Shown one piece after another: positions 1 to 64,000 of a stretch of 64,000 bases of DNA (position 1 is the first letter of the stretch; each line of letters begins with the position of its first letter). The position numbers and the translations under genes were made by a program. This stretch comes from an uncultured Candidatus Saccharibacteria bacterium. GTDB lineage: Bacteria > Patescibacteriota > Minisyncoccia > UBA6257 > 2-01-FULL-56-20. The stretch is taken from contig CAYIOP010000001.1 of assembly GCA_964365185.1 (NCBI GenBank), positions 34,675-98,674 of the forward strand, given 5' to 3'. Under the pieces are notes generated by a model that worked only from the letters and a program-made list of their open reading frames with translations, had not been told where the DNA came from and searched no databases.

Positions 1-353
1 TTTTAAAAGAAGTTATCGGTTGCAGACATAAAGAGGAGTGTAATCATACCTGTAGCGGCGCTTTTAAAGTTACTGAATTTGAATTAAATTTTTATAAAGA
101 TTTTAATATTCCCTTGCCTAATCTTTGTTCAAATTGCCGGCATTTTGAACGATCAGAGGAGATGACTCCGATGAAACTTTTTAGCGGGCATTGTAATTGT
201 TTGGGTGAGAAGTCCACCGGCGGAATTTATCAAAATCAGGTCAATCATTTTCACGGCAAAGAGAAATGTCCGAATGAGTTTGAAACGAGTTATAGTCCAG
301 ATCAAGGAAAAATTGTGTATTGCAAGGAATGCTACCAGCAAGAAGTAGCATAA
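1..353 (+). CDS. Cys-rich zinc-ribbon family protein, 3' fragment (5' end lies outside window)
   Basis: The frame is open from nt 3 to the stop at 351-353. The translation GCRHKEECNHTCSGAFKVTEFELNFYKDF.IPLPNLCSNCRHFER...HFHGKEKCPNEFETSYSPDQGKIVYCKECYQQE matches the C-terminal A'-B' zinc-ribbon pair of the 13175..14977 family (LCSNCRHYERL...HCPNEFETTYAP...IIYCEECYQQEII). Confidence 0.6.
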   Translation, partial: LKEVIGCRHKEECNHTCSGAFKVTEFELNFYKDFNIPLPNLCSNCRHFERSEEMTPMKLFSGHCNCLGEKSTGGIYQNQVNHFHGKEKCPNEFETSYSPDQGKIVYCKECYQQEVA

Positions 354-356
354 AAT

Positions 357-387
357 TAGAATCTAGGATTGAGAATATAGATTATAG
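357..387. repeat. heptad-periodic TAG repeat (TAG at 357, 364, 378, 385; GAG at 371)
   Basis: Read directly in the sequence: tagaatc taggatt gagaata tagatta taggtgg, starting immediately after the stop codon of the upstream + gene. Confidence 0.5.
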
Positions 388-439
388 GTGGCGAAATTTA
401 AATTTCTTTTTCTAAATCCTATATTCTAAATTCTGTATC

Positions 440-946
440 CTAATTTTTTTTCGTGCGTTCCAGAAAATCTTTGAGTGATTTAGGGGAGCTCGCAAAATGG
501 AGTAGGATGCCGAAAGTCGCGCCTAGAGTGACTGAGAGTAAGAGGTCGTTGTGTTCTCTAATTAGAAGGTAATCAACCAAGGCGTAGAGTGAGAGCGTAG
601 TGATTAAAAGTACAGTGAGACCGATGGTTTTTAAGCCAGCCACTGTTTTTTTGGCGCTGAAAAGAATAAGAGTGATTAAACTTGAAGCAAAGGCCAACCA
701 GAGATTAAATCCCTGGAAAATTGGGTTATTAGGGAAGCCGACGCTCGTGAACATTCCGGCTTTATAAACTACGATTATCGCCACTAAAATTACTCCTCCC
801 CAAAATCCGGCTTTAATGGATTTTACCTCTTTAACAAAATCCGGATCTTTGGCGGTTTGTTTGGTGGTCAAGACAATAACTAAAAGAATAAACGGCACTA
901 TGACCCAGATGATGAGGTTGAACAAAAAATCCAGGGTTTTAGGCAT
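440..946 (-). CDS. hypothetical integral membrane protein (4-5 predicted TM helices)
   Basis: 168-aa ORF with strongly hydrophobic segments and no recognisable catalytic motif. Confidence 0.4.
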   Translation of the reverse strand: MPKTLDFLFNLIIWVIVPFILLVIVLTTKQTAKDPDFVKEVKSIKAGFWGGVILVAIIVVYKAGMFTSVGFPNNPIFQGFNLWLAFASSLITLILFSAKKTVAGLKTIGLTVLLITTLSLYALVDYLLIREHNDLLLSVTLGATFGILLHFASSPKSLKDFLERTKKN

Positions 947-1101
947 ATTTAAAAGTGTAAAATTTAAAAATCAAAGTGGAAAATAACAATGAAAAATTGA
1001 AAATGACTTCGGTTAAATTATATAACTTGAGTTAGAGTTTCGCAATATCTCACTGGTATTTCCAAGTTCCTGTTTTTAAAGTAAAATAATAGAGATTATT
1101 T

Positions 1102-2922
1102 ATGCCTAAATTAAGACCAGATGTAGTTTATTTCGCCAGAACGGATTTTAGGAATACTAAGCGGCTTTTTGGAATTAAACGTAAGGATCGTCGGCAACAC
1201 AACTATGTGGTTGGTAAGACCGGAACCGGTAAAACAGCGTTGATTCATAATATGGTGGTTCAGGATATTACCAATGGCGAGGGGGTCTGCGTGGTCGACC
1301 CTCACGGTGAGTTTGTGGAGAGTTTGCTCGCAAAAATCCCGGAAGAGCGGATTGATGATGTTATTTATTTTAATCCGGCGGATATTGACCATCCAATTGG
1401 GTTCAACCCGCTTGAATTGCCAGACCCTAAATACCGACATTTGGCCGCATCGGGGTTGATGGCGATTTTTACGAAAATTTGGTCTAATGTTTGGTCGGCT
1501 CGGATGGAATATATTTTAAACAACGCAATTTTGGCGCTTTTAGAAAACTCTAATTCAACTTTACTTGGGATAAATCGGATTTTAGTGGATAAAGATTTTC
1601 GTCAAAAGATTGTGGCGAATGTTAAAGACCCGGTGGTCAGGGCTTTTTGGATTAATGAATTTGAGGCCTGGAGAGATCAGTTTAGGAATGAGGCCATTGC
1701 TCCGATTCAAAATAAAGTGGGTCAGTTTTTGTCAACGGATTTAATTCGAAACGTGGTGGGGCAGACCAAAAGCACGATTGATGTTTTTGACATTATGAAT
1801 AATCGAAAGATTTTTCTAGTTAATGTTTCCAAAGGTAGAATTGGTGAAGACAATTCCGCGCTTCTGGGGGCGATGTTGATTACTAAAATTCAACTGGCTG
1901 CGATGGAGCGAGTTCGAATTCCGGAAGAGGAGCGGGCTGATTTTTATCTTTACGTGGACGAGTTTCAAAATTTCGCGACCGATTCTTTTGCGGGAATTTT
2001 GTCGGAAGCCAGAAAATACCGATTAAATTTAATTATTGCCCATCAATATGTCGGTCAGTTAGTGACAGATGTTTCAACTAAGGTTAGAGACGCGGTTTTC
2101 GGTAACTGTGGAACAATGATGGTTTTTAGAGTTGGCGCCACTGACGCCGAATTTTTGGAAAAAGAATTTACACCGGAATTTATGATTGAGGATTTGGTAA
2201 ATTTACCCAATTACGCAATTTACCTTAAATTAATGGTGGATGGCGTGACTTCCCGGCCTTTCTCGGCCGCGACTTTACCACCGTTTAAGATTCCAACTTC
2301 AGCCGTCACAATCGAGCGGGTAGTTGATATTTCTCGATTAAATTATACTTTGCCCAAAGAGGAGGTTGAGGAGGCGATAATTAAGTGGAGTGGCAGTATG
2401 GGCGATTCAGATTCTGGCAGTATAGAGAGGAGAGGTGAAAATGTTTTGGCGGCGGGACATAAAGTTCAGGCCACTTGTTCTTCTTGTGGTAAGCGAACTG
2501 AATTAAATTTTATTCCCACTGAGGGCCGGGCGGTTTATTGTAAAGATTGTCTCCAGAAAATTAAATCCGGAGAGATGTCTAGGGTTAAGGTGGGGAAAAT
2601 TAAAGAGTTAAGGCCGTCTGAGAAAGACCCGTCGGATTTGGCGTTTTTGGGCATTGAATTTAAACAATCGAAGCCGGAAGAAAAGAGGGAAGATGGTTTT
2701 GAACAAAAATCTGGACTGGCAGCGCCACCGACAAAAGAAACTTCTGAATTCCACGAAATTTCGCGGTCAACCGAACCAAAGATTTCCTTAAGTGAGCTTA
2801 AACAAGTGGATACAGTGCCGAGAGACAAGAAATCAGACCAAGTTAGTATTGATGAGTTGAGAAAGTCCATCGAACGGGCGCTTGAAAGCCAAAGCGAATC
2901 AAGTCAAGAGGGGAACGAATGA
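1102..2922 (+). CDS. DUF87-type P-loop NTPase (HerA/TraD/VirD4-like) with long low-complexity C-terminal tail ending in a zinc ribbon
   Basis: Walker A is [10 protein letters not shown], followed by a DPHGEF motif, a Walker-B-like [10 protein letters not shown], then AHQ. The C-terminal [25 protein letters not shown] is the B-type zinc ribbon of the Cys-rich family. The stop overlaps the trmD start (ATGA at 2919-2922). Confidence 0.7.
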
Positions 2923-3605
2923 AAATAAAAACCAAATCCGGAAAAATTCGGTTTGACGCCATTACGATTTTCCCTAAAATATTCGATTCTTATTTGAAAG
3001 AATCGCTTTTTAAGCGCGCTTTGGCGAATAAATTAATTGAATTTAAAGTTTGGAATCTTCGAGATTTTACGCAAGACAAACATCATAAAGTTGATGATCG
3101 GCCGTTTGGGGGCGGGCCGGGAATGGTTTTAAAAATTGAGCCGATATATCGGGCAGTATCGTTTTTAAGCGAAAAACGAAAAGCGAAAAGCGAAAAGTTG
3201 AAAATCAGGGTTATTTTGTTTTCAACAAGAGGAAAAAAGTTAGATGTTAAAATGGCGCGGCGACTTTTGAGTTATGATCAGTTGATTTTAATTTGTGGCC
3301 GGTATGAAGGAGTAGATGAAAGAGTGGTGAGATATGTAGTGGATGAAGAAATTTCAATCGGGGATTATGTTTTATCTGGAGGTGAATTGCCGGCTTTGGT
3401 TTTAGTGGAAACGGTAGCTCGTTTAATCCCCGGTTTTCTCGGAAAATATGAATCCCTTGAGGATGTTAAGGGATTTTATCCGGTTTACACTCGGCCCGGA
3501 GATTTTAAACCGGAGGGGAAAATAAAATTTTTGAGCGCGCCAAAAATTCTTTTGTCTGGAGACCATAAGAAAATAAAAGCGTGGCGGGATAAATTTAACA
3601 ATTAA
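2919..3605 (+). CDS. trmD: tRNA (guanine37-N1)-methyltransferase TrmD
   Basis: Contains [22 protein letters not shown] and [17 protein letters not shown], the SPOUT-fold motifs of TrmD. It also carries an in-frame KRKAKSEK insert encoded by a gaaaagc heptad repeat. Confidence 0.85.
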
Positions 3606-3644
3606 GTTTAATTAAATGGATTGGTATTGTTTATGGATAAAGCT

Positions 3645-3716
3645 ATCAAGATTTTGCAAGTAATTTTCTTCCTAGCCAAAAGGCCTAAGTCAGAAACTTA
3701 CTTGCAAAATCTTGAT
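3645..3716 (+). repeat. long stem-loop: 19-bp perfect inverted repeat (3645-3663 and 3698-3716) with 34-nt loop
   Basis: atcaagattttgcaagtaa ... ttacttgcaaaatcttgat, read directly. It sits between trmD and comEC. A T-rich stretch follows, so it may be a terminator. Confidence 0.4.
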
Positions 3717-3771
3717 TGATTGGTGTAAGTATTTTCTTCTTAGATAAAACGTCTAAATTTGATTTTATTTT

Positions 3772-5199
3772 ATGTTTAAATCGCAGATTGTGACTTTTGC
3801 GGGAGTGTTTTTACTAATCGGTATTTTTGCCGCTTCTTCAGGATGGAGTTTTTACGGGACGAGTTTTTTGATACTTATTTTTCTTTTTGCGTTTTTTTGG
3901 TATAAGAAGAGAGAAAAATTTTATAAGGGAATAGCGCTAATTTTTATTTTTTTCGCTCTCGGATTTTTTTATTATCATTTTTTTACCAATTTTTTTGAAG
4001 TTAGAACCAAAGTAATTTTTAATCAGGAAATCGAATTTGTCGGAAAAGTGGTGAGCGATCCGCGTTTTTTTGAAAATACTCAAGTGTTTGATTTAAAACT
4101 TCAAGAATCTGATCAAGGCACAGTTGTGGTTTTATTGCCTTTGTCGCCGAAATTTGAATATGGCGACCAAGTTAAATTTAATGGAAAAATTGAAAGAGGC
4201 GTGGATAGACGAACTAAACCAACAGTTTTTTTTCCGGACGCGAATTTACTTCAAAAACATCAAGGTTTTTGGGTTAAGGAAAAACTTTTGCGTTTTAAAG
4301 CAGTCCAGCTGGCTCAATTTCGGCGATTTTTATCTCGCGATCAGGCCGCGCTTTTAGCTGGTGAAACCTTTGGTTTTCGAGGAGATTTTACCGAAGAATT
4401 GAAATCGGCGATGAATTTAAGCGGCACTACGCATATCGTGGCTCTTTCTGGATATAATATCGCTATTTTGGTTTTGGCGATTCAAAAAACACTCACCAAT
4501 TTTATGTCTAGGAAAAAGCGATTTTGGCTGATTATTTTGGTAATTCTGCTTTTTTTAATTATGGTTGGGGGTGAGGCGTCGGTGGTGCGGGCGGCGCTCA
4601 TGGGTTTCCTCGTGCTTTTGGCAAGAGAAGCGGGAAGGCCTTACGATGTTTTTCGGGCGATTATTTTGGCGGCGGTATTGATGGCGATACTTAATCCCAA
4701 TATTTTACACTACGACGTTGGCTTTCAACTTTCTTTTTTGAGTTTGTTAGGGTTAGTTTATCTTGAGCCAGTAGTGTCGAAATTTTTTAAAGTCCAAGAT
4801 AAACCCCCAAGTTTTTTAAGCTGGCGGGAAAATGGAATCATTGCGCTTTCGGCCCAGTTGGCTGTGGCGCCGATTATAATTCAAAATTTCAACCAATTCT
4901 CTTTAACTTCCATTTTTAGTAATATTTTAATTTTGGAAGTCGTTCCTTTGGCCATGTTTTTCGGTTTTTTAATTGGAACTCTTGCTTCAATTTGGAGCGT
5001 GTTGGGATTTCTCGCCGCAAAATTTACGGCAGTGATTTTGGCGTATCAGATATGGGTTATTAAATTTTTTGCCGGTATACCTTGGTTTATAGGCGGTCAG
5101 TTTTTCCCTAAATTTTTTTTAATCGGATATTATTTGATTTTGGCGTCTAGCGTATTTTTCTATTATTATGGAAAAAAGAAAGGAACAGGCTTCGGTTAG
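3772..5199 (+). CDS. comEC: ComEC/Rec2 competence channel, N-terminal and competence domains
   Basis: Polytopic membrane protein with NLSGTTHIVALSGYNIAIL, the ComEC competence-domain signature. The MBL domain is encoded by the separate next ORF. Confidence 0.7.
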   Translation: MFKSQIVTFAGVFLLIGIFAASSGWSFYGTSFLILIFLFAFFWYKKREKFYKGIALIFIFFALGFFYYHFFTNFFEVRTKVIFNQEIEFVGKVVSDPRFFENTQVFDLKLQESDQGTVVVLLPLSPKFEYGDQVKFNGKIERGVDRRTKPTVFFPDANLLQKHQGFWVKEKLLRFKAVQLAQFRRFLSRDQAALLAGETFGFRGDFTEELKSAMNLSGTTHIVALSGYNIAILVLAIQKTLTNFMSRKKRFWLIILVILLFLIMVGGEASVVRAALMGFLVLLAREAGRPYDVFRAIILAAVLMAILNPNILHYDVGFQLSFLSLLGLVYLEPVVSKFFKVQDKPPSFLSWRENGIIALSAQLAVAPIIIQNFNQFSLTSIFSNILILEVVPLAMFFGFLIGTLASIWSVLGFLAAKFTAVILAYQIWVIKFFAGIPWFIGGQFFPKFFLIGYYLILASSVFFYYYGKKKGTGFG

Positions 5200-5216
5200 G
5201 CCAATTAATTTTATTT

Positions 5217-6083
5217 ATGAACCAAAAAAATAATTTAAGTTTGATAATTTTTTTAATTTTGATTGTTTTTAATTTAGGAAGTTGGTATTTAGTGTTTTTT
5301 TCAAATGCCTCAAGTGAATCCGGGATTTATTTTTTAGATGTCGGTCAGGGCGATAGCAGTTTGCTTAAATTTGGTGGAGCCGAGATTTTGATTGACGCGG
5401 GCCCAAATTCAAAAGTAATTCAGTCGTTAGGGGCGAAGATGTTGGGGGATAAGTATATTGATTTAGGAGTAATAACTCATCCGGAACTAGACCATTTCAA
5501 TGGATTTAATTATCTTTTGAGCCGATATAATTTTGGGGCTTTTATAATTAACGGTCGGAGAGGAAGGACGGCCGAGTGGTCCGAGTTTTTAGCGGCGGCC
5601 GAGACCCATCAGATTCCAGTTTTAACTTTAGGAGCTGGGGATAAAATTTCTTACAATGATAATGAATTTAAAATTATTTCTCCAAGTGTTCAAGTTTTGG
5701 GTACTGGAGCGATGAATGATACCAGTTTAGTCGGCAAATTAGAAACTAGAAATTTTGGAGCTTTATTTTTAGGCGATATTAGCGAGAGTATTGAAAAATT
5801 TCTAATTCAAAATTATGAGCTTGAATTTCTGCGGGTTGAAGTTCTTAAGATTGCCCACCATGGCTCAAAATTTTCATCCAATAACGATTTTTTAAAAACC
5901 GTAGCGCCGAAAATCGCGTTAATTGGAGTGGGGGCAAGCAATACTTATGGTCATCCGACGCCTCAGACGCTTGAGCGGCTTACTAATTTGGAAGCTAAAA
6001 TTTTTCGAACTGACTTAGATGGAACAATTGTTATTCGGGAAATTGATGACAAATTAAAGGTTTTTTTGGGCATAGAGCAATGA
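5217..6083 (+). CDS. Metallo-beta-lactamase-fold protein (ComEC C-terminal domain as separate ORF with own N-terminal TM helix)
   Basis: FLDVGQGDSSLL, ILIDAGP, HPELDHFNG, AHHGS and TYGHP are MBL motifs typical of the ComEC C-terminal domain. The ORF starts 18 nt after the comEC stop. Confidence 0.7.
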   Translation: MNQKNNLSLIIFLILIVFNLGSWYLVFFSNASSESGIYFLDVGQGDSSLLKFGGAEILIDAGPNSKVIQSLGAKMLGDKYIDLGVITHPELDHFNGFNYLLSRYNFGAFIINGRRGRTAEWSEFLAAAETHQIPVLTLGAGDKISYNDNEFKIISPSVQVLGTGAMNDTSLVGKLETRNFGALFLGDISESIEKFLIQNYELEFLRVEVLKIAHHGSKFSSNNDFLKTVAPKIALIGVGASNTYGHPTPQTLERLTNLEAKIFRTDLDGTIVIREIDDKLKVFLGIEQ

Positions 6084-6131
6084 AATCGGGGATTATTTAA
6101 TAGGGGTTTTGGCGTGTTATAATTTAAAGTA

Positions 6132-7640
6132 ATGAATCTTTTGATTAAAAACGTTCAGATTATCGGGAGCGATCAAAAATTGCCGGATAGTTTGGATGTT
6201 TTTGTAAGCGGCGAGAAAATTGCGGCTATCGGACTTTTTCCAGGGAAGAAGGCCGATACTATTATTGATGGCCGAGGTTGTTACTTAGCTCCGGGTTTTA
6301 TTGATGTTGATACTGAGTCCGACCACTATTTGAGCATTTTAAATAATCCTGGCCAGGATGATTTTTTGAAGCAGGGCGTAACCAGTATTATTGGCGGTCT
6401 TTGCGGCGCGTCACTGGCGCCACTTCTCTATGGTAGTTTGGAGTCGATTGAGGAATGGGTGGATGTGCGGAGCGTGAATGTGGATTGGCACACCATGGGC
6501 GAGTTTTTGAATTTAATTAGCCAAAAAAAACTGGGAGTTAACTTTGGAACTTTGGTGGGCCACACAACTTTGCGTCAAGCCATTATTGGCAAAACCCCAA
6601 GGAATTTAACCAAAAATGAACTGACGGTTTTAGGTGAGGTTTTAAAAAGAGCGGTATCAGAAGGCGGTTTGGGATTGTCAACTGGTTTGGGTTATGTTCA
6701 GAGTCGCGAGACGCCTTATTCGGAGTTAAAATTTTTAGTGAAGATAGTTCAGGATTTAGGCGGAGTTTACGCTACTCATCTTCGAGATGACGCGGAGGGG
6801 CTAACCGAATCACTAGCTGAGACAATTAAAATTACCGAGGAGACCGGCAGTAAAACCTTAATCAGTCATTTTGTGCCGGTTAAAGGTTATGAATCTAAAT
6901 ATGAGCAGGCACTTAGACAACTTGAGGGTTTGCCGAATAAGCTTGATTTAAATTTTAGTATTTATCCATCGGACAGCCGGATTTTAAAACTTTATACTTT
7001 TTTGCCGCCTTGGGCTCAAAAAGACGATTTAAAGGTTATGGCTTTGGGGCTTAAGGATGAGTGGTTAAGTAAAAAAATTATTCAAGATTTACCAAAAATC
7101 GATCCGAAAAAATTTGTGGTGGCTCAGGCGCCGGATAATGAATTTGTGGTTGGTTATTCACTTGAGGAACTTAGAAAAATTTATTCTTTTAAAACTTATG
7201 AGGAGGCGCTCATAAAATTAATGTTGACCACCAATTTAAAAGCCACGATATTTTATAAAAATATTGATTATGATTTGATTAAAAAAGCTATTCAAAATTC
7301 TAAGTCGTTGATTGCGTCAAACGCCGCCAGTTTTAAAGATGATTTGTGGCATAAAGCTTTGAAGCCCGAGCGGGCTGTGTCGACCTTTACTAATTTTCTG
7401 GCGTTAATTTTCAAGGATAAAATAATGTCAATTGAAGACGGCATTAAAAAAATTACTTACGAGCCGGCTCGGAAATTTGGAATGCGGGAGAGGGGAGTGA
7501 TTCGTAGCGGTTACTTCGCCGATTTAGTCGGATTTCGGGAAGATAAGATTGAGTTTGTGGTCGTAAATGGTCGGATTGCCGTTTTAAACGGCGAACGGAT
7601 TGATAATTCGGCCGGGAAAGTTTTGAAGCACAGGGCTTAA
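6132..7640 (+). CDS. Amidohydrolase-family protein (N-acyl-D-amino-acid deacylase-like), first metal-binding motif degenerate
   Basis: LIKNVQIIG...IDGRGCYLAPGFIDVDTESDHY aligns to D-aminoacylase PGFIDVHTHDD, but the HxH is replaced by DxE. The overall amidohydrolase_3 layout is kept. Confidence 0.6.
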   Translation: MNLLIKNVQIIGSDQKLPDSLDVFVSGEKIAAIGLFPGKKADTIIDGRGCYLAPGFIDVDTESDHYLSILNNPGQDDFLKQGVTSIIGGLCGASLAPLLYGSLESIEEWVDVRSVNVDWHTMGEFLNLISQKKLGVNFGTLVGHTTLRQAIIGKTPRNLTKNELTVLGEVLKRAVSEGGLGLSTGLGYVQSRETPYSELKFLVKIVQDLGGVYATHLRDDAEGLTESLAETIKITEETGSKTLISHFVPVKGYESKYEQALRQLEGLPNKLDLNFSIYPSDSRILKLYTFLPPWAQKDDLKVMALGLKDEWLSKKIIQDLPKIDPKKFVVAQAPDNEFVVGYSLEELRKIYSFKTYEEALIKLMLTTNLKATIFYKNIDYDLIKKAIQNSKSLIASNAASFKDDLWHKALKPERAVSTFTNFLALIFKDKIMSIEDGIKKITYEPARKFGMRERGVIRSGYFADLVGFREDKIEFVVVNGRIAVLNGERIDNSAGKVLKHRA

Positions 7641-7651
7641 TTTTTTTAAAT

Positions 7652-8764
7652 ATGTTTGGAGTTCGCGTTAAAACTGGACATCGCCCCGACTATTTTCTTC
7701 TGGCGGTTATTTTTCTTTTAGTTATGTTTGGTTTAGTAATGTTATCAAGCGCTTCTTCGGAATTGGGAAAAATTAAGTTTGATGATAGTTATTATTATTT
7801 AAAGCATCAACTTTTAAATGGTTTTGTAATTGGTTTGACGGGTTTTTTACTGGGTTATAAATTGAATTATCAATATTATCGAAAGTTCGCGTTGATTCTT
7901 TTTATCGCCAGTTTGGGCCTTTTGGCTTTGGTTTTTACCCCGTTGGGAGTTTCTTCTGGTGGAGCCACTCGATGGATTAAATTAGGGCCGGTGATTTTTC
8001 AGCCGGCCGAGATTTTAAAGCTGACTTTTATTATGTATTTGGCGGCTTGGCTTAATAACCCCAATGTTCAGCGAGGAAAGAATTTTCTTCAGGGTTTTGT
8101 TCCTTTTTTAGCTATTTCGGCGGTGATGGCGGTGCTTTTAATTTTGCAGCCAGCAACCAGCATGGTGGTAGTTTTAATCGGATCAGGACTAATCGTTTAT
8201 TTTTTGAGCGGCGCCAAAATCAAATTTTTGGCGATTTTGATGGCTTTAGGATTAATTGGTTTTGGCTTAGTAGTGTATTTTACTCCCTATCGATTAAAGA
8301 GAGTGGTAAGTTTTTTTCGTCCTCAAAATATTCAGGAGGAAAGTTATCATTTGAATGAGGCCTTAATTGCGCTCGGGTCGGGTGGAGTGGGCGGGGTTGG
8401 GTTTGGCGAGTCAAGAACCAAAACCAATTATTTGCCGGCAGCGGTTGACGACTCAATTTTCGCGGTGATTGGAGAGGAGCTTGGATTTATTGGTGCTGGA
8501 GGTTTGATCGCGGTTTTAGGACTCCTGACTTTCCGTCTTTTTTGGATTGCTTATAAATTAAGAGATCAGTTTGGCCGATTGCTGCTGGTTGGTTTCGGAG
8601 CTTTAATTGGAATTCAATCTATAATTAATATTGGGGCAATGTCAGGACTCTTGCCTTTAACCGGAGTGCCCTTGCCTTTTATTAGTTATGGCGGAACGGC
8701 GCTCGCGATTTTTATGGTGATGAGCGGCGTGGCTTTAAATGTTTCTAAATATTCTCAAAATTAA
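7652..8764 (+). CDS. ftsW: SEDS-family peptidoglycan glycosyltransferase FtsW/RodA
   Basis: About 10 TM segments. Motifs GGATRWIKLGP.IFQPAEILKL and PLPFISYGGTALAIF. Confidence 0.8.
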   Translation: MFGVRVKTGHRPDYFLLAVIFLLVMFGLVMLSSASSELGKIKFDDSYYYLKHQLLNGFVIGLTGFLLGYKLNYQYYRKFALILFIASLGLLALVFTPLGVSSGGATRWIKLGPVIFQPAEILKLTFIMYLAAWLNNPNVQRGKNFLQGFVPFLAISAVMAVLLILQPATSMVVVLIGSGLIVYFLSGAKIKFLAILMALGLIGFGLVVYFTPYRLKRVVSFFRPQNIQEESYHLNEALIALGSGGVGGVGFGESRTKTNYLPAAVDDSIFAVIGEELGFIGAGGLIAVLGLLTFRLFWIAYKLRDQFGRLLLVGFGALIGIQSIINIGAMSGLLPLTGVPLPFISYGGTALAIFMVMSGVALNVSKYSQN

Positions 8765-9900
8765 TGGCTAGAAAAATTATTCTTTTAACTGGAGGCGGAA
8801 CCGGTGGACATATTTATCCATTGGTGGCAGTTGCTCAAAAGCTGATTAAGGTGGGTTTTGGGAGTGGTGAATTGCAAATTAAATATTTAGGGCCAATGAA
8901 TCAGTTTAATGCTGTTCTTTCGGTTAATTACGGAGTTAGAATGCACAATCTTTTAAGTGTTAAGTTTCGGCGCTATTTTTCTCTTTTAAATTTGATTGAT
9001 ATTCCAAAATTTTTTTTGGCGCTCGCACAGGCTCTATGGAAAGTTTTTTGGATTATGCCGAATGTTATTTTTTCAAAAGGCGGAACCGGAGCTTTACCAG
9101 TGGTTTTAGCCGGTTGGTTTTATCGAGTGCCGATTGTAATCCATGAGTCAGATGCCGTGCCGGGTTTAACTAATTTGGTTTCCGGCAGATTTGCTCGAAG
9201 AATTGCCGTGGGGTTTGATTCAGGGCTTCAATATTTTGATCCCAATAAAGCGATTTTAACAGGTAATCCGGTAAGAGAAGAACTTTTAGGAGACCGATAC
9301 GCGAAAGATATTGCCAAAGAGGAGTTGGGTTTTAAGGGATTAGAGCCATTAGTGGTTTTTTTGGGGGGATCGCAGGGTTCAAAAAGGTTAAATGATTTTG
9401 TGCTTTTAAACCTTAGGGATTTGCTTTCTGAAGCGCAGATTTTGCATCAGGCGGGGTGGGATAATTTTTCGGAAATTGAGAAACTTTCAAGAGCTGCGCT
9501 ACTGGACCTGGATTTGAAAACCGAATTAGAACATCGCTACAAAGTAGTACCGTATTTTTTAGAAAATTTAAGAACGGTTTTAATCGCTGCGGATTTAGTG
9601 GTGACAAGAGCTGGCGGCGGAGCAATTTTTGAATTGGCTGCTTTTGGAAAGCCAGCACTTTTAATTCCTTTGCCGGAATCAGCCGGAGGTCATCAGCGAG
9701 TTAATGCATATGAATTTGCTAAGGCCGGCGGGGGAGTAGTGATTGAAGAAGACAATTTATTTAAGGGAATATTTTTGGGTCAATTTCGGGAAATTTTAAA
9801 AAATGAGGCCTTGAGAAAAAAAATGGAATTGTCTTCGGCTAAATTTTTTAAGCCCGAGGCGGCAGAATTGTTGGCTCAAGAATTAATAAATTTGATTTAA
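8764..9900 (+). CDS. murG: MurG, undecaprenyldiphospho-muramoylpentapeptide beta-N-acetylglucosaminyltransferase
   Basis: N-terminal LTGGGTGGHIYPLVAVA glycine-rich loop and GT28 architecture. It sits immediately downstream of ftsW. Confidence 0.85.
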   Translation: MARKIILLTGGGTGGHIYPLVAVAQKLIKVGFGSGELQIKYLGPMNQFNAVLSVNYGVRMHNLLSVKFRRYFSLLNLIDIPKFFLALAQALWKVFWIMPNVIFSKGGTGALPVVLAGWFYRVPIVIHESDAVPGLTNLVSGRFARRIAVGFDSGLQYFDPNKAILTGNPVREELLGDRYAKDIAKEELGFKGLEPLVVFLGGSQGSKRLNDFVLLNLRDLLSEAQILHQAGWDNFSEIEKLSRAALLDLDLKTELEHRYKVVPYFLENLRTVLIAADLVVTRAGGGAIFELAAFGKPALLIPLPESAGGHQRVNAYEFAKAGGGVVIEEDNLFKGIFLGQFREILKNEALRKKMELSSAKFFKPEAAELLAQELINLI

Positions 9901-9986
9901 TCTGGTAAATCGATTCGAATTTTTTCAATGATATTTCAATGGTCATGCCTTTAAAATCAAGGAAAATTGTGCTATAATTCGTTTTT

Positions 9987-11396
9987 ATGGCCTTAATTTC
10001 GAAAAAAGAGGTTCGAGTGCGGATTGCTCCGTCGCCAACTGGCCATATGCACGTGGGTTTGGCACGAACCGCGCTTTTTAACTGGCTTTTTGCGAGGCAG
10101 GCGGAGGGCGAGTTTTTGCTTAGAATTGAAGATACTGATATCGAGCGTTCGGAAAAAAAGTACGAAGATGAGATTATTCAGGGTTTGAGTTGGTTAGGTT
10201 TGAATTGGGATGGTGAGGTTTATCGCCAGAGTGACCGGAGGGAAGTTTATAAAAAATATCTTAAGAAATTAATTGAGGAGAATAAGGCCTATTATTGCTA
10301 TTGCGCCAAAGAAGAACTTGAGGCCCAGAGGCAGGAGATGATAGCCGAAGGGTTAGTGCCTAAATATAACGGTCGTTGCCGTTCCCTTGATAAAGTTGAT
10401 GCTAAAAAACCGAGTGTTATTCGACTTAAGATTCCGGAAATAAAAATTGAATTTAAGGATTTGATTCGAGGCAAGGTGGAGTTTGACGTCGGTCTTTTTG
10501 GAGATTTGGTAATTGCTAAGAACTTGGAAAATCCCCTTTATAATTTTGCGGTGGTGGTGGATGACGAGGAGATGAAAATTAGCCATGTAATCAGGGGTGA
10601 GGATCATATTTCAAATACGCCCCGGCAGATTTTAATTGGGCAGGCGCTCAGATTTCAAATGCCAATTTATGCTCACATTCCTCTAATTTTGGCGCCGGAT
10701 CGGAGTAAGTTATCCAAACGTTCAAATGAAGTATCGCTTTTAGAATACAAAGAAAGAGGATATTTGCCGGAGGCAATGGTAAATTTTTTAGGTTTTTTGG
10801 GTTGGCACCCGGAAGGAGATGACGAGATTTTGGATTTAAAGAAAATGGTTCAGCTTTTTGACATCGCTAAAATTCAGAAAGGCGGAGCGGTTTTTAATCA
10901 GGAAAAATTAGATTGGTTTAATAATCAGTATTTGCGAAAACTCTCGGCGGAGGAAATTTATGAATGCTTGAAGCCGTTTCTAAAAGAAAATAAAATTGAA
11001 TCACCCCCTAGTTTTATAAAGAAAGTTATCGAGGTCTTGAAAGAACGAATGAAAACCTTGATTGAATTTTTTGAGTTGGCCGACTTTTTCTTTAATTTAC
11101 CGGAATATGACGTGAGCTTGCTTAAGTGGAAAGATCAATCCTTGCCAGATGTTAAAATAATACTCGAGAAAATTTTTGAGGCCTTTTCCGGTGTTTCGGA
11201 TTCGGAATTTCATTCTAAGAAGTTGGGTGAGATTTTAAATTCATTAATTAATGGAACTCCTCGAGGAGAGGTGTTTTGGCCGCTTCGCGTCGCTCTTTCG
11301 GGAAAAAACGCTTCACCCGATCCTTTAATGATTACTGAAGTTTTAGCGAAAATCGAGACAGTCAGACGAATTGAACTGGCAATTGGTAAAATTTAG
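9987..11396 (+). CDS. gltX: Glutamyl-tRNA synthetase
   Basis: RIAPSPTGHMHVG (the HIGH motif variant of GluRS) and KLSKRS (the KMSKS motif). Confidence 0.9.
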   Translation: MALISKKEVRVRIAPSPTGHMHVGLARTALFNWLFARQAEGEFLLRIEDTDIERSEKKYEDEIIQGLSWLGLNWDGEVYRQSDRREVYKKYLKKLIEENKAYYCYCAKEELEAQRQEMIAEGLVPKYNGRCRSLDKVDAKKPSVIRLKIPEIKIEFKDLIRGKVEFDVGLFGDLVIAKNLENPLYNFAVVVDDEEMKISHVIRGEDHISNTPRQILIGQALRFQMPIYAHIPLILAPDRSKLSKRSNEVSLLEYKERGYLPEAMVNFLGFLGWHPEGDDEILDLKKMVQLFDIAKIQKGGAVFNQEKLDWFNNQYLRKLSAEEIYECLKPFLKENKIESPPSFIKKVIEVLKERMKTLIEFFELADFFFNLPEYDVSLLKWKDQSLPDVKIILEKIFEAFSGVSDSEFHSKKLGEILNSLINGTPRGEVFWPLRVALSGKNASPDPLMITEVLAKIETVRRIELAIGKI

Positions 11397-11407
11397 GCAA
11401 AAAAATT

Positions 11408-12688
11408 ATGATAACTTTTAAAAAAATAGTTTTAGTTTTGGGAATTTTGGTTCCGGTTTTTTTTCTGGTTAATTTTACGGTGGCGGCGGAGCCAAGCGGG
11501 GTTTCCTTGGAGAGGAGTGAACTTGAGGCGCGAATTAAAGTCCAAAACGAAGAGTTGGAAAAATTGAATCGTCAGTTAGAGGAGACACAAACTAAACTTG
11601 AAGGCACAAAAAACGAGCGGTTAACTCTACAGAAAGAGTTGAGCAATATTAAAAATTCCATTACTCAATTAAATTTAAGCATTAAAACGGATCAAGCTAC
11701 GGTCAATAAGCTGATACTTGAAATTGATTCTTTAAACTTTGATATTCAGGATATTGAGGTCTTGTCGGATTACAAGAAAAATTCGGTGGCAGAACTTCTA
11801 AAAGCCATTAATCGGAATGATCAGGTTAATTTTTTAACAGTATTTTTAAGCGGCGATAGTTTAGCAGATAGCGTTTCTGATCTTCAAGCGCTCTCTAGCA
11901 CCGGATCGCAACTTGGGACTGATATTCAAAATTTAGAGAAATTGCGAGGGGAGAAAGTTAAGAAAGCCACTGAAATTAGCAATAAGAAAGTCGAAATTTC
12001 ACGGCGGAAGGAAGATCTTGAGAGTAAAAAATTTATTATTGAAGACCAAGAGGGTGAGAAACGGTCAATTTTGGAAGAGACCAAAAATAAAGAGAGTGTT
12101 TATCAGAAGGAATTGGATGATTTAAGAAAAAAGCAGGATGAAATTGCCGAGCAGATCTCGAAATTCGAAGAAGAGTTGCGGATTAAATTTGACGTGGGGC
12201 TTTTGCCAACTAAACGCTCGGGTGTTTTTGATTGGCCGGTTAAACTTAAAAAAGATGGCGGCACGGGTATTATCACTCAGCATATGGGTGAGGTCTCCCG
12301 GCTCTATAAGGGTAAGCCGCATAATGGACTGGATATCGGTACACCAGTGGGCACGCCAGTTTTGGCGGCTGAAGACGGGACGGTAATTGCGGTGGATGAT
12401 AATGACCGGAGTCAGTGGAGAAAATATCAGTACGGAAAATATGTTCTGATCCGGCATGAAAATAATCTGACCACTCTTTACGCGCATCTTTCCAGGCAAT
12501 CAGTGGCTAAGGGTCAGACCGTGAAGAGGGGAGAGGTGATAGGTTATTCCGGTAATACCGGTTATTCAACTGGAGCGCATTTACACTTTGGAGTTTATTG
12601 GGCAGCGAGCGTGCTTATGAAGGCGGTGCCACCGGCTTTGGGTTTGGTGCCAGTCGGAGTGGTGGTGAATCCGGAGGATTATCTCTAG
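11408..12688 (+). CDS. M23-family peptidoglycan DD-metalloendopeptidase with N-terminal coiled coil (EnvC-like)
   Basis: Signal/TM segment, a long heptad coiled-coil region, then HNGLDIG...GNTGYSTGAHLHFGV, the M23 HxxxD/HxH motifs. Confidence 0.8.
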   Translation: MITFKKIVLVLGILVPVFFLVNFTVAAEPSGVSLERSELEARIKVQNEELEKLNRQLEETQTKLEGTKNERLTLQKELSNIKNSITQLNLSIKTDQATVNKLILEIDSLNFDIQDIEVLSDYKKNSVAELLKAINRNDQVNFLTVFLSGDSLADSVSDLQALSSTGSQLGTDIQNLEKLRGEKVKKATEISNKKVEISRRKEDLESKKFIIEDQEGEKRSILEETKNKESVYQKELDDLRKKQDEIAEQISKFEEELRIKFDVGLLPTKRSGVFDWPVKLKKDGGTGIITQHMGEVSRLYKGKPHNGLDIGTPVGTPVLAAEDGTVIAVDDNDRSQWRKYQYGKYVLIRHENNLTTLYAHLSRQSVAKGQTVKRGEVIGYSGNTGYSTGAHLHFGVYWAASVLMKAVPPALGLVPVGVVVNPEDYL

Positions 12689-12690
12689 AT

Positions 12691-12721
12691 TAGGTTTTAG
12701 GTTTTAGGTTATAGGTGATAG
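12691..12721. repeat. heptad-periodic TAG repeat: TAG at 12691, 12698, 12705, 12712, 12719 (exact 7-nt spacing)
   Basis: taggttt taggttt taggtta taggtga tag, read directly. It follows the TAG stop of the M23 peptidase gene and places stops in all three frames. Confidence 0.55.
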
Positions 12722-12769
12722 AGATACAATAGTAATACAATGGCGATACAATTGAGATATAATTGAAAA

Positions 12770-13129
12770 ATGAAATTATTGGCGGCTAGTATTTTATTCT
12801 TCTTAATTTTTACGGTTGTGCCGGTTAAGGCGCAAAGTGTGGAATTGATTACTGGTGGGCAGGCGCCGGAGAAGACATTCAACGAAATTGTTAATCCGGT
12901 TATTAATTTTTTCGGTAAGCTATTTAATTTTTTCCAATTAGTCCTTACTCGATTGCTGGATGTTGAGTGGATAAAACATAATTTGCTCTCGGTTTTCGGT
13001 ACAATTAATGATTGGTTTTATAAAATTTTCGGAATGGATATTGGTGAAGTTTTAGCCGCAATCGGAAATATTTTTGTGATTATTTTTAATTGGTTGATTG
13101 CATTTTTTACGAAGTTGTGGCCGTTTTAG
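12770..13129 (+). CDS. hypothetical small secreted/membrane protein
   Basis: 119 aa with an N-terminal signal-like hydrophobic segment and a C-terminal hydrophobic segment. Confidence 0.35.
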   Translation: MKLLAASILFFLIFTVVPVKAQSVELITGGQAPEKTFNEIVNPVINFFGKLFNFFQLVLTRLLDVEWIKHNLLSVFGTINDWFYKIFGMDIGEVLAAIGNIFVIIFNWLIAFFTKLWPF

Positions 13130-13174
13130 AGTTAGAATTGAGGATATAGAATGTAGGGAAGTTCAGATGAATTT

Positions 13175-14977
13175 ATGAATCGGGAAATTCGAAATTGCCA
13201 AAATTGCAAAACTAATTTTGAAATAGACGCTTCGGATTTTAAATTTTATGAAAGGATAAAGGTTCCGCCGCCGACGTGGTGTCCGGAGTGTCGGATAGTT
13301 CGGCGAATGTCGGTTCAGAATCAACGGGCTTTATATAAACGAAAATGTGATTTGTGCGGAAATGAAATGGTAACTTTTTTCTCGCCAGAGGCGCGAGATA
13401 CTGTTTATTGCCAAAAATGTTGGTGGTCGGATAATTGGGACCCGTTTCAATATGGGCTGGAATATGATTTTTCCAAACCGTTTTTCGCTCAATTTAGAGA
13501 ATTATTAGATAGAGTTCCGTGGTCAGCGCTCCAGACAGTTTATACCACGATGGTAAATAGCGAGTATTGCAATATCGCTTCCTATCTAAAGGACTGTTAT
13601 TTAATGTTTAACTCTGATTACAGCGAGGATTGTTATTATGGAACTTATGTGGAACGGAGTAAGCGTTCATTTGATCTTTATATGGCTGACTACGCGGAGA
13701 TTTGTTACGAGAGCAATAATTTAGAGAAATGTTATCACGTTTTTTATTCGAGTAACTGCAATAATTGCATCGATGTTTATTTTTCAAGAAATTTGCGAGG
13801 TTGCTCGAAGTGTTTTGGTTGCGTTAATTTATCCAATAAACAGTATTACATTTTTAATGAGCCCTATTCCAAAGAAGAGTATTTTAGAAAATTGAAACAA
13901 TTCGATTTGGGGTCAAGAAAGACGGTTTTAGAATTACGTCAGCAGATGGCCGACTTTAATCTTAAATTTCCAAGAAAATTTGCGGAAGGATTTAAGAATT
14001 TAAACGTCTCGGGAGATTATGTGTTTAATTCCAAAAATACTTATTTGAGTTATGAAATGGCCGAATCCGAAGATTGTAAATTTTGCCAATTTCTTTTTAT
14101 TGAAACCGCGAAGAATTGTCAAGATGTGACGATGTGGGGTGGGGGACTTACCAACTCTTATGATTCAATGGGTATTGGCGGAGGAGCGGACCAGATTAAA
14201 TTTTCTTTTGATTGTTGGGCAAATCTTATGAATATTGAGTACTGTTTCGATCTTTTGGTTATGAACTCAGACCTTTTTGGGTGCAGCCGATTGAAAAATA
14301 AAAAATTCTGTATTCTAAATAGGCAGTATTCTGAGAAAGAATATAATGATTTAATTCCGAAAATTAAAAAACAAATGGATGAAGTGCCTTATATCGATAA
14401 GAAGGGCCGAGTATATAAATATGGAGAGTTTTTCCCGCCTGAAATCCACTCTTTTGCTTATAATGAAACAATCGCACAGGAATATTTTCCATTGACTAAG
14501 GAAGAAGCTATAGACCAGGGTTTTCGTTGGAAAGATGCTCAAGATAAGAATTATCAAATTACGATTTCAAGCGACCAGTTGGCGGATAATATTAAGGAAG
14601 TTGAGGATGGAATTTTAGGCCAGATAATTGGCTGCGAACATTTTGGTAAGTGCAAAGATCAGTGCTCAGTGGCGTTTAAAATTACTCCTCGAGAATTGGA
14701 ATTTTATAGGGCCGAGAATATCCCAGTGCCTCGATTATGTTCGAATTGCCGGCATTACGAGCGATTAAGGAATAATAATCCTATGAGATTTTATCATCGC
14801 AGGTGTGGGTGTGAGGGGTTGCAAAGCGTAAAGAGCAAGGCGCAAAATAGTTATCAAAACGTGGCTCAACATTTTCATGGCGGCGATCATTGCCCCAATG
14901 AATTTGAAACAACTTACGCGCCGGAGAGAAGAGAAATTATTTATTGCGAGGAATGCTATCAACAAGAAATAATATAG
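13175..14977 (+). CDS. Cys-rich zinc-ribbon family protein (pseudo-symmetric A-B-core-A'-B')
   Basis: N-terminus CQNCKTNFEIDASDFKFYERIKVPPPTWCPECR (A), then KCDLCGNEMVTFFSPEARDTVYCQKC (B). The core has repeated C..C.NC and CFGCVNLSNKQYYIFNEPYSKEEY units. The C-terminus repeats A' (ITPRELEFYRAENIPVPRLCSNCR) and B' (HCPNEFETTYAPERREIIYCEECYQQE). Confidence 0.6.
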   Translation: MNREIRNCQNCKTNFEIDASDFKFYERIKVPPPTWCPECRIVRRMSVQNQRALYKRKCDLCGNEMVTFFSPEARDTVYCQKCWWSDNWDPFQYGLEYDFSKPFFAQFRELLDRVPWSALQTVYTTMVNSEYCNIASYLKDCYLMFNSDYSEDCYYGTYVERSKRSFDLYMADYAEICYESNNLEKCYHVFYSSNCNNCIDVYFSRNLRGCSKCFGCVNLSNKQYYIFNEPYSKEEYFRKLKQFDLGSRKTVLELRQQMADFNLKFPRKFAEGFKNLNVSGDYVFNSKNTYLSYEMAESEDCKFCQFLFIETAKNCQDVTMWGGGLTNSYDSMGIGGGADQIKFSFDCWANLMNIEYCFDLLVMNSDLFGCSRLKNKKFCILNRQYSEKEYNDLIPKIKKQMDEVPYIDKKGRVYKYGEFFPPEIHSFAYNETIAQEYFPLTKEEAIDQGFRWKDAQDKNYQITISSDQLADNIKEVEDGILGQIIGCEHFGKCKDQCSVAFKITPRELEFYRAENIPVPRLCSNCRHYERLRNNNPMRFYHRRCGCEGLQSVKSKAQNSYQNVAQHFHGGDHCPNEFETTYAPERREIIYCEECYQQEII

Positions 14978-15051
14978 ACAAACATTCTGAAGTCCGGCCA
15001 TAGCTTAAGCGACGGTGGACGAACAATGTTATAATGCAGAAGTAGCATAAA

Positions 15052-15088
15052 TAGAATCTAGAATTTAGAAAATAGAAGGTAGTAAGTG
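15052..15088. repeat. heptad-periodic TAG repeat (TAG at 15052, 15059, 15066, 15073, 15080)
   Basis: tagaatc tagaatt tagaaaa tagaagg tagtaag, read directly in the spacer between the Cys-rich gene and murC. Confidence 0.55.
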
Positions 15089-15146
15089 GGAAGAGGAAAT
15101 GTTATGTCGTAAAACGGATAATGTGCGACAGATGTAATATAAGATA

Positions 15147-16541
15147 ATGACTAAAAAAGAGCACTCCCCTAACTTAAATAGAGTTCATTTTGTTGGTATT
15201 GGCGGCATAGGAATGAGTGCTCTGGTACGTTGGTTTTTAGCTAAAAAATGGCTTGTATCGGGCTCTGATCTAGTAGAAAGCCAGATTACTGATAGTTTAA
15301 GAAAAGTTGGCGTAAGGGTCAAAATTGGCCATAAAAGAGTTAATTTACCTCAAAATGGCCTTAAGATGGTTGTTTATAGCCAAGCCATTCACCATGACAA
15401 CCCAGAATTGCTTGAGGCGCGAAAATTGGGCATTATTCCTCTTTCATATGGGGAGGCAGTCGGGTGTCTTACAAAGATTTATAAAACGATTGCCATTGCC
15501 GGTAGTCATGGCAAAAGTACGACTACGGCTTTAGTTGGAATTGTTCTCTCGGCGGCGAAGTTCGACCCGAATGTGATTTTAGGCACTAATCTTAAAGAAT
15601 TTCACGGAACTAATTTTAGGCAAGGACGATCAAGGTGGCTGGTTTTGGAGGCGGATGAGTGGAAGGCCTCTTTCTTAAATTATTTTCCTTTTATAACCGT
15701 GGTTACTAATATCGATAAAGAACATCTGGATTATTACAAAACCTTTGGCAACGTCAAAAAGACATTTCTTAAATTTTTAGGTAATACCGAAGATGGCGGA
15801 TTTTTGATTTTGAATCGCGACGACAAAATTTTATTTTCGCTCCAGTCCTCTATTTTAAAATTGACAAGACAGAAAAAATTGAAAGTTCATTGGTATTCAG
15901 TGAGTAAAACTCAAAGTGAAAAACGAAAAGCGAAAAGTTTAGGGAAGATTTTAAAAATTTCGGGCGAGCATAATATTTCAAATGCGATGGCGGCTTTCAC
16001 TGTGGCTAAAGTTTTGAGAATTAAAGAGTCGATTGCAACTGGGGCACTCGCTAATTTTCAAGGAGCGTGGAGAAGAATGGAGTATAAGGGCAAATGGCAA
16101 ATAGCAAATAGCAAATCAATTTTAGTGTTTGACGATTACGCTCATCATCCCACGGAGATTCGAGCAACACTTCGGGCTTTTCATGAAAAATTTTCGACTT
16201 CTCCGATTGTTTGTGTTTATCAGCCGCATCAGGCCGAACGACTTAAGAATTTATTTTCGGAGTTTGTGGACTCATTTTTAGATGCGCATGTTTTAATTTT
16301 TTTGCCGGTTTATGAAGTGGCGGGCCGCGATCGGGTGAATCGCGGTTTTACCTCAGAACGATTGGCCAAAGCGATTGCCAAGAAATATTCTCGAAAGCAC
16401 GTGTATTATCTAAAAAATCCAAAGCTTTTGAAGGGATTTTTGAGGCATATCGTGGAGCATTTTGGCTTTACCCACTCCCCTATTTTGGTGATGATGGGCG
16501 CGGGAGATATTGTTAAATATACTCCTCTCTTGTTATCATAG
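15147..16541 (+). CDS. murC: UDP-N-acetylmuramate--L-alanine ligase MurC
   Basis: VHFVGIGGIGMSAL (Mur ligase N-terminal Rossmann loop), IAGSHGKSTTT (P-loop) and HHPTE. Two in-frame heptad-repeat inserts give KRKAKS and KGKWQIANSKS. Confidence 0.8.
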   Translation: MTKKEHSPNLNRVHFVGIGGIGMSALVRWFLAKKWLVSGSDLVESQITDSLRKVGVRVKIGHKRVNLPQNGLKMVVYSQAIHHDNPELLEARKLGIIPLSYGEAVGCLTKIYKTIAIAGSHGKSTTTALVGIVLSAAKFDPNVILGTNLKEFHGTNFRQGRSRWLVLEADEWKASFLNYFPFITVVTNIDKEHLDYYKTFGNVKKTFLKFLGNTEDGGFLILNRDDKILFSLQSSILKLTRQKKLKVHWYSVSKTQSEKRKAKSLGKILKISGEHNISNAMAAFTVAKVLRIKESIATGALANFQGAWRRMEYKGKWQIANSKSILVFDDYAHHPTEIRATLRAFHEKFSTSPIVCVYQPHQAERLKNLFSEFVDSFLDAHVLIFLPVYEVAGRDRVNRGFTSERLAKAIAKKYSRKHVYYLKNPKLLKGFLRHIVEHFGFTHSPILVMMGAGDIVKYTPLLLS

Positions 16542-16547
16542 TTTTCT

Positions 16548-17318
16548 ATGGATTTTTATAAGGATGAGAATGCGTTTAAAGAGGTCTCCGGTTATACAAT
16601 TGATGGTGTTTGGTATCCCCGGGTGACCAAGATCGTAAGTATTAAGGCTAAGCCGGCCTTACTTTATTTTTATGGTGAGGCGGCAAATTATAAAGCGGGC
16701 CTGTCTTTTACTCAAAAATCCGCGGTGGAGGGAACTTTGGTTCACAATGCGATTGAAAATTTGCTTTTAAACAAACAAGAAGAAGTAGATCCTTTAATTG
16801 CGCCGGCAATTGTGGCCTTTAAGATTTTTTGGGAGAGTAAAAATATTCAAGTGACGCCAGATTTGGTTGAGCGTCGGGTGGTGAGTTTTGACCATCGTTA
16901 TGCCGGCACAGTTGACGCCATAGCTTTAATTGACGGCAAGTTAGGGGTACTGGACATTAAAACCTCACAGGCGATTTATCGTGACTATAATATTCAGACC
17001 GCGGCTTATATGGCCGCCTTAAAGAACCAATTTCAGAATCTTCAGACGCGGTGGATTTTAAGAGTGGATCAGATCCAGACCTGTCAGAGTTGCGGCTCTC
17101 GCAAGCGAACCAAGGGCGGCCGAGAGAAAATTCGACCAGTGAACGGTCAATTTACGGCGATGAGAAATTGTCCGGAGCATGAATGGTCGGAAGTTGCTGG
17201 CGAGATTGAATTTAAGGAATTCCCCTACTGGCAGACGGATTTCGAAGCTTTTCTGGCGGCTAAAAAACTTTGGGAGTGGGAGAATGAAAATTGGTTGAAT
17301 AAAATAGGTTACTTATGA
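16548..17318 (+). CDS. hypothetical PD-(D/E)XK-like nuclease-fold protein with C-terminal Cys/His cluster
   Basis: GTVDAIALIDGKLGVLDIKTS fits the D...D/ExK core. The C-terminus is CQSCGSRKRTKGG...NCPEHEW. Family assignment is weak. Confidence 0.3.
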   Translation: MDFYKDENAFKEVSGYTIDGVWYPRVTKIVSIKAKPALLYFYGEAANYKAGLSFTQKSAVEGTLVHNAIENLLLNKQEEVDPLIAPAIVAFKIFWESKNIQVTPDLVERRVVSFDHRYAGTVDAIALIDGKLGVLDIKTSQAIYRDYNIQTAAYMAALKNQFQNLQTRWILRVDQIQTCQSCGSRKRTKGGREKIRPVNGQFTAMRNCPEHEWSEVAGEIEFKEFPYWQTDFEAFLAAKKLWEWENENWLNKIGYL

Positions 17319-17336
17319 AAATATTTTTATTTTAAG

Positions 17337-17450
17337 GACCGGCGTCGTGATTGCTCCAGCGGCAATCACACGCCTGCATCTCCTTCGTTGGACTTCGCTA
17401 AAACGGAGACCGAGCTCTAACTTCAGTCCGATAGTTCCTTAAAATAAAAA
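17337..17450 (+). ncRNA. GC-rich structured element (candidate small RNA or attenuator), strand uncertain
   Basis: Sharp G+C island in an AT-rich 730-nt intergenic region. Perfect hairpin gtgattgc-tccagcg-gcaatcac, plus a second helix ggact...agtcc. The whole block is flanked by ttttaagga ... tccttaaaa complementary arms. Confidence 0.2.
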
Positions 17451-17692
17451 TATTTTCTATCGCTATTTTATTTGAGCGGCTTGGGGATAAGAAAAGTGTT
17501 TTTGATTTAAAATTTCTGTGCTATAGTAGAGGAAATGTCGGTTGATGATTCGAATTATAAAAAAGAAAGTCGCAGTTAGCGAAATTCAAGGTTAGCTTGA
17601 AGGACTCGCATAGCGGAGTTCTTTTTATTTTTCATCCGGCCGGATGAAAAATAATCCTGAGGAAATTGAAGGATTATCTTAAATTTTAACCA

Positions 17693-17833
17693 ATGAAACA
17701 GAAATATTATTGTCCTAGCTGTGAAGAGATTTTCCATGCGGATCGAGTGAATGTCAATGAGCGTCACCATTGTGGGACCATTAGTATTATTGACTGGACT
17801 TATAGGAGAGAGGAAGAAACAAGAAGTGATTAA
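17693..17833 (+). CDS. small ORF (46 aa) with C4-like zinc-binding spacing
   Basis: MKQKYYCPSCEEIFHADRVNVNERHHCGTISIID..., with CxxC ... HHC. Below the ORF-track length cutoff and has no clear RBS. Confidence 0.2.
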   Translation: MKQKYYCPSCEEIFHADRVNVNERHHCGTISIIDWTYRREEETRSD

Positions 17834-17991
17834 TTACTTTTCGGTTTGGCTACACTTTTCAATAATAATCGGCGCATGTGAGAGTTCGTGATTAGCCAGA
17901 TAACCTAAAGCAAAACTTAAGGAGGCCACCAAAAAAATAATGGCGCTAAAGACAACTTCCTTTCTGTGGTTTTGATACCAGTCCCCTACCG

Positions 17992-18021
17992 TTGACATCG
18001 CTATAGATTATATAATAGAAT
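17992..18021 (+). promoter_or_regulatory. putative sigma70-type promoter of rpmA (TTGACA-N18-TAGAAT)
   Basis: ttgaca at 17992-17997 and tagaat at 18016-18021, 33 nt upstream of the rpmA ATG. Confidence 0.3.
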
Positions 18022-18054
18022 AGTTAAAATTTTCAATAAAAAAATTAAGAAAAA

Positions 18055-18327
18055 ATGGCACATACACAATCGGGTGGATCAACAAAATTAGGGCGAGAGT
18101 CGCATTCAAAACGGCTGGGTATTAAGATTTTTGACGGGCAACCGATTAAGGTTGGCCAGATTGTGGCTAGGCAGAGAGGCACCAAGTATTTTCCCGGACG
18201 AAACGTGAAGATAGGCGGAGACGATACTCTCTTTGCCATACGAGATGGGATTGTTAAATTCTCCACTCGTTTTAAATCTAATTTTGCCGGTAAAAGACGG
18301 CGAATTACGGTTGTGAATGTAGTATAA
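18055..18327 (+). CDS. rpmA: 50S ribosomal protein L27
   Basis: [24 protein letters not shown]...[24 protein letters not shown] is the canonical L27 sequence. Confidence 0.85.
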
Positions 18328-18754
18328 CTTTTAAATTAACTTTTGTTCTGTTTTTTAAGTTAACTTCAATTAGATGTTCCCCTATTTCTTTTAAGGGGTG
18401 ATCAAGTTTAATTTCCACTCTTTCTTTGGTTATAAATTTATTGGAACGAAGCGCTTTTAAAATCATATCTTTGGTGACTGAACCAAAAGTTTTGCCGTTT
18501 TTGTCGGTTTTCATTTCAAAAATTAGGGATCTCTGTTGGATGAGTTCGGATATTTGAGTTAAGTGGCTTTCCAATTCCTTACTTTCTTTTTCTTTGGAAG
18601 ATTTGATTTGGGACAGCTTTTTTAAGGCCATGTGATTGGCGAGTTCAGCTAATTTTTTGGGAAAAAGAAAATTTTTAGCATAACCTGGCGAGACGTCTTT
18701 GATTTCGTATTTTTTTCCGATATTTTTTACGTCTTCAAGGAGGATGACTTTCAT
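18305..18754 (-). CDS. rplI: 50S ribosomal protein L9
   Basis: [36 protein letters not shown] is the L9 N-domain. Its 3' end overlaps rpmA convergently by 23 nt. Confidence 0.8.
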
Positions 18755-18759
18755 AATTT

Positions 18760-20007
18760 TTAATCGTCTAATTTAAAGAGAGTGTCGTTGTTTTTCTTGA
18801 TTTCAGATTTCAAAATCTCAATGGCCTTATCAAATTGAGGGTCTTTATCTTTATCGATGTCGTCATCGCTTAATTTGATTTCGTAGTCCGGAGTTAGGCC
18901 TTTGCCTTCGATGATTCCACCTTTAGGTAAAACCCAGTTGGCAACCGTGATTTTAATGGAAGAGCCGTCTTTTAGGGTTTCGATTTGTTGGACTGTGCCT
19001 TTGCCAAAAGTTGTTTCTCCTATAAGCTTGATTCCTCGGTGATCTCTTAGAGCTCCGGCTAAAATTTCCGAAGCCGAAGCCGAACCGCTATTAACCAAAA
19101 TGACTACCGGGAAATCTTTTAAAGAAGCGTTGCCGCTTGAGAACAATTTTTGCTCTTCTGATTTTTTAGAAACTTCTTTAACAACAAGGGTGCCGCGAGG
19201 CAAAAACCAGCCGGCAATATCAACTGCGACCTGGAGATAGCCGCCGGGATCGTTTCTTAAATCAAGTACTATGCCTTTGCTACCGTTGGATAAGACCTGA
19301 ACTATGGCTTTATAGAAAAGAAGATTGGCATTGGCGTTAAAACTATCGAGGCGGATGTAGGCGATATTTCCCTCTTTCATTTCAAATTCGAGAGTTGGGA
19401 TAACTATGTTTTCTCTGACAATCGCAAAATCGCGAGGTTTTTCCCAACCGTCGCGGAAAATAGTTAAAGTGACTTTCGATCCGATTTCTCCTCGGATAAA
19501 TCCGATGGCTTCTTCAACATTTAAATTTTCGGTTGAGGAAGTGTTGATGGCTAAAATTATATCTTTGGGTTTAAGGCCGGCTTTTTCAGCTGGGCTGCCT
19601 TTGAGTGGGGAGATAACCGTGAGGTGATCGTCTCGGGTGCCGATTTCCGCTCCAATACCGCCGAAATTTCCTTGAATATCCTCTTCAAATTTTTTTCCAT
19701 CTTCGGGATTAAAAAATTCCGTGTGAGGGTCGCCTAAAGAATGAACCAATCCTGCGATAGCGCCATAGACCCGTTTTTGATTGTCAATTTTTTCCGCATT
19801 TAGAAATTGCTCGTCGATAACGCTCCAGGCCTGCCAAAATGCGCTGAAGTCAACATCTTTTTGATTTTTTGATTCAGTACCGGAGAGGTTTTTGATAACG
19901 ATATTTTTGGGAATGTTGCGGCCGAAATCGATGCCCAAAGAAAAAACACTGGCTAAAAGCCCCAAAATCACGGCAATAAAAATGATTCTTCGGAAGTTAG
20001 TTTTCAC
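18760..20007 (-). CDS. ctpA: S41-family C-terminal processing peptidase with PDZ domain
   Basis: N-terminal TM segment, a PDZ-like region, then NSGSASASEILAGAL and ETTFGKGTVQ, the S41 catalytic Ser/Lys region. Confidence 0.8.
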   Translation of the reverse strand: MKTNFRRIIFIAVILGLLASVFSLGIDFGRNIPKNIVIKNLSGTESKNQKDVDFSAFWQAWSVIDEQFLNAEKIDNQKRVYGAIAGLVHSLGDPHTEFFNPEDGKKFEEDIQGNFGGIGAEIGTRDDHLTVISPLKGSPAEKAGLKPKDIILAINTSSTENLNVEEAIGFIRGEIGSKVTLTIFRDGWEKPRDFAIVRENIVIPTLEFEMKEGNIAYIRLDSFNANANLLFYKAIVQVLSNGSKGIVLDLRNDPGGYLQVAVDIAGWFLPRGTLVVKEVSKKSEEQKLFSSGNASLKDFPVVILVNSGSASASEILAGALRDHRGIKLIGETTFGKGTVQQIETLKDGSSIKITVANWVLPKGGIIEGKGLTPDYEIKLSDDDIDKDKDPQFDKAIEILKSEIKKNNDTLFKLDD

Positions 20008-20057
20008 TTGAATATATTTTATCGGATTTATCTTTTTTCCACAAGATAGTTTTGGGT

Positions 20058-20092
20058 TAAATAAAAGGCCGCTCTGAAGAATCAGAACGGCT
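20058..20092 (-). terminator. Rho-independent terminator candidate downstream of 20106..20696
   Basis: Hairpin ggccgctctga-aga-atcagaacggc. On the minus strand it is followed by CTTTTATTT. Confidence 0.4.
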
Positions 20093-20105
20093 TTGTTGTT
20101 TTTGA

Positions 20106-20696
20106 TTAAAACAAGGTGGGATAGTAGACAATTATGTATGATTTGAGAATTTCTCCAAGGAGTACAGCTATAATCGCAGTTGGTTGTGGATAGAAAACAC
20201 AGTGGCAGGTTCCGAATTTCGCGCCCAGGGGTATAAGTCCGAAGATTAGGAGTTTGAGGTGGCGTTTCGATTCATGAGCCAAAGGTTTTAAACCGCGACA
20301 ATCTTCGGCGGGTTTGTGGCTTAGAGTTTTAATCATGAAATTGGTGAATTTGATTATGATTCGTCCTAGCCACCTCCATCTTAATTTCTTGAGTTTTTCC
20401 TCATAACGGCGGCGTTTTTCTTTAAGTTGGGATTGCGCGGCTGATTTTAATAAGATTATTCGAAGGAGAAAAAGAGAACCCAAAAAATAAAGTATTAGAT
20501 AGATGACGATTGCGAGAAAAGTTAGTTTTTGGTGTTCGACTAGTCTTGGAGCTAGATACAAAATCACCACATCTACGGGAATAAGTCCGACGATAGCAAA
20601 TAGAATAATTCCATTTACAGCGATTTGAATTTGTCTTTGTTTCCACCATGATAACGACAGAATATTCACCAAAACCTCCTTGTTTTCGATTGACAA
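20106..20696 (-). CDS. hypothetical membrane protein
   Basis: 196 aa with several hydrophobic helices and a basic, coiled-coil-like KEKRRRYEEKLKKLRWRW segment. Confidence 0.35.
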   Translation of the reverse strand: MSIENKEVLVNILSLSWWKQRQIQIAVNGIILFAIVGLIPVDVVILYLAPRLVEHQKLTFLAIVIYLILYFLGSLFLLRIILLKSAAQSQLKEKRRRYEEKLKKLRWRWLGRIIIKFTNFMIKTLSHKPAEDCRGLKPLAHESKRHLKLLIFGLIPLGAKFGTCHCVFYPQPTAIIAVLLGEILKSYIIVYYPTLF

Positions 20697-20790
20697 TGAG
20701 CTTGAGTGATATCTAGGATACCGAATGGATTGGATAAGGTCAAATATGGCGAAATTTGAAAATGCTGGTTAAAAAAACTAGAATAGAGGG

Positions 20791-21087
20791 GTGGATCAGG
20801 ATTATTTTGAGGAATTGCGGAGGCGATCCAAGGAATCGCGGGTTTACAGCCGACATCAGCTTTTAGGGCTTGAGATAGCTAAGATTTTAGGAGATGAGAA
20901 GCATAAAGCGCTTTATATTAAACTCGCTAAAGAGAATAATCCCGAGATTTTACTTACTTTGGCTAAACGAATTTCGGAAAACGTGAAGGTTAAAAATAAA
21001 GGCGCGTATTTTATGAAGATTTTGAGCGAGGAGAAAAAAGTGCAAAAAAATCGAAATGGACGAAAAGATTCTAGTGATTCAAAATAA
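20791..21087 (+). CDS. hypothetical small basic protein
   Basis: 98-aa ORF whose 3' end overlaps the def start. No motif recognised. Confidence 0.25.
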   Translation: MDQDYFEELRRRSKESRVYSRHQLLGLEIAKILGDEKHKALYIKLAKENNPEILLTLAKRISENVKVKNKGAYFMKILSEEKKVQKNRNGRKDSSDSK

Positions 21088-21610
21088 AAAAGAAGAAAAA
21101 ATCTTGAGGCAAAGAACTCAAGATTTTAAGTTTTTGAAGAAAGGCTTGGTGATTGGCCGAGATGAATTTTCGTTTAGAGAACTTGATGATTTAATTCGAA
21201 AGATGCGGAGAATAATGAAGGAGGCCAGCGGCGTGGGGCTAAGCGCTAATCAGGTCGGTCTTCCCTATCGGATGTTTGTGGCGGAGGTTCTGGATGCTGA
21301 CGGTAATTTGAAGTTTTATGCGATTTTTAATCCTCGGCTTGAATTTTCTGGTAAGGAGAAGGCAAAGATGGAAGAGGGGTGTTTGAGCGTGCCTGGGAAA
21401 TACGGTTTTGTGGAGCGAGCTACCAGCGCGAAATTAACTGGATTAGATAAGCGTGGCCGAGCCCTTAGAATCAAGGCCTGGGGATTTTTGGCGCACGTAT
21501 TTCAGCATGAGGTGGACCATTTAGATGGTAAGCTTTTTATTGATAGAGCCAAAGAAATTTATGATATACCAAAAGTTGACGAACGTTTAGCTGCTAAATA
21601 TCGAAAATGA
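21056..21610 (+). CDS. def: Peptide deformylase
   Basis: The three PDF motifs are present: GVGLSANQVG, EGCLSVPG and HEVDHLDG. Confidence 0.85.
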   Translation: MDEKILVIQNKKEEKILRQRTQDFKFLKKGLVIGRDEFSFRELDDLIRKMRRIMKEASGVGLSANQVGLPYRMFVAEVLDADGNLKFYAIFNPRLEFSGKEKAKMEEGCLSVPGKYGFVERATSAKLTGLDKRGRALRIKAWGFLAHVFQHEVDHLDGKLFIDRAKEIYDIPKVDERLAAKYRK

Positions 21611-22470
21611 AATTTGTTTTTTTTGGAACGCCGGAATTTGCTGAAATTGTTTTAGATAAATTAATTCAAGGCGGTTATATTCCGTCGGCGGTAATTTGTA
21701 ATCCAGACAGGCCAGTTGGCAGAAAAAAGATTATCACTCCCCCGCCGGTGAAGACGCGAATTATGAATTATGAATTAGGAATTAAGAATCAAATTAAGAT
21801 TTTGCAACCAGAGAAATTAAATCCTTCATCATTCTCGATTCATGATTCTTTATTCGATTTATTTGTCGTGGCGGCTTACGCTAAGATTATTCCAGCGGAG
21901 ATCTTAAAAATTCCGCGTCTTGGGGTAATCGGGGTTCATCCATCACTCCTGCCTAAGCATCGAGGGCCATCGCCGATTCAGTCAGTGATTTTAAACGGCG
22001 ATAAGGAGACAGGCGCTGCTCTGTATTTGATGGACGCTTTGGTGGATCATGGGCCGATTTTAGAAAGTCGAAAGTTGAAAATAGAAAGTAGAATAAATTA
22101 TTTAGAACTCGAGAGGCAGCTGGCGGAGTTAGGAGGAGACTTATTGGTTGAAGTGTTGCCAAAATTTGTTGAGGGAGAAATCAAGCCCGAGATTCAAAAT
22201 GAGGATGAAGCAACTTTCACCAAGAAATTTACCACTCAAGACGCGTTTGTGAATTACAGTGATTTACTCGAGGCGGAGAATGGTGATTTCAATTTAGCTT
22301 TAATGATTGACCGAAAAATTCGGGCTTTTGTGGCGGAGCCGGGTGCCTGGACGATTCGAGATGGGAAGCGAGTTAAACTTTTGGAGGCGGAAATTGTGGG
22401 AGTGAATTTACGGCTTAAGAAAATTCAAGTTGAGGGAGAGAGGCCGAAGATGGTAGAAAATAGTAAATAG
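21607..22470 (+). CDS. fmt: Methionyl-tRNA formyltransferase
   Basis: MKFVFFGTPEFA and GVHPSLLPKHRGPSPIQ (formyltransferase SLLP motif). It follows def with a 4-nt overlap. Confidence 0.85.
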   Translation: MKFVFFGTPEFAEIVLDKLIQGGYIPSAVICNPDRPVGRKKIITPPPVKTRIMNYELGIKNQIKILQPEKLNPSSFSIHDSLFDLFVVAAYAKIIPAEILKIPRLGVIGVHPSLLPKHRGPSPIQSVILNGDKETGAALYLMDALVDHGPILESRKLKIESRINYLELERQLAELGGDLLVEVLPKFVEGEIKPEIQNEDEATFTKKFTTQDAFVNYSDLLEAENGDFNLALMIDRKIRAFVAEPGAWTIRDGKRVKLLEAEIVGVNLRLKKIQVEGERPKMVENSK

Positions 22471-22500
22471 AAAGCAGAAAATCGGACTGCAGAATGTTTT

Positions 22501-24207
22501 CTATATAATTTCTTTTAAGTAGCATTCCTTGCATAGAATTTCTTTGTAGTCCTCTAGGGTATAGCTGCTTTGGAATTTACTTTGGCATTTAAAACAGGTT
22601 CGTTCCACTAAAGTTAAATCTTTCACCCAGTCCTGGAATTTTTTTTCAATTCGGCAAAAGGGACATTCGCGCGGCAGAGGTAGATTCATTTGTTTTAGGA
22701 AGTCGAGTTCGGACTGAATGATTTTGAAGCCGCGGTCGCATTTAGCGCAACCAATAATTTCATTTAAAATATCGCGTGGAGCGTCTTTGATATGATCCGG
22801 AAGATGTTCCGATTTAATTGAGATTTGATGATTTTTGGGTTCGCTTTCTTTCCATGCGTAGCCGGCATTTAGTGTTTGTTCTTTTGTAAGCGGAAAAAAA
22901 TTATTGGCCATAGTTTCATTATAGGCCCAAGGACTCATCTCGATTGGGAAAAACTCGCCGTATTTATAAATTTGTCCGCGGCTGTTTTTATAAGGCATCT
23001 CATTCATATGATTGATAATTTTTTCACGGAGTTGCCAATATTCCTTTTCCGGATATTTTTTGTTGAAAATCACAAATTTTCCTTTCTTGAGCGATGAACA
23101 GGCAAAGTAGTTAGCGCCGCCAAGCACGGTATTGCAGTATTCGGCGTCGATTAAATTAATTCCACTTTGAGTGGAAAACTTTACTCGATGAGCTCCTTCT
23201 CCGGTTACGCTTACTTCGTAGCAGAGTTCCATATTGTTGCCCCAACTGGTGATATCATAGCAATTCTTAATGGGTGCAACGGCGAGCATAAATAAATATT
23301 TAGAATCAATCGCTCCGGCGACCTCGTAGCACTCCTTACAATTTTTGGACTCAAAAACATAATTGCCGGTACAGTTCGTCACAAATTCCGAACAATATGG
23401 CAGAGGCGGATGTTTTTGCCAATTTTCTTCACTCAATTTTTGAGCCAGTTTATAGTTTTGATACGAGCCCAAGTCGAATTCTTTTAATTTTTTAGCATAT
23501 TCCTCTGGGGTATATTTCTGATTGAAAAATACATACTTTTGATTTCTAAGATTGGTCGAGCCAAAACAATTTTGGCAATTTGCGGAGTCCCGAAGAAAAT
23601 GGCAGTTAAGCGATTCAGTAACCTGCTTACGCAGGCCAACGCACCGGTTATTTTTGAAAGAATGTTCGCAGTCGTAGCAGAGTTCGGAGTGACTAATAAG
23701 TGATGAATCGAGCGTATTTTTGGAGTTAGTGACGTAGAAGCCATAGCTGCAATCTTCACTGAAGTCGGCATGAAACAGGAGGTAGCAATTTTTGAGATTG
23801 CCAACATGATTGTTGTATTCGGAGTTGATCATCGTGGGCAAGGCATTCGAGAGTCCGATGGTCGGTACTTCCAGCCAAAATTTCTTTAATTGCTCAAAGA
23901 AGGGTTGATTAAAGTCATAGTCGCGGCTATATTCATAAGGGTCCCAGTCATCAGACCACCAACATTTAGGGCAGTAGATTTTATAAAGGGACTCTGGAGA
24001 AAACATGGAAAGAGAGTTTTTGCCGCAAAGATCGCATTTCCGCTTGTAAATTTTTAAAAGATTAAAAAAAGCCAGGCGCCTTTGAAAGCGGCACTTGGGA
24101 CAAAAAGTCGGTGGCGGGACTTCAATTTTTTGGTAGAAATTAAAGTCCTCGGGTTCGATGGTGAATTCAGATTTGCAATCTTGACAAATCTTTGTTTCTG
24201 AATTCAT
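22501..24207 (-). CDS. Cys-rich zinc-ribbon family protein (tandem array member 1)
   Basis: MNSETKICQDCKSEFTIEPEDFNFYQKIEVPPPTFCPKCRFQRR at the N-terminus. Internal NCQNCFGSTNLRNQKYVFFNQKYTPEEY, and a C-terminal CPFCR...YKEILCKECYLKEII zinc-ribbon pair. Confidence 0.6.
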   Translation of the reverse strand: MNSETKICQDCKSEFTIEPEDFNFYQKIEVPPPTFCPKCRFQRRLAFFNLLKIYKRKCDLCGKNSLSMFSPESLYKIYCPKCWWSDDWDPYEYSRDYDFNQPFFEQLKKFWLEVPTIGLSNALPTMINSEYNNHVGNLKNCYLLFHADFSEDCSYGFYVTNSKNTLDSSLISHSELCYDCEHSFKNNRCVGLRKQVTESLNCHFLRDSANCQNCFGSTNLRNQKYVFFNQKYTPEEYAKKLKEFDLGSYQNYKLAQKLSEENWQKHPPLPYCSEFVTNCTGNYVFESKNCKECYEVAGAIDSKYLFMLAVAPIKNCYDITSWGNNMELCYEVSVTGEGAHRVKFSTQSGINLIDAEYCNTVLGGANYFACSSLKKGKFVIFNKKYPEKEYWQLREKIINHMNEMPYKNSRGQIYKYGEFFPIEMSPWAYNETMANNFFPLTKEQTLNAGYAWKESEPKNHQISIKSEHLPDHIKDAPRDILNEIIGCAKCDRGFKIIQSELDFLKQMNLPLPRECPFCRIEKKFQDWVKDLTLVERTCFKCQSKFQSSYTLEDYKEILCKECYLKEII

Positions 24208-24316
24208 TTTATTTTTTCCGAAATAAATTTGAGAGGTGATTTTTAAGTAGGGTCCAAAAAGCCCCTACGATAAGCTTAATAGTTCTAATGCGTATTTTGA
24301 TACTTGGATTCATGGA

Positions 24317-26107
24317 TTATTGAATTTCACCTTGATAGCATTCGGAACAGTAAATTATTTCAGGATCATTGTTTGAGTAGCTGGTCATAAATTTATTTTG
24401 ACACTTTGTTTCGCCATGAAGATGGGCGGTTCGATTTTCGTATATTATCTCTCCAGTTGAGTTTTCTGAAGTTCTTCCGCCACACATACAAAATTTTTCA
24501 GATAGATTATAGCGTTCTCGGCCGTTATTTCTGATATGGCGTCGGCATTCGGGGCAAAGTCGCGGAAGGGCGACGTTAATCATTCGGTAGAACTCCAGTT
24601 CCTTGGGAACGATTTTGAAAGCTCTTTTGCATTGGTGGGCACAATCTCCTCTATGAGAGCAGTTGATAATTTTTTCTAATATTTTGTCGTCCGTGTTTTT
24701 TATGTTATCCGGCAGATCTTCGGGATTTATGGTGTTCGCGTAGGTTTTTAGTTCCGCGTCTCGCCACCAAAGTTTTTGTTTTTGAGCTTTTTCTTTGGTG
24801 ATCGGGAAATAGCGCTGAGCTAAGGAGTTATTGTAGGCGCAGGTTGAAAATTCCGGCGGGAAGAATTCGCCGTACTTGTAAATGTGGCCAAGTTCGTTGA
24901 TGTAGGGTGTTTGCTTCATTTGTTCTATAATCTTCGGCACTATTTTTTCATATTCTTCCTTCGTGTATTGTTTATTTAGAATGCAGTACTTTTTTTTTCT
25001 TAACCCAACGCAGCCGAAAAGATGTTCGCATGATTGGCAAGTATCGCAGTATTGTAAATCTAAGCTTTCTCTGGCGCCGTTGGTGAATCTGATGTTTTGG
25101 GAATTAAACGCGCTGCTGGCGTAGATAAGCTCGCATTTTTCGCCTCCAGCGAAGACGTCGTAGCTGTCTTTGATTCTTCGGCCGCAGATTAGGAGATATT
25201 TGCTGTTTTCCGCGCCGTCTCTAACTTCGAAGCTATGCTGACAGTTTTTGGCGTTTTCGATGTCGTTGCCGGTGCAACCAACGGTGTTTTTTTCCGCCAT
25301 ATACTTTCTTGGGATTTTCGATTTAAGTTTTTCGAATTCTTTTTTGGCATCTTTTAAAGTTTTATGACTACCGAGATTTAGCTCCGACATTTTTTTTTCA
25401 TATTCTTTTTTGGAGTAGGGTTGATTGAAAATATGATATTGTTTGTTTCGTAAACCGACGCAGCCGAAACAGTTGGAGCAATTTCGGCAGTCGTAGAGAA
25501 ATTTTGAATCTAAACATTCATTGCATTGTTCAGAAAATAAAAGATTGAAACAGCGAGTACAAGAACAGGATTCATACATGTTTTCGCAAAAAATTAATAT
25601 TGAGACGTCAATGCATTTGCGGCTTACGGCAGGCGTGTCTGAATACATGCAGTCTTCAGAGAGATAGGCTCCGGAGACGAGGTAACAATTTTTTGAGTTT
25701 GAGGCCCAGGTGCAGTAATCGCAGTTTATTGAGTTAATTGAACGTACATTCGCTAAAGGAACAGAGTTTAAGAGTTTTAGAAATTGCTCGAAAAAGGGCT
25801 TTGAAAAATCGTAGTCGAGGCCATATTCGGTCGGATCCCAGGCATCGGACCACCAATAGTCGGAATCGTATATTTTGAGTCCTCTTTCCGAAGGATATCT
25901 AGAAATGAGTTCTTCGCTGTGGCCGGGTGCCTGGCATTTGACGCGGAAGAGCGCACCTTCATTCGACCAAATGAGTTTATGCATCATTCGGCACTTAGGA
26001 CAAAAAGTCGGCGGTGGGACTTTAATTTTTTCGTAGAAAGCGAAGTCATCGGGTTCGATGGTGAAAGTTGATTTGCAGTTTTGGCAAATTCGCGAATCTT
26101 GAGTCAT
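24317..26107 (-). CDS. Cys-rich zinc-ribbon family protein (tandem array member 2)
   Basis: MTQDSRICQNCKSTFTIEPDDFAFYEKIKVPPPTFCPKCR at the N-terminus. Internal CFGCVGLRNKQYHIFNQPYSKKEY and CEHLFGCVGLRKKKYCILNKQYTKEEY, and a C-terminal CPECR...IIYCSECYQGEIQ. Confidence 0.6.
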   Translation of the reverse strand: MTQDSRICQNCKSTFTIEPDDFAFYEKIKVPPPTFCPKCRMMHKLIWSNEGALFRVKCQAPGHSEELISRYPSERGLKIYDSDYWWSDAWDPTEYGLDYDFSKPFFEQFLKLLNSVPLANVRSINSINCDYCTWASNSKNCYLVSGAYLSEDCMYSDTPAVSRKCIDVSILIFCENMYESCSCTRCFNLLFSEQCNECLDSKFLYDCRNCSNCFGCVGLRNKQYHIFNQPYSKKEYEKKMSELNLGSHKTLKDAKKEFEKLKSKIPRKYMAEKNTVGCTGNDIENAKNCQHSFEVRDGAENSKYLLICGRRIKDSYDVFAGGEKCELIYASSAFNSQNIRFTNGARESLDLQYCDTCQSCEHLFGCVGLRKKKYCILNKQYTKEEYEKIVPKIIEQMKQTPYINELGHIYKYGEFFPPEFSTCAYNNSLAQRYFPITKEKAQKQKLWWRDAELKTYANTINPEDLPDNIKNTDDKILEKIINCSHRGDCAHQCKRAFKIVPKELEFYRMINVALPRLCPECRRHIRNNGRERYNLSEKFCMCGGRTSENSTGEIIYENRTAHLHGETKCQNKFMTSYSNNDPEIIYCSECYQGEIQ

Positions 26108-26130
26108 AGATGATTTTTGTTTTTTTGATA

Positions 26131-26162
26131 CTATTCTCTAATTCGCGCGAATTAGAGAATAG
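26131..26162. repeat. 32-nt perfect palindrome between array members 2 and 3
   Basis: ctattctctaattcgc|gcgaattagagaatag, read directly. It is preceded on the + strand by a T-run. Confidence 0.5.
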
Positions 26163-26181
26163 TTGGATAGAAGCGCCTTAA

Positions 26182-27834
26182 TTATGATATTTCGGCTTGA
26201 TAACATTCAACGCAGGAAATTTTTTGAAAAGTAAGTTTGGGTGAATAGTAATGTTCAATCTCTTTTTGGCAATAGACACATTTTCCTTTTTGCGGCTCCA
26301 TCATTAGAGTTAAGGGGTGAAAGCGGTTTAGGGTTCGCCAGTCAAAATGTTGTCTTGGTAGAGGGATTTCATGCTCGCGGTAAAACTGAAGTTCTGACGG
26401 GGCAATATTATAGCTTAATTTGGTTTCTGGACAGATGATGCGTTGTTTAGTAATGTCGTCTTTAACATTATCTATTTTATCCGGTAGGTCTTCCGACCTA
26501 ACTCCAACGTATTCCGGATTTTTAGGTTCTTCCCATTTAGCTCCGAATTTTAAAGCGCCCTCTTTTGTTTCGGGAAACATAATTTGAGCGAGAGAATAGT
26601 TGTATCCAGCATAGGCGGCGCTAAGTGGAAAAAATTTTCCCCACTCCCCTCTTTGCTTCATATCTGTTTCTATCTTTTTCTTTAGCGTTTCGTATTCTTG
26701 TTGGCTATATTGTTTGTTTAAAATGCAATATTTTTTCTTTCTTAATCCCACGCAGCCAAAACAATATTCGCACTCTTCGCAGTTATCCAGATAAGCGCTG
26801 TAGCGACAATAGCCGGTATAGAGATTACAGAAATTTTCATATCCCCATTGGTCCAGGGAACTCCGGGCGCATTTTTCCGATGGGCAGCCCACCGCATCAA
26901 TGAGGTCTTTACCGTCTATTCCCCTTAAAGAATAGCGGCAATTTTCCGATCTTTCCAAAAAATAACAGCTATGGCAGTTTTTGTTTTCCAATAAAAAGTT
27001 GCCGCTGGAATTTGAAATTTGGACATTAAAATGCGCGCGGTGAATCGTGTCTTTTTGAAGATGGCTCCAAAATTCTTTTTTTAGTTTTTCGACAGCGGAA
27101 TAAGAATTGAGTTCAAAACTTTTTATTTTTTTAAAATATTCTTCTTTTGAATAAGGTTGGTTTAAAATATAATATTGTTTATTTCTCAAATTCCAGGACA
27201 TAAAACAGTTTTGACAGTTGCGGCAGTCATAGAGAAAAGCGCCTTCTATACAGTCACGTGAGTTGAAGCAGTGTCGCAGTTTGAATCCCTTAAAACAATA
27301 GAGGCAGTCATAACATTTTTCTAGTTCAAAACAATAAGTTATATCCAGAGAATTTTTCGAGGCGAAAGCCCTGTAGCCATAACTGATATCCTCGATTTTC
27401 CAAGCTGACCTGGTGAGGTAGCAATTTTTTGATTCCCAAACATCGTCGGTCCAGTCACAATTGGTGTTTCTAAGACCGGTTTGATGAGGATGAGGAACTT
27501 TGGCTTGAAGTTCCATTAATTGTTCAATAAAAGGCCGGGAGGCGTCATAATCGCGGCCGTAGGCTAAAGAATCCCAGGCGTCTGAGACAAATTCTTCCCG
27601 TTCGTAGATTGGAAAAGGCACGCTCTCGGGTAAGACGGTAATGAGCCGTTTACCGCTTAGGGCGGAATTGGTGATTCGAAAGCGGCCAAAAATCCAAAAG
27701 GACAAAAGATATTTCCATCGACAGAGTGGGCATTGGTCTGGCGTCGGCAAATCGAATCTACTATAGAATTCTTTGTCGATATCTTCTATTTGAAATTCTT
27801 TTTGGCAGTTTCGGCACGTTTTGTTTTCAGTCAT
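26182..27834 (-). CDS. Cys-rich zinc-ribbon family protein (tandem array member 3)
   Basis: Start placed at M13 (MTENKTCRNCQKEFQIEDIDKEFYSRFDLPTPDQCPLCR) to avoid a 34-nt overlap with the upstream gene. Internal CQNCFMSWNLRNKQYYILNQPYSKEEY and CEYCFGCVGLRKKKYCILNKQYSQQEY, and a C-terminal ISCVECYQAEIS. Confidence 0.55.
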   Translation of the reverse strand: MTENKTCRNCQKEFQIEDIDKEFYSRFDLPTPDQCPLCRWKYLLSFWIFGRFRITNSALSGKRLITVLPESVPFPIYEREEFVSDAWDSLAYGRDYDASRPFIEQLMELQAKVPHPHQTGLRNTNCDWTDDVWESKNCYLTRSAWKIEDISYGYRAFASKNSLDITYCFELEKCYDCLYCFKGFKLRHCFNSRDCIEGAFLYDCRNCQNCFMSWNLRNKQYYILNQPYSKEEYFKKIKSFELNSYSAVEKLKKEFWSHLQKDTIHRAHFNVQISNSSGNFLLENKNCHSCYFLERSENCRYSLRGIDGKDLIDAVGCPSEKCARSSLDQWGYENFCNLYTGYCRYSAYLDNCEECEYCFGCVGLRKKKYCILNKQYSQQEYETLKKKIETDMKQRGEWGKFFPLSAAYAGYNYSLAQIMFPETKEGALKFGAKWEEPKNPEYVGVRSEDLPDKIDNVKDDITKQRIICPETKLSYNIAPSELQFYREHEIPLPRQHFDWRTLNRFHPLTLMMEPQKGKCVYCQKEIEHYYSPKLTFQKISCVECYQAEIS

Positions 27835-27836
27835 AT

Positions 27837-29504
27837 TTAGATAACTTTTTGTTGGTAGCAACTTTCGCAAAAAATAATTTCGGGTTGGTCAGGAGCGAAA
27901 TTTGTTTTAATTGGTTTTTGACAGTTCGCGCAATTGCGATCAAATATTTTAATTGGTCCTCTTCTATTTATCCTAGCTTGGTGGCGACAGTAAAAGCAAT
28001 GCCGCGGGAGAGGTATGGACATGAGTTTATAAAACTGGAATTCAGCTTGAATGATTTTGTAGTTTCGTTTACAAGAAACGCAGGCGAGAATTTCGTCTAT
28101 AATTTTTTCTGAAATTTCGCTAATATCATCTGGAATCTTTTCTGATTTCAGAGTTTCTTTTCCGGTTGTTATTTGAAGATTATCTTCCCAGCGATAACCT
28201 TGGGCAAGGGCTTCGTCTTTAGTGAGCGGCAAGTTGTCTTGCGCAATAGTTTCGTTATAGGCGAAGAGATTAAGAGCTGGTGGGAAGAAGAGTCCATAAT
28301 CCCCCGCCTGAATAAGTTCCTGCTTGATTGTGTTCGTAATTTGCCGATATTCTTTTTCGTCGTAGCGTTTATTTAGAATTGAAAATTTGGAGTTTTTTAT
28401 GCCATCGCAACCGAAACATTCTTGGCTATTACGCGTGGCGAAGCAATAAGCGACATCTTGAGCGTTTTCCACCCACCAAGAGCTGATGACTCTGGCGCTA
28501 TAACCAGTGGCAACTGCTTCCAACAACAATTCGGAGTTGCGGCCATGGCCGATAATGTCGTAGGTGTCTTTTGCTAATTTAACCGAGAAAGAGTAGTTGA
28601 CGTTTTCACAAAAGGCTAATTCAAATGAGGAGCGACAATTTTTTGATTCAAAAATGTAGTCGCCGGTTACAGCCACACTTTTTAGATTGTTGTTTTCGCG
28701 GCGTGGGAATTTAAGAGAAAATTCATCAAAGTTTTTCGCGAATTCTTTTATGGCGCTATAGCTGCCGATAATTGGTTCGACTTTCTTTTTCCACTCTTCT
28801 TTAGAGAGCGGTTCATTTAGAAAATGGTATTTTTTATGGCGAAGATTAACACAACCGAAGCAATTTTGAAGACCGACGCAATTTAAGAGAAATGAGGAAT
28901 CGAGGCATTCGGAAACATTTTGAGACCAAGAGACGCCTTTGCTGTTGTGAATATTTACTCCTTCGTAAATGTTTTCTGATTTATCAATATTGTAGCCGTC
29001 AAAGACATTGCGGCACTGGAGCATTCCGCGAGAATAGGCGCAGTTTTCATTATTGGGTCCGGAGTTGGCGACGAGATAGCAGTCCTTGTTGCCGCCAGCA
29101 AAGTTTTCATACGGACTGTTTACGCTTTTCATTACGTCGCTGCGGTAAAGTGCACATTTAGGAACTGAATGGGTTAATTCTTTGAATTGATCGAAAAAAG
29201 GCCGATTTGAATTATAAACTCGGCCGTAAGAAAAAGAATCCCATTTATCGCTATGCCAGCAATCGGGACAATATACCGTGAAAGTTGAGGAAGGGCTATA
29301 CATTGAAATAATCGGCTCATGGCAGAGATCACAGGAACGATTATATAAAACAAATTCGTTTCGAAATTGGGCCTTTCTTTTAAAGCGGCATTCAGGACAT
29401 AAAATAGGCGCCGGAACGCCCATTTTTTTATAGAAAGTGAAGTCGTCGGGTTCGATGGTGAACCCATTTTTGCAATTCTGACAAATTCTTGAATCTTGGA
29501 TCAT
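27837..29504 (-). CDS. Cys-rich zinc-ribbon family protein (tandem array member 4)
   Basis: MIQDSRICQNCKNGFTIEPDDFTFYKKMGVPAPILCPECRFKRK at the N-terminus. Internal NCFGCVNLRHKKYHFLNEPLSKEEW, and a C-terminal CFYCRHQ...IIFCESCYQQKVI. Confidence 0.6.
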   Translation of the reverse strand: MIQDSRICQNCKNGFTIEPDDFTFYKKMGVPAPILCPECRFKRKAQFRNEFVLYNRSCDLCHEPIISMYSPSSTFTVYCPDCWHSDKWDSFSYGRVYNSNRPFFDQFKELTHSVPKCALYRSDVMKSVNSPYENFAGGNKDCYLVANSGPNNENCAYSRGMLQCRNVFDGYNIDKSENIYEGVNIHNSKGVSWSQNVSECLDSSFLLNCVGLQNCFGCVNLRHKKYHFLNEPLSKEEWKKKVEPIIGSYSAIKEFAKNFDEFSLKFPRRENNNLKSVAVTGDYIFESKNCRSSFELAFCENVNYSFSVKLAKDTYDIIGHGRNSELLLEAVATGYSARVISSWWVENAQDVAYCFATRNSQECFGCDGIKNSKFSILNKRYDEKEYRQITNTIKQELIQAGDYGLFFPPALNLFAYNETIAQDNLPLTKDEALAQGYRWEDNLQITTGKETLKSEKIPDDISEISEKIIDEILACVSCKRNYKIIQAEFQFYKLMSIPLPRHCFYCRHQARINRRGPIKIFDRNCANCQKPIKTNFAPDQPEIIFCESCYQQKVI

Positions 29505-29520
29505 GAATCGTGAAGCGAGA

Positions 29521-29790
29521 TTAAAGGATTTGATAGAGGGTTTCTATGTTATCGGTTCGTGCATCGATGTAAAACTTTCCAAATTCCTGTCTTAGAACCA
29601 GTAAGGAATATCTTTGTTCGTTCCACTTTGGATCTTCGAGCGCGAAATCCAAAAGTTCAATCCCCCGTTCAAGGGCCTCCTTAAATAATTTATCGTTTTC
29701 TGTTTGCCAAGTTTTGGCTCGCATAATTTCAGAACCAATCATAAGGAGTTGCTGGCTCTTGGAAAAAATATTCCATCTCTTTTGGGTCAT
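29521..29790 (-). CDS. hypothetical small protein
   Basis: 89-aa ORF tightly packed between the Cys-rich array and the DUF87 ATPase. No motif recognised. Confidence 0.3.
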   Translation of the reverse strand: MTQKRWNIFSKSQQLLMIGSEIMRAKTWQTENDKLFKEALERGIELLDFALEDPKWNEQRYSLLVLRQEFGKFYIDARTDNIETLYQIL

Positions 29791-30093
29791 TTAAAAAAGC
29801 AAATTTTCAACTACTTTTTTAACCTTTTCTTTGATAGCGGAGTCCTGAATTTCCATTGAGCGATTACCAATAGTCGGGCGAATATTAATCATTGAAACGT
29901 AATCAATGCGCTTTTCGAGTGGATAGATGTTTGAGCCCCATAGATTTTTGAAATTTGAGCCATCAGCTTGAAGTTCCTCGGCGCAGTCAATATGGAGTTC
30001 GCAGTTCATACTTAAAATTCTTTTTTCAATATCAACCACCACTTTTATAAATGAGATGTCTTTTGGTAAAATGGTTTTTTCGCGGACAATCAT
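29791..30093 (-). CDS. hypothetical small protein (start trimmed to M28 to avoid overlap with ATPase)
   Basis: The ORF track gives 29791..30174. The first 27 codons overlap the ATPase C-terminus, and the internal Met at 30093 abuts the ATPase stop at 30098. Confidence 0.3.
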   Translation of the reverse strand: MIVREKTILPKDISFIKVVVDIEKRILSMNCELHIDCAEELQADGSNFKNLWGSNIYPLEKRIDYVSMINIRPTIGNRSMEIQDSAIKEKVKKVVENLLF

Positions 30094-30097
30094 GATT

Positions 30098-31564
30098 TTA
30101 AATAAGTGGTTCAGGTTCTTTGGTGGCTGGAGGATTTGGTTCTTCGGAGTCAGCGGTTCGGGGCTTACCTTCAATAATGGCTTTTTCCTGAGCGCTTCTA
30201 AAAATCGTGGCTTCTTCTTCAGTAATTAGTTTTTTAGCGGCGCCAGCTGGGATAGTGTATTTAGTCCTCGATAATTCCGTAATTTTTTCTTTAAATGTTT
30301 CATGAGTGGGAGGCAAAACCTTTAACGTTTCGGCCGAGAAAGGATCATAGGTTTCACCGTCAATGGTCATTTTGATATAGAATTCCTGCATACCAAGATT
30401 AATCATATCTTTGACTTTAAAAACCGGATCCATTTCGGGTTCGAGTTTGACTGCGTCTTCGCCGCCGACGCGGAAAATAATGATAGTGCCGGTATTGCCT
30501 AAAACAGCTGCCTGAACTCGGGGAATTAACTGAGCGGCGTATTGATGGGCGACAGTAAGGCATAAACCATATTTGCGGGCTTCAGAGAGAATGTTTTCAA
30601 AGGTTTCAGTGACTAAGTTATGAAACTCGTCAACGTAAAGATAGAAATCCGTTCGGGATTCTTCGGGCATGCCAGCTCGGGCCATTCCAGCTTGCTTGAT
30701 TTTAGTAATAAACATCGCACCCAAAAAACTTGAGTTTTCTTCGCCTAGTCGTCCTTTACAGAGATTAATAAAGAGAATTTTCTTTTTTCTCATTACTTCT
30801 TCTATATCAATTTTATTTTCTTTTTGACCAAAGATGTTTCGTAGTAATGGGTCGGAGAGAAATTGGCCAAGTTTATTTACTAGTGGAATAATAGCGTCGG
30901 TGTCGAATTTTTCCGACCAATCGGCGAATTCAATGGCCCAAAAACGTTTAACCATATCGTCTTCAATATATTCCACCACTTTCTGACGATAGTTGCGGTC
31001 GGTAAGCATTGAAATCATGCCGCGCATGGTGGCGTGAGGATAGTCGAGAAGAGCCAGACAAGTGAATCTGAAAACGTGTTCTAATCGCGGAGTCCAGTTG
31101 GCGCCAAATTGCTTTTCCATGACTTCAATTAAACCTTGAGTGAGTTGATGTTTGAAGGCCGGATCAACATTGGCTAAGGGATTAAATGAAACTGGATTAT
31201 CCAAATCGGTTGGGTCGATAATAACCACATCTTCAATTCTTTCCTTTGGGATGAATTTCAGGATTTCTTCGATTACATCTCCGTGCGGGTCCATAAGACA
31301 GAGGCCGTGGCCATACGCAACATCTTGTCGAATTAATAATTCCAAAAGTTTGGATTTGCCGACACCGCTTTTGCCGATAATATACATATGTCGGCGACGG
31401 TCTTTTCTTTTGATGCCAAAAATAAATTCCTTTTTTTCAAGCGCGGCCACATAGTTAGTGCGACCGATGAAGGAAATTTCCTTCGGGTCAATACGACCGT
31501 AGATTGGAAGCTCCGGTGGAGGCGGAGCGTATTTGATAATTTGAATTTTTCCGGCTTTACTCAT
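30098..31564 (-). CDS. DUF87-type P-loop NTPase (HerA/TraD/VirD4-like), paralog 2
   Basis: [40 protein letters not shown] and AHQ. The N-terminal 250 aa are about 45% identical to the ATPase at 1102..2922. It has no zinc-ribbon tail. Confidence 0.7.
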   Translation of the reverse strand: MSKAGKIQIIKYAPPPPELPIYGRIDPKEISFIGRTNYVAALEKKEFIFGIKRKDRRRHMYIIGKSGVGKSKLLELLIRQDVAYGHGLCLMDPHGDVIEEILKFIPKERIEDVVIIDPTDLDNPVSFNPLANVDPAFKHQLTQGLIEVMEKQFGANWTPRLEHVFRFTCLALLDYPHATMRGMISMLTDRNYRQKVVEYIEDDMVKRFWAIEFADWSEKFDTDAIIPLVNKLGQFLSDPLLRNIFGQKENKIDIEEVMRKKKILFINLCKGRLGEENSSFLGAMFITKIKQAGMARAGMPEESRTDFYLYVDEFHNLVTETFENILSEARKYGLCLTVAHQYAAQLIPRVQAAVLGNTGTIIIFRVGGEDAVKLEPEMDPVFKVKDMINLGMQEFYIKMTIDGETYDPFSAETLKVLPPTHETFKEKITELSRTKYTIPAGAAKKLITEEEATIFRSAQEKAIIEGKPRTADSEEPNPPATKEPEPLI

Positions 31565-31566
31565 AT

Positions 31567-32154
31567 TTATAAGTCGGCAGGGTTTATTAATTCTAGCTCT
31601 TTTAAAATAACTTCAAAATTATGAATGGTTTTTTTAACATCACTTGAGTCGATTTCAAAATTGGGATCGTCGACTATTCTATTGTGATATTCGTGGGCTT
31701 TCATGCCGGCGCGCCTGATCCAACCCAGTTCCTCGGACATAATTTGATTGATTTTATCGCCGGTGTTCTCGCCGCTAAAGCCAACGTTAGTTAGGGCTTG
31801 GCCCACAAATTTATCAGCTTCGATGATGGCCAATTTCATCTGATCTAGATTGCCTGAAAAAGCTTTTTCTCGAATTGAGCACCAGAAATTTAGCGCGGCT
31901 TTTTTTTCAGGAGTAAGTGGAGCAGGGGGTCGTTTTTTGATATTGATATGGGGCCTGAACATTCTGGCTTTATTTAAGAGAAATAAAAAGGTGACAAAGA
32001 GGCCAATGTCAACAGCAATCCAAAGAATTTTGAAATCAAAAGCTGGTTTTCTTGGCCAAGTAGAGAGGTTTAGATAAATGGGCCAAGCTAAGAGAGAAAG
32101 GCCGATAATAAAAACTAGACCGTGCAGAAATTTTAAAAGCTTTTCGAAATTCAT
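31567..32154 (-). CDS. hypothetical membrane protein (2 TM) adjacent to ATPase
   Basis: 195 aa with two N-terminal hydrophobic helices, then a soluble domain. Its stop is 3 nt before the ATPase start. Confidence 0.4.
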   Translation of the reverse strand: MNFEKLLKFLHGLVFIIGLSLLAWPIYLNLSTWPRKPAFDFKILWIAVDIGLFVTFLFLLNKARMFRPHINIKKRPPAPLTPEKKAALNFWCSIREKAFSGNLDQMKLAIIEADKFVGQALTNVGFSGENTGDKINQIMSEELGWIRRAGMKAHEYHNRIVDDPNFEIDSSDVKKTIHNFEVILKELELINPADL

Positions 32155-32166
32155 AAATAATTTGAA

Positions 32167-33552
32167 TTATAAGAATTTTTCGATATTTTCTTCTTCGCCG
32201 AAAATAGCGAGTCCTGCTGGCGGACCGGCTTTTCGGCTCTCTACTCGTTTAATATGTGGCGCTGTGATGACAAAAGATTGAGGCGGATGAAAGAGGGTGG
32301 CTAGCGCCTCGATATTTAAAGTGATTTTCTTGGAGGCAAAATTAAAGTTTAAGGGATGGGCGGATAATAGTTTTGCCCAAAAAGTTTTTTGAGGTTGTTT
32401 CCAGTGTCTGTAATTATAGAGCAGGCGTTGTTTACGATAGCGATTTCTGACTTTATGAAAAAGAAACGGCCAGTTCCAGAAAGTGAGCCGAGTGGAAACC
32501 TTGGCATTTTGACGGAAAGAATTGAGGTCTAAGCTGCTGTATTGATTAAAAGAACCAACAATGCCGCGGCGCGCAAAACTGTCATAAAACATTAGCTTGG
32601 GTGAGAAGTAGATGAATCGAATGGTAGTTTTGAAAGCGGACTTTGAAGTATATTGCTCAACAGCTTTTAGAATGTCGGTTTCGCCGGGCGATCGGGTAAG
32701 TGATTTGGCGAATAATTCTAGTTCGTTGGATTTAGGCGTTTCAGTGGTGAAAGTCGGCAAGGGTCCGCCGCCGGGAAATTCCGCTTTATTGGCTGATTTT
32801 AAATTGGCAATGGCATCGCGTTTGTTTTGGGACTCTTTTAATTCAGAGATTAAATGATTCCAATGGTCTTTCCAGTCTGGCGTGGCGGCTTCAATTAGAA
32901 ATTGAATACCGACCATTTCTTGTTTTTTAACTTTTCCAAAGACCTCTAAAAAGGCGGAAATTGGGTCGTATTCTTTTTCTTCTTCCATGGATTCAAAATG
33001 CGGGTAGGTTTTAATTGGGTAGGCCTCTTCCCTGTTTAGAATCATTTCACTACCCCAAAGCTCATAGTTTTTGTCTAGCATATCTTCAATATTTTCAGGA
33101 AATCGGTTTAAATAATCATCAACTTCGGCTAGTTCAAGGTCTGGGTAGTAGGCGTAAAAAGCGGCTTCAACTAAACTTCGATATTTATAATAGAGCCGGA
33201 TATAAAGATGAATTTCACCGCCAAAACTGGCCATTTCCAGCGAAAACCAGCGAGTGACTTCGCCGTCTCGATAATACTCCTGCAGGTCATAAGGAGCGTT
33301 TCTTAGTCCGTGAAGGGCGGCTAAAATTTGTTCCATAGCTTGCGGATTTTTTTTGGTTTCTCGAGGAATCACGATTTCTAGAAGTATCCATTTGAGGTAT
33401 TTTTTGTAACTTTCATGTCGCCAAAAAAGTAGCGTCTTTTCGGCGATGTTAAATAAAATAACCGCTAACACAAATAAACCGACCAGCGTGGCAATTTCTT
33501 GAAACAACGGCGAAGAAAAATTTGTAAGTTCAGCCGTTAAGTCCGCTCCCAT
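32167..33552 (-). CDS. hypothetical membrane-anchored protein (461 aa)
   Basis: Two N-terminal TM helices, then a large soluble region rich in aromatic residues. No recognised catalytic motif. Co-directional with the ATPase module. Confidence 0.35.
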   Translation of the reverse strand: MGADLTAELTNFSSPLFQEIATLVGLFVLAVILFNIAEKTLLFWRHESYKKYLKWILLEIVIPRETKKNPQAMEQILAALHGLRNAPYDLQEYYRDGEVTRWFSLEMASFGGEIHLYIRLYYKYRSLVEAAFYAYYPDLELAEVDDYLNRFPENIEDMLDKNYELWGSEMILNREEAYPIKTYPHFESMEEEKEYDPISAFLEVFGKVKKQEMVGIQFLIEAATPDWKDHWNHLISELKESQNKRDAIANLKSANKAEFPGGGPLPTFTTETPKSNELELFAKSLTRSPGETDILKAVEQYTSKSAFKTTIRFIYFSPKLMFYDSFARRGIVGSFNQYSSLDLNSFRQNAKVSTRLTFWNWPFLFHKVRNRYRKQRLLYNYRHWKQPQKTFWAKLLSAHPLNFNFASKKITLNIEALATLFHPPQSFVITAPHIKRVESRKAGPPAGLAIFGEEENIEKFL

Positions 33553-33599
33553 ATATTTAATTATAAACTGACTACTGTTTTGACGCTAGTATTTCGATA

Positions 33600-34628
33600 T
33601 TAGTCCTGTCGAATTCGGTAGGCGCCGTTTTCGAGTCGTTCAAAAAACTTACGATTTTGAAGATTAACAAGAATTGTGTTGGGCTTGACGATTTTTTCTT
33701 TGGCAATAGCCAAGGAAATTTCTTTAGTTTTCATTGGGCCGCTTTGCTGTAAAATTCTTTGAATCACCTCTTGAACTGTTCCTGGACGATAGCCTTGTTC
33801 GCTTAGTCCATAGATGCCTCGGCCGACCAAAACAAAACGTTGGTCTTTAATGAGCTCGTTATGAACCGTTGGCGAAAGCGCGGTTCGGCTATCAAATTTA
33901 ATCTTGTTGATTTCGGCGGCAATTTCATTGAAGTGCAAGGGTTTCCCTATTTTTTTTAGAACTAGATAAATTTTATCCTTAATGTTAACCGGTTTGATTT
34001 CAGGCCACTCAAGCAACCCAACATCACCTAAGGGGTTAGTGTGAATTTTTTTAGAAACCGCAATATAATTTTTTGCGTAGTTTTCGTTCAATTTCTGCTC
34101 TTTAATGAATTCTTTCTGAAATTGAGTGTAGTTGCCAGCTAAAACCGGATCTTTATTGGAGCGCATAAATTTTACTAATTGCGCTGTCATTTTTTGAAGC
34201 TCGACTAATTTTTCTTTATTAGAATAATAAAAAGACCAGAAATTTTTATCTTCGGGGTAGAAATTAAAAGCTCGGGTAGTATCTAAAAGCAAGGCCAGAT
34301 GATTGCGGTTAATGTCCGGAAAATTTTGATTGAGTTCGCCAATCATGCCCATTTCTTTAACTACTCCGCCTGCGGCCTGAAGATGTTTTTGGGCTTTAGC
34401 TAAAATAGCTTGGCATTCTGGATTGGATTTGATTTTTTCCTTAAGAATACCCAGCCCAACGTTTTCGATTTGCCGAATCCTCTCGCGCGTAAGATCGTAT
34501 TTTTTGCCAATGGCGGCTAGGGTTTGAGGTTTTTGGTTTTCAATGCCAAAGCGGCCCACGATGATTTCCTTTTGGCGAGGGTTTAGATGTTCCAGTAACG
34601 GATCAATGGCTTTTCTGATTTTTGTCAT
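33600..34628 (-). CDS. DNA-binding protein with sigma70 region-4-like HTH at N-terminus
   Basis: LNPRQKEIIVGRFGIENQKPQTLAAIGKKYDLTRERIRQIENVGLGILK resembles the sigma-70 region 4 helix-turn-helix. The C-terminal 250 aa are unassigned. Confidence 0.4.
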   Translation of the reverse strand: MTKIRKAIDPLLEHLNPRQKEIIVGRFGIENQKPQTLAAIGKKYDLTRERIRQIENVGLGILKEKIKSNPECQAILAKAQKHLQAAGGVVKEMGMIGELNQNFPDINRNHLALLLDTTRAFNFYPEDKNFWSFYYSNKEKLVELQKMTAQLVKFMRSNKDPVLAGNYTQFQKEFIKEQKLNENYAKNYIAVSKKIHTNPLGDVGLLEWPEIKPVNIKDKIYLVLKKIGKPLHFNEIAAEINKIKFDSRTALSPTVHNELIKDQRFVLVGRGIYGLSEQGYRPGTVQEVIQRILQQSGPMKTKEISLAIAKEKIVKPNTILVNLQNRKFFERLENGAYRIRQD

Positions 34629-34715
34629 AGTTTAGAATTCATTATATCATATAGAATTTATTAGTCAACTGTGGACAAGTCCCTCGCTTTTTAGTCAAAG
34701 AATGAGGGATGAAGA

Positions 34716-35630
34716 TCAGGGATTAGCTTTCGACTTTTGGGTGAAGTTGTGCCAAATATATAGAAGCGGGCTGGCGACAAAGATTGAAGAATAAACTCCG
34801 GTTGAGACGCCGACTAGAAGAGTCAGAATAAAATATTTGAGGGTAATGGGGCCGGCTATATAAAGCGCGAGTAAAACTAAGATTAGAGTTAAAGAAGTAT
34901 TGATTGATCGGGCGATGGTTTGATTGATACTCTTACCGATAATTTCTTTAAATTCTACTTTGCCGTGTGAGATGCTAAGATTTTCTCGAATGCGGTCGAA
35001 AACAACAATGGTGTCATGGACCGAGAAGCCCATAATCACCAAAAGGGCTACAATAAAATTGCCGTCGATTTCAACTCCGGCGGTTTTGCCGAGGATGGCA
35101 ATTAACCCGGCGGGGAGGGCGATGTCATGAAATAAAGTGACCATGGTTACAGCGCCGTATTTCCAGGAGCTAATGGGTTTAGAAACTTTTCTGAAGGCAA
35201 ATGAAATATAGAGCGAGACAATAATCAGCGATAGAATAATCGCGGTAATTGAATTCTTCCTTAGTTTTTGTCCGATGGATGGACCAATGGATTGAAAACT
35301 TAATTCTTCAAAAGAAGGATATTTTTGAATAAGGGATGATTGAATTTGTTGGTGGTCATTTTCGGTTAGGGGTTGGGTGCGTAGAATAAAATTTTTGGAG
35401 GTTAAACTGTAATTTAAGTGGAACTCCCCTACTTCTTCAAATTTTGCTTGGAAAAAGGTTTGCAGTTCTTCTGAGGTGGGAGCTTGTTCTTTAATTTCAA
35501 ATTGCCAGAGTGTGCCGCCTTTGAAATCTACAGATTCTTTGAGGCCGAAAAAAATAATACTTAAAATCGCCGCTAGGATTAAGAGGGATGAAATTACTAA
35601 ATATATTTTTCGGTGATTGATGATGTTCAT
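34716..35630 (-). CDS. secF: Protein translocase subunit SecF
   Basis: Start set at MNIINHRKIY (35630). The ORF-track extension to 35903 only reads through the heptad repeat and overlaps secD. Six TM helices with the SecD/F periplasmic and TM layout. Confidence 0.75.
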   Translation of the reverse strand: MNIINHRKIYLVISSLLILAAILSIIFFGLKESVDFKGGTLWQFEIKEQAPTSEELQTFFQAKFEEVGEFHLNYSLTSKNFILRTQPLTENDHQQIQSSLIQKYPSFEELSFQSIGPSIGQKLRKNSITAIILSLIIVSLYISFAFRKVSKPISSWKYGAVTMVTLFHDIALPAGLIAILGKTAGVEIDGNFIVALLVIMGFSVHDTIVVFDRIRENLSISHGKVEFKEIIGKSINQTIARSINTSLTLILVLLALYIAGPITLKYFILTLLVGVSTGVYSSIFVASPLLYIWHNFTQKSKANP

Positions 35631-35636
35631 GGAGAT

Positions 35637-35667
35637 TAGGTGATAGGTTTTAGGTTTTAGGTGGCAG
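35637..35667. repeat. heptad-periodic (T)AGG repeat between secD and secF
   Basis: tagg tgatagg ttttagg ttttagg tggcagg, with TAG at 35637, 35644, 35651 and 35658. Confidence 0.5.
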
Positions 35668-36913
35668 GTGTTTGGGGTTTTGGGGCTGCCTGTTTTTTGG
35701 CTAGCACTTTTAAAAGCAGGCGGGTGGTGGTGATGGCAGAGAACATACTGATTAAAACTCCAATTAGAAGGGTGATAGCAAAGCCGCGAATAAAGCTTGA
35801 GGTTAAGAAATAAAGAATTAAAGCGGTGATGATGGTGGAGATATTTGAGTCGCGGATTGAAGGCCATGCGCGCCTGAAACCTTCTTCCATGGCGTTTATC
35901 CAAGAGAGACCCCTTTTAGTTTCTTCTTTAATGCGTTCAAAAATAAGAATATTGGCGTCGACGGCCATGCCGATGGTGAGGATAAAACCAGCCAATCCCG
36001 CGAGGGTCATGGTAATAGAGAAAAGTTTGAAAACGCCTAAAGTTAAGGCGATATATATAAGTAGGGCTAGGACGGCGAAAATACCAAGATAGCGATAATA
36101 GAGAACCATAAAAATCATCACCAAAAGCGCTCCAATTAATCCGGCAACTAGGGCTCGATGAAGTGAGTCCGCGCCAAGTGTGGGACTGATAGTTTGTTGA
36201 TTGATTAAGGTGATAGGCGCGGGCAGAGCGCCGGCATTAAATCGTTCGACTAACTGTTTAGCTTCGGCAAGAGTAAATTTTCCGCTAATCACGGCTTTAC
36301 CGCCAGTAATTTTTTCTTGAACCACGGGCGCCTCAATTAAAACATTGTCTAGAAAAATAGCGATGGGTTTGCCGATATTAGCTTCGGTTAATCTTTCAAA
36401 AATTCCTCCGCCTTCTTCGTTAAATTCAATCGCGACTTCGGGTTGGCCGGTGGTGGGATCAAAATTTAGTTGGGCGCTTTTAACGTAGCGGCCGTTTAGA
36501 TTAGTCATAATAAAACTAGTGGTGCTGGCGTTTTGTTCCACTTCGCGGAAATCAAGAAAGGGGGTGGTGCCGATTTGAGCAATGGCCTCGTTGATATTTT
36601 TAACACCAGCCAGCTCGACAATTAAATTATTACTGTCAGCTGTTTTAGATATAAAAACCTGGGGTTCACTCACGCCAAAGAGGTTAACTCGGCGCTCAAT
36701 AACGTCTCTTAAGCCGTTTAGAACCGAATCTTGGTCTGAAGTAGGGACTTGGGAGAGATCAATTTGATAAATTAAGTAGCTGCCACCAACTAAATCTAGC
36801 CCAAGGCGCCAGGGTTGTTTTTTAAGGCCAAAACCAGCCGGGTAAATAAAAACCGCGGCGAGGATGGTGATAATGATGATTAAAAATAAAAAGAGACCGG
36901 GGTGATGTTTCAT
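35657..36913 (-). CDS. secD: Protein translocase subunit SecD
   Basis: N-terminal TM helix, a periplasmic domain, then a C-terminal 5-TM bundle (LAGLAGFILTIGMAVDANILIFERIKEE is the SecD/F signature). Confidence 0.8.
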   Translation of the reverse strand: MKHHPGLFLFLIIIITILAAVFIYPAGFGLKKQPWRLGLDLVGGSYLIYQIDLSQVPTSDQDSVLNGLRDVIERRVNLFGVSEPQVFISKTADSNNLIVELAGVKNINEAIAQIGTTPFLDFREVEQNASTTSFIMTNLNGRYVKSAQLNFDPTTGQPEVAIEFNEEGGGIFERLTEANIGKPIAIFLDNVLIEAPVVQEKITGGKAVISGKFTLAEAKQLVERFNAGALPAPITLINQQTISPTLGADSLHRALVAGLIGALLVMIFMVLYYRYLGIFAVLALLIYIALTLGVFKLFSITMTLAGLAGFILTIGMAVDANILIFERIKEETKRGLSWINAMEEGFRRAWPSIRDSNISTIITALILYFLTSSFIRGFAITLLIGVLISMFSAITTTRLLLKVLAKKQAAPKPQTPAT

Positions 36914-37207
36914 TGAGATTAGGTTTAAGGTGGCAGGTTATGGGTGATAGGTTGCTACGAAAGTTGGAATTTATTAACGATACGATTATAAAGGAAGGCG
37001 CTTAAATTGTAAACTCCTCTGAATAAGAGTTTTGTGAGTAATTTTTTTCTAGAGAGAAAGGTCTAAGTTAGAAAATTATTTATAAAACTTGATCGTTTTA
37101 TTTTTCGAATAGTGCCATTTTTATTTGAGTGGAATGAAATAAAAAAACGGGATGTAAATTTCTTTACATCCCGCAATATAATGAATGTGGTTTGTCGTCC
37201 GTGGGCG

Positions 37208-37507
37208 TTAGTTCTTTCGGATGATCCAGCCGCTGTGTTTTAAGTTTAAACCAGTGCATGTTCTCCCAAAATCCAGAAAGGACTCACGCTTTTTTACGCG
37301 CATTATTATACCTTTGACGGCCGCGTACTTTGTTTCAACTGCGCCGATGTATTGTGCGTAACATTCATCCTCTTTCTTATCAGAGTAAGACAAGTAATAT
37401 GGATCGATATGCGTGATACTTTTGAGTCGAGGTTTTACTTTGAATATCTTCATCATCGCAGCCAAAACTTTTTTCATTTTTGTTCTGATTAAGCCTCCGT
37501 GTATCAT
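37208..37507 (-). CDS. hypothetical small protein with strong Shine-Dalgarno
   Basis: 99-aa ORF preceded on the minus strand by GAAGGAGGAATAAATG. Confidence 0.4.
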   Translation of the reverse strand: MIHGGLIRTKMKKVLAAMMKIFKVKPRLKSITHIDPYYLSYSDKKEDECYAQYIGAVETKYAAVKGIIMRVKKRESFLDFGRTCTGLNLKHSGWIIRKN

Positions 37508-37607
37508 TTATTCCTCCTTCGGTGATATTTTGATTTCAAGATTTTAACTAATTACAATATATAAAATCGGGCAATATAGTCAATAGCCCTGCTTTAAAGA
37601 GCAATGT

Positions 37608-37647
37608 GCCTCCGCGCCACTATGACATGTCATAGTGGCGCGGAGGC
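37608..37647. repeat. 40-nt perfect palindrome (20+20, no loop) in GC-rich intergenic block
   Basis: gcctccgcgccactatgaca|tgtcatagtggcgcggaggc, read directly. It is followed by a second hairpin, gaccgc-atatatc-gcggtc, at 37649-37667. Confidence 0.6.
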
Positions 37648-37711
37648 CGACCGCATATATCGCGGTCTAAAAAGGTCGGGGCTTGTGGCACTGGGGAGTC
37701 CTAAATTGACA

Positions 37712-37745
37712 GAAAAAATGGCCTAGCATTATTGCAGGGCCATTT
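37712..37745 (-). terminator. Rho-independent terminator downstream of 37763..38209
   Basis: On the minus strand: AATGGCC-ctgcaataatgcta-GGCCATT followed by TTTTTT. Confidence 0.45.
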
Positions 37746-37762
37746 TCGAGGTTGATGAGATT

Positions 37763-38209
37763 TTACTTGTCTGTGCCGAAGATTCTGGCGTAATTTCCGT
37801 CTATTCCCCAGGGCAATTCTTTTTCTTCTTGTTCCCGAAAAGATCCGTAGAATGGGTAGGTGAAAACTTGGCCATTCGGACGGATTCGACAATTTCTCCA
37901 TCCGTATTTTTCGCGAAATTGAAGCTCGATTGTGCGGTCCACGTTGACTTCGAAATCGAGCGTCCCTATCGGTACATTTACCGTGTCATAAGGACTGATT
38001 CCCATAGGTGTATTGTCTAGGTAGTAGTCGATGGCGTAGCAAAGAGCAGCTGTTTGTTGGCGTTGGAATCGAAGTTCCTTTTTGAAGTGAAAAGCCGCAA
38101 TTGCAGTAACAATAAATGCACCGATTATCACAGCTCCCAGAAAAACAAATAATGAACGCATAAAACCTCCAATTATTAAGTTACATTTGAACAGATTTAA
38201 TTTTAGCAT
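37763..38209 (-). CDS. hypothetical membrane-anchored protein
   Basis: 148 aa with one N-terminal TM helix. No motif recognised. Confidence 0.35.
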   Translation of the reverse strand: MLKLNLFKCNLIIGGFMRSLFVFLGAVIIGAFIVTAIAAFHFKKELRFQRQQTAALCYAIDYYLDNTPMGISPYDTVNVPIGTLDFEVNVDRTIELQFREKYGWRNCRIRPNGQVFTYPFYGSFREQEEKELPWGIDGNYARIFGTDK

Positions 38210-39020
38210 TATAATAATTATTATGTCAAGGATTGGAGCTAGCGATTTGAATTTAAAGAATGGCGAGCGGGCGTTGGTGGTGGTGGCGCATCCGGATGAT
38301 GAGACAATTTGGATGGGTGGGACGATTTTAAAATTTCCGAGGGCGAAGTGGACGATTTTTTCGCTTTGTCGTGGTGATGATAGAGATCGGGCGCCAAAAT
38401 TTAAGCGAGTTTGCCGATTTTTAAGCGCGAAGGGAGTGATTTCGGATTTGGAGGACGAGGAGGTTTTGAGCTTGAAAGAGAGTTTGCCTGAAATACGCTT
38501 ACGTTTGAGAAATTTCTTATTTGCCTCTCAGAACCGCGGTTCAATCCGTTCCAGCGGCGGCTTGTCCACTACCTCTCGACGCGATGAGTCCCGGCTCGGC
38601 GGGACACCAAGCTCATCGCGTCTCCGAGAGTTTCTTCGAGACAAACAAAAAATTTCTCCCCCCCCGATTACATCCCTTCACAAATTCAATGAGAGAGGAG
38701 GAGGGATGGAGTTTGATTATGTTTTTACGCACGGGTATAATGGAGAGTACGGACATCCGCGACACAAAGGTGTGCATCGCGCGGTTGCGGAGATGATTCG
38801 GGCGGGGGAGATCCGGACGAAACATTTTTTTAATTTCAGTTATGAGTTTCTTGAGCGAAAGAATGTTTGTCGGCCTAAAAAGGCGGAATTTTTTTTAGAG
38901 TTATCCCCGACTGTTTTTAAAAAAAAGCAGAAAATTATCAATGAATTCTATGGATTTAGAAAATCGACTTTTGAGTATCGGACTTTATCAAATGTGGAGT
39001 CGTTTAAGTTAATAAAATAG
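38187..39020 (+). CDS. PIG-L/LmbE-family N-acetylglucosaminyl deacetylase with internal low-complexity insertion
   Basis: LVVVAHPDDETIWMGGTIL (PIG-L AHPDDE motif) and a distal HGYNGEYGHPRHKGVH (HxxH zinc motif). A Ser/Arg/Gly-rich stretch of about 55 aa, encoded by a GC-rich segment, lies between them. Confidence 0.5.
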   Translation: MNRFNFSIIIIIMSRIGASDLNLKNGERALVVVAHPDDETIWMGGTILKFPRAKWTIFSLCRGDDRDRAPKFKRVCRFLSAKGVISDLEDEEVLSLKESLPEIRLRLRNFLFASQNRGSIRSSGGLSTTSRRDESRLGGTPSSSRLREFLRDKQKISPPPITSLHKFNERGGGMEFDYVFTHGYNGEYGHPRHKGVHRAVAEMIRAGEIRTKHFFNFSYEFLERKNVCRPKKAEFFLELSPTVFKKKQKIINEFYGFRKSTFEYRTLSNVESFKLIK

Positions 39021-39490
39021 TGGCTATGCGACTTACGACGCTTTGTTTTTTACTTAAAGATAATGAAATACTACTGGCGATGAAAAAAACTGGATTTGGA
39101 ACTGGTAAATGGAATGGAGTGGGCGGGAAAGTTGAGGTTGGCGAGACGATCTCACAGGCAGCCGCTCGAGAATTAAACGAGGAGATCGGGGTGAGAGTCA
39201 ACCCTGAAGGTTTGGAGAATGCGGGAAATATTAAGTTTTATTTTCCCGAGAATCCGGGTTTTGACCAACATATGCATATTTTTTTGGCGCGAGATTGGGA
39301 TGGCGAACCCGTTGAAACTGCGGAAATGAAACCGCAATGGTTTGGATTTGGCGACATTCCCTATTCTTCGATGTGGGTGGATGATGAGTATTGGTTGCCG
39401 AAAGTTTTACTTGGCAAGAAAATTGAGGCCAGTTTTTATTTTAAAGGCGGCGGGGAGAGTTTTGATAAACACGAAGTTAAAGAAATTTAA
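39020..39490 (+). CDS. NUDIX hydrolase (MutT-like)
   Basis: Nudix box GGKVEVGETISQAAARELNEEIGV. Confidence 0.75.
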   Translation: MAMRLTTLCFLLKDNEILLAMKKTGFGTGKWNGVGGKVEVGETISQAAARELNEEIGVRVNPEGLENAGNIKFYFPENPGFDQHMHIFLARDWDGEPVETAEMKPQWFGFGDIPYSSMWVDDEYWLPKVLLGKKIEASFYFKGGGESFDKHEVKEI

Positions 39491-39492
39491 AA

Positions 39493-40641
39493 ATGAAATC
39501 CGTAATTCTATACGCATATCCGCCGGAGCCGGATGGACTTTCGCAACAGGGTGATATGCTCTATCGGGGACTCAAAGAAATTGGCGAGGAGATACTCCCC
39601 TGCCACCTCTCGAGCGAATTTCAGAAGGAGTGGATTTATAAATTTTTAAAGCCCGACGTGGCCATCGGTGTTGGATTTTGGGGACACACCCAGGATATTA
39701 TTTTGCATCCGCAGAAATTCGGTATTCAGCCAGTGCCGTGGCTACTCGCGGATGGCTGGGTGGCGAATTACCACAAAGAAATCGGCGAGTTGCCACTTGT
39801 ATTTACCACGAGTGATTGGGTGGCTCGAACTTTTGCTCGGGATGGGGTGGATACTAAAAATTTTCAAACGCTCTATATTGGGCTTGATACTGAACTTTTT
39901 AAACCCATTCCACGCAGTGACCCGAGAGTGAAATTGATTCGAGAGATGATTGGAGTACGTGAGGATGAAGTGATGATTATGACTGCTGGAGGCGATGTGA
40001 CTTCTAAAGGCGCGCAGGAGGTTTTTAGGGCCTTAAAAAGAGTGGATGCCGAGTTTAAAAATTGGAAGTATGTTTGTAAAATTTGGGGCGGAGCAAGCGC
40101 GGATGACCACTACGACGACGAGATGGCTTTGATTGAGGAGTTAGGCGAGGAGGCGAAAGAAAAAATAATTTACCTTGAAGGTTCAATGTCTCGTGAGTTT
40201 ATGCCTTTACTTTTAAACGCCTGCGATATTTACGCGGCGCCTTCGCGGCTGGAGGGATTTGGAATGATACAAGTAGAGGCAATGGCGTGTGGTAAGCCAG
40301 TGATTTCAATTGACGAGATGGGGCCAAAGGAGACGATATTGCATGGCGAGACGGGTTTCTTGGCTAAAGTGGCTTCAACTGTGGATTTAACCGAGGAGTG
40401 GGCCTATGTGGGCTGGGGATTTGAGGAGGATCATAAAATTCAGTTTGAAAAACCCAAGACGTTTGCTTATCGGGCTGACGCAGACCAGATTGCGGAGTAT
40501 TTGCTTAAATTACTTACAGATAAAGATTTGAGAGAAAAAATGGGTGCTCGGGCTCGTGAACACGCGGTAGAAAAATTTGAGTACCGAAAAATCGCCAAGC
40601 AGATGACGGATGTGATTAAGGAGAAGTTTAATTTGAACTAG
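39493..40641 (+). CDS. GT4-family glycosyltransferase
   Basis: C-terminal EGFGMIQVEAMACGKPVIS, the GT-B E-x7-E motif region. Confidence 0.7.
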   Translation: MKSVILYAYPPEPDGLSQQGDMLYRGLKEIGEEILPCHLSSEFQKEWIYKFLKPDVAIGVGFWGHTQDIILHPQKFGIQPVPWLLADGWVANYHKEIGELPLVFTTSDWVARTFARDGVDTKNFQTLYIGLDTELFKPIPRSDPRVKLIREMIGVREDEVMIMTAGGDVTSKGAQEVFRALKRVDAEFKNWKYVCKIWGGASADDHYDDEMALIEELGEEAKEKIIYLEGSMSREFMPLLLNACDIYAAPSRLEGFGMIQVEAMACGKPVISIDEMGPKETILHGETGFLAKVASTVDLTEEWAYVGWGFEEDHKIQFEKPKTFAYRADADQIAEYLLKLLTDKDLREKMGARAREHAVEKFEYRKIAKQMTDVIKEKFNLN

Positions 40642-40662
40642 GATTCTAATTGGAAAATTTTT

Positions 40663-41673
40663 ATGGATAAAGGAATTTTTACTCAGCTTCCCGGAAAAAT
40701 AGTGGAATTAGATTCTCGATTTAAATATGTAATGGCGCTGGCTTTGAATTCTCGCTCGAATTATATGAATGGAATTATTCGATGTATTACTAAACGAGAT
40801 GGAGATTTGCAAATTAAGGGATACGCAGATCGAAGTGTTTTGTATCAAGTTAGGGGTGATTCTCTTAAAAATTTCTATATAGAAAACAAATTGAACATTA
40901 ATGGAGAAGAAGAATTAATTAATCAATTTAGTGGTGATGATTGGGATTTTATGGGTTTTGAAGACCCTGATATTTGGATTGATGATATGGATGATTTTAC
41001 GCATGTTTATTTTACAATTTCGCTCTGGAATAAAAAGCAGCGGCATACGTTCTGTCATTTGGGACATGCCGAAGGCGCAAATTTAGATTCATTAGAAATG
41101 ACAGAACCGGTGCTTATTGTTGATGAAAAAATTCGGAGGGCCAAGGAACCCTCGATTGCTCCGGTGAATAAAGGAGGGTTTCGATATAATTTAATCGAAT
41201 CTCGGTCAGATAAAGGACAATTTTCCTATTCTACAGTAAGGGTTGCAATTACTGAAAATATGGGCGAACCCTGGAAATTTGGTGAGACGGTATTGCATCC
41301 GGCCGAAAATAATATTCCGTGGATTGGCGGACACGCTTCACCTGGACCTCTACTGTCTCAAAATTTTATAGATGTTGGAGATGGAAAGTGTTTAGGTTTT
41401 TTAAATGGGCGAGAAGTTAATCAAAAAATTGGAGAAAATGTGCGGTATGGAACATTCTCTATTGGCCTTTTCATATATGACTACGAGAATGGAAAAATTG
41501 ATTGGGTCTCATCTAAACCTTTTATTCAGGATAGTGAGGCGAAAACTATAACTTTTGCCAGCCAATTTGTTCAAACTGGTGAGAATGACGGAATTTTATA
41601 CGCCCACGTTGATGATTCTTTTGTTCGGGCTTATGAAATTAGAGCAAATTTAATTAAACCTCTGTTGATTTAA
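40663..41673 (+). CDS. hypothetical protein, possible beta-propeller glycosidase-like (weak)
   Basis: 336 aa with an acidic DWDFMGFEDPDIWIDD stretch reminiscent of GH32/43/130-type propellers. It is flanked by 51-nt direct repeats derived from the GT4 3' end. Confidence 0.25.
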   Translation: MDKGIFTQLPGKIVELDSRFKYVMALALNSRSNYMNGIIRCITKRDGDLQIKGYADRSVLYQVRGDSLKNFYIENKLNINGEEELINQFSGDDWDFMGFEDPDIWIDDMDDFTHVYFTISLWNKKQRHTFCHLGHAEGANLDSLEMTEPVLIVDEKIRRAKEPSIAPVNKGGFRYNLIESRSDKGQFSYSTVRVAITENMGEPWKFGETVLHPAENNIPWIGGHASPGPLLSQNFIDVGDGKCLGFLNGREVNQKIGENVRYGTFSIGLFIYDYENGKIDWVSSKPFIQDSEAKTITFASQFVQTGENDGILYAHVDDSFVRAYEIRANLIKPLLI

Positions 41674-41680
41674 CTTGATT

Positions 41681-41731
41681 ATCGCCAAACAAATGGCGGA
41701 TAAGATTAAGGAGAAGTTTAATTTGAACTAG
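41681..41731 (+). repeat. 51-nt duplicate of the 3' end of the GT4 gene (direct repeat partner of 40591..40641)
   Basis: atcgccaaacaaatggcggataagattaaggagaagtttaatttgaactag versus atcgccaagcagatgacggatgtgattaaggagaagtttaatttgaactag. The last 30 nt are identical, and the copy encodes ...IKEKFNLN*. Confidence 0.6.
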
Positions 41732-41770
41732 TTTATTTGGTGCATTGGTAATAACTGGAAACGTTCATTT

Positions 41771-41804
41771 TATACACTACTCTGCGATCGTAAAGTAGTG
41801 TATA
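41771..41804. repeat. hairpin repeat copy A (tatacactact-ctgcgatcgtaa-agtagtgtata)
   Basis: 11-bp perfect stem with a loop containing gcgatcg. A near-identical copy lies at 42431..42469. Confidence 0.55.
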
Positions 41805-41828
41805 AATAAAACATCAGTATTAAGTATT

Positions 41829-42419
41829 ATGTTAAAAACTAGAAGTTTGACGTCTAAAATTTTGGAAGTTGTAAGCGAGGGTGTAATCTCAACTTTTGAT
41901 GTTATCGGCGCGATTTTAGAGTCCGGTTACGGCGCTTCTTATGCGAAACTTGATGCTAGTGTTCGACGCTCTGAGGCGAGGCGTCATAATCGTGAATTGG
42001 AGCTTCGCAATAGACAGAGATTTAGTAATTTAATTTCTAAATTGAAACGGGACGGTTTAATTACTGGCGATAAGCGATCTTTAAAGATCACCGAGGCCGG
42101 ACGTAAGAAATTTTTAAAAATTCGGGAAATTGAGCGAAGTAGAGTTATTCACTCTCCTTTTGGATATCAAGCTAAAGTAAGTCGAAATCTTACAATCGTT
42201 ATTTTTGATATCCCGGAGAAGGAAAAGGTTAAAAGAAATTGGCTGCGAGCGGTTTTACTAAATCTCGGTTTTAAATTGCTTCAGAAGAGTGTTTGGATCG
42301 GTCGAGTTATTATTCCTCGGGAGTTTTTGAAAGATCTTCGAAATATGAGAATTTTGGAGTACATTCACATATTTTCTGTATCTCGATCGGGGACAATTGA
42401 AAATGATAAGGATGGATAG
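41829..42419 (+). CDS. hypothetical protein with winged-helix-like N-terminus; C-terminal region loosely Cas2/VapD-like (speculative)
   Basis: 196 aa. RFSNLISKLKRDGLITGDKRSLKITEAGRKKF looks like an HTH wing. TIVIFDIPEKEKVKRNWLRAVLLNLGFKLLQKSVWIG resembles the beta-alpha-beta core of the Cas2 fold. The gene is flanked by hairpin repeats A and B. Confidence 0.3.
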   Translation: MLKTRSLTSKILEVVSEGVISTFDVIGAILESGYGASYAKLDASVRRSEARRHNRELELRNRQRFSNLISKLKRDGLITGDKRSLKITEAGRKKFLKIREIERSRVIHSPFGYQAKVSRNLTIVIFDIPEKEKVKRNWLRAVLLNLGFKLLQKSVWIGRVIIPREFLKDLRNMRILEYIHIFSVSRSGTIENDKDG

Positions 42420-42430
42420 TTTCCCTTATA

Positions 42431-42469
42431 AATATACACTACTATGCGATCGTAGATTGGTGTATATTT
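42431..42469. repeat. hairpin repeat copy B (aatatacac-tactatgcgatcgtagattg-gtgtatatt)
   Basis: Shares tatacactact[c/a]tgcgatcgta with copy A, in direct orientation and 660 nt apart. Confidence 0.55.
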
Positions 42470-42590
42470 ATGATGAAAATGGAAATTGATTTAGATTACT
42501 AATAGCTAAGCAGCAACTGGAATCCGCGGCGCCGTAATAGACCATAAGCCCTCCATTCTTTAGAACTGCTCCTTCGGGGTTTGAGCATTT
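42468..42590 (-). pseudogene. GH130 C-terminal gene fragment (40 codons) duplicating the 3' end of 44849..45823
   Basis: The minus-strand translation KCSNPEGAVLKNGGLMVYYGAADSSCCLAISNLNQFPFSS* matches FPEGAVIKNGKLMVYYGAADSSCCLAIYNFNNFLK*. An in-frame stop lies upstream of the fragment. A 24-nt stretch, tccgcggcgccgtaatagaccat, is identical in the two copies. Confidence 0.55.
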
Positions 42591-42609
42591 CTAGTATCGC
42601 ATCTCCATT

Positions 42610-43056
42610 TTATACTCTCCTATTTTTTAAATACTCAGGAAAAGTTTTTCGTTTATCTTTTTCGGTTTCGTCCGTTTTTTCTTCCAATATTGCCTTCAGA
42701 TATCCAAGTGGATCAGCTGGATCAATGTCACTCACATTAAATTCTTTTACAACCTTAAAATATTCTGGTTTGTACATTTCCGAAGGATGTTGTCTTCGGG
42801 GACCTTCATATATTTCTAGCATCGCATCTCCATTTTCAAAAAATACTAACATTGCAAAATTCTTAAGTTCTTTATCTTCCCCTATCTTAAGATACGCCGG
42901 ATCACGTCCTTGATGGAGGAATATCTCTTTGTTAGCGCTACCTCCCTCGCTATATTTATCTATACTTTTAAAATATTCATAAAGAGTTTCTGGCGTAAAT
43001 TTTTTGCTTTCTGATTCTTTAATTTGTTCCGATTCTTCTGGGTTTTCGTACTTCAT
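42610..43056 (-). CDS. hypothetical acidic protein
   Basis: 148-aa ORF, E/K-rich, with no motif recognised. A 22-nt internal segment (42813-42836) is duplicated just downstream of its stop (42590-42612). Confidence 0.3.
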   Translation of the reverse strand: MKYENPEESEQIKESESKKFTPETLYEYFKSIDKYSEGGSANKEIFLHQGRDPAYLKIGEDKELKNFAMLVFFENGDAMLEIYEGPRRQHPSEMYKPEYFKVVKEFNVSDIDPADPLGYLKAILEEKTDETEKDKRKTFPEYLKNRRV

Positions 43057-43153
43057 GATTATAATTATTTCTGATTATTATTTTTTGTCAATTTTTGTCT
43101 GTTTAGTACTATTTGTAAAACGTACTAACGCGAGAAAATTTGTACGCCAAAAG

Positions 43154-43181
43154 TTGACAAACAGGGGAATTATGCTATAAT
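43154..43181 (+). promoter_or_regulatory. sigma70-type promoter TTGACA-N16-TATAAT with upstream inverted-repeat operator candidate
   Basis: ttgaca at 43154-43159 and tataat at 43176-43181. Upstream, ttagtac-N12-gtactaa forms an inverted repeat at about 43104-43130. Confidence 0.45.
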
Positions 43182-43271
43182 CCCCTTGTTCTTGTCTCTC
43201 TTGTTATTTGATAAGTGAATAGCCGCTGTCTATGGGATAATCCATGGTCAGCGCAGTATTAACCATTTTTT

Positions 43272-44408
43272 TTGGCTATACGCCAAGAAAGGAAGTCCAC
43301 GATGACGGTTTCGACCAACATCGCTAGTTCTGCAAATATCTACTTCGGAGGTGAGTTGGTTCCGACCAACTCAGCTGGAGATATGGTATTTGCGATTGCT
43401 GGGACGCTGAGTAACGAAGTTATCAGTCGTCTGTCCAGGAAACTTTCGCGGAAACCAATGAGTTTCCAAGAACTTATTTATTCTTGTGACTACGAACTAT
43501 TGAGGCACTTGGCGACGGATGTCTATCTGCTTGTGATCCAACCAGGTCATGAAAAGCAATTCACGAATGAGGTAAGGGCTTTGGAATTGTGGAGGCAGGG
43601 CGCCCAGCGAGTACTTCTTATCCGCGGAGGTGCGTTGATTCTGGCAGAAAAAATGTCTGAATACACCCGTCGTAAGATTACGTCAAATTTGCCATCAAAC
43701 CGCATCTTGAAATGCCTTTGTGCTTTCGACGGTGTATCTATTCCAGGTCTGACAGGATTTGATCTTACTTCCGCATTTTCTGCGATTGCACTTGCACTGG
43801 AGCAGGTTGTGGAGGAAAAGGTTAAGGTACTACTCAAACTGGCTATCGTTGACACACTGATCAACGGACGTCGCCTTGAAGACTGCGTACCGATTGCGCT
43901 TCCCGGCCAGACCGCCTATCTCATTGGTGGTCTGTCGACTACCTCGCCCGATTCTCAGTCGTTTATACTAGGAACCAACCTTACTCGCGATGCATTTGAG
44001 CGTCTCTTGGGATTAGTGAATCCGGCGTCGGAGTTTCGTGAGCTAATCGCTGGCATCAAGCCGATTCTTGACCACATCATTACTGACACGTATGCCTTAG
44101 TGCATAATCGTGGAGGTGAGACGAAAGTCAAGGCGGTGGTCCTATGTAGTCATGGTGACCGGAAACTCCTCCTCACTCGCGGAGGCAGTATGCCTATTGT
44201 GAGAGAGGAGAGTGGAGCATTCTTTGTCCTCGACAACTTTGTCGACGAGATGTCCGACCAATACCCAGGTTTCAAACTTGGCGAAGCTTTGTACTCTGTC
44301 CGACAGCAGATCGCCAACGTTATCAGGATAAGAGCTGAGGTGCTCGGCGTGCTTGCTAATGCGTCACAGATGATTTCAACCATTTGGGCCGGAGGTAAGC
44401 AGTCATGA
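43272..44408 (+). CDS. hypothetical protein of GC-rich island (likely true start ATG 43302 with AGGAAG RBS)
   Basis: 378-aa ORF with clearly higher G+C and different codon choice (ctg, cgt, acc) than the flanks. No recognisable motif. Its stop overlaps the next start (ATGA). Confidence 0.45.
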   Translation: MAIRQERKSTMTVSTNIASSANIYFGGELVPTNSAGDMVFAIAGTLSNEVISRLSRKLSRKPMSFQELIYSCDYELLRHLATDVYLLVIQPGHEKQFTNEVRALELWRQGAQRVLLIRGGALILAEKMSEYTRRKITSNLPSNRILKCLCAFDGVSIPGLTGFDLTSAFSAIALALEQVVEEKVKVLLKLAIVDTLINGRRLEDCVPIALPGQTAYLIGGLSTTSPDSQSFILGTNLTRDAFERLLGLVNPASEFRELIAGIKPILDHIITDTYALVHNRGGETKVKAVVLCSHGDRKLLLTRGGSMPIVREESGAFFVLDNFVDEMSDQYPGFKLGEALYSVRQQIANVIRIRAEVLGVLANASQMISTIWAGGKQS

Positions 44409-44692
44409 TGATGGAATACAGAATTATGCTGATTGTTATCTTTATGATGGCATGCCTATGCTTTTTTGGGAGCATTCGACGTCTCGTAAGCACCGACAAA
44501 GAAAAGTACATTACTTTCGGAATCTTCTTCCTGTTTGTGGGGATAGCGTCAGCCATTGCAATTAGCCTCGAAGGGCAATACTATGCCGAAGGGCAATACT
44601 CTACTTTTTCAGGCGTCGACTATTCCATCCAATTCTTCGTGTTGGTTCTAGAGTCTGGATATCTCTTCCATGTCACCAAATGGGGAGAGTAA
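44405..44692 (+). CDS. small membrane protein (95 aa, 2-3 TM) translationally coupled to upstream island gene
   Basis: MMMEYRIMLIVIFMMACLCFFGS...FGIFFLFVGIASAIAISL hydrophobic helices, with an ATGA overlap at 44405-44408. Confidence 0.45.
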   Translation: MMMEYRIMLIVIFMMACLCFFGSIRRLVSTDKEKYITFGIFFLFVGIASAIAISLEGQYYAEGQYSTFSGVDYSIQFFVLVLESGYLFHVTKWGE

Positions 44693-44816
44693 GCAGACCC
44701 GTCTTTCTGAATGACGGATTGATACGTCCTTCATCTGGGATGCTGACTCTTTCCGCCAGCAGTATGAAGCGCTCCTGACGAGACCACAAAAATAGCAATT
44801 TTTCAGAAACCTATAA

Positions 44817-44850
44817 CCGGCTCCGAGACAATGTCTTGGAGCCGCTTTTT
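44817..44850 (+). terminator. Rho-independent terminator of island operon
   Basis: ccggctccgagac-aat-gtcttggagccg followed by cttttt. The T-run overlaps the stop of the convergent GH130 gene. Confidence 0.45.
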
Positions 44851-45823
44851 ACTTTAGAAAATTATTGAAGTTGTAGATAGCTAGACAGCAGCTGGAGTCC
44901 GCGGCGCCGTAATAGACCATTAGCTTTCCATTTTTTATCACCGCGCCTTCTGGAAAAGTGACATTATTTACAATCCCCTTTCTTTCATAAAGTTTTTGAG
45001 GTTCTAGGATTGGTCTTTCAGATTGCCACAAAACTTCTCGTGGATTTTTTAAGTCCAAAAGCGCGGCGTGGATGGGCCACACTTTTTTTCCTATAGCAGG
45101 ACCACAATAAATTAAAAGCCAGCCCTTGCTAGTTTTGATTGGTGGTGCGCCTAGCTCTGGACCGCGCAGAGCGCCGCGGGGAGGCAGGAGCACGGCGTGT
45201 TTATCAAAGTTGGTGAAAATTTTACCCCAATAATTCTTGGGAGGATGGAACAGTTCTTTTGTGTCCTTAAATTCAGTGTAGAGAATAGAGGAGTCCACTT
45301 TGTCGGGATGCCAGGTGAATAACATTCCGATTTTTCCGTTAATTTTCGCTGGGAAAATTGCCGCAGCTTTGGCTCGGACTTGGTCTGGTTTTGGCCCAAT
45401 AAAGCCATGCTTCTGAATTTTCTTAAAATCTTTGGTTGTGGCTAGAGCGATTCCGGGTACTTCCTTTTTGGAATATGCCGGTTTTGACATGGCTGTGTAG
45501 AAAATGTAATAGGTGTCACCGAGTTTGGTTATTCGAGGGTCTTCGCAGCCGAATTGATTCCAGGGGTGATCTGGTTTTATAAGGGGTTTTGCCGAGCGGG
45601 AAAAATTTATGCCATCCTTACTAGTGGCGTAGCCGATGGAAGAAATGTAATTAGTATAACCACCGGCAGGTCTTGGCTTGAATCCGGCTCGAACCGCGCG
45701 ATAGACCATATGGAAAATTCCATTTTCATAGACCACGGATGGATTAAAAACCGAACCGGCTTCCCAAAAGTTTTTGGGGTTGGGTTTTAAAATTGGATTT
45801 CTTGGGTAGCGGATAAGTTTCAT
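44849..45823 (-). CDS. GH130-family glycoside hydrolase/phosphorylase (5-bladed beta-propeller)
   Basis: NPIL.P....WE..SVFNPSVVYENGIFHMVYRAV, GYATSKDG and GCEDPRITKLGDTYYIFYTA are hallmark GH130 motifs. Confidence 0.7.
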   Translation of the reverse strand: MKLIRYPRNPILKPNPKNFWEAGSVFNPSVVYENGIFHMVYRAVRAGFKPRPAGGYTNYISSIGYATSKDGINFSRSAKPLIKPDHPWNQFGCEDPRITKLGDTYYIFYTAMSKPAYSKKEVPGIALATTKDFKKIQKHGFIGPKPDQVRAKAAAIFPAKINGKIGMLFTWHPDKVDSSILYTEFKDTKELFHPPKNYWGKIFTNFDKHAVLLPPRGALRGPELGAPPIKTSKGWLLIYCGPAIGKKVWPIHAALLDLKNPREVLWQSERPILEPQKLYERKGIVNNVTFPEGAVIKNGKLMVYYGAADSSCCLAIYNFNNFLK

Positions 45824-46881
45824 AAACCGGGATTCTGCTTAAGAGTTTCGATAAGTTCAGCTAAATTTACTTTAGCGACCGCAATTAAATGGTCGGCGGC
45901 GCCGTAGTAGATGTAGAGATTATTGTCGAAAATAGCGGTGCCGGTTGGGAAAACAACATTGCTGACATCGCCGACTTTTTCCCAAGATTCATCTGGACCA
46001 AAGAAAGGTTCTTTTAAACGGCCGAGGACTTTTTGGGGATTTTCCAAATCTAAGAGTGCGGCGCTCGCTCGATAGATGCGACCGTGATTGGTTTCTTCAA
46101 CGGAATGAAGCAGAAAAAGCCAGCCATCTTTGGTTTTGATGGGTGGGGCTCCGCCGCCGATGTGGCGGGTTTCAAACCAATATCGGTTTTCTAGCACAAC
46201 AAAATCTGGAAGATGGTTTAAATAATTCACCCAAAAATCTCTAGATTTTAATTGTTTAAAATTATCAAAATAAACAATCTGAATATCCGGCAGAATTCGG
46301 TGTAATAGAGCAAATTTTCCTCCAATTTTTTCGGGAAATAAAACCGCATCCTTTTCCCAAAGCAGGATGTCCTTGCCGCCGAATTCTTCGTAGAAGGATT
46401 CAAACATCGCGTATTGGTCTTTGAGATGCTCGGCACGCAGGATTTCGCCGACTTCATCATAAGTTAATTGGGGACTGATAATTCCATCTTTTTTCCAGTT
46501 TTTTAAGTCCGCGCTTGTGGCAAGCGCGACAACCGCGTTTTTGCCGTCGTGGGCCGTATACGTCATATAGAACGTGTTTTCGATTTTGACGATACGCGGA
46601 TCTTCTACTCCCATTACTTCATACATCGCCTCGCGTTCAATCAGAGGTTTATCGAGGCGTTCGATGACCTCGGTTGGGCCTTTGAGTTTGGCATAGCCGA
46701 TTCTGGATTTAGTATTTTCATTTGTGTCCATCTTATCTTGACCGATGGCCCGATAAAAAATATGGACGTATTCGTCGTCTTGATAAACAGCTGGATTTAA
46801 AACCGCTTTATTTTCAAAAATATTTTCCGTGGGTTTTAGAATTGGTCCGAGTTTTTCAACTTTCATTGTAAATTTTGACAA
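45820..46881 (-). CDS. GH130-family glycoside hydrolase/phosphorylase, paralog
   Basis: NPAVYQDDEYVHIFYRAIG and GVEDPRIVKIENTFYMTYTAHDG. The gene has 4-nt overlaps with both neighbours. Confidence 0.7.
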   Translation of the reverse strand: MSKFTMKVEKLGPILKPTENIFENKAVLNPAVYQDDEYVHIFYRAIGQDKMDTNENTKSRIGYAKLKGPTEVIERLDKPLIEREAMYEVMGVEDPRIVKIENTFYMTYTAHDGKNAVVALATSADLKNWKKDGIISPQLTYDEVGEILRAEHLKDQYAMFESFYEEFGGKDILLWEKDAVLFPEKIGGKFALLHRILPDIQIVYFDNFKQLKSRDFWVNYLNHLPDFVVLENRYWFETRHIGGGAPPIKTKDGWLFLLHSVEETNHGRIYRASAALLDLENPQKVLGRLKEPFFGPDESWEKVGDVSNVVFPTGTAIFDNNLYIYYGAADHLIAVAKVNLAELIETLKQNPGL

Positions 46882-48068
46882 AAATTATGCGCATAGAGAT
46901 ACGCGCCGGCGCTCCAGGCCTGGAAAGGCGAGGCGGAACCAGTGACTTTGCCGGTTTTGCCGCCTAGCCATTCGGCGAAGCCGAACTGTGATTTTTTGAT
47001 AGCGGCGATTTTTTTCCAATCATTACTGGTTTGTTGATTGGCCTTGGCTAAGAGTTCTAGTTCTTTTGTGGCTTTGCGGGAGTCCCCTGCCTTGGCTAAA
47101 GCGGCCACGTAAAATCCGCCGATCATTGGCCAGATGCCGCCGTTTAAGTAGTGGTAGGGTTCGCGAGCTTCGCATTCATCGAAGTACGAATGCCACGCCG
47201 TCGCTGAAGCTTTGACGCGCGAAGTATTCCCTTTTGGTTTTATAATTGGCGGGTAAATTGATTTGCAGGGAAAGGGTCGGTTGATTTTATTTTTTTCGAT
47301 GTATTGAAGGATGTTCTTGGCGATTTTGGGAGTAGCTAAGCCGCTTACAATCGCAAGGAGATTTCCCAAGGTATCGAACCACTCTTCGCTTTCGCGGGTT
47401 TTGGGACTGTGAGTTTTCCAAACCCAAGGACGATAGTAGCCGAGTTTGGTGTCATAAAGTGAAAGATATTTCTTGATTTCGCCGTTGACTACTTTTTTTA
47501 GATGAGCGGCTTGTTTATTTTTCCCGTAGAGCGTGAGCGCCCAAAAATAGAGGGCTTCGGTGTTAATCACGCGGCCGTATTTGTGGGGGAAAGCATCTTC
47601 CCAGTCCATAGTTGGCTGTTGGACTAAAAGAGTATCTTCGTTCGGATCTTGGTATTCGAGCCAGGTGAAAGCGGAGTTGATATTTTGGCGGTATTTTTTA
47701 AGCAGAGATTTATCTTTGTAGTTAGTCGCATAAGTTTGGTGACCGATTAGATACCAAAGAGTTGAATCAATGGAATTAAAAGTAACATCCGAACGGCGTT
47801 CGGTATTCCATGAGCCCACGGCGTTAGGAATCTGGCCGTGACGGGATTGGTTTTTTGAGAGTAATTCAATACTTTTCTGAAAAGGAATTTTAAATTTATC
47901 GTTGATAGTTGAGGCGCCAAGGCCAGTAATCATACTGTCGCGCGCCCAGGTGGCTTCGTAACCGCCGGGCAGACCCGAGGCATAGAAGCCGGTTTTTTTA
48001 GCGCAGTGTTCCAGGACTTTGATGGCTTTTTGGGAGGCGAGATTTACTATGATCGATTTGTTCGACAT
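46863..48068 (-). CDS. (alpha/alpha)6-barrel glycoside hydrolase (GH15/GH63/GH125-like; family uncertain)
   Basis: YEATWARDSMITGLG (a Y..W.RD motif), an NGGIWP loop, and a repeated aromatic-rich helical hairpin pattern. It sits in a cluster with GH130 genes. Confidence 0.45.
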   Translation of the reverse strand: MSNKSIIVNLASQKAIKVLEHCAKKTGFYASGLPGGYEATWARDSMITGLGASTINDKFKIPFQKSIELLSKNQSRHGQIPNAVGSWNTERRSDVTFNSIDSTLWYLIGHQTYATNYKDKSLLKKYRQNINSAFTWLEYQDPNEDTLLVQQPTMDWEDAFPHKYGRVINTEALYFWALTLYGKNKQAAHLKKVVNGEIKKYLSLYDTKLGYYRPWVWKTHSPKTRESEEWFDTLGNLLAIVSGLATPKIAKNILQYIEKNKINRPFPCKSIYPPIIKPKGNTSRVKASATAWHSYFDECEAREPYHYLNGGIWPMIGGFYVAALAKAGDSRKATKELELLAKANQQTSNDWKKIAAIKKSQFGFAEWLGGKTGKVTGSASPFQAWSAGAYLYAHNFCQNLQ

Positions 48069-48158
48069 GCTCGAAATGTTAGAATTGTGGGTTAATTATA
48101 TCATTAAAAATAAAAATTTCTCTTTAGTAAGCCGTCAGAGTAAGAAAGATAAATAGAG

Positions 48159-48551
48159 TTACTCTGGTTTAACTCTTTTTCTATCTACTAGAATTAGTAT
48201 CCCAGCGATAATCAACATAATTTTTGGCATACTGATTAATGTTGGTGCAAGTAGACCAATACCAATTGCTATAATTGCTCCTAATTTGCGTGTCGTTTCT
48301 AGACTAATACGAAGCCAACTCCAATTAAGATCAAGTACGCCATTAATTAGAAATAATGTTATAAAACTTACTATTCCGCCCGTAAGTTCCATAAAACCTA
48401 TTACTTCCTGGTTAAAAGCAGTCAAAATTCCAGTCGTAGCATAACTAGCATCAAATATTAAAAAATACAGACCATGCAAAACTAGGAGAGTGGCGGAGAT
48501 TATTATGAGTATAAAACCTATTTTTGTAAGCTTTTCCATTTTACAGTTCAA
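48159..48551 (-). CDS. hypothetical small membrane protein (4 TM)
   Basis: 130 aa and almost entirely hydrophobic. Its start overlaps the upstream gene's stop. Confidence 0.35.
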   Translation of the reverse strand: MNCKMEKLTKIGFILIIISATLLVLHGLYFLIFDASYATTGILTAFNQEVIGFMELTGGIVSFITLFLINGVLDLNWSWLRISLETTRKLGAIIAIGIGLLAPTLISMPKIMLIIAGILILVDRKRVKPE

Positions 48552-50761
48552 TTTTCTTTAATTTCCTCAATCGCGAGGCGGGCTAAAAGATAAGAAATAG
48601 TGGATTCGGCGCCTTGGTTCAAATTAATCGCGTATTGGCCTACGCCGTCGTAACAGCCACCGGTCGATTCGTCATAAACCATTTGGCCTAAGTGATTTTT
48701 GCCTAAAAACCAGTTAAAGACCCGATAAGCATCATCTAGATATTCTTTCTCGCTGGTGATTTTGTGGGCAATGATTAGGGTCTCGGCCATAGTGGCGGTT
48801 TCTTCGGGTTGCTGATCAAAGTAGGCTCGCTGTTTATTTCTGAAATACCAGCCGTTTTGACCAATCGGCATAAAGTGGTCTTTTTCAAAAGTGATTTGGC
48901 GCAAAAAATCCAAAGTTTTTTTGGCGACCTCGAGATAGTTTTTATTTTTAGTTAAGTCAAAAGCATAAAATAGGGATTCCGGAAGTTTGCTATTGGAATA
49001 AGTGAGCTGATTTTCAAACCAATGCCAATTTTCGGAAGCATATTCGTTATAGGTTGCGAGTTGATAGCGGGCCAGTTTTTCAAATTCTTTTAGGAGTTTA
49101 GAGTTAGGCTGTTCTTTGAGGTAATAATAAAGTCCTGTCATGGCAAAGCCGATTGCGCGTGGCGATTTTATCTTAGGTAAAATTTTGGTGGCTGTGATAA
49201 ATAGTTTACGGGCCAGAGTAATTGTTTCTTCGGGCAAAGAATTTTGCGCGGCGATAAACCCAAGCGCCCAGATGGCCCGGCCTTGCACGTCTTCGTCGCT
49301 TGTACCGTCTTTAACTTTTTGATATGAGACAATATTGGCAAAAGTGCCGGATGGTCGCTGGGTGAATTTGATGAAATTCAAATAGGTTTTGATTAATTTT
49401 TTTAAGTCTTCTGATGGCGCAATTAGATAACTTTTAGCGGCGACAATCAGCGCTCGAGTGTTATCGTCTAAACTGTAGCCGTAGCGTTTTTCGGGTTTGG
49501 AATACTTGGCAAAGTGCATTACCCCGAAGTCATCGGTGAGCCGCATAAGGTGGTCAAGTTTAAACTCCGGAAATTTATTATCTTCAGCTTCTAAATCAGA
49601 GAACTGTTTATAGAGTTTAAAATAAGATGTTGCCACATTGGACCAGGTCATGGGACGGGTTGATTCGTAGGCTTCACGACCCATGGCTTTAATTCGTTTT
49701 TCATCGGCTAAAAGAGTTAGAAGTGATTTGGTAATAGCTTGAGGATTGCGAGATGGAACCAAGAGACCATTTTTATCATTAATAAGGTATCGGGCGTAGG
49801 AGGTGGCGGTCGAGATTACCGGGCGGCCGCAACCTAAGGCATAAGAGAGGGTGCCGCTTACTGATTGACCTTCATCGACGGTGGGTGAAACGTAAATGTC
49901 GGTGGCTTTAAGGTGAGTGAGGAGTTCGTCGAGGTTAAGATACTTATTGTAAAACTTGACGTGATTTTCTAGGCCTAATTTTTGGGTCTCCTGTTCGAGT
50001 GAATTTCGATAGGTCTCGCCTTTATGGCGGATGATATTGGGATGAGTGGCGCCGATAATAAGATAAATTAGATTGGGGAATTTTTGAACTACTTCGGGCA
50101 GAGCTCGAATAGCATATTGAACACCTTTGTTGGGACTTAAAAAGCCAAAAGTTGAGAGCACTATTTTGTCACCTAATCCGAGTTCGGATTTAAATTTCTC
50201 AGATGCTTCAAGTGAGGTTTGGGGAATACCATGCGGGATGATAACGACTTTTGAAGCTGGCACTCGATAATCGGAAAGTAAAACATTCTTGGAGAGTTTA
50301 TTCATCACGACCAGCGCCACAGCTTTTTCTGCTATGGCCTTAACCACGCTTAAAAGTTCTTCGTCTGGATTTTCCAAAACCGAATGGAAAGTAATAATCA
50401 CCGGTTTTTCTATAACTTGAATAAATGGGATAATATAATCGCCCCAATTGCCGCCGAAGAGGCCAAATTCGTGCTGAATATTGATGATTTTGACGTCATT
50501 TCGTTCATTTAGCTCTTTGGCTAAGCTTACGTAGTAGCTGATCTCGTTAACATTTATTTCCTTTAAAATTTTCTTGCTGTTGTAGTTGTAAATGCTGGTC
50601 GGATTTTCGTTTAAGGCAATGATTCGGGATTTAACCGCGGGGTTAAATTTATTATCAAAGGCCGCGGTGATGTCTTGAGTAAAAGTGGCAATGCCGCATT
50701 CTCGGGGCGGATAAGAACTGATGTGAACAATATAGGTATTTTCCTTATCTTTTATTTTCAT
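48548..50761 (-). CDS. GT4 glycosyltransferase fused to C-terminal alpha-helical toroid domain
   Basis: The N-terminal 400 aa form a GT-B glycosyltransferase (EGQSVSGTLSYALGCGRPVIST). The C-terminal 330 aa are an aromatic-rich helical-repeat domain resembling six-hairpin glycosidases. Confidence 0.5.
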   Translation of the reverse strand: MKIKDKENTYIVHISSYPPRECGIATFTQDITAAFDNKFNPAVKSRIIALNENPTSIYNYNSKKILKEINVNEISYYVSLAKELNERNDVKIINIQHEFGLFGGNWGDYIIPFIQVIEKPVIITFHSVLENPDEELLSVVKAIAEKAVALVVMNKLSKNVLLSDYRVPASKVVIIPHGIPQTSLEASEKFKSELGLGDKIVLSTFGFLSPNKGVQYAIRALPEVVQKFPNLIYLIIGATHPNIIRHKGETYRNSLEQETQKLGLENHVKFYNKYLNLDELLTHLKATDIYVSPTVDEGQSVSGTLSYALGCGRPVISTATSYARYLINDKNGLLVPSRNPQAITKSLLTLLADEKRIKAMGREAYESTRPMTWSNVATSYFKLYKQFSDLEAEDNKFPEFKLDHLMRLTDDFGVMHFAKYSKPEKRYGYSLDDNTRALIVAAKSYLIAPSEDLKKLIKTYLNFIKFTQRPSGTFANIVSYQKVKDGTSDEDVQGRAIWALGFIAAQNSLPEETITLARKLFITATKILPKIKSPRAIGFAMTGLYYYLKEQPNSKLLKEFEKLARYQLATYNEYASENWHWFENQLTYSNSKLPESLFYAFDLTKNKNYLEVAKKTLDFLRQITFEKDHFMPIGQNGWYFRNKQRAYFDQQPEETATMAETLIIAHKITSEKEYLDDAYRVFNWFLGKNHLGQMVYDESTGGCYDGVGQYAINLNQGAESTISYLLARLAIEEIKEN

Positions 50762-50766
50762 GGTCT

Positions 50767-51816
50767 TCAGCCAGTTCGGCTATCGCGATAATTGCGCTTA
50801 AGTTCATCTAAGAGTGGTTGGAGTTCGACTTTAGCAACGGCAATAAATTTATCGGCGGCTCCGTAGTAGATATATAAATCTTTGCCAAAAATGGCGGTGC
50901 CGGTTGGAAAGGTGACATTTGAAACGAAACCGCTTTTTTCCCAGTCCAGATCCGGAGAGAAAAGTGGATAAGTTAGTCGGCCAATAACCTTCATGGGATT
51001 TTTTTTGTCCAGTAGCGCGGCGGCGGCGTGATAAATTCTGGCTTTGTTTAATTCTTCGACCGCATGATAAATTAAAAGCCAGCCATCTTTGGTTTCAATC
51101 GGTGGCGCGCCGCCGCCAATATTTCGCGACTCAAACCAAAATTTATTTTCGAGTAAAACATATTTCGGTAAATTTTTAAGGTATTTTTTCCAAAAAGAAT
51201 TTTTTTGGATTTCTTTGAAACTTTTAAAAAAAATAATTTGGATGTCGGGAAGGATTCGGTGAATAAGAGCAAAACGGCCTTTAAATTTTTTTGGAAAAAG
51301 GAAGGCGTCTTTCTCCCAAAGATAAACTTCTTTGCCAGAGTATTCTTCATAATACGACTCGAACATAAAATATCGATCCTTCAGTTTTTCTTTGGCAAAG
51401 ATTCGACCGATCGTGTCGTATCTCATTTTGGGACTGATAATTCCCTTGCGGTCAAAATTTTTCAAATCCGAACTAGTGGCGTAAGCGCAGAGAGCGTTTT
51501 TTCCGTCGTGGGCGACGTAGGTCATATAAAAAGTGTCGCCAATTTTAACGATTCGAGGGTCTTCAACCCCTTTTTTCTCGTAGAGATGCGTGCCGGTTAG
51601 AATTGGTCGGTCCCAACGCTCCACTACTTTAGTTGGTCCATTAAGTTTGGCGTAGCCAATGCTGGAATTTAATTTTTTATCGATGGCTCGATAGAAAACG
51701 TGAACTGTTTCGCCATCTTGATAAATTCCCGGATTTAAAACCGATCGGGTTTCAAATTTATTTTCTGTTGGTGCAAGAACAATGCCCAACTTTTGGACTT
51801 TTAATTTTCCTTTCAT
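50767..51816 (-). CDS. GH130-family glycoside hydrolase/phosphorylase, paralog
   Basis: NPGIYQDGETVHVFYRAID and GVEDPRIVKIGDTFYMTYVAHDG. Co-linear with 45820..46881 over its whole length. Confidence 0.7.
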   Translation of the reverse strand: MKGKLKVQKLGIVLAPTENKFETRSVLNPGIYQDGETVHVFYRAIDKKLNSSIGYAKLNGPTKVVERWDRPILTGTHLYEKKGVEDPRIVKIGDTFYMTYVAHDGKNALCAYATSSDLKNFDRKGIISPKMRYDTIGRIFAKEKLKDRYFMFESYYEEYSGKEVYLWEKDAFLFPKKFKGRFALIHRILPDIQIIFFKSFKEIQKNSFWKKYLKNLPKYVLLENKFWFESRNIGGGAPPIETKDGWLLIYHAVEELNKARIYHAAAALLDKKNPMKVIGRLTYPLFSPDLDWEKSGFVSNVTFPTGTAIFGKDLYIYYGAADKFIAVAKVELQPLLDELKRNYRDSRTG

Positions 51817-51948
51817 TCAGATCGCTTTTATTTTAACTCTTTCCCATGCGTTTTGAAACAGCTGAGGGTGTTGATAAGCGGTTGAGCTTGCGTCGGCGTA
51901 GCTTAGGTGATATAAAATTAGCAGATTCTTGATTAGAGGAGGCCTCGG

Positions 51949-52110
51949 ATGTTGGTTGCAGTACTCTTTGTTGCGTTGATTAGCTCCGTAGTTTCAGCGC
52001 CTAGACCCTTACTGTTGAGCATTGTCGGAATCGTAGGCTTGATTTTAGGTTTTATGATTGCATTGGCAATTTACGGCGCAGCGATCTTCCTAAGGCGTGA
52101 ATACGATTGA
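51949..52110 (+). CDS. small membrane protein (53 aa, 2 TM) with canonical SD
   Basis: AGGAGG lies 6 nt before the ATG. MLVAVLFVALISSVVS...IVGLILGFMIALAIYGAAIF. An intrinsic terminator follows. Confidence 0.35.
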   Translation: MLVAVLFVALISSVVSAPRPLLLSIVGIVGLILGFMIALAIYGAAIFLRREYD

Positions 52111-52137
52111 TCGGTTTGTAGGCGCGCGGTTAAAATA

Positions 52138-52174
52138 AACACCTCTTATTTATAAGGGGTGTTACTTTTTTTTA
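52138..52174 (+). terminator. Rho-independent terminator
   Basis: aacacctcttat-ttat-aaggggtgtt followed by acttttttt. Confidence 0.5.
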
Positions 52175-52232
52175 TTCTTAGCGTTGTTATTAAAAATCAA
52201 GCCTTTATTACTGGGTCAAGATTTTTTAATCG

Positions 52233-52306
52233 TACGCCCACCAGGATTTGAACCTGGGACCATCTCCTTAAAAGGGAGCTGCTCTACCGGGCTGAGCTAT
52301 GGGCGC
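52233..52306 (-). tRNA. tRNA-Lys (anticodon UUU)
   Basis: Minus-strand cloverleaf: acceptor GCGCCCA/TGGGCGT, D-arm GCTC-AGCCCGGTA-GAGC, anticodon stem-loop GCTCC-CTTTTAA-GGAGA (U33, TTT, A37), T-arm CCAGG-TTCAAAT-CCTGG, discriminator A. CCA is not encoded. Confidence 0.7.
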
Positions 52307-52323
52307 GTACAAATCGAAGATTA

Positions 52324-53409
52324 TTATACCTGATTCTTATAATCTTCCAAGAGCTTTTTGAGTTTAGAGTCAATTTTCTTCGGGGTTTTGATGTTAAAAT
52401 CAATCAATAAGTCCCCGCGACTTGAGCTGCCAAAACGTGGCATACCCTCGTTTTTAATCTTAAGATTTTCTTTTAGATTAGTTTGAGCGGGAATTTCAAT
52501 TTTTAACTTTCCGCCAGCGATGGTTGGAATTTCAATTTTTTCGCCCAAAAGAATATCTAAGATATCGATCTCTTTTTTGATAACTAGATCATCTCCTCTG
52601 CGCTCGAAAATTGAGTGCGGCTTGATTTTGATGCGAACATAGAGGTCGCCGCTCTCGGCGCCTCGTTCGCCGGCTTCTCCGGAATTTTTAATTTGGATAA
52701 GCTGATCATTGTTAATGCCTGATAAAATTTCCACTTTAATTTCTTTTTCGGTTTGTTTACGGCCAGAGCCATTGCAAGCGGCGCAAATTTTATTCGGGAT
52801 TTGGCCGGCACCACGGCAATTTTTACAGGGTTTAACTTGGTAGAAACTTCCAAAGAAAGTTTGGCTTTGTTCCTTGATTTCGCCTTGTCCGGCACAAACT
52901 TGGCAAGTGGTAAAGCCGGATGCAGAATCCGCGCCTTGTCCTTGGCAAGCGGCACAGGTGATAAAAGTTCTAATCTTGAGATGCTTAGTTATTCCTCGAA
53001 AGGCTTCTTCGAGCGTGATTTCGACTAAAATTTCTAAGTCAGAGCCACGTTGATAAGTTTTACGTTTAGGGCGCACACCCATGCCTTCAAAAAAACTTTC
53101 AAAGATGTCGTTTAAGTCGCCGAAATCACCATAAAATCTTGAATCAAAGTCGCCAAAGTTAGACGAATTGGGCATGCCTCCGCTCCAACCGCCGCCGGGA
53201 AAGGGTTCGGCGGTACCAAAGCGGTCGTAGTTGGATCGTTTGTTTTTATCCGAAAGTATTTGATAGGCCTCGTTGATTTCTTTGAATTTTGTTTCGTTTC
53301 CGCCGGCTTTATCCGGATGATATTTATGAGCGAGTTTGCGATAGGCCTTTTTAATGTCCTCTTCGCCCGCGTTTTTTTCAACGCCTAAAATTTTGTAATA
53401 GTCCTTCAT
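52324..53409 (-). CDS. dnaJ: Chaperone DnaJ
   Basis: J-domain MKDYYKILGV...YHPDK, a G/F-rich linker, four CxxCxGxG zinc-finger repeats and a C-terminal substrate-binding domain. Confidence 0.85.
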   Translation of the reverse strand: MKDYYKILGVEKNAGEEDIKKAYRKLAHKYHPDKAGGNETKFKEINEAYQILSDKNKRSNYDRFGTAEPFPGGGWSGGMPNSSNFGDFDSRFYGDFGDLNDIFESFFEGMGVRPKRKTYQRGSDLEILVEITLEEAFRGITKHLKIRTFITCAACQGQGADSASGFTTCQVCAGQGEIKEQSQTFFGSFYQVKPCKNCRGAGQIPNKICAACNGSGRKQTEKEIKVEILSGINNDQLIQIKNSGEAGERGAESGDLYVRIKIKPHSIFERRGDDLVIKKEIDILDILLGEKIEIPTIAGGKLKIEIPAQTNLKENLKIKNEGMPRFGSSSRGDLLIDFNIKTPKKIDSKLKKLLEDYKNQV

Positions 53410-53447
53410 GAAAAGATGGGTTAATTAGATCAGGATACGCAAAAAAT

Positions 53448-54476
53448 TTACAATGTCAAAGATTCCTTGGTTCTTGTTTCGCCGGCGACAAAAACAAAAT
53501 TGGCGGCCAGAAAAATTTGAATAATAAAGAAAATTAAGATGGAAATGATGGGTATTAAAATTAAGCCAATGCCTTTCCCTATTAAAAATAATAAAATAGC
53601 CCACGCAACCGAAAATTCCTGAAAATGCTCATCTCGGATTTTTTTAGCTTTCAATTCAGTGAAATTATAGAGAACATTTTTCACTTCGTCGCCGCCAGCT
53701 AATTGGGTTTTAAGACCGAGCCAACCCTCGAATTGTTTTTTTCTCTCTTGAATCAGAGATTGTTTTAAGAGTTCTTGGGCTGGAATCGGCATTTCGTAGT
53801 AAAGAGAATTTTTCTTAATTTCATAGCGGGCTAAAGTTTCGAGTAAATTATCAATCGTTCCCTGAAATTGAATTTCAGGATAGAGTCGTTTCATGGTGCC
53901 GGCGCTCCAGTTAAATAAAGAACCGAAAGTTTCTTGGGGAATAATCTGATCGGCGTTTTGAATTTTTGGGAAATACATAAAAATTGCCACCAAAATTAGG
54001 CCAGTCATTATTTTTGTTCCAGTTACTCTTGAGACGCGGAAATAGCTGGGTTTTAAGACCTGCGAGGCCTCCCGACGGCCCTGAATTTCTCCTAAAATTA
54101 TAAAGAAGGCGGCAGACCCAACAGCTAGAAGAAGAAATTTCAACGGCAAGGTGTAGAAAAAAGCAAAGAGAGCAAAAATTTCAACTAAAATTAAAAGCGC
54201 CCGACGCCTAACGCTTTTGGTTAGGATAGTTTCAAAGCTGGAAAAAATTACCAACAAAACAAACATAATTAAAACAATCGAAAGACCAGTCAATCGATTT
54301 AGAAATAAATGATAGGTGTAGCTTAGACCGAGAGCGGAAGCGATAGTGAGGCCGTTTAAGACAATAAGTTTGTAAGCTCCGCGAGGAAGAATCCTTTTCT
54401 CTAAAGGAACTTTATTCAAGAAATTTTCCGAACTAGAATTAATTCGGAAGTCCTCCTGCTTTATTTCGTTGGCCAT
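53448..54476 (-). CDS. hypothetical polytopic membrane protein inserted between dnaK and dnaJ
   Basis: 342 aa with about 8 TM helices and no recognised motif. Confidence 0.4.
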   Translation of the reverse strand: MANEIKQEDFRINSSSENFLNKVPLEKRILPRGAYKLIVLNGLTIASALGLSYTYHLFLNRLTGLSIVLIMFVLLVIFSSFETILTKSVRRRALLILVEIFALFAFFYTLPLKFLLLAVGSAAFFIILGEIQGRREASQVLKPSYFRVSRVTGTKIMTGLILVAIFMYFPKIQNADQIIPQETFGSLFNWSAGTMKRLYPEIQFQGTIDNLLETLARYEIKKNSLYYEMPIPAQELLKQSLIQERKKQFEGWLGLKTQLAGGDEVKNVLYNFTELKAKKIRDEHFQEFSVAWAILLFLIGKGIGLILIPIISILIFFIIQIFLAANFVFVAGETRTKESLTL

Positions 54477-54493
54477 CTTTTTGATTTAGAAGT

Positions 54494-56371
54494 TCAGGCG
54501 CCCGTGGGTTCGTCTTGATTTTTGGTGTCGTTGTTTTTATCTTCAGGCTCTTTGGGAGAATTATACAATATTTGTCCAATTTTTTGTATCTCCAGAGAAA
54601 GAGCGGCAGAGGCGTTTTTGATGTCTTCGAGATTGTCACCGGCAATTGATTTTTTTAGCGCCTCGATTTTTTCGCTGATTGACGCCTTAGTGTCGGCCGG
54701 CACTTTATCGCCTGCGTCTTTGATTGCTTTTTCGGAGGAGTAAATTAAGGTCTCAGCGTGATTTTTAGCTTCTATGAGTTCTTTTTTTTGTCCATCTTCA
54801 GCTGCGTGTTCGGCCGCCTCCTTTTTTAGTTTTTCGATTTCGTCTTTAGAAAGATTAGTGGTGGCTTCAACTTTAACGGATTGAGTTTTGCCGGTGGCTT
54901 TATCTTTAGCCGAGACGCTTAAAATACCATTGACATCAATGTCAAAAGTGACTTCAACTTGAGGAATTCCTCGCGAGGCCGGTGCAACTCCGTCTAAAAG
55001 AAAATTGGCTAAAGTTTTATTATCAGCGGCCATGGGGCGCTCACCTTGCAAGACATGAACTTCAACTGAGGTTTGATTGTCAGCTGCGGTTGAGAAAATT
55101 TGTGTTTTTGAAGTTGGGATAGTTGTATTTTTGGAGATCATCGGAGTGGCCACGCTACCTAATGTTTCAATACTTAGAGTAAGCGGAGTGACATCTAAAA
55201 GCAGAATATCTTTAACATCTCCCTGTAGTATGCCAGCTTGAATAGCGGCGCCGATGGCAACAACTTCGTCGGGATTAATGCCTTGATGGGGTTCTTTGCC
55301 AAAAAGTTTTTTAACTTTTTCTTGGAGGGCTGGCATTCGAGTTTGTCCGCCAACTAAAATTACTTCATTAATTTCGGACAGTTTAAAATCGGCGCCTTTA
55401 GGTGGAGCCGAAGTAACTGTTTCCTCGGTAAGTTTAATCGCGCGGTCAATAAATTCACTGACCAGTTCCTCGAGTTTAGCTCTCGTTAATTTAGTGGAAA
55501 AATGTTTGGGTCCGGAAGCGTCGGAAGTGATATAGGGAAGATTAATTTCGGTTTCAAGCACGGTGGAAAGTTCGTGTTTAGCTCGCTCGGCAGCTTCTTT
55601 TAGACGTTGAATGGCAAGTGGGTCTTTGGAGATATCAATCCCCTCTCTTTTTTTGTATTCCTCAACCAAATACTGGTTAATTTTTTTGTCGAGATCATCG
55701 CCGCCTAAATGTGTGTCACCGCCAGTGGCTTTAACTTCGACAGTGTCGTCGGCGATTTCCAAAACCGAGATGTCGAATGTACCGCCGCCAAAATCAAAAA
55801 CCACAATTTTTTCGTTTTTCTTTTTGTCTAATCCATAAGCTAGCGCTGCGGCCGTGGGTTCGTTGATAATGCGGCGGACAGTTAAGCCCGCAATTTCACC
55901 CGCGTTTTTAGTGGCTTGCCTTTGGGAATCATCAAAATAGGCTGGAACAGTGATAACAGCTTCGTCGATTTTTTCTCCGAGCTTAGCTTCGGCGTCAGCT
56001 TTGAGTTTGGCGAGAATCATGGCTGAAATTTCTTCGGGCTTATGCCAGCGGTCAGACATTTTTACCTCTACGCTGCCGGTGTCCGATTTTTTGAGTTCAA
56101 ACGGAGCCCAATTTTTATCTTGAGTTACTTCTGGGTCCTCAAATTTTCGGCCGATGAATCTTTTAACTGAAAAAATCGTGTTTTTAGGATTGGTGACGGA
56201 TTGTCGTTTAGCGAGCAGTCCAACTAGACGCTCATTATTTTTGCTTACCGCGACTATTGAAGGCGTGGTGCGATTGCCTTCGGTATTTTCCAAAATCTTA
56301 GCTTCTCCGCCTTGCATCACAGCCACGGCGGAGTTGGTCGTTCCTAAATCAATGCCAATTATTTTACCCAT
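54494..56371 (-). CDS. dnaK: Chaperone DnaK (Hsp70)
   Basis: [25 protein letters not shown], and an acidic C-terminus. Confidence 0.9.
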
Positions 56372-56478
56372 AATAGTTAGTTTAAAATTAAAATATCAAA
56401 ATTCAAAATGACAATGTAAAGTTTAAAGTTCCAAATTGCCTTTTTAGCTTTTTAATTTGTTATTTTTGTTGACCTTTT

Positions 56479-56979
56479 TTATTTATTTATTGCTTTGGAA
56501 ATTTTTACTCGAGCGGGCCTTAAAATCTTATCGTGGAGTTTATAGCCGGTTTCAATAATCTCTAAAATTATTCCCGGCTGTTTCTCTGATTCCCCTTCGC
56601 TGATGGCTTCAGCTACGCTCGGATTAAATTCTTCTCCGATTTTAATATCTAATTTTTCAAGACCTCTTTTTTTTAAGATATCCAGGATTTGTGACCGAAT
56701 GATATAAATTCCTTTTTCAACTGGCCCGGATTTTTCTAGAGCGGATAAGCCGAGATCGAAGTTATCTAAAATTGTGATTAATTCTCGGACTAGATTCTCA
56801 TTGCCATACTTGGCGATTTCTTCAAATCGCATCAGTTCCTCTTTTCGATAATTTAAGAAATCGGCTTTAGCTCTTTGCCAGCCGGCGAGATACTCGTCGC
56901 GCTGCTTTTTAATTTCTTCGGCACCTTCCTTCGGCGTATCTTTGGCTAAATTATTCTCGCTATTTTGATCTTCAGACAT
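56479..56979 (-). CDS. grpE: Nucleotide exchange factor GrpE
   Basis: Coiled-coil N-terminus plus the GrpE C-terminal beta domain (FNPSVAEAI...ETGYKLHDKILRPARVKISK). Confidence 0.8.
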   Translation of the reverse strand: MSEDQNSENNLAKDTPKEGAEEIKKQRDEYLAGWQRAKADFLNYRKEELMRFEEIAKYGNENLVRELITILDNFDLGLSALEKSGPVEKGIYIIRSQILDILKKRGLEKLDIKIGEEFNPSVAEAISEGESEKQPGIILEIIETGYKLHDKILRPARVKISKAINK

Positions 56980-57664
56980 TGATTTCTTTTATGCCTCTTA
57001 TGATTTTTACGACTTTTTTGTAATTCATTCTTTTTGGCCCAATCGCCAAAAGAAGTATTTCTTCATCTTGATTCCGAAACCAATTCGCCACAATCGACAA
57101 CTCCGGACTATCGGTAATCGGGCTTTTCTTGCCGATGAAAATTTGAAGGGATGATTCTGGTTCGATTTCTTTTTTTAAATAAGTCATTCGCTCATCCAGT
57201 TCTTCAAAGTCCCTAATAATTAATTGGACGATGTTTTGGTTTTCAATACTAATTTGGCTGATTAAATTTTCTAAGCCGGATTTGTAAACTCGATCTTCTT
57301 CTAGGGGTTCCAAAACGCCTAAAATTCCCAAACGATCCGAAAAAAGATGAAGAAATTTTATCCATTCTTTTTTAGCAAAGCAGTTGGCGATTTCATTATC
57401 TAAGGTGACGCCTAATTCCTGATTTAAAATTTGATCAGCAAAAAATTCATAACCTTTGTCGCTTGGAATTCGGCCGGAAGAATAATAGGGTTGGTTTAAA
57501 TAACCAACGTCAGTTAATCTCTCGAGCTCGTGACGAATCATGGCCGGTTTAATGCCGAAACTGTATCTTTTGTAAAGCAGTCCAGAAGAGACCGGCACGC
57601 CGGTTTTGATAAAATTTTCAATGACCGCGTTTAAAATTTCTTCTGATCTTTTTTCGAGAACCAT
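56972..57664 (-). CDS. hrcA: Heat-inducible transcription repressor HrcA (short form)
   Basis: N-terminal winged helix VIENFIKTGVPVSSGLL...IRHELERLTDVGYLNQPYYSSGRIPSDKGYEFF matches the HrcA signature. The gene leads the grpE-dnaK-dnaJ operon. Confidence 0.6.
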   Translation of the reverse strand: MVLEKRSEEILNAVIENFIKTGVPVSSGLLYKRYSFGIKPAMIRHELERLTDVGYLNQPYYSSGRIPSDKGYEFFADQILNQELGVTLDNEIANCFAKKEWIKFLHLFSDRLGILGVLEPLEEDRVYKSGLENLISQISIENQNIVQLIIRDFEELDERMTYLKKEIEPESSLQIFIGKKSPITDSPELSIVANWFRNQDEEILLLAIGPKRMNYKKVVKIIRGIKEINV

Positions 57665-57671
57665 AAGATTT

Positions 57672-57710
57672 ATTTTAGGTATATTAGCAGAGTTGTCAAG
57701 AGATTGCTAA
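57672..57710 (-). promoter_or_regulatory. hrcA promoter (TTGACA-N16-TAAAAT on minus strand) overlapping degenerate CIRCE-like inverted repeat
   Basis: Plus-strand ttagcagag-ttgtcaaga-gattgctaa (57684-57710) has the 9-9-9 CIRCE geometry (TTAGCACTC-N9-GAGTGCTAA) with the outer TTAGCA/TGCTAA conserved. The -35 sits in the spacer and the -10 at 57672-57677. The -10 ends about 7 nt from the ATG, so the transcript would be leaderless. Confidence 0.45.
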
Positions 57711-57717
57711 TACAGTA

Positions 57718-57748
57718 TCAAGTATCAGGTATCAGGTATCAGGTATTA
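57718..57748 (-). repeat. heptad repeat (tatcagg)n giving TGA x4 then TAA at 7-nt spacing on the minus strand
   Basis: Plus strand atcaggt atcaggt atcaggt att. The minus-strand stops are at 57720, 57727, 57734, 57741 and 57748. It lies downstream of the minus gene 57825..58130. Confidence 0.5.
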
Positions 57749-57824
57749 AGTTGCATATTAAGGGTGAGGGCTAAAAAAAGCCGTGATACCTGGCGGGTAA
57801 AGCGGCTTATGTTTTGTTTTTTGT

Positions 57825-58130
57825 TCATGCGGAACAGCTAGGGGCTCGTTTATTTTTTCGGCGAAGCGGTAAAATTAATTCCTCATAGGTCATCCATAAG
57901 AGTGAAATTGATTCAAGAATTCCCCATAAAGCACCCTTGGTGATAGGCCAGATGATCAAAATGAACGGCCAGAATATGCCGGCTGCCACTGTCTTGATTT
58001 TTTTGAATCTGACTTTTTCTTTGTAGGTTCTGATTTTTTTATCTATTATTGCGTACATCAAGCGGGCTGCTCCAAGACCGATTAGTAGATAAAGAAAAGA
58101 AAAAACGAGAATCCAAATAAGGATGGACAT
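57825..58130 (-). CDS. hypothetical small membrane protein
   Basis: 101 aa with two hydrophobic helices. Confidence 0.35.
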   Translation of the reverse strand: MSILIWILVFSFLYLLIGLGAARLMYAIIDKKIRTYKEKVRFKKIKTVAAGIFWPFILIIWPITKGALWGILESISLLWMTYEELILPLRRKNKRAPSCSA

Positions 58131-58214
58131 AAAATCTCCTTTCTAGTTGTTCGAGTTACTAATTTTATTTTACTTTTTATTGTTTAAATTGTCAAATGAC
58201 TTTATACTTCATGA

Positions 58215-59666
58215 ATGGAGATTCGCTTATATAACACGCTTTCCGGCAGGGTTGAGAAATTAGGCGTTGCTGGAAAAAAACCGATTAAATTCTTTGTTTG
58301 TGGACCTACAGTTTATGACTATCCTCATATTGGCAACGCTAGAACCTTTGTGTTTTTTGACTCGCTGGTTAAATTTTTGCGCTCAACCGGACTTAAAGTT
58401 TTCTATTTGCAGAATATTACGGACGTGGATGACAAGATTATTGACCGCGCGGTTTCGGAACGAAAAGAAGCATTAGAAGTGGCGAATAATTTTTTAAAAA
58501 TTTATTTGAGGGATATGCGAGATTTAGGGGTGACGGCGGTTACTAAGTACGCTCGCGCCACTTACCACATCTTGCAAATTATTGAACAGATTAAGGTCTT
58601 ATTTAAGAATAAAAATGCCTATGAAATTGAAGGTGATGGCATTTATTTTGATGTGGCGACTTTTAAAGAATATGGGAAGTTATCGCGGCGAACTACCTAT
58701 CAAGCTGAAGACGGAGTCAGCCGAATTGATGAAAATGTTAAAAAAAGAAACAAGGCGGACTTTGCCTTGTGGAAATTCGTTGACACTTTAAATATGCCTG
58801 TGTCTAAGTCGTACGGAGTTGCGCTTAATTTTAGCAAAGTAATTAAGCAGGAACCGGCGTGGTCCTCGCCGTGGGGGTGGGGCCGGCCGGGCTGGCACAT
58901 AGAAGACACGGCTATCACCGAGAAATATTTTGGGTCACAATACGATATTCACGGGGGAGCCGTTGATTTAAAATTTCCGCACCATGAGGCCGAGATTGCC
59001 CAACAGGAATCAGTTTCAAAAAAAAGGCCTTTTGTGAAAATTTGGATTCACAGTGGTTTTCTAACTATCGGTGGCAAAAAAATGTCCAAGAGTTTAGGAA
59101 ATTTTATTACCGTTCGCGACATACTAAAACATGTTCAGCCGGAAGTTTTTCGATTATTGGTTTTAACTCATTCCTATCGTTCCCCTCTTGATTATAGCCA
59201 GAGTTTAGTTAGAGAAAATCAGGTTCGGTGGTTTGGAATTCTGGAGTTTTTGGCAAAACTTAAATTAATTTCGGGGAGCAAAAATAAAGGAATTTTGAAT
59301 TTTGTCTCCCAGCTTCGAAAATTTGAGGAAGGATTTGCCGAAAATCTGGCTGATGATTTTAATACTCCCAAAGCCCTAGCGGCTCTCTCGAGTTTTAGGA
59401 GCGAACTAAATCCAAAGATTTGGAATTTGAGTTCAGTAGAAACCAAAAGGATATTTTTAGTTTTGAAGCGCTCACTAGGTAATTTAGGCTTCAAACTCGA
59501 TTTTCCTAAGATTCCCGTTAAAATCAAAAAAATGGCTTCAAAACGTTCAGAATTAAGAAGAAATCAACAATTTATGCAGTCCGACACCTTGAGAAAAAAA
59601 ATCAATGGGCTAGGATTCTCTATAGAAGACATTCCGAAGGGCATATTTATTTGGCCAAAAATCTAA
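58215..59666 (+). CDS. cysS: Cysteinyl-tRNA synthetase
   Basis: CGPTVYDYPHIGNARTF (HIGH), KMSKSLGN (KMSKS), and the Cys-binding WGWGRPGWH region. Confidence 0.85.
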   Translation: MEIRLYNTLSGRVEKLGVAGKKPIKFFVCGPTVYDYPHIGNARTFVFFDSLVKFLRSTGLKVFYLQNITDVDDKIIDRAVSERKEALEVANNFLKIYLRDMRDLGVTAVTKYARATYHILQIIEQIKVLFKNKNAYEIEGDGIYFDVATFKEYGKLSRRTTYQAEDGVSRIDENVKKRNKADFALWKFVDTLNMPVSKSYGVALNFSKVIKQEPAWSSPWGWGRPGWHIEDTAITEKYFGSQYDIHGGAVDLKFPHHEAEIAQQESVSKKRPFVKIWIHSGFLTIGGKKMSKSLGNFITVRDILKHVQPEVFRLLVLTHSYRSPLDYSQSLVRENQVRWFGILEFLAKLKLISGSKNKGILNFVSQLRKFEEGFAENLADDFNTPKALAALSSFRSELNPKIWNLSSVETKRIFLVLKRSLGNLGFKLDFPKIPVKIKKMASKRSELRRNQQFMQSDTLRKKINGLGFSIEDIPKGIFIWPKI

Positions 59667-59744
59667 GGGGGAAAGGTAAAGTGTAAATATCAAAATGCAA
59701 AATTTAGGTGTCCCTAAGCGGGATGATAGAAATTTTAAAATAAC

Positions 59745-61115
59745 ATGGTGAAAAAACAATTACTTAAACTTCCGCCCCATAACCTTGAAGCCGAGCAATC
59801 GGTTTTAGGTTCAATTTTAATTGATAAAGACGCTATCACTAAAATAGCGGATACTTTAGTGGCTGAAGATTTTTATCAACCCAGTCACGAAAAAATTTAT
59901 GAGGCGATGATTGAGTTATTTGAGCGGCGACAACCACTGGATGTTTTAAGCGTTAGTAATCGGCTTAAAGAACGCGGAATTTTAAAAGAGATTGGAAGTT
60001 CTAGTTACTTGGCAGAATTAACTAACCAAGTTCCAACCGCTTCCCATATCGCGGCTTACGCGAAAATTGTTAAGGAAAAAAAGATTTTGCGAGATTTAAT
60101 TCGCGCCTCAGCCGAAATAACCGAGGATATTTTTAGAGACCCAGGCGAAGTGGAAGATCTATTGGATAATGTTGAACAGAAAATATTGGCTATATCCCAA
60201 CGTTCCGTTTCACAAAATTTAATTCATATCCGTGATGAATTAAAAAATGCTTACGACAGGATCGAGCGCCTTCATCGAGGTGAGAGTCCGTTTAGAGGGG
60301 TGCCAACTGGGTTTGACGGCTTAGACGGCTTACTTTCCGGTCTTCAAAAATCCGATTTAATTGTTCTTGGTGCTCGGCCGTCACTTGGGAAAACATCTTT
60401 GGCGCTTGATATCGCGCGCAATGTTGGACTTCATTCCAAGTTGCCGGTCGGCTTTTTTTCACTTGAAATGTCTCGAGAGCAAATTGTGGATAGATTAATT
60501 TCATCGGAATCACAGGTGCCTCTTTGGCGACTGCGAACCGGCAAAATCCATAATGATGCTGAATTTGAGATGATTCAATATGCCCTGGATCGACTGGCGG
60601 TGGCGCCAATTTTTATTGATGACACGCCGTCGCCAAATATTATGCAGATTAGATCTATGGCGCGCCGTCTTCAAATTGAGCACGGTCTAGAACTTTTAGT
60701 GGTTGATTATCTTCAATTAATTCAGCCGCGATCAGGTTTAGAAAATATGGTTCAGCAAGTGACCGAGATATCGCGTGGGCTTAAGGCGCTGGCCCGTGAA
60801 TTAAAGGTGCCGGTACTAGCCCTTTCTCAACTTTCAAGAGCAGTGGACCAAAGAGATAATAAACAGCCGCGCTTATCAGATTTACGCGATTCGGGTAGTA
60901 TTGAACAAGATAGCGATGTGGTTTTATTCATCCATCGAAAAGAATCGAATCGATTGGACGCTCCCTTGGAAGACCAAAATGTTACCCAAGTTATTATATC
61001 TAAACATCGTAATGGGCCTCTGGGAAGCGTGGAGCTCAAATTCGATACCGAGCGAGCAAGTTTTAAAAATATCGAGCGAAAATTTGAGGAGTCACAAGTG
61101 GGAGCCGGACTATGA
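59745..61115 (+). CDS. dnaB: Replicative DNA helicase DnaB
   Basis: LPPHNLEAEQSVLGSILID N-terminal domain, Walker A GARPSLGKTSLAL, and ALSQLSR. Confidence 0.85.
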   Translation: MVKKQLLKLPPHNLEAEQSVLGSILIDKDAITKIADTLVAEDFYQPSHEKIYEAMIELFERRQPLDVLSVSNRLKERGILKEIGSSSYLAELTNQVPTASHIAAYAKIVKEKKILRDLIRASAEITEDIFRDPGEVEDLLDNVEQKILAISQRSVSQNLIHIRDELKNAYDRIERLHRGESPFRGVPTGFDGLDGLLSGLQKSDLIVLGARPSLGKTSLALDIARNVGLHSKLPVGFFSLEMSREQIVDRLISSESQVPLWRLRTGKIHNDAEFEMIQYALDRLAVAPIFIDDTPSPNIMQIRSMARRLQIEHGLELLVVDYLQLIQPRSGLENMVQQVTEISRGLKALARELKVPVLALSQLSRAVDQRDNKQPRLSDLRDSGSIEQDSDVVLFIHRKESNRLDAPLEDQNVTQVIISKHRNGPLGSVELKFDTERASFKNIERKFEESQVGAGL

Positions 61116-61714
61116 ATTTGCCGCCGCCGATTTATAAAATTATTCAGCAATTAGAAAAATTGCCCTCTATTGGTCCGCGCCAAGCCATGCGACTGGCTTT
61201 TTATTTAATTGCGCAGGGACAAAATGAAATTAAATCCTTCGCTCAAGATTTAAATTCACTTTTGAGCGTTAAGAATTGCGCTCAGTGTTTTTTTGTTCAT
61301 CAGAATCCCGATAATCTTTGCGATATTTGTGGAAACAAATCGCGAAAAAAAGAATTAATCGCGGTTTTAGAAAAGGAGACAGATTTGATTTCTATTGAGA
61401 GAACCAAAAAATTTCATGGCCGGTATTTTATTTTAGGGCCAATTGCCAAAACCGGAATCTTGGAGGAATGGCAAAAACTGCGGCTACAAAATTTAAAGAG
61501 TTTTATTCAAAAAGAATTAAATGGCCAGGCCGAGGAAATTATTTTGGCTTTTAGTCCGACAGCTAACGGCGATTTTAATGTTTCTCTTTTAATTAAGGAA
61601 CTTGCGCCTTTAGCTAAAAAAATAAGCCGGCTGGGAAGAGGACTTCCAACCGGCGGCGAGATTGAATTCGCGGACGACGAAACCTTGGGCGAGGCCTTGA
61701 ATAATCGGGGTTGA
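61112..61714 (+). CDS. recR: Recombination protein RecR
   Basis: LPSIGPRQAMRLAFYL (HhH), C4 zinc finger CAQC...CDIC, and a Toprim region. ATGA overlap with dnaB. Confidence 0.85.
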   Translation: MNLPPPIYKIIQQLEKLPSIGPRQAMRLAFYLIAQGQNEIKSFAQDLNSLLSVKNCAQCFFVHQNPDNLCDICGNKSRKKELIAVLEKETDLISIERTKKFHGRYFILGPIAKTGILEEWQKLRLQNLKSFIQKELNGQAEEIILAFSPTANGDFNVSLLIKELAPLAKKISRLGRGLPTGGEIEFADDETLGEALNNRG

Positions 61715-61759
61715 TTTATTATATTTATTTTAGTTCTTAACTAAAGGAAGGAGTAGGAC

Positions 61760-61939
61760 GTGATTAATTGGAACTCTGTCCCCATCCGAAATTTTTTTGA
61801 AATTACTTGGAGGTGCTTTTTAATTCCTCTGGTGATTTTACTAGTAATTGCTTTTTGCGGATTTGTTTTGATTGTGTCAGTGTTAGGTGAAATCGAATCT
61901 TGGTCGGAAAAAAGACTAAAGAAATTTCGAAGTAGCTAG
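61760..61939 (+). CDS. small membrane protein candidate (59 aa, GTG start with GGAAGGAG RBS)
   Basis: Hydrophobic core IPLVILLVIAFCGFVLIVSVLG. It is followed directly by an intrinsic terminator. Confidence 0.3.
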   Translation: MINWNSVPIRNFFEITWRCFLIPLVILLVIAFCGFVLIVSVLGEIESWSEKRLKKFRSS

Positions 61940-61963
61940 GCGTCTTATTAGACGCCTTTTCTC
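61940..61963 (+). terminator. Rho-independent terminator
   Basis: ggcgtct-tatt-agacgcc followed by ttttctc. Confidence 0.45.
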
Positions 61964-61968
61964 TATCA

Positions 61969-62964
61969 CTAACCATGTCTAATAACTAGCACATCACCAT
62001 CTACTACAATATATTCTTTGCCTTCAAGGCGAATCCATCCTTTCTGCTTAGCTTTATTCCAATCATTGGCTTCAAGCAGTTTTTGCCAGTTAATAACTTC
62101 CGCGCGAATAAATTTGTTTTCAAAATCCGTGTGGATGACGCCAGCGGCCTCGGGCGCTTTAGCCCCTTTTTTGATGGTCCAGGCGCGGGTTTCATCTTCA
62201 CCGGTAGTTAAGAAGCTGATTAAATCTAAAATTTGATAAGATTTTTTAATCAGTTCGCCTGCATCGATATTGCCCGACAAATCACCGACTACATAATCCC
62301 CTGCCAGATTTTTGATTTTGGCGAGAATTTCATCTTTTAAATCTTCTTTTGTGCCATTCAAAAAATAGATTTGTTTTTTTGAAGTTAGAAGCTGGAGTTC
62401 TTTGATTATTTCTTCGCCGGAAAATTGATGGATTAAATTACCTTTTTCAAGTTCGGTTTTTACTGATTTTAGAATTTCCAGGTTTTTTAACGCGGATTTC
62501 TCGCCTCTTTTAACTTTGGACTCAAGTGAGTTGAGGCGTTTATTTACAGTGTCTAAATCCTTAAGCGCCAGTTCGGTATTGATGATTTCCAAATCCCGAA
62601 TGGGATTTACAGTTTGCTCGACGTGAATGATTTCGGGATTTTGAAAAGTTCGCAGGACGATCACAATCGCTTGGGTCTCTCGGATGTGGGCCAGAAATTG
62701 ATTACCTAGGCCTTCGCCGGTGTTCGCGCCTTTAACCAGTCCGGCAATGTCGTAGAATTCAATTACCGCGGGAATGATTTTTTTTGAGTGGCTCAAGGCG
62801 GCTAGTTTCTCAAGCCGCTCATCGGGAACCGGAACAATGCCGACGTTGGGGTCAATGGTGGCAAAGGGATAATTGGCAATATGCACCTCATTTTTAGTGA
62901 GGGCTTTAAAAAGAGTGGATTTACCGACATTGGGTAGGCCCACGATGCCAATGGAGAGTTTCAT
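61969..62964 (-). CDS. ychF: Ribosome-binding ATPase YchF (Obg-family GTPase)
   Basis: G1 motif GIVGLPNVGKSTLF, NVGV, and C-terminal TGS-like DFENKFIRAEVI...EGKEYIVVDGDV. Confidence 0.8.
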   Translation of the reverse strand: MKLSIGIVGLPNVGKSTLFKALTKNEVHIANYPFATIDPNVGIVPVPDERLEKLAALSHSKKIIPAVIEFYDIAGLVKGANTGEGLGNQFLAHIRETQAIVIVLRTFQNPEIIHVEQTVNPIRDLEIINTELALKDLDTVNKRLNSLESKVKRGEKSALKNLEILKSVKTELEKGNLIHQFSGEEIIKELQLLTSKKQIYFLNGTKEDLKDEILAKIKNLAGDYVVGDLSGNIDAGELIKKSYQILDLISFLTTGEDETRAWTIKKGAKAPEAAGVIHTDFENKFIRAEVINWQKLLEANDWNKAKQKGWIRLEGKEYIVVDGDVLVIRHG

Positions 62965-63163
62965 GTTTAAAATGTTTCCGCCGGAGGCGGATCTTTCTCC
63001 GGAGGACGAGATGATCGAATATTTAATTCGTCGTGCGAAAGATTTTAACTTTAATTCTAGCTTTAGTAAAGAAAAACTGGAGTTTTACATCCGGTTTGAT
63101 TAAACTTAAAAAAATAACCCCTCTTTGCAATTGCAAAGAGGGGTCGAATGTTCAAGAGGTGAC

Positions 63164-63691
63164 TTATTTGTAAGAAAATACCCATCCACCAGCCTTCCAT
63201 TCGTGCTCGTTTAATCGGAAGGCATTGATTACCCAGTTACTGTAACCCCAGTGGATTATCACCACTCGGAGTACACCTTCGCGGTCACGAACATAAAAAA
63301 TGTTCGCCTGACCTTCAGCTTGTAGTGTGCCCCACTCGTATTCTTGTCGACACAGGAGCCGCCATATGTCGGCTAACTTTACCTCTGCTTTTTCTTCCCC
63401 CCCGAGATTATCTATTATCTCTTGATCACTGACCTTCTCGTAGGTGATCATTAGTGGAGTAATTATTCTCCATGCATCTTCTTCTTTCTTGCTTCCGAAC
63501 CAGTCATCGAATTGGAGATTAATTCCCTCGGATGAAAAGTCCGGCGAAAAGAAGGTAGAATCAGAATAAAAAATCACCGAACCGAGAATTTTGGAATGTT
63601 TACCGGTGGTGTCTGTCGCTATTGCCCGATTCGCCACCGAAACCTGGAAATGTGCCAATACGAACAACGTCAATATAAATCGTGCAGTCAT
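63164..63691 (-). CDS. hypothetical secreted protein
   Basis: 175 aa with an N-terminal signal-peptide-like segment (MTARFILTLFVLAHFQVSVA). Confidence 0.35.
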   Translation of the reverse strand: MTARFILTLFVLAHFQVSVANRAIATDTTGKHSKILGSVIFYSDSTFFSPDFSSEGINLQFDDWFGSKKEEDAWRIITPLMITYEKVSDQEIIDNLGGEEKAEVKLADIWRLLCRQEYEWGTLQAEGQANIFYVRDREGVLRVVIIHWGYSNWVINAFRLNEHEWKAGGWVFSYK

Positions 63692-63804
63692 GATTGTTCT
63701 CCTTCCTGACTGTGTTTTGAATGTTCTGTTTGGAATTATACAGCATACTGGTCTATTTTGTCAATAGTTTACTCCCCGCCCTATTTTCTTTGCTATGTAT
63801 ACAA

Positions 63805-64000
63805 TCAGCGTTCGTAAATGCCGATGAGTTCGGTTTGTTCAATAATATGGCCCGACATAGCGGATTCTAATTTGGCTTTGTTGGAGCCAGCTTCTAGATT
63901 TAATAGAGTGTCCAGGGCATAGAGTTTGAAGAAATAACGATGCGGTTTTTTGTCCGGTGGGCAGGGGCCGATGTATCCTTCGCGGCTGGTGTCATTTTCA
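63805..64000 (-). CDS. PEBP/YbhB-YbcL family protein, C-terminal part (gene continues beyond window end)
   Basis: Minus-strand translation ...GYIGPCPPDKKPHRYFFKLYALDTLL...AMSGHIIEQTELIGIYER*. The HRY.F.LYALD motif is typical of bacterial PEBP proteins. Confidence 0.6.
   Translation of the reverse strand, partial: ENDTSREGYIGPCPPDKKPHRYFFKLYALDTLLNLEAGSNKAKLESAMSGHIIEQTELIGIYER

Follow-up and report, generated by a model that had tools for sequence, protein, structure and literature searches.

A mini-PaaX gene of Patescibacteria is bracketed by two palindromes that are most likely its cognate DNA sites

E. coli PaaX binds TGATTC-N27-GAATCA, a site of ~39 bp, and represses its own Px promoter by occlusion (PMC9493321). 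In E. coli and Pseudomonas, PaaX is a repressor that responds to phenylacetyl-CoA (PDB 8a39 and 3l09; PF07848, PF20803 and PF08223), and it serves here as the reference for a gene whose 196-aa product is hereafter called mini-PaaX. As in PaaX, a winged helix is followed by a Cas2-like central domain (PF20803; Foldseek match to 8a39), and a very long inverted-repeat site lies at the gene's own putative promoter, where mini-PaaX would act as a repressor. On the other hand, mini-PaaX has no PaaX_C domain and is 196 aa long as opposed to ~305-316 aa, no paa genes are found near it, its palindrome keeps nearly unbroken symmetry to +/-17-20 from a CGATCG dyad that does not vary, another palindrome lies past its stop codon, and the palindrome arms are paralog-specific.

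Several other described systems share a part of this arrangement. In Cas1-Cas2-DNA structures, Cas2 dimers lie along duplex DNA. Mini-PaaX has the ferredoxin-like Cas2 fold of Cas2/VapD proteins, and its 'FDIP...KRxWLR...LQKSVW' motif lines up in the same order with 'YDV...KRNKL...IQRSAF' in Cas2, the strand-1 Asp included; however, no cas1, CRISPR array or other cas genes adjoin mini-PaaX, and its Cas2-fold domain is fused to a winged helix. The RAYT-REPIN systems resemble the present case in that the gene is single, is inherited mostly vertically and has its own class of extragenic palindrome on both sides, further palindromes lie between genes with a bias to gene ends, and paralogs have distinct classes. 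Mini-PaaX is, however, not a HUH/Y1 (IS200/IS605-type) transposase, its palindromes are near-perfect and symmetric whereas REPs are imperfect hairpins tagged GTAG or CGTC, only a handful of palindromes occur per genome as compared with tens to hundreds of REPs, and the upstream palindrome doubles as the promoter region of the gene. Tus/TerB and RTP/TerI are examples of a site-binding protein whose promoter overlaps one of its chromosomal sites, so that one cognate site autoregulates and the other sites serve a non-transcriptional job. The likeness stops at this layout, as mini-PaaX has no sequence or fold kinship with Tus or RTP and occurs as several paralogs with different specificities; moreover, because the mini-PaaX sites are symmetric, they could not be polar fork barriers like Ter sites. 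The host lineage, Patescibacteria, has tiny genomes with few recognisable regulators and is largely without CRISPR. To our knowledge, almost nothing is known about the control of transcription in this lineage.

The window analysed in this study is a 64,000-nucleotide stretch from an uncultured Candidatus Saccharibacteria bacterium (GCA_964365185.1, CAYIOP010000001.1:34675-98674), and positions are counted from its first letter. A first-pass annotation had described two direct copies of a hairpin element, 660 nt apart, around one gene. This layout was borne out by our analysis; the two copies share 30 of 34 bases (88% identity) in direct register, lie 662 nt apart from start to start, and enclose a single ORF (41829-42419, 196 aa). 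Copy A, the upstream palindrome U (41771..41804, no strand assigned; TATACACTACTCTGCGATCGTAAAGTAGTGTATA), is a near-palindrome around its dyad at 41787|41788, with the CGATCG core at 41785-41790. Counted from this dyad, positions 7-19 of the arms TATACACTACT/AGTAGTGTATA are perfectly paired, giving a stem at 41769-41806. The distance from the centre of U to the ATG of the ORF is 41 nt. Copy B, the downstream palindrome D (42431..42469, no strand assigned), has the same outer arms as U. Its aligned 34-nt part is 42433-42466 (TATACACTACTATGCGATCGTAGATTGGTGTATA), its extended stem is 42426-42473, and its CGATCG core is at 42447-42452, so placed that the dyad falls 30 nt past the stop codon of the ORF. 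D shares the asymmetry of U (TGCGATCGTA), and its inner right arm is decayed, more so than that of U.

The pattern ACACTACTNTGCGATCGTA describes the window's own element. The 22-nt core common to both copies was found at two places only within the 64-kb window, as compared with 0.00 expected in 100 shuffles; note that the third listed match was the reverse strand of copy A. Both copies fold as had been proposed: copy A, whose outer stem is 13 bp long, folds with dG -17.5 kcal/mol (z -6.7), and copy B with dG -19.0 (z -5.7). The reverse strands of both copies also fold better than shuffled controls. As described below, both of these window hairpins are most likely cognate palindromic DNA sites to which mini-PaaX would bind.

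The mini-PaaX gene (41829..42419, plus strand) was characterized with Pfam, NCBIfam, an AlphaFold model and Foldseek. The first-pass annotation had suggested a winged-helix N-terminus and, more speculatively, a Cas2/VapD-type fold at the C-terminus, and both suggestions gained support. In the AlphaFold model (pLDDT 81.5), helices and a beta-wing are located at residues 7-105, followed by a C-terminal ferredoxin-like domain, and the whole model was matched by Foldseek to E. coli PaaX (8a39) and Rv0674 (3kfw). The winged helix spans residues ~1-105 (41829-42143, plus strand); additional weak signals for it were Pfam HTH_45 (E 0.0024) and PadR-family regulators in a PDB profile search (E 0.4-0.5). 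The Cas2-fold domain spans residues ~116-192 (42174-42404, plus strand) according to Pfam, Foldseek and profile alignment. Specifically, the domain matched Pfam PF20803, PaaX_M ('central Cas2-like domain'), at residues 122-193 with 48.8 bits (cutoff 24; E 7.8e-13), and NCBIfam TIGR01573 (cas2) at residues 121-160 only, with a marginal score of 26.1 (cutoff 24.5). Foldseek matched it to the Cas2 structure 5zyf with a probability of 1.0 and a TM-score of 0.61 normalised to the target. The C-terminal profile aligned to 3exc and 6jhz, with 'IVIFDIPE..KRNWLR..LGF.LLQKSVW' facing the Cas2-type 'LVVYDVSD..KRNKLA..LGLERIQRSAF', and sequence similarity to Cas2 was limited to the first ~40 residues of the domain. 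In this alignment, D127 corresponds to an Asp that Cas2 proteins conserve at the end of strand 1, namely the catalytic Asp of Cas2, so that an enzymatic role is conceivable. Pfam gave no match to PaaX_C (PF08223), and the protein stops at residue 196, just past the Cas2-like domain. No HUH or tyrosine-transposase motif was found among the invariant residues, and Pfam, NCBIfam and the fold search gave PaaX_M and Cas2 only. The product of ORF 41829-42419 is thus a predicted PaaX-type DNA-binding protein without the ligand-binding tail, and its nearest family is PaaX, not CRISPR.

A word-indexed search returned 442 homologues, and those listed were 150-232 aa long, mostly ~190 aa. All of the ~190-aa homologues have the winged helix and the Cas2-like domain without PaaX_C, and all named organisms among the homologues were Patescibacteria or their subgroups (Liptonbacteria, Wolfebacteria and Colwellbacteria). 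An exhaustive profile search of cluster representatives at 50% identity gave 791 relatives at E<=1e-30 and 2,075 at E<=1e-10. Among species-representative genomes, 123 stretches encode a relative, and several genomes have 2-4 diverged paralogs that are 35-50% identical; no further paralog was found inside the window or the other loci examined, and no near-identical duplicate units were found within one genome. Relatives were not found on 2.9 million viral contigs, and PHROGs gave no match. A phage or plasmid origin was rejected because of the lack of viral-contig relatives; note that two viral matches to the DNA pattern were not palindromes. The mini-PaaX family appears to be confined to Patescibacteria. 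Many homologues carry the database label 'CRISPR-associated endonuclease Cas2', and these labels are misnomers for this family. A CRISPR mini-array was also rejected as an identity of the bracket itself, since array and cas1 are both lacking and the family gene would have to serve as the 'spacer'. Specifically, neither a CRISPR-like nor a tandem array was present in the 64-kb window, as the first-pass annotation had stated, and no Cas domains were detected in the ten neighbouring ORFs scanned.

We then compared the window with 80 loci from species-representative genomes, whose proteins are 34-52% identical to the window protein. Of the 81 loci, 58 have a long palindrome upstream of the gene and 68 have one downstream; 54 have both. 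The palindrome centres lie at a median of 44-48 nt before the start codon and 45-47 nt past the stop codon, and this spacing holds for any orientation of the neighbouring genes. An upstream palindrome was found in 18 of the 22 loci with a divergent upstream neighbour, indicating that it cannot be a terminator of that neighbour gene. The centre is CGATCG in ~95% of copies, with A/T at +/-4 in ~65%. Within 746 kb of gene-centred loci, 84 CGATCG-centred palindromes adjoined a family gene and 6 were located elsewhere, which by our own estimate corresponds to a ~350-fold higher density by the gene. Avoidance of CGATCG by restriction was considered and rejected, as the motif is not depleted (7 observed vs 8-9 expected).

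The arms are specific to each locus. Identity between U and D arms was 0.79 within a locus and 0.34 between loci, and the best match to U was the D of its own locus in 81% of cases. The outer box TACAC(T) of the window is kept in L005, L006, L085, L087 and L090, whose proteins are 45-61% identical to the window protein, and the inner spacer varies. The genes neighbouring the relatives are housekeeping genes, and no paa genes were found among the neighbours of the window gene or of its relatives. A Xer-type recombinase gene lies upstream in 18 of 80 loci, and synteny is kept over wide clades. Across the loci, no conserved partner gene, such as an antitoxin gene, was found beside the family gene. 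In the source population in Hainich groundwater, an identical bracket layout was found on four contigs; presence or absence of the unit did not differ at strain level, since the layout is the same on all four contigs that carry the identical protein or its neighbour. The palindrome bracket is thus a conserved, family-wide architecture, and the bracketed gene looks like a self-contained, self-regulating pair of protein and site. This arrangement recurs across hundreds of related bacteria, and we found no published account of the family or of the bracket in the searchable literature.

The upstream palindrome overlaps the gene's own predicted promoter: its core lies at about -30, and its edge carries the -10 box. 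In 33 of 58 loci, the gene-proximal side of U has a hexamer that agrees with TATAAT in at least 5 of 6 bases; 13 of these are perfect, and the box most often starts at +17/+18 from the dyad. At three control positions, such boxes were found in 17/58, 12/68 and 14/68 cases (p 2e-3 to 4e-6). A 17-nt spacer places the -35 element on TTGACG or TTGCGA, overlapping the palindrome core. In the window, the candidate -10 box is TATAAA (5/6; 41801..41806, plus strand), a putative promoter element at the gene-proximal edge of U; note that it fails the stricter rule of the promoter tool, which requires T at position 6, and that the -35 element is weak. Given this overlap, protein bound at U would occlude RNA polymerase.

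Arm mismatches were used to distinguish between DNA and RNA as the functional form of the element. G:T and A:C mismatches were equally frequent (61 vs 62), so that neither strand is tolerant of G:U, and asymmetric centres occur in both orientations (CGGTCG and CGACCG). This strand-symmetric pattern points to an element that acts as DNA, not RNA, and a hairpin role at the RNA level was rejected on these grounds. In addition, membership in a known RNA family was rejected, as Rfam gave only a sub-threshold match to a miRNA hairpin. Arm pairing reached 90-98% for positions 8-16 and 87-90% for positions 4-5 but dipped to 76-79% at positions 6-7, and symmetry was at background level beyond position ~20. 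The two peaks and the dip between them suggest two protein-contact zones per half-site on duplex DNA.

The first-pass annotation had also raised the concern that the element might be a generic REP-like terminator. As to the terminator, this concern was not upheld; the stems are AT-rich, with T's before and A's after, they have no T-tract, and they are placed relative to the gene family whatever the neighbours. No terminator-like sites were found in 41600-42700, and canonical GC-rich terminators with a T-tract, where detectable, were located 3' of D in 7 loci vs 0, so that a reading of the palindromes themselves as intrinsic terminators was rejected. As to likeness to REPs, the concern held in part, at low copy number, since solo cognate palindromes occur at other gene ends in relatives.

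The U and D copies of one locus differ in an unusual way. We counted 78 compensated double changes and 102 single changes between U and D within loci; the compensated changes amount to 5-8 per position at positions 7, 9, 10 and 11, ~10 times what independent mutation would give by our own rough estimate. The compensated changes are concentrated at positions 5-11; in the core and at positions 12-16, U and D nearly always agree. Evidently, one protein accepts either arm variant, so that compensation implies either selection for intrastrand pairing, as in a cruciform or hairpin, or template-switch 'correction' of quasi-palindromes.

Co-variation between protein and palindrome was quantified as mutual information between protein residues and palindrome positions in 72 loci. 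The strongest signal linked DNA positions 4 and 5 to residue 133 and, next, to residue 137 in the Cas2-fold domain (z 10.3, 6.8 and 6.2), and residues 67, 70, 71 and 73 of the recognition helix of the winged helix paired with positions 11-14 (z 8.0 to 4.6), although these statistics are confounded by phylogeny. Residues 133 and 137 are one helical turn apart on helix 1 of the Cas2-fold domain. R133 occurs with A4 in 35/42 loci, K133 with G4 in 12/21, Q133 with C4 in 3/3, and D137 with C5 in 13/17. The switch between K/G and R/A was also seen inside clades that share an outer box, namely, L046 vs L039 and L072, L044 vs L056 and L057, L066 vs L083, and L030 vs L032 and L038. In 19 further metagenome units, G4 occurred with K in 7/7 and R with A in 4/4, and all ACTATCC-type arms in the metagenome units were accompanied by a near-constant recognition helix, Q[KR]YNYKK. 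A test on independent sister pairs was only marginal (p 0.006-0.02); other residue-position pairs scored equally well, and the test is underpowered and confounded by divergence. Taken together, the evidence that the protein itself reads the palindrome is good but not conclusive. The winged helices would read the clade-specific outer boxes at positions ~8-16 from the dyad, and the Cas2-fold domains would be positioned above the invariant CGATCG centre, where they would read positions 4-5.

On the basis of these results, we consider it reasonably probable that mini-PaaX is an autorepressor that acts via U, which overlaps its promoter, and that D is a second cognate site. The 196-aa protein would bind, probably as a dimer, both of the ~35-40-bp palindromes around its own gene, and once bound at U it would silence its own gene, in the manner of E. 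coli PaaX at Px. D, which has no promoter, could serve as an auxiliary operator and draw the ~0.67-kb gene into a loop; alternatively, it could be a protein-bound boundary or a roadblock at the gene end. Note that a simple operator model leaves both the second site past the stop codon (68/81 loci) and the compensated U/D changes unaccounted for, and the latter suggest that the palindromes form hairpins or cruciforms or undergo template-switch correction.

Copies of the palindrome away from the gene were collected by a palindrome-first metagenome search that was run with one common arm type, ACTATCC. In this search, 25 ACTATCC palindromes adjoined a family gene, 48 did not, and 37 could not be judged. 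Of 45 long-armed solo copies, 14 were located between convergent genes, 23 between tandem genes and 3 between divergent genes, and no enrichment of -10 boxes was found at the solo copies. These results indicate that the solo copies are not ordinary regulon operators, and a regulon reading was rejected. Promoters and intrinsic terminators can both be set aside for the downstream and solo copies, and candidate roles for them are DNA looping, a roadblock or boundary, and a scar.

There is also evidence, drawn from comparison of sequences, that the palindrome-bounded unit has moved locally. The neighbours of the unit in the window are PIG-L, NUDIX, GT4 and GH130 genes and ORFans. A 51-nt remnant of a glycosyltransferase 3' end (41681..41731, plus strand; 90% identical to 40591-40641) ends 39 nt before U. 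On the other side, copy B adjoins a GH130 3' end, as noted in the first-pass annotation; this remnant (42470..42578, minus strand) is 77% identical to 44857-44953, and its stop codon is within the extended stem of D. In L087 and L090, the glycosyltransferase and GH130 genes are convergent with a stop-to-stop overlap, and the unit is found on the far side of GH130. Given that the two 3' remnants flank the unit, the window unit sits inside a former glycosyltransferase/GH130 junction. In addition, L072 has a whole unit at a syntenic site that in L135 and six similar contigs is occupied by a solo palindrome only; no remnant of the gene was detectable at the L135 site, although this is a deep comparison, as the flanking genes are only 44-62% identical.

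Such movement bears on the main alternative reading, in which the unit is a REP/RAYT-like or IS200-like element built on the Cas2 fold, whose protein recognises, and perhaps nicks, extruded palindromes so that the unit relocates; the solo palindromes would then be either spread copies or scars of recombination between flanking copies. We consider this reading unlikely, although it would accommodate several observations. The gene is flanked by its own palindrome class with one class per paralog, as RAYTs are with REPINs, the solo copies lie in extragenic space (14 convergent vs 3 divergent), L072 and L135 with its six similar contigs differ by a whole unit with no gene remnant left, the window unit lies between glycosyltransferase and GH130 remnants and is located elsewhere in L087 and L090, the compensated arm changes imply intrastrand pairing, and D127 is aligned with the conserved Cas2 Asp. 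On the other hand, the protein has no HUH or tyrosine-transposase motif, no genome has two near-identical units (paralogs are 35-50% identical), and synteny is kept over wide clades, as seen for the Xer-type recombinase upstream in 18/80 loci. Furthermore, the copy number is low, with no extra copy in the 64-kb window and ~4-6 solo copies per 650 kb, no relatives were found on viral contigs, and the symmetric centre and strand-symmetric mismatches fit recognition of duplex DNA. Quite unlikely in our estimation is also a RAYT-REPIN-like partnership on the Cas2 fold, in which the domain would read, and perhaps cut or nick, the CGATCG dyad of an extruded palindrome and the unit would relocate or leave solo copies behind. 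If this partnership were true, mini-PaaX would be the first case, outside CRISPR, of a Cas2-fold protein that recognises the DNA of palindromic repeats sequence-specifically, which would bear on how Cas2 came to partner palindromic repeats.

It is very unlikely, in our judgment, that mini-PaaX is an autoregulated toxin or defence gene, i.e., a Cas2/VapD-type RNase or DNase that is restrained by the fused winged helix and for which the palindromes are an operator only. The weak Cas2 matches in PADLOC and NCBIfam, the conserved Asp, the occurrence of several diverged paralogs per genome and the position of the window locus within a variable region with ORFan insertions are consistent with such a gene, but no conserved antitoxin-like partner adjoins it, no known defence system beyond the partial Cas2 matches and no phage family was found, its neighbours are housekeeping genes in stable synteny, and the downstream and solo palindromes would be left unexplained. 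Hardly credible is the idea that the palindromes are generic terminators, mRNA-stabilising stems or sites of some other factor that the gene product does not read, for despite stable hairpins from either strand, gene-end positions and a preference of solo copies for convergent junctions, the stems are AT-rich with T's before and A's after and no terminator-like site, the T-tract terminators lie 3' of D (7 loci vs 0), U is present in 18/22 loci with a divergent upstream gene, the density by the gene is ~350-fold higher (our own estimate) with locus-specific arms that co-vary with the protein, and no G:U bias exists.

The family offers a ready regulator-site pair, being large and uniform and having a putative cognate site that is readable from the genome in two copies per gene. 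Since each paralog has its own arms, the paralogs may constitute an orthogonal toolkit. If residues 133 and 137 truly read bases by the CGATCG dyad, the Cas2 fold would be a sequence-reading DNA-binding module, and we know of no description of the fold in this capacity. The downstream and solo palindromes may represent a kind of boundary element bound by protein, or a mobile palindrome system of low copy number. In practical terms, an annotation correction is called for, as many proteins labelled 'Cas2' are relatives of mini-PaaX. Finally, additional copies near the unit bracket other genes in relatives; in L012, copies three and four flank a second winged-helix gene and lie in front of rplJ.

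The palindromes associated with the mini-PaaX gene, which encodes a winged helix and a Cas2-fold domain, lie close together in some of the loci. In the locus L012, one palindrome class was present in four copies within 5.6 kb, at 781, 4953, 5622 and 6348. Two of these copies bracket the mini-PaaX gene, the next inter-palindrome interval contains another winged-helix gene, unrelated to the first, on the minus strand (5703-6206), and the fourth copy precedes rplJ. Palindromes and genes alternate in an array-like manner, in the order palindrome, gene, palindrome, gene, palindrome. Furthermore, single intergenic regions of other loci carry two CGATCG- or CCGATCGG-centred palindromes whose arms belong to different classes, as found in L120 (4411 and 4499) and in L146 (2900 and 3025, which correspond to 6088 and 6213 of L169). 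The two palindromes of a pair are 88-125 nt apart, and these pairs suggest that different paralogs land or bind at common places.

A gene for a XerC/XerD-type tyrosine recombinase was located upstream of the mini-PaaX gene in 18 of the 80 loci, including L010, L015, L020-L024, L030 and L031. In almost every one of those 18 loci the two genes are directly adjacent and share a strand, and the upstream palindrome lies between them in most such loci examined. This adjacency may simply be synteny within a clade, or the two genes may be functionally linked.

Over the whole window, GATC was rarer than expected (142 observed vs about 226-232 expected); CGATCG was not under-represented (7 observed vs 8-9 expected).

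The window has additional palindromes. A perfect 34-nt palindrome, ACTATTCTCTAATTCGCGCGAATTAGAGAATAGT (26130-26163), separates two tandem minus-strand genes, being directly past the stop codon of one and directly ahead of the start of the next. Its arms are similar to the 'ACTAT...' type, its centre is CGCGCG, not CGATCG, and the palindrome could be a solo site belonging to a related system. Three long palindromes with other centres (listed as CGGCCG, ACATGT and CAATTG) were found at 17625-17654, 37605-37650 and 63117-63144. The ACATGT type (CACTATGACATGTCATAGTG) is also present in unrelated loci, among them L008, and could therefore be recognised by another conserved regulator.

Around the unit, the 3' end of the glycosyltransferase gene is present twice (40591-40641 vs 41681-41731; 51 nt, 90%), as is that of the GH130 gene (42482-42578 vs 44857-44953; 97 nt, 77%). 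ORFan blocks separate each intact gene from its remnant (40663-41673 for the glycosyltransferase, 42610-44692 for GH130). Neither block had matches in Pfam, PHROGs or PADLOC, and their ORFs were absent from the relatives L085, L087 and L090. This arrangement resembles a pair of Campbell-type insertions, each at the 3' end of a gene. In addition, a 25-nt direct repeat with 96% identity, ATTTCTAG[T/C]ATCGCATCTCCATTTT, occurs at 42587-42611 and 42812-42836, one copy being directly past the stop codon of a 148-aa ORFan and the other within that ORFan.

Follow-up and report, generated by a model that had tools for sequence, protein, structure and literature searches.

A lineage-specific insert of 2.26 kb (42591-44848) separates an intact GH130 gene from a stranded second copy of that gene's 3' end in the chromosome of a groundwater member of the Patescibacteria (CPR). 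The window analysed here is a 64-kb stretch of this chromosome, and coordinates are counted from its first nucleotide. We propose, with a probability of about 0.55, that a homology-anchored insertion displaced the resident GH130 3' end at a two-sided gene-gain hotspot, by host recombination rather than by a site-specific integrase; within this account we infer the donor, the order in which events ran, the pathway of recombination and the choice of the resident copy. Scars of gene gain of this kind are commonplace; this one stands out only because it lacks an integrase and has a smaller twin at the neighbouring gene.

The intact GH130 gene (44849-45823, minus strand) encodes 324 aa, matches Pfam PF04041 (E 2.9e-46) and is the third of the GH130/GT/GDE_C glycan gene cluster; its orthologues, 69-77% identical, lie in syntenic loci. 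Its 3' end is found again on the same strand at 42468-42590, as a fragment of 40 codons and a stop. The earlier note had described this fragment as an ORF behind an in-frame stop, which we confirmed to be a TAG. It had also counted 40 duplicated codons: the direct repeat is real, but only about 33 codons are homologous (42482-42578), and the tail of the fragment is two codons longer. The two repeat copies, 42482-42578 in the fragment and 44857-44953 in the gene (minus strand, codons ~290-322, PEGAV...NNF), align in direct orientation without gaps over 97 nt at 77% identity, and by BLAST at 83% identity over 77 nt (E 8.9e-17). Translated on the minus strand, the fragment reads KCSN-PEGAVLKNGGLMVYYGAADSSCCLAISNLNQFPFSS between two stop codons, while the C-terminus of the gene reads ...NNVTF-PEGAVIKNGKLMVYYGAADSSCCLAIYNFNNFLK followed by its own stop. 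Homology begins abruptly at PEGAV. The fragment aligns to residues 291-322 of the gene product with 27 of 32 residues identical (tblastn, E 9e-15), and it retains Y304, Y305, G306, D309 and A315, which are invariant in a 15-sequence alignment of the GH130 family. The assignment of gene and fragment is borne out by the conserved C-terminal YYGAAD motif and the PF04041 family match. The closest relative of the fragment is the end of the adjacent GH130 gene itself, nearer than any orthologue. When 40642-44848 was searched with three GH130 paralogues (tblastn, E <= 10), similarity was limited to residues 291-322.

Over the 31 aligned codons, gene and fragment show 22 nucleotide and 5 amino-acid differences, with no stop and no indel. 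Simulations over these codons rejected neutral decay as the source of all the differences (P < 5e-5) and marginally rejected it as the source of half of them (P about 0.04). Since the copies differ mainly at synonymous sites, they appear to have diverged as working genes; in this small sample of 31 codons, they resemble two functional alleles rather than a gene and its decayed identical duplicate. The family-typical residues NLN are present in the fragment and lost from the gene, and several of the changes specific to the fragment are nonsynonymous (K to G, N to Q). Polarisation by four outgroups gave 8 gene-like differences, 7 fragment-like differences and 7 ties: changes fall on both branches, so that polarisation does not fix which copy was resident. 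A run of 23 identical nucleotides encoding MVYYGAAD (42523-42545, equivalent to 44898-44920) is a candidate core for crossover or gene conversion, the probability of such a run being 0.017 given 22 differences in 93 positions. Relatives vary at synonymous sites within this stretch. As the run encodes the most conserved GH130 motif, either conservation or gene conversion could explain its identity.

At the distal junction lies a filler (42572-42616, minus strand) that copies an internal piece of ORF148 (NGDAILEM..PRR; source 42812-42836 onward), the two being 96% identical over 25 nt. Where the filler overlaps the GH130 fragment, they share the 7-nt microhomology CCCGAAG (42572-42578). Microhomology is thus found at the non-anchored end of the insert on the GH130 side; no clear microhomology is visible at the GT4-side joint. 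The 25-40-nt filler from ORF148 needs an extra step, such as an earlier scar or template switching, that a simple insertion model does not predict.

The neighbouring gene, an intact GT4 glycosyltransferase gene (39493-40641, plus strand; assigned by Pfam and synteny), is convergent with the GH130 gene. Its last 17 codons and stop (51 nt) recur on the plus strand at 41681-41731, 90% identical to 40591-40641 and with 28 nt identical at the 3' end. The two copies bracket a second insert (40642-41680, plus strand, G+C 0.36) that carries ORF336 (40663-41673); with this duplication around ORF336, the structure at the GH130 gene becomes half of a larger pattern, which the earlier note had missed. ORF336 is possibly a very divergent GH130-like protein: hhalign gave an end-to-end collinear alignment with the GH130 profile at E 0.028, with a probability of only 1.8%. 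It has no homology to the ORF that fills the same slot in the relative L006. Between the two stranded gene ends, the segment 41771-42466 (plus strand) comprises a gene for a PaaX-like regulator (41829-42419; Pfam PaaX_M, E 7.8e-13) and two flanking copies of a 34-41-nt palindrome (41771-41811 and 42426-42466). In L009 this palindrome is also present, upstream of the PaaX orthologue, and the PaaX-like gene probably represents the resident centre of the slot. The GT4 pair and the GH130 pair are similarly diverged, at about 0.5 and about 0.6 respectively when scaled to the L009 orthologue.

An uninterrupted GH130 end, for which the earlier note had advised a search in related genomes, does occur there: in all five syntenic relatives (L006, L009, L010, L011 and L015) the GH130 gene is directly convergent with GT4 and insert-free, and both the insert and the duplicated gene end are absent. 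The two genes overlap by 8 nt in L009 and L010 and are 4 nt apart in L015. Their slot holds one unrelated ORF in L006 (344 aa) and in L011 (85 aa), and five ORFs in the window. Exact-protein look-ups and genome and metagenome scans returned no donor genome, empty-site strain or excised form, the nearest relatives being 69-77% identical; every recorded contig of the population has the same arrangement.

The insert contains three genes, arranged as ORF148, divergent promoters, ORF378-ORF95 and a terminator. ORF148 (42610-43056, minus strand) is an acidic orphan with a G+C of 0.34. The divergent promoter region (43064-43181, both strands) offers ORF148 an 11/12 match to the sigma-70 consensus on the minus strand (43091-43064) and ORF378 a 12/12 match with an extended -10 TG on the plus strand (43154-43181). 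ORF378 (43302-44408, plus strand) comprises 368 aa from the ATG at 43302, its frame being open from 43272. The small hydrophobic ORF95 (44405-44692, plus strand), probably a membrane protein, overlaps the ORF378 stop by 4 nt, so that the two probably form one operon. This unit is closed by a strong intrinsic terminator (44818-44844, plus strand; 12-bp stem with 8 G-C pairs, T run) that adjoins the GH130 stop codon. None of the three proteins matched a family in Pfam, PHROGs, NCBIfam or PADLOC, and ORF148 and ORF378 each found only themselves among 5.8e9 proteins. For ORF378, a single homologue (45% identity) was detected among 1.8e9 cluster representatives, tblastn against 50,697 phage and 72,556 plasmid records gave no match, and no relative was found in IMG/VR. 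Two of the three cargo genes are, by these searches, near-orphans.

ORF378 and ORF95 together (43272-44692) have a G+C of 0.478 against a window mean of 0.403 (z 3.2), in the top 0.4% of equal-sized windows and at the global maximum of the 64-kb window, and the synonymous-codon fit of ORF378 is the worst of the 53 ORFs scored (z -3.2). The higher G+C and foreign codon usage that had been reported between the repeat copies are therefore real for this part of the interval; the left third of the bracketed DNA (42591-43271, ORF148 and the promoter region), however, is G+C-poor (0.338). ORF148 and ORF378 may accordingly come from different sources, in which case the insert would be composite. On its right-hand side, the GH130/GDE_C genes are themselves above average (G+C 0.446), as are their orthologues in a relative. 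Composition thus deviates in part of the insert, and upstream remnants of a decayed GH130 paralogue are absent, so that neither of the outcomes by which the earlier note would have stood refuted was observed. Horizontal acquisition, as proposed in the earlier note, is favoured by the absence of the insert from five relatives, by its near-orphan cargo and by the compositional extreme in part of it. The 'classic signature' of an integrative element, in contrast, is not supported: there is no integrase, transposase, phage or plasmid gene, the repeats are 23% diverged where att sites would be identical, the distal joint is one of microhomology with a short filler and the composition is mixed.

In the mechanism that we propose, the GH130 and GT4 genes would ancestrally have met tail to tail at the insertion point. 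The donor DNA would have come from a moderately diverged relative and carried a working GH130 3' end followed by cargo, either in linear form (homology-facilitated illegitimate recombination) or as a circle recombining once, Campbell-fashion. It would have paired with the resident GH130 gene, and its far end would have joined illegitimately at the 7-nt microhomology inside that gene, about 35 codons before the stop. As the incoming 3' end was a working one and the far end joined within the resident gene, the GH130 gene would have stayed intact, while the last ~35 resident codons would have ended up as a dead fragment, 2.4 kb further downstream. From the other side, the same process may have bracketed ORF336 with two copies of the last 51 nt of GT4, leaving the PaaX-like regulator in the middle as older resident DNA. 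As an anchored insertion predicts, the insert directly follows the conserved GH130 segment, with the displaced end downstream in direct orientation, and the GT4 layout is alike. The identical runs within the repeat pairs, 23 nt for GH130 and 28 nt for GT4, are close to the minimum length that RecA needs. Cultivated Patescibacteria have been shown to be naturally competent and to integrate DNA by homology (PMC10633639), and displaced 3' ends at T6SS and Rhs loci have been proposed to result from homology-facilitated illegitimate recombination (PMC5361080).

The geometry of the locus is also that of icd-e14-icdC in E. coli, where an intact gene runs into the element and a C-terminal pseudogene stands at its far end; e14 (and phage 21) insert in icd, and the displaced end is the icdC pseudogene (PMC13626634, citing Hill et al. 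1989). There, the element enters a protein-coding gene at its 3' end and supplies a substitute end so that the gene stays functional, the displaced C-terminal fragment persists at the far end in direct orientation, the copies differ chiefly by synonymous or conservative changes, and recombination between them would yield a chimeric functional gene. The insert could accordingly be a degraded or satellite integrative element of this type, a circle whose attP carried the substitute GH130 3' end and whose att core was the 23-nt run, with the recombinase lost or encoded elsewhere in the genome, from where an integrase outside the 64-kb window might act in trans. The non-random identity of this core (P 0.017) and the self-contained nature of the insert, with its own promoters and terminator, speak for such an origin, which we nevertheless consider unlikely. 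No recombinase, phage or plasmid gene was found in the insert or in the ~30 flanking ORFs scanned: ORF148, ORF378, ORF95, ORF336 and the PaaX-like ORF lack recombinase or transposase matches in Pfam, PHROGs, NCBIfam and PADLOC, and the flanking ORFs lack a recombinase by Pfam scan. Nor did PHROGs, phage and plasmid records and protein sets reveal phage, plasmid or mobility cargo, or recurrence in other genomes. Prophage e14 measures 15 kb, encodes its own integrase and is excised on SOS induction. The present insert, made up of orphan genes, is very small for such an element at 2.26 kb, and it has a microhomology joint and filler instead of a clean att boundary and repeats that are 23% diverged. 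A cargo gene with one homologue in 15 billion proteins (ORF378) is unlike a spreading element, and a second bracket with a different repeat exists on the GT4 side.

An improbable alternative is that the fragment is all that is left of one more tandem GH130 paralogue, whose first ~290 codons were replaced or deleted as the orphan genes arrived; nothing would then have integrated into the 3' end of the present gene, and there would have been a full-length second GH130 copy ending in ...AISNLNQFPFSS and a stop. The locus already holds three GH130 paralogues, two of them adjacent, relatives L010 and L009 show paralogue rearrangement and partial deletion, and a synonymous-biased divergence fits two once-functional genes equally well. 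However, GH130 remnants are missing upstream, no paralogue follows the GH130 gene in any of the five syntenic relatives, and the fragment is nearer to the adjacent gene's own end than to any orthologue. Two illegitimate joints would be needed, one exactly at the stop codon, as well as an independent truncated GT4 paralogue for the mirror-image duplication. We give slightly less credence still to a reversal of roles, in which the newcomer is the inner 0.9 kb (41681-42590: stranded GT4 end, PaaX gene, stranded GH130 end), a relative's GT4-PaaX-GH130 junction pasted illegitimately into an older region with ORF336 and ORF148-378-95. One event would replace two, the stranded ends are similarly diverged from the resident genes (about 0.5-0.6 of the L009 distance) and the PaaX module changes position between genomes (L009). 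Yet this calls for two non-homologous joints and leaves unexplained the in-register landing of each stranded end beside its intact counterpart on the same strand, the ORF148-derived filler and the joint microhomology. As the slot is empty or holds unrelated ORFs in the relatives, no known genome has ORF336 and ORF148-378-95 as older residents. Origin of the repeat in place, by a long target duplication or a tandem duplication at insertion followed by neutral decay of the extra copy, is permitted by geometry alone and could accommodate nonsynonymous fragment-specific changes such as K to G and N to Q; we judge it very unlikely, as neutral decay was rejected over the 31 codons (P < 5e-5 for all differences and, marginally, about 0.04 for half) and repeats that are 23% diverged would date the event almost as far back as the split from the insert-free relatives. 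There is, moreover, no transposase and no terminal inverted repeat at 42591 or 44848, and the repeat itself, at 97 nt and with diverged copies, is no short target-site duplication as a transposon or IS would leave. A chimeric assembly of co-occurring strains might be suspected in a low-coverage metagenome (4-5x by the contig names) but is hardly credible here. One replicate (R1, contig L001) matches the window at 99.99% over 8.6 kb, in a second (R2, contig L012) the genes from GT4 through to the GH130 end follow one another in the same order, and R3 and Logan contigs show the arrangement for parts of the region. This agreement of separate assemblies makes an artefact unlikely; the longest identical repeats (23-28 nt) were also judged to be below typical final assembly k-mers.

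The locus resembles hotspot islets in that a slot between conserved syntenic core genes holds different, unrelated genes in different lineages. For such islets the usual mode of exchange is a double homologous crossover in the flanks, which leaves no scar, whereas here the partial gene-end duplicates persist and record the joints. The displacement described at Rhs, CDI and T6SS loci is alike in further respects: incoming DNA is anchored by a conserved segment and joined illegitimately at its non-homologous end, the old 3' end and old cargo move downstream, and orphaned fragments accumulate with no integrase (PMC5361080; PMC3240628). Those are toxin-immunity systems under diversifying selection in which a variable toxin tip is swapped; here, in contrast, a glycan-metabolism enzyme provides the anchor with its conserved end, the cargo consists of unrelated orphan genes, and both members of a convergent gene pair bear scars.

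A broader and improbable extension is that both bracketed modules are products of an integrase-free cassette cycle in naturally competent Patescibacteria. If so, recombination between gene-end repeats would free a small circle made of one gene end and its cargo, and this circle, or a linear form from lysed relatives, would re-enter by RecA crossover at a conserved gene end, for which the 23- and 28-nt cores would just suffice in length. Reduced symbiont genomes would, in that event, sample orphan genes by way of convergent core genes, whose conserved 3' ends would be the landing pads.

The largest cargo gene, ORF378, proved to be built from an internal tandem duplication of a module of ~185 aa (Smith-Waterman score of 90, against 29 +/- 4 in shuffles). 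At a guess, ORF378 and its partner ORF95 make up a small membrane-associated accessory module that stands outside the glycan pathway.

The window comes from a Patescibacteria (CPR) genome recovered from Hainich groundwater (sample Hain_H43_01um; replicate assemblies ERZ1292626, ERZ1292629 and ERZ1292632). It represents a core chromosomal stretch, with the genes of SecDF, DnaK-DnaJ-GrpE-HrcA, CysRS, DnaB and YchF, and it contains a glycan gene cluster composed of three GH130 genes, two GT4-type glycosyltransferases and a GDE_C-like hydrolase. The 3′ end of one GH130 gene (44849..45823, minus strand), whose product has its nearest named relatives in Portnoybacteria and 'Patescibacteria group' MAGs according to protein search, is found a second time downstream. 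This duplication, proposed in the earlier note, is real: 42482-42578 aligns without gaps to 44857-44953 with 77% identity over 97 nt, and BLAST reports 83% over 77 nt (E 8.9e-17). Read on the minus strand, the downstream copy encodes PEGAVLKNGGLMVYYGAADSSCCLAISNLNQFPFSS and the GH130 gene PEGAVIKNGKLMVYYGAADSSCCLAIYNFNNFLK, both followed by a stop codon. The copy is held in a 40-codon open fragment (42468-42590) with an in-frame TAG ahead; this stranded fragment ends in AISNLNQFPFSS and the intact gene in AIYNFNNFLK. Homology sets in abruptly at a P codon (42578) and tails off two to three codons short of the stops. Between this gene and the intact, convergent GT4 gene (39493..40641, plus strand), tblastn with all three GH130 paralogues revealed no further GH130-like sequence at E <= 10. 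The fragment therefore lacks the upstream remnants by which the earlier note would have recognized a decayed paralogue. Contigs from replicate assemblies of the same population show the same structure: one is 99.99% identical to the window over 8.6 kb, a second reproduces the gene order between GT4 and the GH130 end, and two shorter ones agree over parts. This agreement makes an assembly artefact unlikely.

In order to find the uninterrupted state, we compared the locus with those of relatives. The GH130 protein retrieved only 32-37% identical relatives from GTDB species genomes and JGI metagenomes, which gave no help for the empty site; useful GH130 orthologue loci were obtained by protein search and contig look-ups. 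The closest orthologues (69-77% identity) sit in syntenic loci, and the uninterrupted GH130 end sought by the earlier note is present among them. In loci L009 and L010 the GH130 gene runs 8 nt into the convergent GT4 gene, and in L015 a gap of 4 nt separates them. In L006, which shows full synteny from DnaK to SecDF, a single 344-aa ORF lies between them, not homologous to the ORF found on the GT4 side of the window (ORF336), and in L011 an 85-aa ORF occupies this position. The duplicated gene end is absent from all four closest relatives (L006, L009, L010, L011). The slot of the window holds about 4.2 kb of extra DNA, showing that it is variable across lineages. Deletions and relocations seem to be frequent around the glycan cluster in the relatives. 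We also observed that in L010 (83-162, 180-1315) the middle GH130 paralogue is reduced to a short piece, matching its 5′ end, beside the last GH130 gene.

The insert bracketed by the two GH130 ends (42591-44848) carries ORF148 on the minus strand, which has no family match, and ORF378 and ORF95 on the plus strand. The 215-nt spacer between ORF148 and ORF378 contains sigma-70 matches facing both ways: the predicted promoter facing ORF148 matches at 11 of 12 positions, and the one facing ORF378 has a perfect consensus (12/12) with an extended -10. The start of ORF95 overlaps the stop of ORF378 by 4 nt, and a terminator with a 12-bp stem directly abuts the GH130 stop codon. Pfam, PHROGs, NCBIfam and PADLOC gave no match for ORF148, ORF378, ORF95 or ORF336. 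The distribution of the island genes, which the earlier note had wished to see checked, is that of near-orphans: ORF148 and ORF378 matched only themselves among 5.8 billion proteins, and an exhaustive HMMER scan of 1.8 billion cluster representatives found one ORF378 homologue, P0123, 45% identical over its full length and encoded on a 2.4-kb contig of JGI 3300075153. ORF378 (43302-44405) consists of an internal tandem duplication of a module of about 185 aa, which is kept in P0123. BLASTP did not pick up this repeat; it was established by Smith-Waterman alignment (score 90 versus 29 ± 4 for shuffles). ORF378 is a real protein. Relatives of it are absent from the phage, plasmid and IMG/VR sequences searched, its profile has no match in a PDB sequence search, and structure prediction provided no usable functional lead, the full-length AlphaFold model (from a 2-sequence alignment) being useless with a pLDDT of 34. 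With two known members and an internal duplication, it represents a very rare protein family that we flag for surveys of orphan genes among groundwater CPR bacteria.

The earlier note described the DNA between the repeats as compositionally foreign, which holds for part of it. ORF378 and ORF95 (43272-44692) have a G+C of 0.478, against a window average of 0.403 (z 3.2); they form the global G+C maximum of the window, within the top 0.4% of equal-sized windows. Among the 53 ORFs scored, ORF378 ranks first in G+C (0.490) and last in synonymous-codon likelihood (z -3.2). In contrast, G+C is low (0.338) in the left third of the bracketed DNA, where ORF148 and the promoter region lie. Composition is thus mixed within the bracketed DNA, in which one operon deviates clearly. 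To the right of the insert, the GH130, GH130 and GDE_C genes have a mean of 0.446. Of the three orthologues of these genes in L006, two (GDE_C and GH130-341) also exceed the average G+C of that locus, so most of the elevation on the right flank belongs to the gene families.

The GH130 duplication is one half of a mirror-image pair in which each side shows, from the centre outward, a stranded gene end, cargo and an intact gene. On the other side, the GT4 gene has its last 51 nt (40591-40641; 17 codons and the stop) repeated with 90% identity at 41681-41731, just after ORF336. The two GT4 ends bracket ORF336 (40663-41673) with spacers of only 21 nt and 7 nt, and their last 28 nt are an identical run (P 0.085). 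ORF336 aligns end to end and collinearly with the GH130 profile, including the W..G.EDP and C-terminal motifs (hhalign E 0.028, with a probability of only 1.8%), and its PDB sequence search gave a single insignificant match (E 0.085). Its product may be a highly diverged beta-propeller of the GH130 type, in which case the locus would hold four members of the family.

The middle, between the stranded ends, is occupied by a gene for a PaaX-like regulator (Cas2-like domain plus winged helix), flanked on each side by a near-perfect palindrome of 34-41 nt (41771-41811 and 42426-42466; TATACACTAC..GCGATCG..GTAGTGTATA) that occurs nowhere else in the window. The same palindrome is found upstream of the PaaX orthologue of L009 (1766-1806), between it and the GH130 gene, and is probably the operator of the regulator. 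Rfam yielded only a sub-threshold hairpin match on the palindrome and a chance CRISPR-repeat match. The L009 orthologue is about as diverged as the other core genes, which suggests that the middle piece is resident DNA. The PaaX module of L009 has a GDE_C-like remnant on one side and the GH130 gene on the other (1-279, 1166-1806). A role of the Cas2-like domain as an integration factor was rejected, there being no evidence whatever for it.

To characterize the history of the two GH130 copies, we analysed their divergence. Over 31 aligned codons they differ at 22 nucleotides but at only 5 amino acids, and neither stops nor indels occur. Simulation rejected neutral decay of an identical duplicate as the source of all differences (P < 5e-5), and marginally as the source of half of them (P about 0.04). 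The neutral branch of a duplicate made in place is expected to carry at least half of the changes, so most of the divergence appears to have arisen when each copy belonged to a working gene. The copies are closest to each other, with 76% identity versus 61-68% to orthologues over the same 93 nt. Polarisation with four outgroups placed changes on both branches and did not indicate which copy is the resident one; the family-typical NLN is kept in the stranded fragment and lost from the GH130 gene. A 23-nt run (42523-42545 and 44898-44920) is identical in both, and relatives vary at synonymous sites there (P 0.017). A recombination breakpoint near GH130 residue 240 was considered and not accepted, as sliding-window identity to two orthologue clades showed only a weak shift.

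The far junction has a structure of its own. Directly after the ORF148 stop comes a copy of an internal piece of ORF148, whose source begins at 42836, 225 nt upstream; it matches at 24 of 25 nt, then more loosely up to CCCCGAAG (translated, NGDAILEM-LKPRR versus NGDAMLEIYEGPRR). This filler and the start of the GH130 fragment overlap by CCCGAAG (42572-42578). A joint of this kind, in which microhomology is combined with a short filler templated nearby, is a mark of illegitimate recombination or template switching, and a site-specific att boundary is expected to look different.

Homology-anchored insertion is the best-supported account of the insert. Incoming DNA from a moderately diverged relative, carrying a GH130 3′ end and cargo, would have paired with the resident GH130 gene, and its other end would have joined at microhomology about 35 codons ahead of the resident stop, the resident end being thereby pushed downstream. 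The route could have been homology-facilitated illegitimate recombination of a linear fragment or, equally, a single Campbell-type crossover of a small circle inside the identical core; the data fit both alike. The same process acting from the GT4 side would have produced the second bracket. The pathway thus appears to work without an integrase, combining homology at one end with microhomology at the other. In cultivated Patescibacteria, natural competence has been documented together with homologous integration (PMC10633639), and for T6SS and Rhs loci a route of homology-facilitated illegitimate recombination that leaves 3′ ends orphaned has been proposed (PMC5361080; also PMC3240628).

The closest textbook look-alike of the insert is e14 in icd, with its icdC pseudogene (PMC13626634), and an integrative element of this type could have its integrase elsewhere in the genome. 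A search for the integrase that defines such elements found none, neither within the insert nor among the flanking ORFs scanned with Pfam, and we therefore do not file the insert as one of them. It is also possible that the stranded fragment is a truncated extra GH130 paralogue, or that an inner 0.9-kb segment is a single insertion, but each of these explanations needs more coincidences than homology-anchored insertion. The horizontal acquisition at a gene 3′ end proposed in the earlier note is upheld insofar as the insert is lineage-specific DNA that has displaced the old GH130 end and was probably acquired horizontally; the mechanistic overtone of that proposal is not supported, as the scanned ORFs gave no integrase, no clear att signature is seen and the composition is mixed. 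This kind of scar is already known, and the locus is a further example of it, not a new kind of system. Its added interest lies in the two-sided arrangement, the preserved joints and the orphan cargo in a CPR genome. Gene gain is poorly documented in Patescibacteria, whose genomes are very small; here the joints of at least two such events are kept at one convergent gene pair, so that the pathway can be read from the scars.

Several other features of the window were observed. ORF130 (48159-48551), hydrophobic and located between the GDE_C-like gene and a 737-aa glycosyltransferase gene, forms a second outlier in composition, with a G+C of 0.33 and a codon-fit z of -2.9; its slot holds an 89-aa ORF in L006, and the site may be another variable slot. 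A G/T-rich 35-nt motif (AGATTAGGTTTTAGGTTTTAGGTTATAGGTGATAG) occurs four times, mostly at gene boundaries (353-387, 12687-12721, 35633-35667 and 36916-36950), in copies that are 71-86% identical. Four tandem paralogous genes of 555-596 aa on the minus strand (22501-29504) have several conserved DNA blocks in common; one of them shows weak treble-clef zinc-finger matches at both ends, and the four are otherwise without family assignment. About 10 kb off the locus, at 30098-31564, lies a gene for a TrwB/VirD4-like coupling ATPase (type IV secretion, DNA transfer), conserved in L006, which may bear on the entry of DNA into these cells or its exit from them.

Follow-up and report, generated by a model that had tools for sequence, protein, structure and literature searches.

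An acquired, self-contained cassette of ORFan genes with a structured and conserved 5′ mRNA region in an uncultured Candidatus Saccharibacteria bacterium

Introduction

The lambda abortive-infection pair RexA/RexB consists of a gene for a cytosolic sensor, followed by a gene for a small membrane effector with multiple transmembrane (TM) segments. In hok/mok/sok, translation of the membrane toxin hok depends on mok, and the mRNAs are structured. FourU-type RNA thermometers are leader hairpins that mask the ribosome-binding site. In the Kiwa system, the membrane protein KwaA and the cytosolic protein KwaB form a membrane-associated complex (bioRxiv 10.1101/2023.02.26.530102 / PMC11785009). Insertions of the displacement type, with 'orphaned' 3′ gene ends left behind, are known from T6SS/Rhs effector-immunity arrays and were ascribed to homology-facilitated illegitimate recombination (PMC5361080, PMC3240628).

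Here, we describe a cassette found in a window of 64,000 nucleotides, i.e. the whole stretch of DNA that was analysed, from an uncultured Candidatus Saccharibacteria bacterium, an ultra-small groundwater bacterium. The cassette comprises the following genes:

42610–43056, minus strand: g0, divergent gene that is conserved next to the module and encodes a soluble, acidic protein of 148 aa (pI 5.1)
43302–44408, plus strand: gene A, 368-aa cytosolic protein with two homologous domains of ~180 aa, ORFan family
44405–44692, plus strand: gene B, 95-aa polytopic membrane protein, the start of which overlaps the stop of A (ATGA)

As in RexA/RexB, a cytosolic gene precedes a gene for a small multi-TM membrane protein on acquired DNA. 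However, the cassette lies outside a prophage and lacks Pfam and PADLOC matches, and protein A is internally duplicated and has no fold match. RexA and RexB family domains were not found in a Pfam search at E values up to 1, which returned nothing for A. With Kiwa, the cassette shares an operon that encodes a small polytopic membrane protein and a cytosolic partner of ~300–370 aa in an accessory unit, with the membrane-associated complex being putative here. In contrast to Kiwa, where the 4-TM protein KwaA is encoded upstream, the gene order is reversed (cytosolic gene first, membrane gene downstream). The membrane partner is a protein of 95 aa with 2–3 TM segments, g0 is additional, and the cassette proteins matched neither the KwaA/KwaB models nor any Pfam family.

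Gene content and relatives

The family of protein A has three members only (P0001, P0002 and P0003) among about 15 billion proteins. An exhaustive HMMER search of 1.8 billion representatives yielded P0002 only, and a profile search added P0003 only. P0002 and P0003 are each 45% identical to P0001 over the full length, and the members originate from three metagenome sources. On all three contigs, A overlaps the next gene by 4 nt. Nucleotide comparisons were performed with the locus L003, the sole relative with DNA, where promoter, leader, coupling and terminator are all retained in other genomic surroundings. The other contigs bearing the cassette all belong to one Hainich H43 population with 99.97–100% identity and offer no usable polymorphism. 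Protein- and leader-pattern scans of genome, metagenome and viral collections returned no locus, in scans that also missed known positives.

The length of 378 aa given for the large protein in the initial annotation corresponds to an ORF at 43272–44408 with a TTG start at 43272. This start was rejected, since in L003 the upstream TTG lies in another reading frame. Gene A instead starts at ATG 43302, with the ribosome-binding site AAAGGAAG located 6 nt upstream. Both homologues begin at the equivalent Met and gene callers yield 368 aa, to which the length was corrected.

Protein A is soluble, as had been proposed, with no TM segment and a maximum KD19 (19-residue Kyte-Doolittle) of 1.33. Its N-terminal half is homologous to its C-terminal half (E 2e-8 to 1e-15), and the protein appears as a pseudo-dimer of two homologous alpha/beta domains. 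Among polar residues, only D73 and Y75 are invariant in all six half-domains, and conserved residues of catalytic type are absent. The dN/dS ratio is about 0.26 over codons 53–368, indicating that A is a conserved protein under purifying selection and not a mere coupling frame.

No match for A was found in Pfam, PADLOC, PHROG, NCBIfam or PDB, the last of which was searched with both the single sequence and the profile. The Pfam search revealed neither a lysozyme nor an amidase domain, and no catalytic or toxin-like motif was found. The single-sequence structure model was poor. The domain model had a pLDDT of 61 and gave no fold match. The assignment to an unknown family is hence in line with the null results of the domain, structure and homologue searches. 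A conserved core-genome context and a match to a metabolic enzyme family, named beforehand as arguments against the defence or toxin reading, were not observed.

Protein B has two clear TM segments (residues 1–29 and 34–58) and a hydrophobic C-terminal stretch, which agrees with the 95-aa partner with 2–3 TM segments described earlier. The same applies to its translational coupling to A via the ATGA overlap. In the L003 operon, the orthologue of B is the 118-aa product of the third gene (E 7e-5 to 3e-5), and both proteins carry ESGYL-x-x-(V/I)T(K/R)W as a shared motif at the C-terminus. A Pfam scan of B at E values up to 1 gave only PalH and DUF2165, both below threshold, and comparison with PADLOC yielded only a TM-driven match to ZorA (E 0.013, 12 bits). 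Neither B nor the L003 membrane proteins matched the PHROG lysis category.

The divergent gene g0 is collinear with a 100-aa ORF upstream of the L003 homologue, based on an N-terminal match (E 3e-5) and a C-terminal match. Domain searches of g0 gave no family match, and a profile search yielded no members beyond the two g0 proteins already known. Across A, B, g0 and their relatives, nothing above noise was obtained from Pfam, NCBIfam, PHROGs and PADLOC.

The initial annotation described a self-contained unit of two genes. The number of genes had to be revised to three in the window (g0, A, B) and four in L003, while the self-contained character is retained, since promoter, coupling and terminator are all kept in the independent relative. 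An acquired, self-contained module is supported. The second membrane gene of L003 is absent here, so the window copy may be a reduced one.

Promoters, palindromes and terminator

The following transcription signals were identified:

43154–43181, plus strand: sigma-70 consensus promoter of A-B (TTGACA 43154–43159, 16-nt spacer, TATAAT 43176–43181)
43064–43091, minus strand: promoter-like site for g0 (TTGACA-16-AATAAT, 11/12)
43103–43128, no strand assigned: inverted repeat (TTAGTAC-N12-GTACTAA) flanked by the -35 boxes of the two divergent promoters
43164–43185, no strand assigned: palindrome GGGGAATTAT-GC-TATAATCCCC, which encloses the -10 box
44818–44844, plus strand: intrinsic terminator with a T run behind a 12-bp stem, 8 pairs of which are GC

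The promoter of A-B, initially described as near-consensus, proved to be perfect (12/12), carries a TG extension (extended -10) and is the best site in a 3-kb scan. A 12/12 promoter is present in the equivalent position in L003. The -10 box of g0 ends 7 nt before its ATG, which implies a leaderless g0 mRNA.

The inverted repeat that had been called operator-like is indeed present and occurs once in the window, compared to 0.05 chance matches expected at ≤2 mismatches. However, it has no counterpart in L003, and the operator proposal for this repeat did not hold. The palindrome around the -10 box, in contrast, is kept in L003 as GGGGGATTACGCTATAATCCCC and was called as a stem-loop in both loci; on the minus strand it resembles a terminator hairpin in both. 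We consider it a candidate operator, or a candidate terminator for upstream read-through. A repeated regulatory motif was rejected, because each of the three elements (-10 palindrome, inverted repeat, terminator) occurs only once in the window. PaaX-like palindromes were likewise rejected as operator of the module, since their sequences differ.

At the other end of the unit, the terminator is as clean as previously described. Its stem is kept in L003 (82% over 44 nt, E 6e-5), and its T run and the stop codon of the convergent GH130 gene overlap. In the window copy, it is preceded by a non-coding spacer of 125 nt.

Structured 5′ region

The first ~270 nt of the predicted mRNA contain four conserved hairpins (P1–P4), of which three are located in the leader and one in the coding sequence:

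43191–43291, plus strand: 5′ leader with three hairpins (P1 43191–43215, P2 43225–43252, P3 43267–43291)
43331–43394, plus strand: hairpin P4, 64 nt, within the coding sequence (codons 11–31 of gene A)

The z-scores of the hairpins range from -3.4 to -5.8 overall and from -3.4 to -5.2 for the folds in the leader. P4 features an apical perfect palindrome (GAGTTGG-N6-CCAACTC at 43353–43372) and has a free energy of -29.8 kcal/mol (z -5.1), compared to -29.3 kcal/mol (z -5.8) for its L003 equivalent. Over all stems, 9 of 40 pairs vary between the window and L003, and all nine remain paired. The pairing of P2 survives two double changes and one single change, and that of P4 one double and three single changes.

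Sequence conservation coincides with this structured block. The region from the -35 box to codon 52 is 81.7% identical to L003 over 306 nt (E 5e-79), with 77% identity in the leader. Synonymous-site identity is ~0.9 over codons 1–50 of gene A, and dS is ~0.13 (0.135) for codons 1–52, compared to about 2.2 for the remaining codons. With two DNA sequences compared, this conservation could also reflect a recent recombination patch instead of functional constraint. The strong structure and nucleotide-level conservation of the 5′ mRNA region had been overlooked in the earlier reading of the locus.

The helix of P3 is weak and AU-rich. A U8 run pairs with the purine stretch AAGAAAG, and the 3′ arm overlaps the 5′ part of the ribosome-binding site (43288–43295), a feature reminiscent of FourU-type thermometers. 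However, the GGAAG core of the ribosome-binding site is unpaired in the minimum-energy fold, three further hairpins are present (one of them in the coding sequence) and an Rfam match is lacking. When the whole window was searched with Rfam covariance models, only a tRNA reached the gathering score. The best match in 43050–43400 was the L31-Coriobacteria leader on the minus strand, with 21.7 bits compared to a gathering score of 33 (E 0.26).

The cassette resembles hok/mok/sok in the coupling of a small membrane frame to an upstream frame and in a structured 5′ mRNA conserved at the nucleotide level. It differs in that the upstream frame encodes a conserved protein of 368 aa, in the size of the membrane protein (95–118 aa) and in the lack of a conserved antisense promoter. 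Minus-strand promoter sites within the block reach only 9/12 in the window and none was found in L003, so that a conserved antisense promoter was rejected. A conserved upstream ORF in the leader was rejected as well, as L003 lacks the ATG of the 27-codon frame that begins at 43246.

Borders and genomic setting

The cassette is an insert of ~2.3 kb (about 42579–44856) at the 3′ end of a GH130 gene, and its gene content is limited to g0, A and B. It is bordered by two copies of the GH130 gene end:

42482–42578, minus strand: orphan GH130 end that duplicates the last 32 codons and delimits the insert on the left
44857–44953, minus strand: 3′ end of the intact GH130 gene (44849–45823), which is the second copy of the 97-nt repeat and delimits the insert on the right

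The two copies form a 97-nt direct repeat with 77% identity. In a tblastn search, the orphan end showed 84% amino acid identity to residues 291–322 of GH130a (E 6e-14), whereas the identity was 41% and 33% for the two remaining GH130 paralogues. The fragment scar of g0 is located at 42587–42611. With a GC content of 0.49, gene A ranks highest among 53 ORFs (mean 0.406, sd 0.031, z about +2.7). The copy in L003 has an unrelated, non-syntenic setting between an FG-GAP/fn3 protein and a partial tRNA, the latter being located at the contig end, about 180 nt from the cassette copy. Location on horizontally acquired DNA is supported by the GC outlier, the orphan GH130 3′ end and the non-syntenic context in the relative. 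The term 'island' used in the initial annotation finds partial support in the GC content of gene A and the duplicated gene end at the flanks.

The insertion left a diverged orphan copy of the GH130 end on its far side. As read from the scar, the mechanism probably resembles that of displacement insertions, in which new DNA lies beside a conserved anchor gene with a diverged copy of its 3′ end beyond. The pattern occurs twice here (GH130 and GT4), as a second orphaned 3′ gene end, of GT4, is located nearby and adjoins an insert that is another ORFan. The anchors here are glycan-metabolism genes and the cargo consists of ORFan genes, which differs from the T6SS/Rhs arrays. Site-specific or Campbell-type integration may be an alternative route. 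Direct repeats of the target 3′ end, as in integrative elements, are present (97 nt, last 32 GH130 codons). The cassette boundaries are duplicates of a gene end and not a shared attC-like repeat, and no recombinase domain was found in g0, A or B of the 2.3-kb insert.

The surroundings form a glycan-metabolism cluster (GT4, three GH130, GH100, GT1). Neighbours in the window include a PaaX/Cas2-like regulator and an ORFan, which are not convincing as defence genes. The same holds for a HATPase_c_3 protein 6.4 kb from the cassette in L003.

Function

We tentatively interpret the locus as an accessory cassette that belongs to an ORFan family, was acquired horizontally and is expressed autonomously, with a role in conflict as the likeliest function. 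In the proposed mechanism, the consensus sigma-70 promoter would start transcription of A-B and the conserved intrinsic terminator would end the transcript. Transcription would be strong, translation of A throttled or conditional, and synthesis of B would require that A is translated. Judging from the coupling of the genes, A may dock on B, yielding a membrane-associated complex, and in relatives it may also dock on the second small membrane protein. Such a complex could act as an abortive-infection-like defence or as a toxin/immunity-type module, in which B would be the membrane effector, A would act as sensor or gate and g0 would have a modulating role.

The conflict role is the single most likely function because of the tight expression control, the small membrane partner, the patchy accessory distribution and the adjoining single-gene inserts; it is a weakly supported candidate. 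A search of the pair against defence databases had been suggested in the initial annotation, and PADLOC matched no system. PADLOC-DB v2, which includes Kiwa, Zorya, Abi and Rex-like systems, gave no match for A, g0, P0002/P0003 and the partner genes. With no PADLOC or PHROG match for any member from both lineages, positive evidence for a defence or toxin role was not obtained. A more specific version is rather doubtful, namely a membrane-acting conflict module of an unseen kind in a few uncultured groundwater-type bacteria, gated by a new ~300-nt cis-regulatory element. The latter would extend from the palindromic -10 box via the three leader hairpins to the 64-nt hairpin in codons 11–31. This block has stayed nearly constant, synonymous sites included, whereas the remainder of gene A has diverged to saturation.

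If true, the conflict function would add a defence or toxin architecture made of proteins without known relatives or fold, in bacterial lineages whose immunity is barely charted. Whatever the function, the leader and the first 52 codons are frozen at the nucleotide level around hairpins and represent a candidate new translational control element. The two adjacent single-unit inserts, each with the orphaned 3′ end of a neighbour, likewise constitute a scar of gene gain in small genomes irrespective of function. The novelty of the family is by exclusion, and it is one among very many ORFan families in metagenomes.

A possible alternative is an accessory membrane-associated module without a conflict role, moved by ordinary recombination between related lineages, e.g. 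an envelope, transport-accessory, signalling or host-interaction adaptor in which B would anchor A as a scaffold. The absence of a catalytic or toxin signature in A, its resemblance to a pseudo-dimeric scaffold and the lack of any match to a defence or phage family are in line with this reading, as is the location in a glycan-metabolism cluster. In addition, the flanking repeats are gene ends with 77–90% identity, which points to a related donor lineage and not to a phage or plasmid. However, the family is very rare and patchy (three members in about 15 billion proteins) and its context is non-syntenic between lineages. Its own consensus promoter, the heavy translational structure and the adjoining ORFan insert, a setting expected for dispensable genes of conflict or mobility more than for physiology, also speak against this reading. 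An origin as remnant or cargo of a decayed mobile element or prophage, i.e. a lysis/holin-like or superinfection-exclusion-like set, is unlikely. The small proteins with 2–4 TM segments are of holin size, the insertion occurred at the 3′ end of a gene and this target end is duplicated, the L003 copy is found ~180 nt from a partial tRNA, and a g0 fragment scar is present. Nevertheless, no integrase, endolysin or phage-family match was found in or adjoining the cassette. With regard to a phage lysis cassette, PHROG yielded no holin family match and Pfam no muralytic domain in A. Searches for the family of A in viral, phage and plasmid collections were empty, including tblastn of phage and plasmid records and pattern scans that also missed known positives. 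Moreover, the compact unit and its signals are intact in two lineages with 55% protein divergence, indicating that it is maintained and not decaying.

The synonymous-site conservation in codons 1–52 and the leader, together with the extensive 5′ structure, could also suit a type-I-toxin-like arrangement. Here, B would be toxic and dependent on translation of A, and the 306-nt block would be target or template of an antisense or trans-acting RNA. The A-B coupling and the minus-strand terminator-like hairpin formed by the -10 palindrome in both loci would fit as well. We consider this arrangement very unlikely, since the block contains no conserved minus-strand promoter, A is large, conserved and under purifying selection, and B (95–118 aa) exceeds typical type I toxins in size. 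Least probable of all are spurious or decaying ORFs with signals that arose by chance, as might be suspected from the lack of known domains, the poor single-sequence structure model, the missing membrane gene and the 125-nt non-coding spacer before the terminator in the window copy. This reading is already contradicted by the evidence: the 368-codon frame is open in three independent metagenomes at 45–81% identity, its dN/dS ratio is about 0.26, and promoter, ribosome-binding site, coupling and terminator are all conserved.

Gene organisation and expression signals

The cassette (approximately 42579-44856) is an acquired, compact unit kept by selection, with a strong promoter of its own, a structured 5' mRNA, a coupled pair of a cytosolic and a membrane protein and a terminator. 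Direct reading of positions 42700-45200 of the window and a scan for ORFs and expression signals yielded these features:

42610-43056, minus strand, gene g0 (148 aa)
43103-43128, TTAGTAC-N12-GTACTAA inverted repeat
43154-43181, plus strand, promoter (score 12/12, TG extension)
43302-44408, plus strand, gene A (368-aa protein P0001)
44405-44692, plus strand, gene B (95-aa membrane protein)
44818-44844, plus strand, stem-loop terminator (12-bp, GC-rich stem and T run)

The promoter (TTGACA 43154-43159, 16-nt spacer, TATAAT 43176-43181) was the top site of a 3-kb scan. The terminator stem is kept in L003, the DNA locus of a relative (82% over 44 nt). Of the operator-like element proposed in the initial annotation, the repeat itself holds and is a single copy in the 64-kb window (0.05 matches expected by chance); nucleotide comparison gave no counterpart in L003.

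The long ORF from TTG 43272 to 44408 encodes 378 aa and was initially annotated as a soluble protein. It indeed lacks hydrophobic segments. Its start was corrected to ATG 43302, preceded by the ribosome-binding site AAAGGAAG 6 nt upstream, because the equivalent Met begins both homologues, gene callers give 368 aa and the TTG, rejected as a start, is out of frame in the L003 relative. The stop of gene A overlaps the start of gene B (ATGA, 44405-44408), whose product carries two clear TM segments plus a hydrophobic stretch at the C-terminus. The near-consensus promoter, ATGA coupling, 95-aa partner with 2-3 TM segments and terminator of the initial annotation were thus all recovered. Together with an insertion scar, these signals support its view of a self-contained acquired module.

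An 18-nt tandem duplication at 44570-44600 of gene B (GAAGGGCAATACT present twice) yields the peptide EGQYYAEGQY in the loop ahead of the last hydrophobic segment. A promoter-like site (TTGACA-16-AATAAT, 43056-43091, minus strand) ends 7 nt ahead of the g0 ATG, so translation of g0 would start on a leaderless mRNA.

Relatives of the module

Exhaustive HMMER over 1.8 billion cluster representatives found one full-length relative of P0001, P0002 (45% identity). A subsequent profile search added P0003, encoded by L003 (45% identity to P0001, 81% to P0002). Family, defence, phage and PDB sequence searches gave no match for any member, in line with the unknown family initially annotated; by exclusion, the gene A family is new. 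In all three members, the N-terminal half (1-190) is homologous to the C-terminal half (191-368; E 2e-8 to 1e-15). The only invariant polar residues over the six half-domains are D73 and Y75, the remaining invariant positions being hydrophobic, which suggests that the protein serves as a scaffold or in binding and not as an enzyme.

For P0003 the unit could be laid out from the DNA of L003. In it, an acidic ORF of 100 aa is followed by a 12/12 promoter, a leader some 115 nt long, a 368-aa gene, genes for membrane proteins of 103 and 118 aa, and a terminator, with 4-nt overlaps joining the 368-aa, 103-aa and 118-aa genes. The 118-aa protein is the orthologue of the gene B product (E 3e-5 to 7e-5), with which it shares the C-terminal motif ESGYL..(V/I)T(K/R)W. 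The 103-aa gene has no counterpart in the window; the non-coding gap between gene B and the terminator measures 125 nt (44693-44817) versus 46 nt in L003, and tblastn detected no remnant of a second membrane gene in it. Since g0 is collinear with the 100-aa acidic ORF (E 3e-5 and a second match), it is a conserved neighbour of the module, inverted in the window. The unit is therefore larger than the two genes initially annotated: g0 is also a conserved member, and L003 has the additional 103-aa membrane gene.

The 2.4-kb contig of P0002 (JGI 3300075153) carries, in this order, a 92-aa ORF, a 367-aa gene and, with a 4-nt overlap, a gene that runs off the contig end. The last encodes 210 aa or more, probably the two L003 membrane proteins fused together.

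Conserved 5' block

Over 306 nt, from exactly the -35 hexamer (43154) to near codon 52, the window shares 81.7% identity with L003 (E 5e-79); nucleotide similarity is undetectable upstream of this block and in the remainder of gene A. Nei-Gojobori estimates, for which sliding windows were also run, were dS 0.135 and dN 0.179 for codons 1-52, and dS about 2.2 and dN 0.56 for codons 53-368. The block features:

43164-43185, palindrome around the -10 box, conserved in L003
43191-43215, hairpin P1
43225-43252, hairpin P2, still paired despite two double changes and a single one
43267-43291, P3, U8GGC/GCCAAGAAAG helix, 3' arm overlapping the 5' part of the ribosome-binding site
43331-43394, P4, 64-nt hairpin within codons 11-31

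P4 has a free energy of -29.8 kcal/mol (z -5.1) in the window and, in L003, of -29.3 kcal/mol (z -5.8). A perfect palindrome, the same at both loci, forms the P4 apex. Nine of the 40 pairs in P1, P2 and P4 vary and all nine stay paired, which, with two sequences only, is suggestive and not statistically decisive. No Rfam family matched the block. Two readings can be given: judged from the sequence comparison, the block may be conserved for a nucleotide-level function, as a cis-regulatory RNA or DNA site, or it may be a recent recombination patch.

Acquisition and insertion scars

Among the 53 ORFs of the window (mean GC 0.406, sd 0.031), gene A has the highest GC content, 0.49, while that of its L003 homologue (about 0.46) is in line with the host. 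A repeat search revealed 97-nt direct repeats (77% identical) bordering 2.3 kb that comprise g0, divergent promoters, A, B and the terminator. A similar scar, left by a second, single-gene insert, lies at the next gene cluster, where 51-nt direct repeats (90% identical) enclose a 336-aa ORFan (40663-41673, GC 0.364) without a family match:

40591-40641 and 41681-41731, 51-nt pair, duplicating the last 16 codons of a GT4 glycosyltransferase
42482-42578, left 97-nt copy, encoding the last 32 GH130 codons only
44857-44953, right 97-nt copy, the 3' end of the intact GH130 gene 44849-45823

Identity of the left copy to this GH130 gene is 84%; for the two remaining GH130 paralogues it is 41% and 33%. 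The cassette adjoins a PaaX/Cas2-like gene and GH130 in the window versus an FG-GAP/fn3 protein and a partial tRNA in L003. The GC outlier, the duplicated GH130 3' end and the different context bear out the acquired origin initially annotated. Displacement insertion by homology-facilitated illegitimate recombination leaves such orphaned 3' ends (PMC5361080, PMC3240628). Integration by a site-specific or Campbell-type route is possible as well. A recombinase gene is absent from the insert.

Just past the g0 stop, 42587-42611 matches 42812-42836 inside g0 at 24 of 25 bases (in frame, NGDAILEM versus NGDAMLEI); at the insert's left junction, this repeat is a scar of recombination.

Functional interpretation

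Translation of gene A would be limited or conditional, the gene B product would be made only together with A, and A may dock on B at the membrane. As a hypothesis, we tentatively rank first a conflict role, abortive-infection-like or toxin/immunity-like, with B as putative membrane effector, A as sensor or gate and g0 as modulator, because of the tight expression control, small membrane partner, rarity, patchy distribution and insertion hotspot. The defence-family search left this candidate defence or toxin-like pair of the initial annotation without a match in any member; an accessory membrane function unrelated to conflict ranks second and is nearly as likely. Nothing was found for the cassette proteins in phage, plasmid and viral collections, and a mobile-element or prophage remnant or cargo is improbable. 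The layout of the cassette recalls that of Kiwa (KwaA/KwaB), of lambda RexAB and of hok/mok-type coupling. It shows none of their testable features (family HMMs, domains, gene order) and should not be classed with them. A type-I-toxin-like antisense arrangement is quite improbable, and spurious or decaying ORFs hardly deserve consideration. Two features merit further work: the 5' block, structured and frozen, and the scars of orphaned gene ends.

Genomic neighbourhood and host population

All contigs with the exact gene A protein bear the name Hain_H43_01um and match the window at 99.97-100% identity. Going by this name, they probably stem from replicate 0.1-um filter fractions of groundwater from the Hainich well H43. 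Judged from this provenance, the host is likely ultra-small and of Patescibacteria type.

The contig end of L003 (approximately 11303-11363, minus strand), about 180 nt past the module terminator, looks like a tRNA gene's 3' half (TGGTAGCGCTATCGGGATTTGAACCCG...), which ARAGORN did not call because the contig end cuts the gene. At 712-4004 (minus strand), 6.4 kb from the module, L003 has a gene for a 541-aa HATPase_c_3 protein with weak TmtA and phrog_6203 matches, together with three small ORFan genes. This may be a defence-type neighbour, not convincingly so.

In the window, two 34-nt palindromes (41771-41804 and 42433-42466, TATACACTACT...AGTAGTGTATA), 88% alike and the sole copies, flank the PaaX_M/Cas2-like winged-helix gene 41829-42419 and may be operators of this regulator or cassette ends. 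The insertion point is the edge of a glycan-metabolism cluster (44849-51816, minus strand) with three GH130 paralogues, a GH100/GDE_C protein and a 737-aa GT1 protein. Four tandem minus-strand paralogues (22501-29504, 555-596 aa) share 66-120-nt repeat families.
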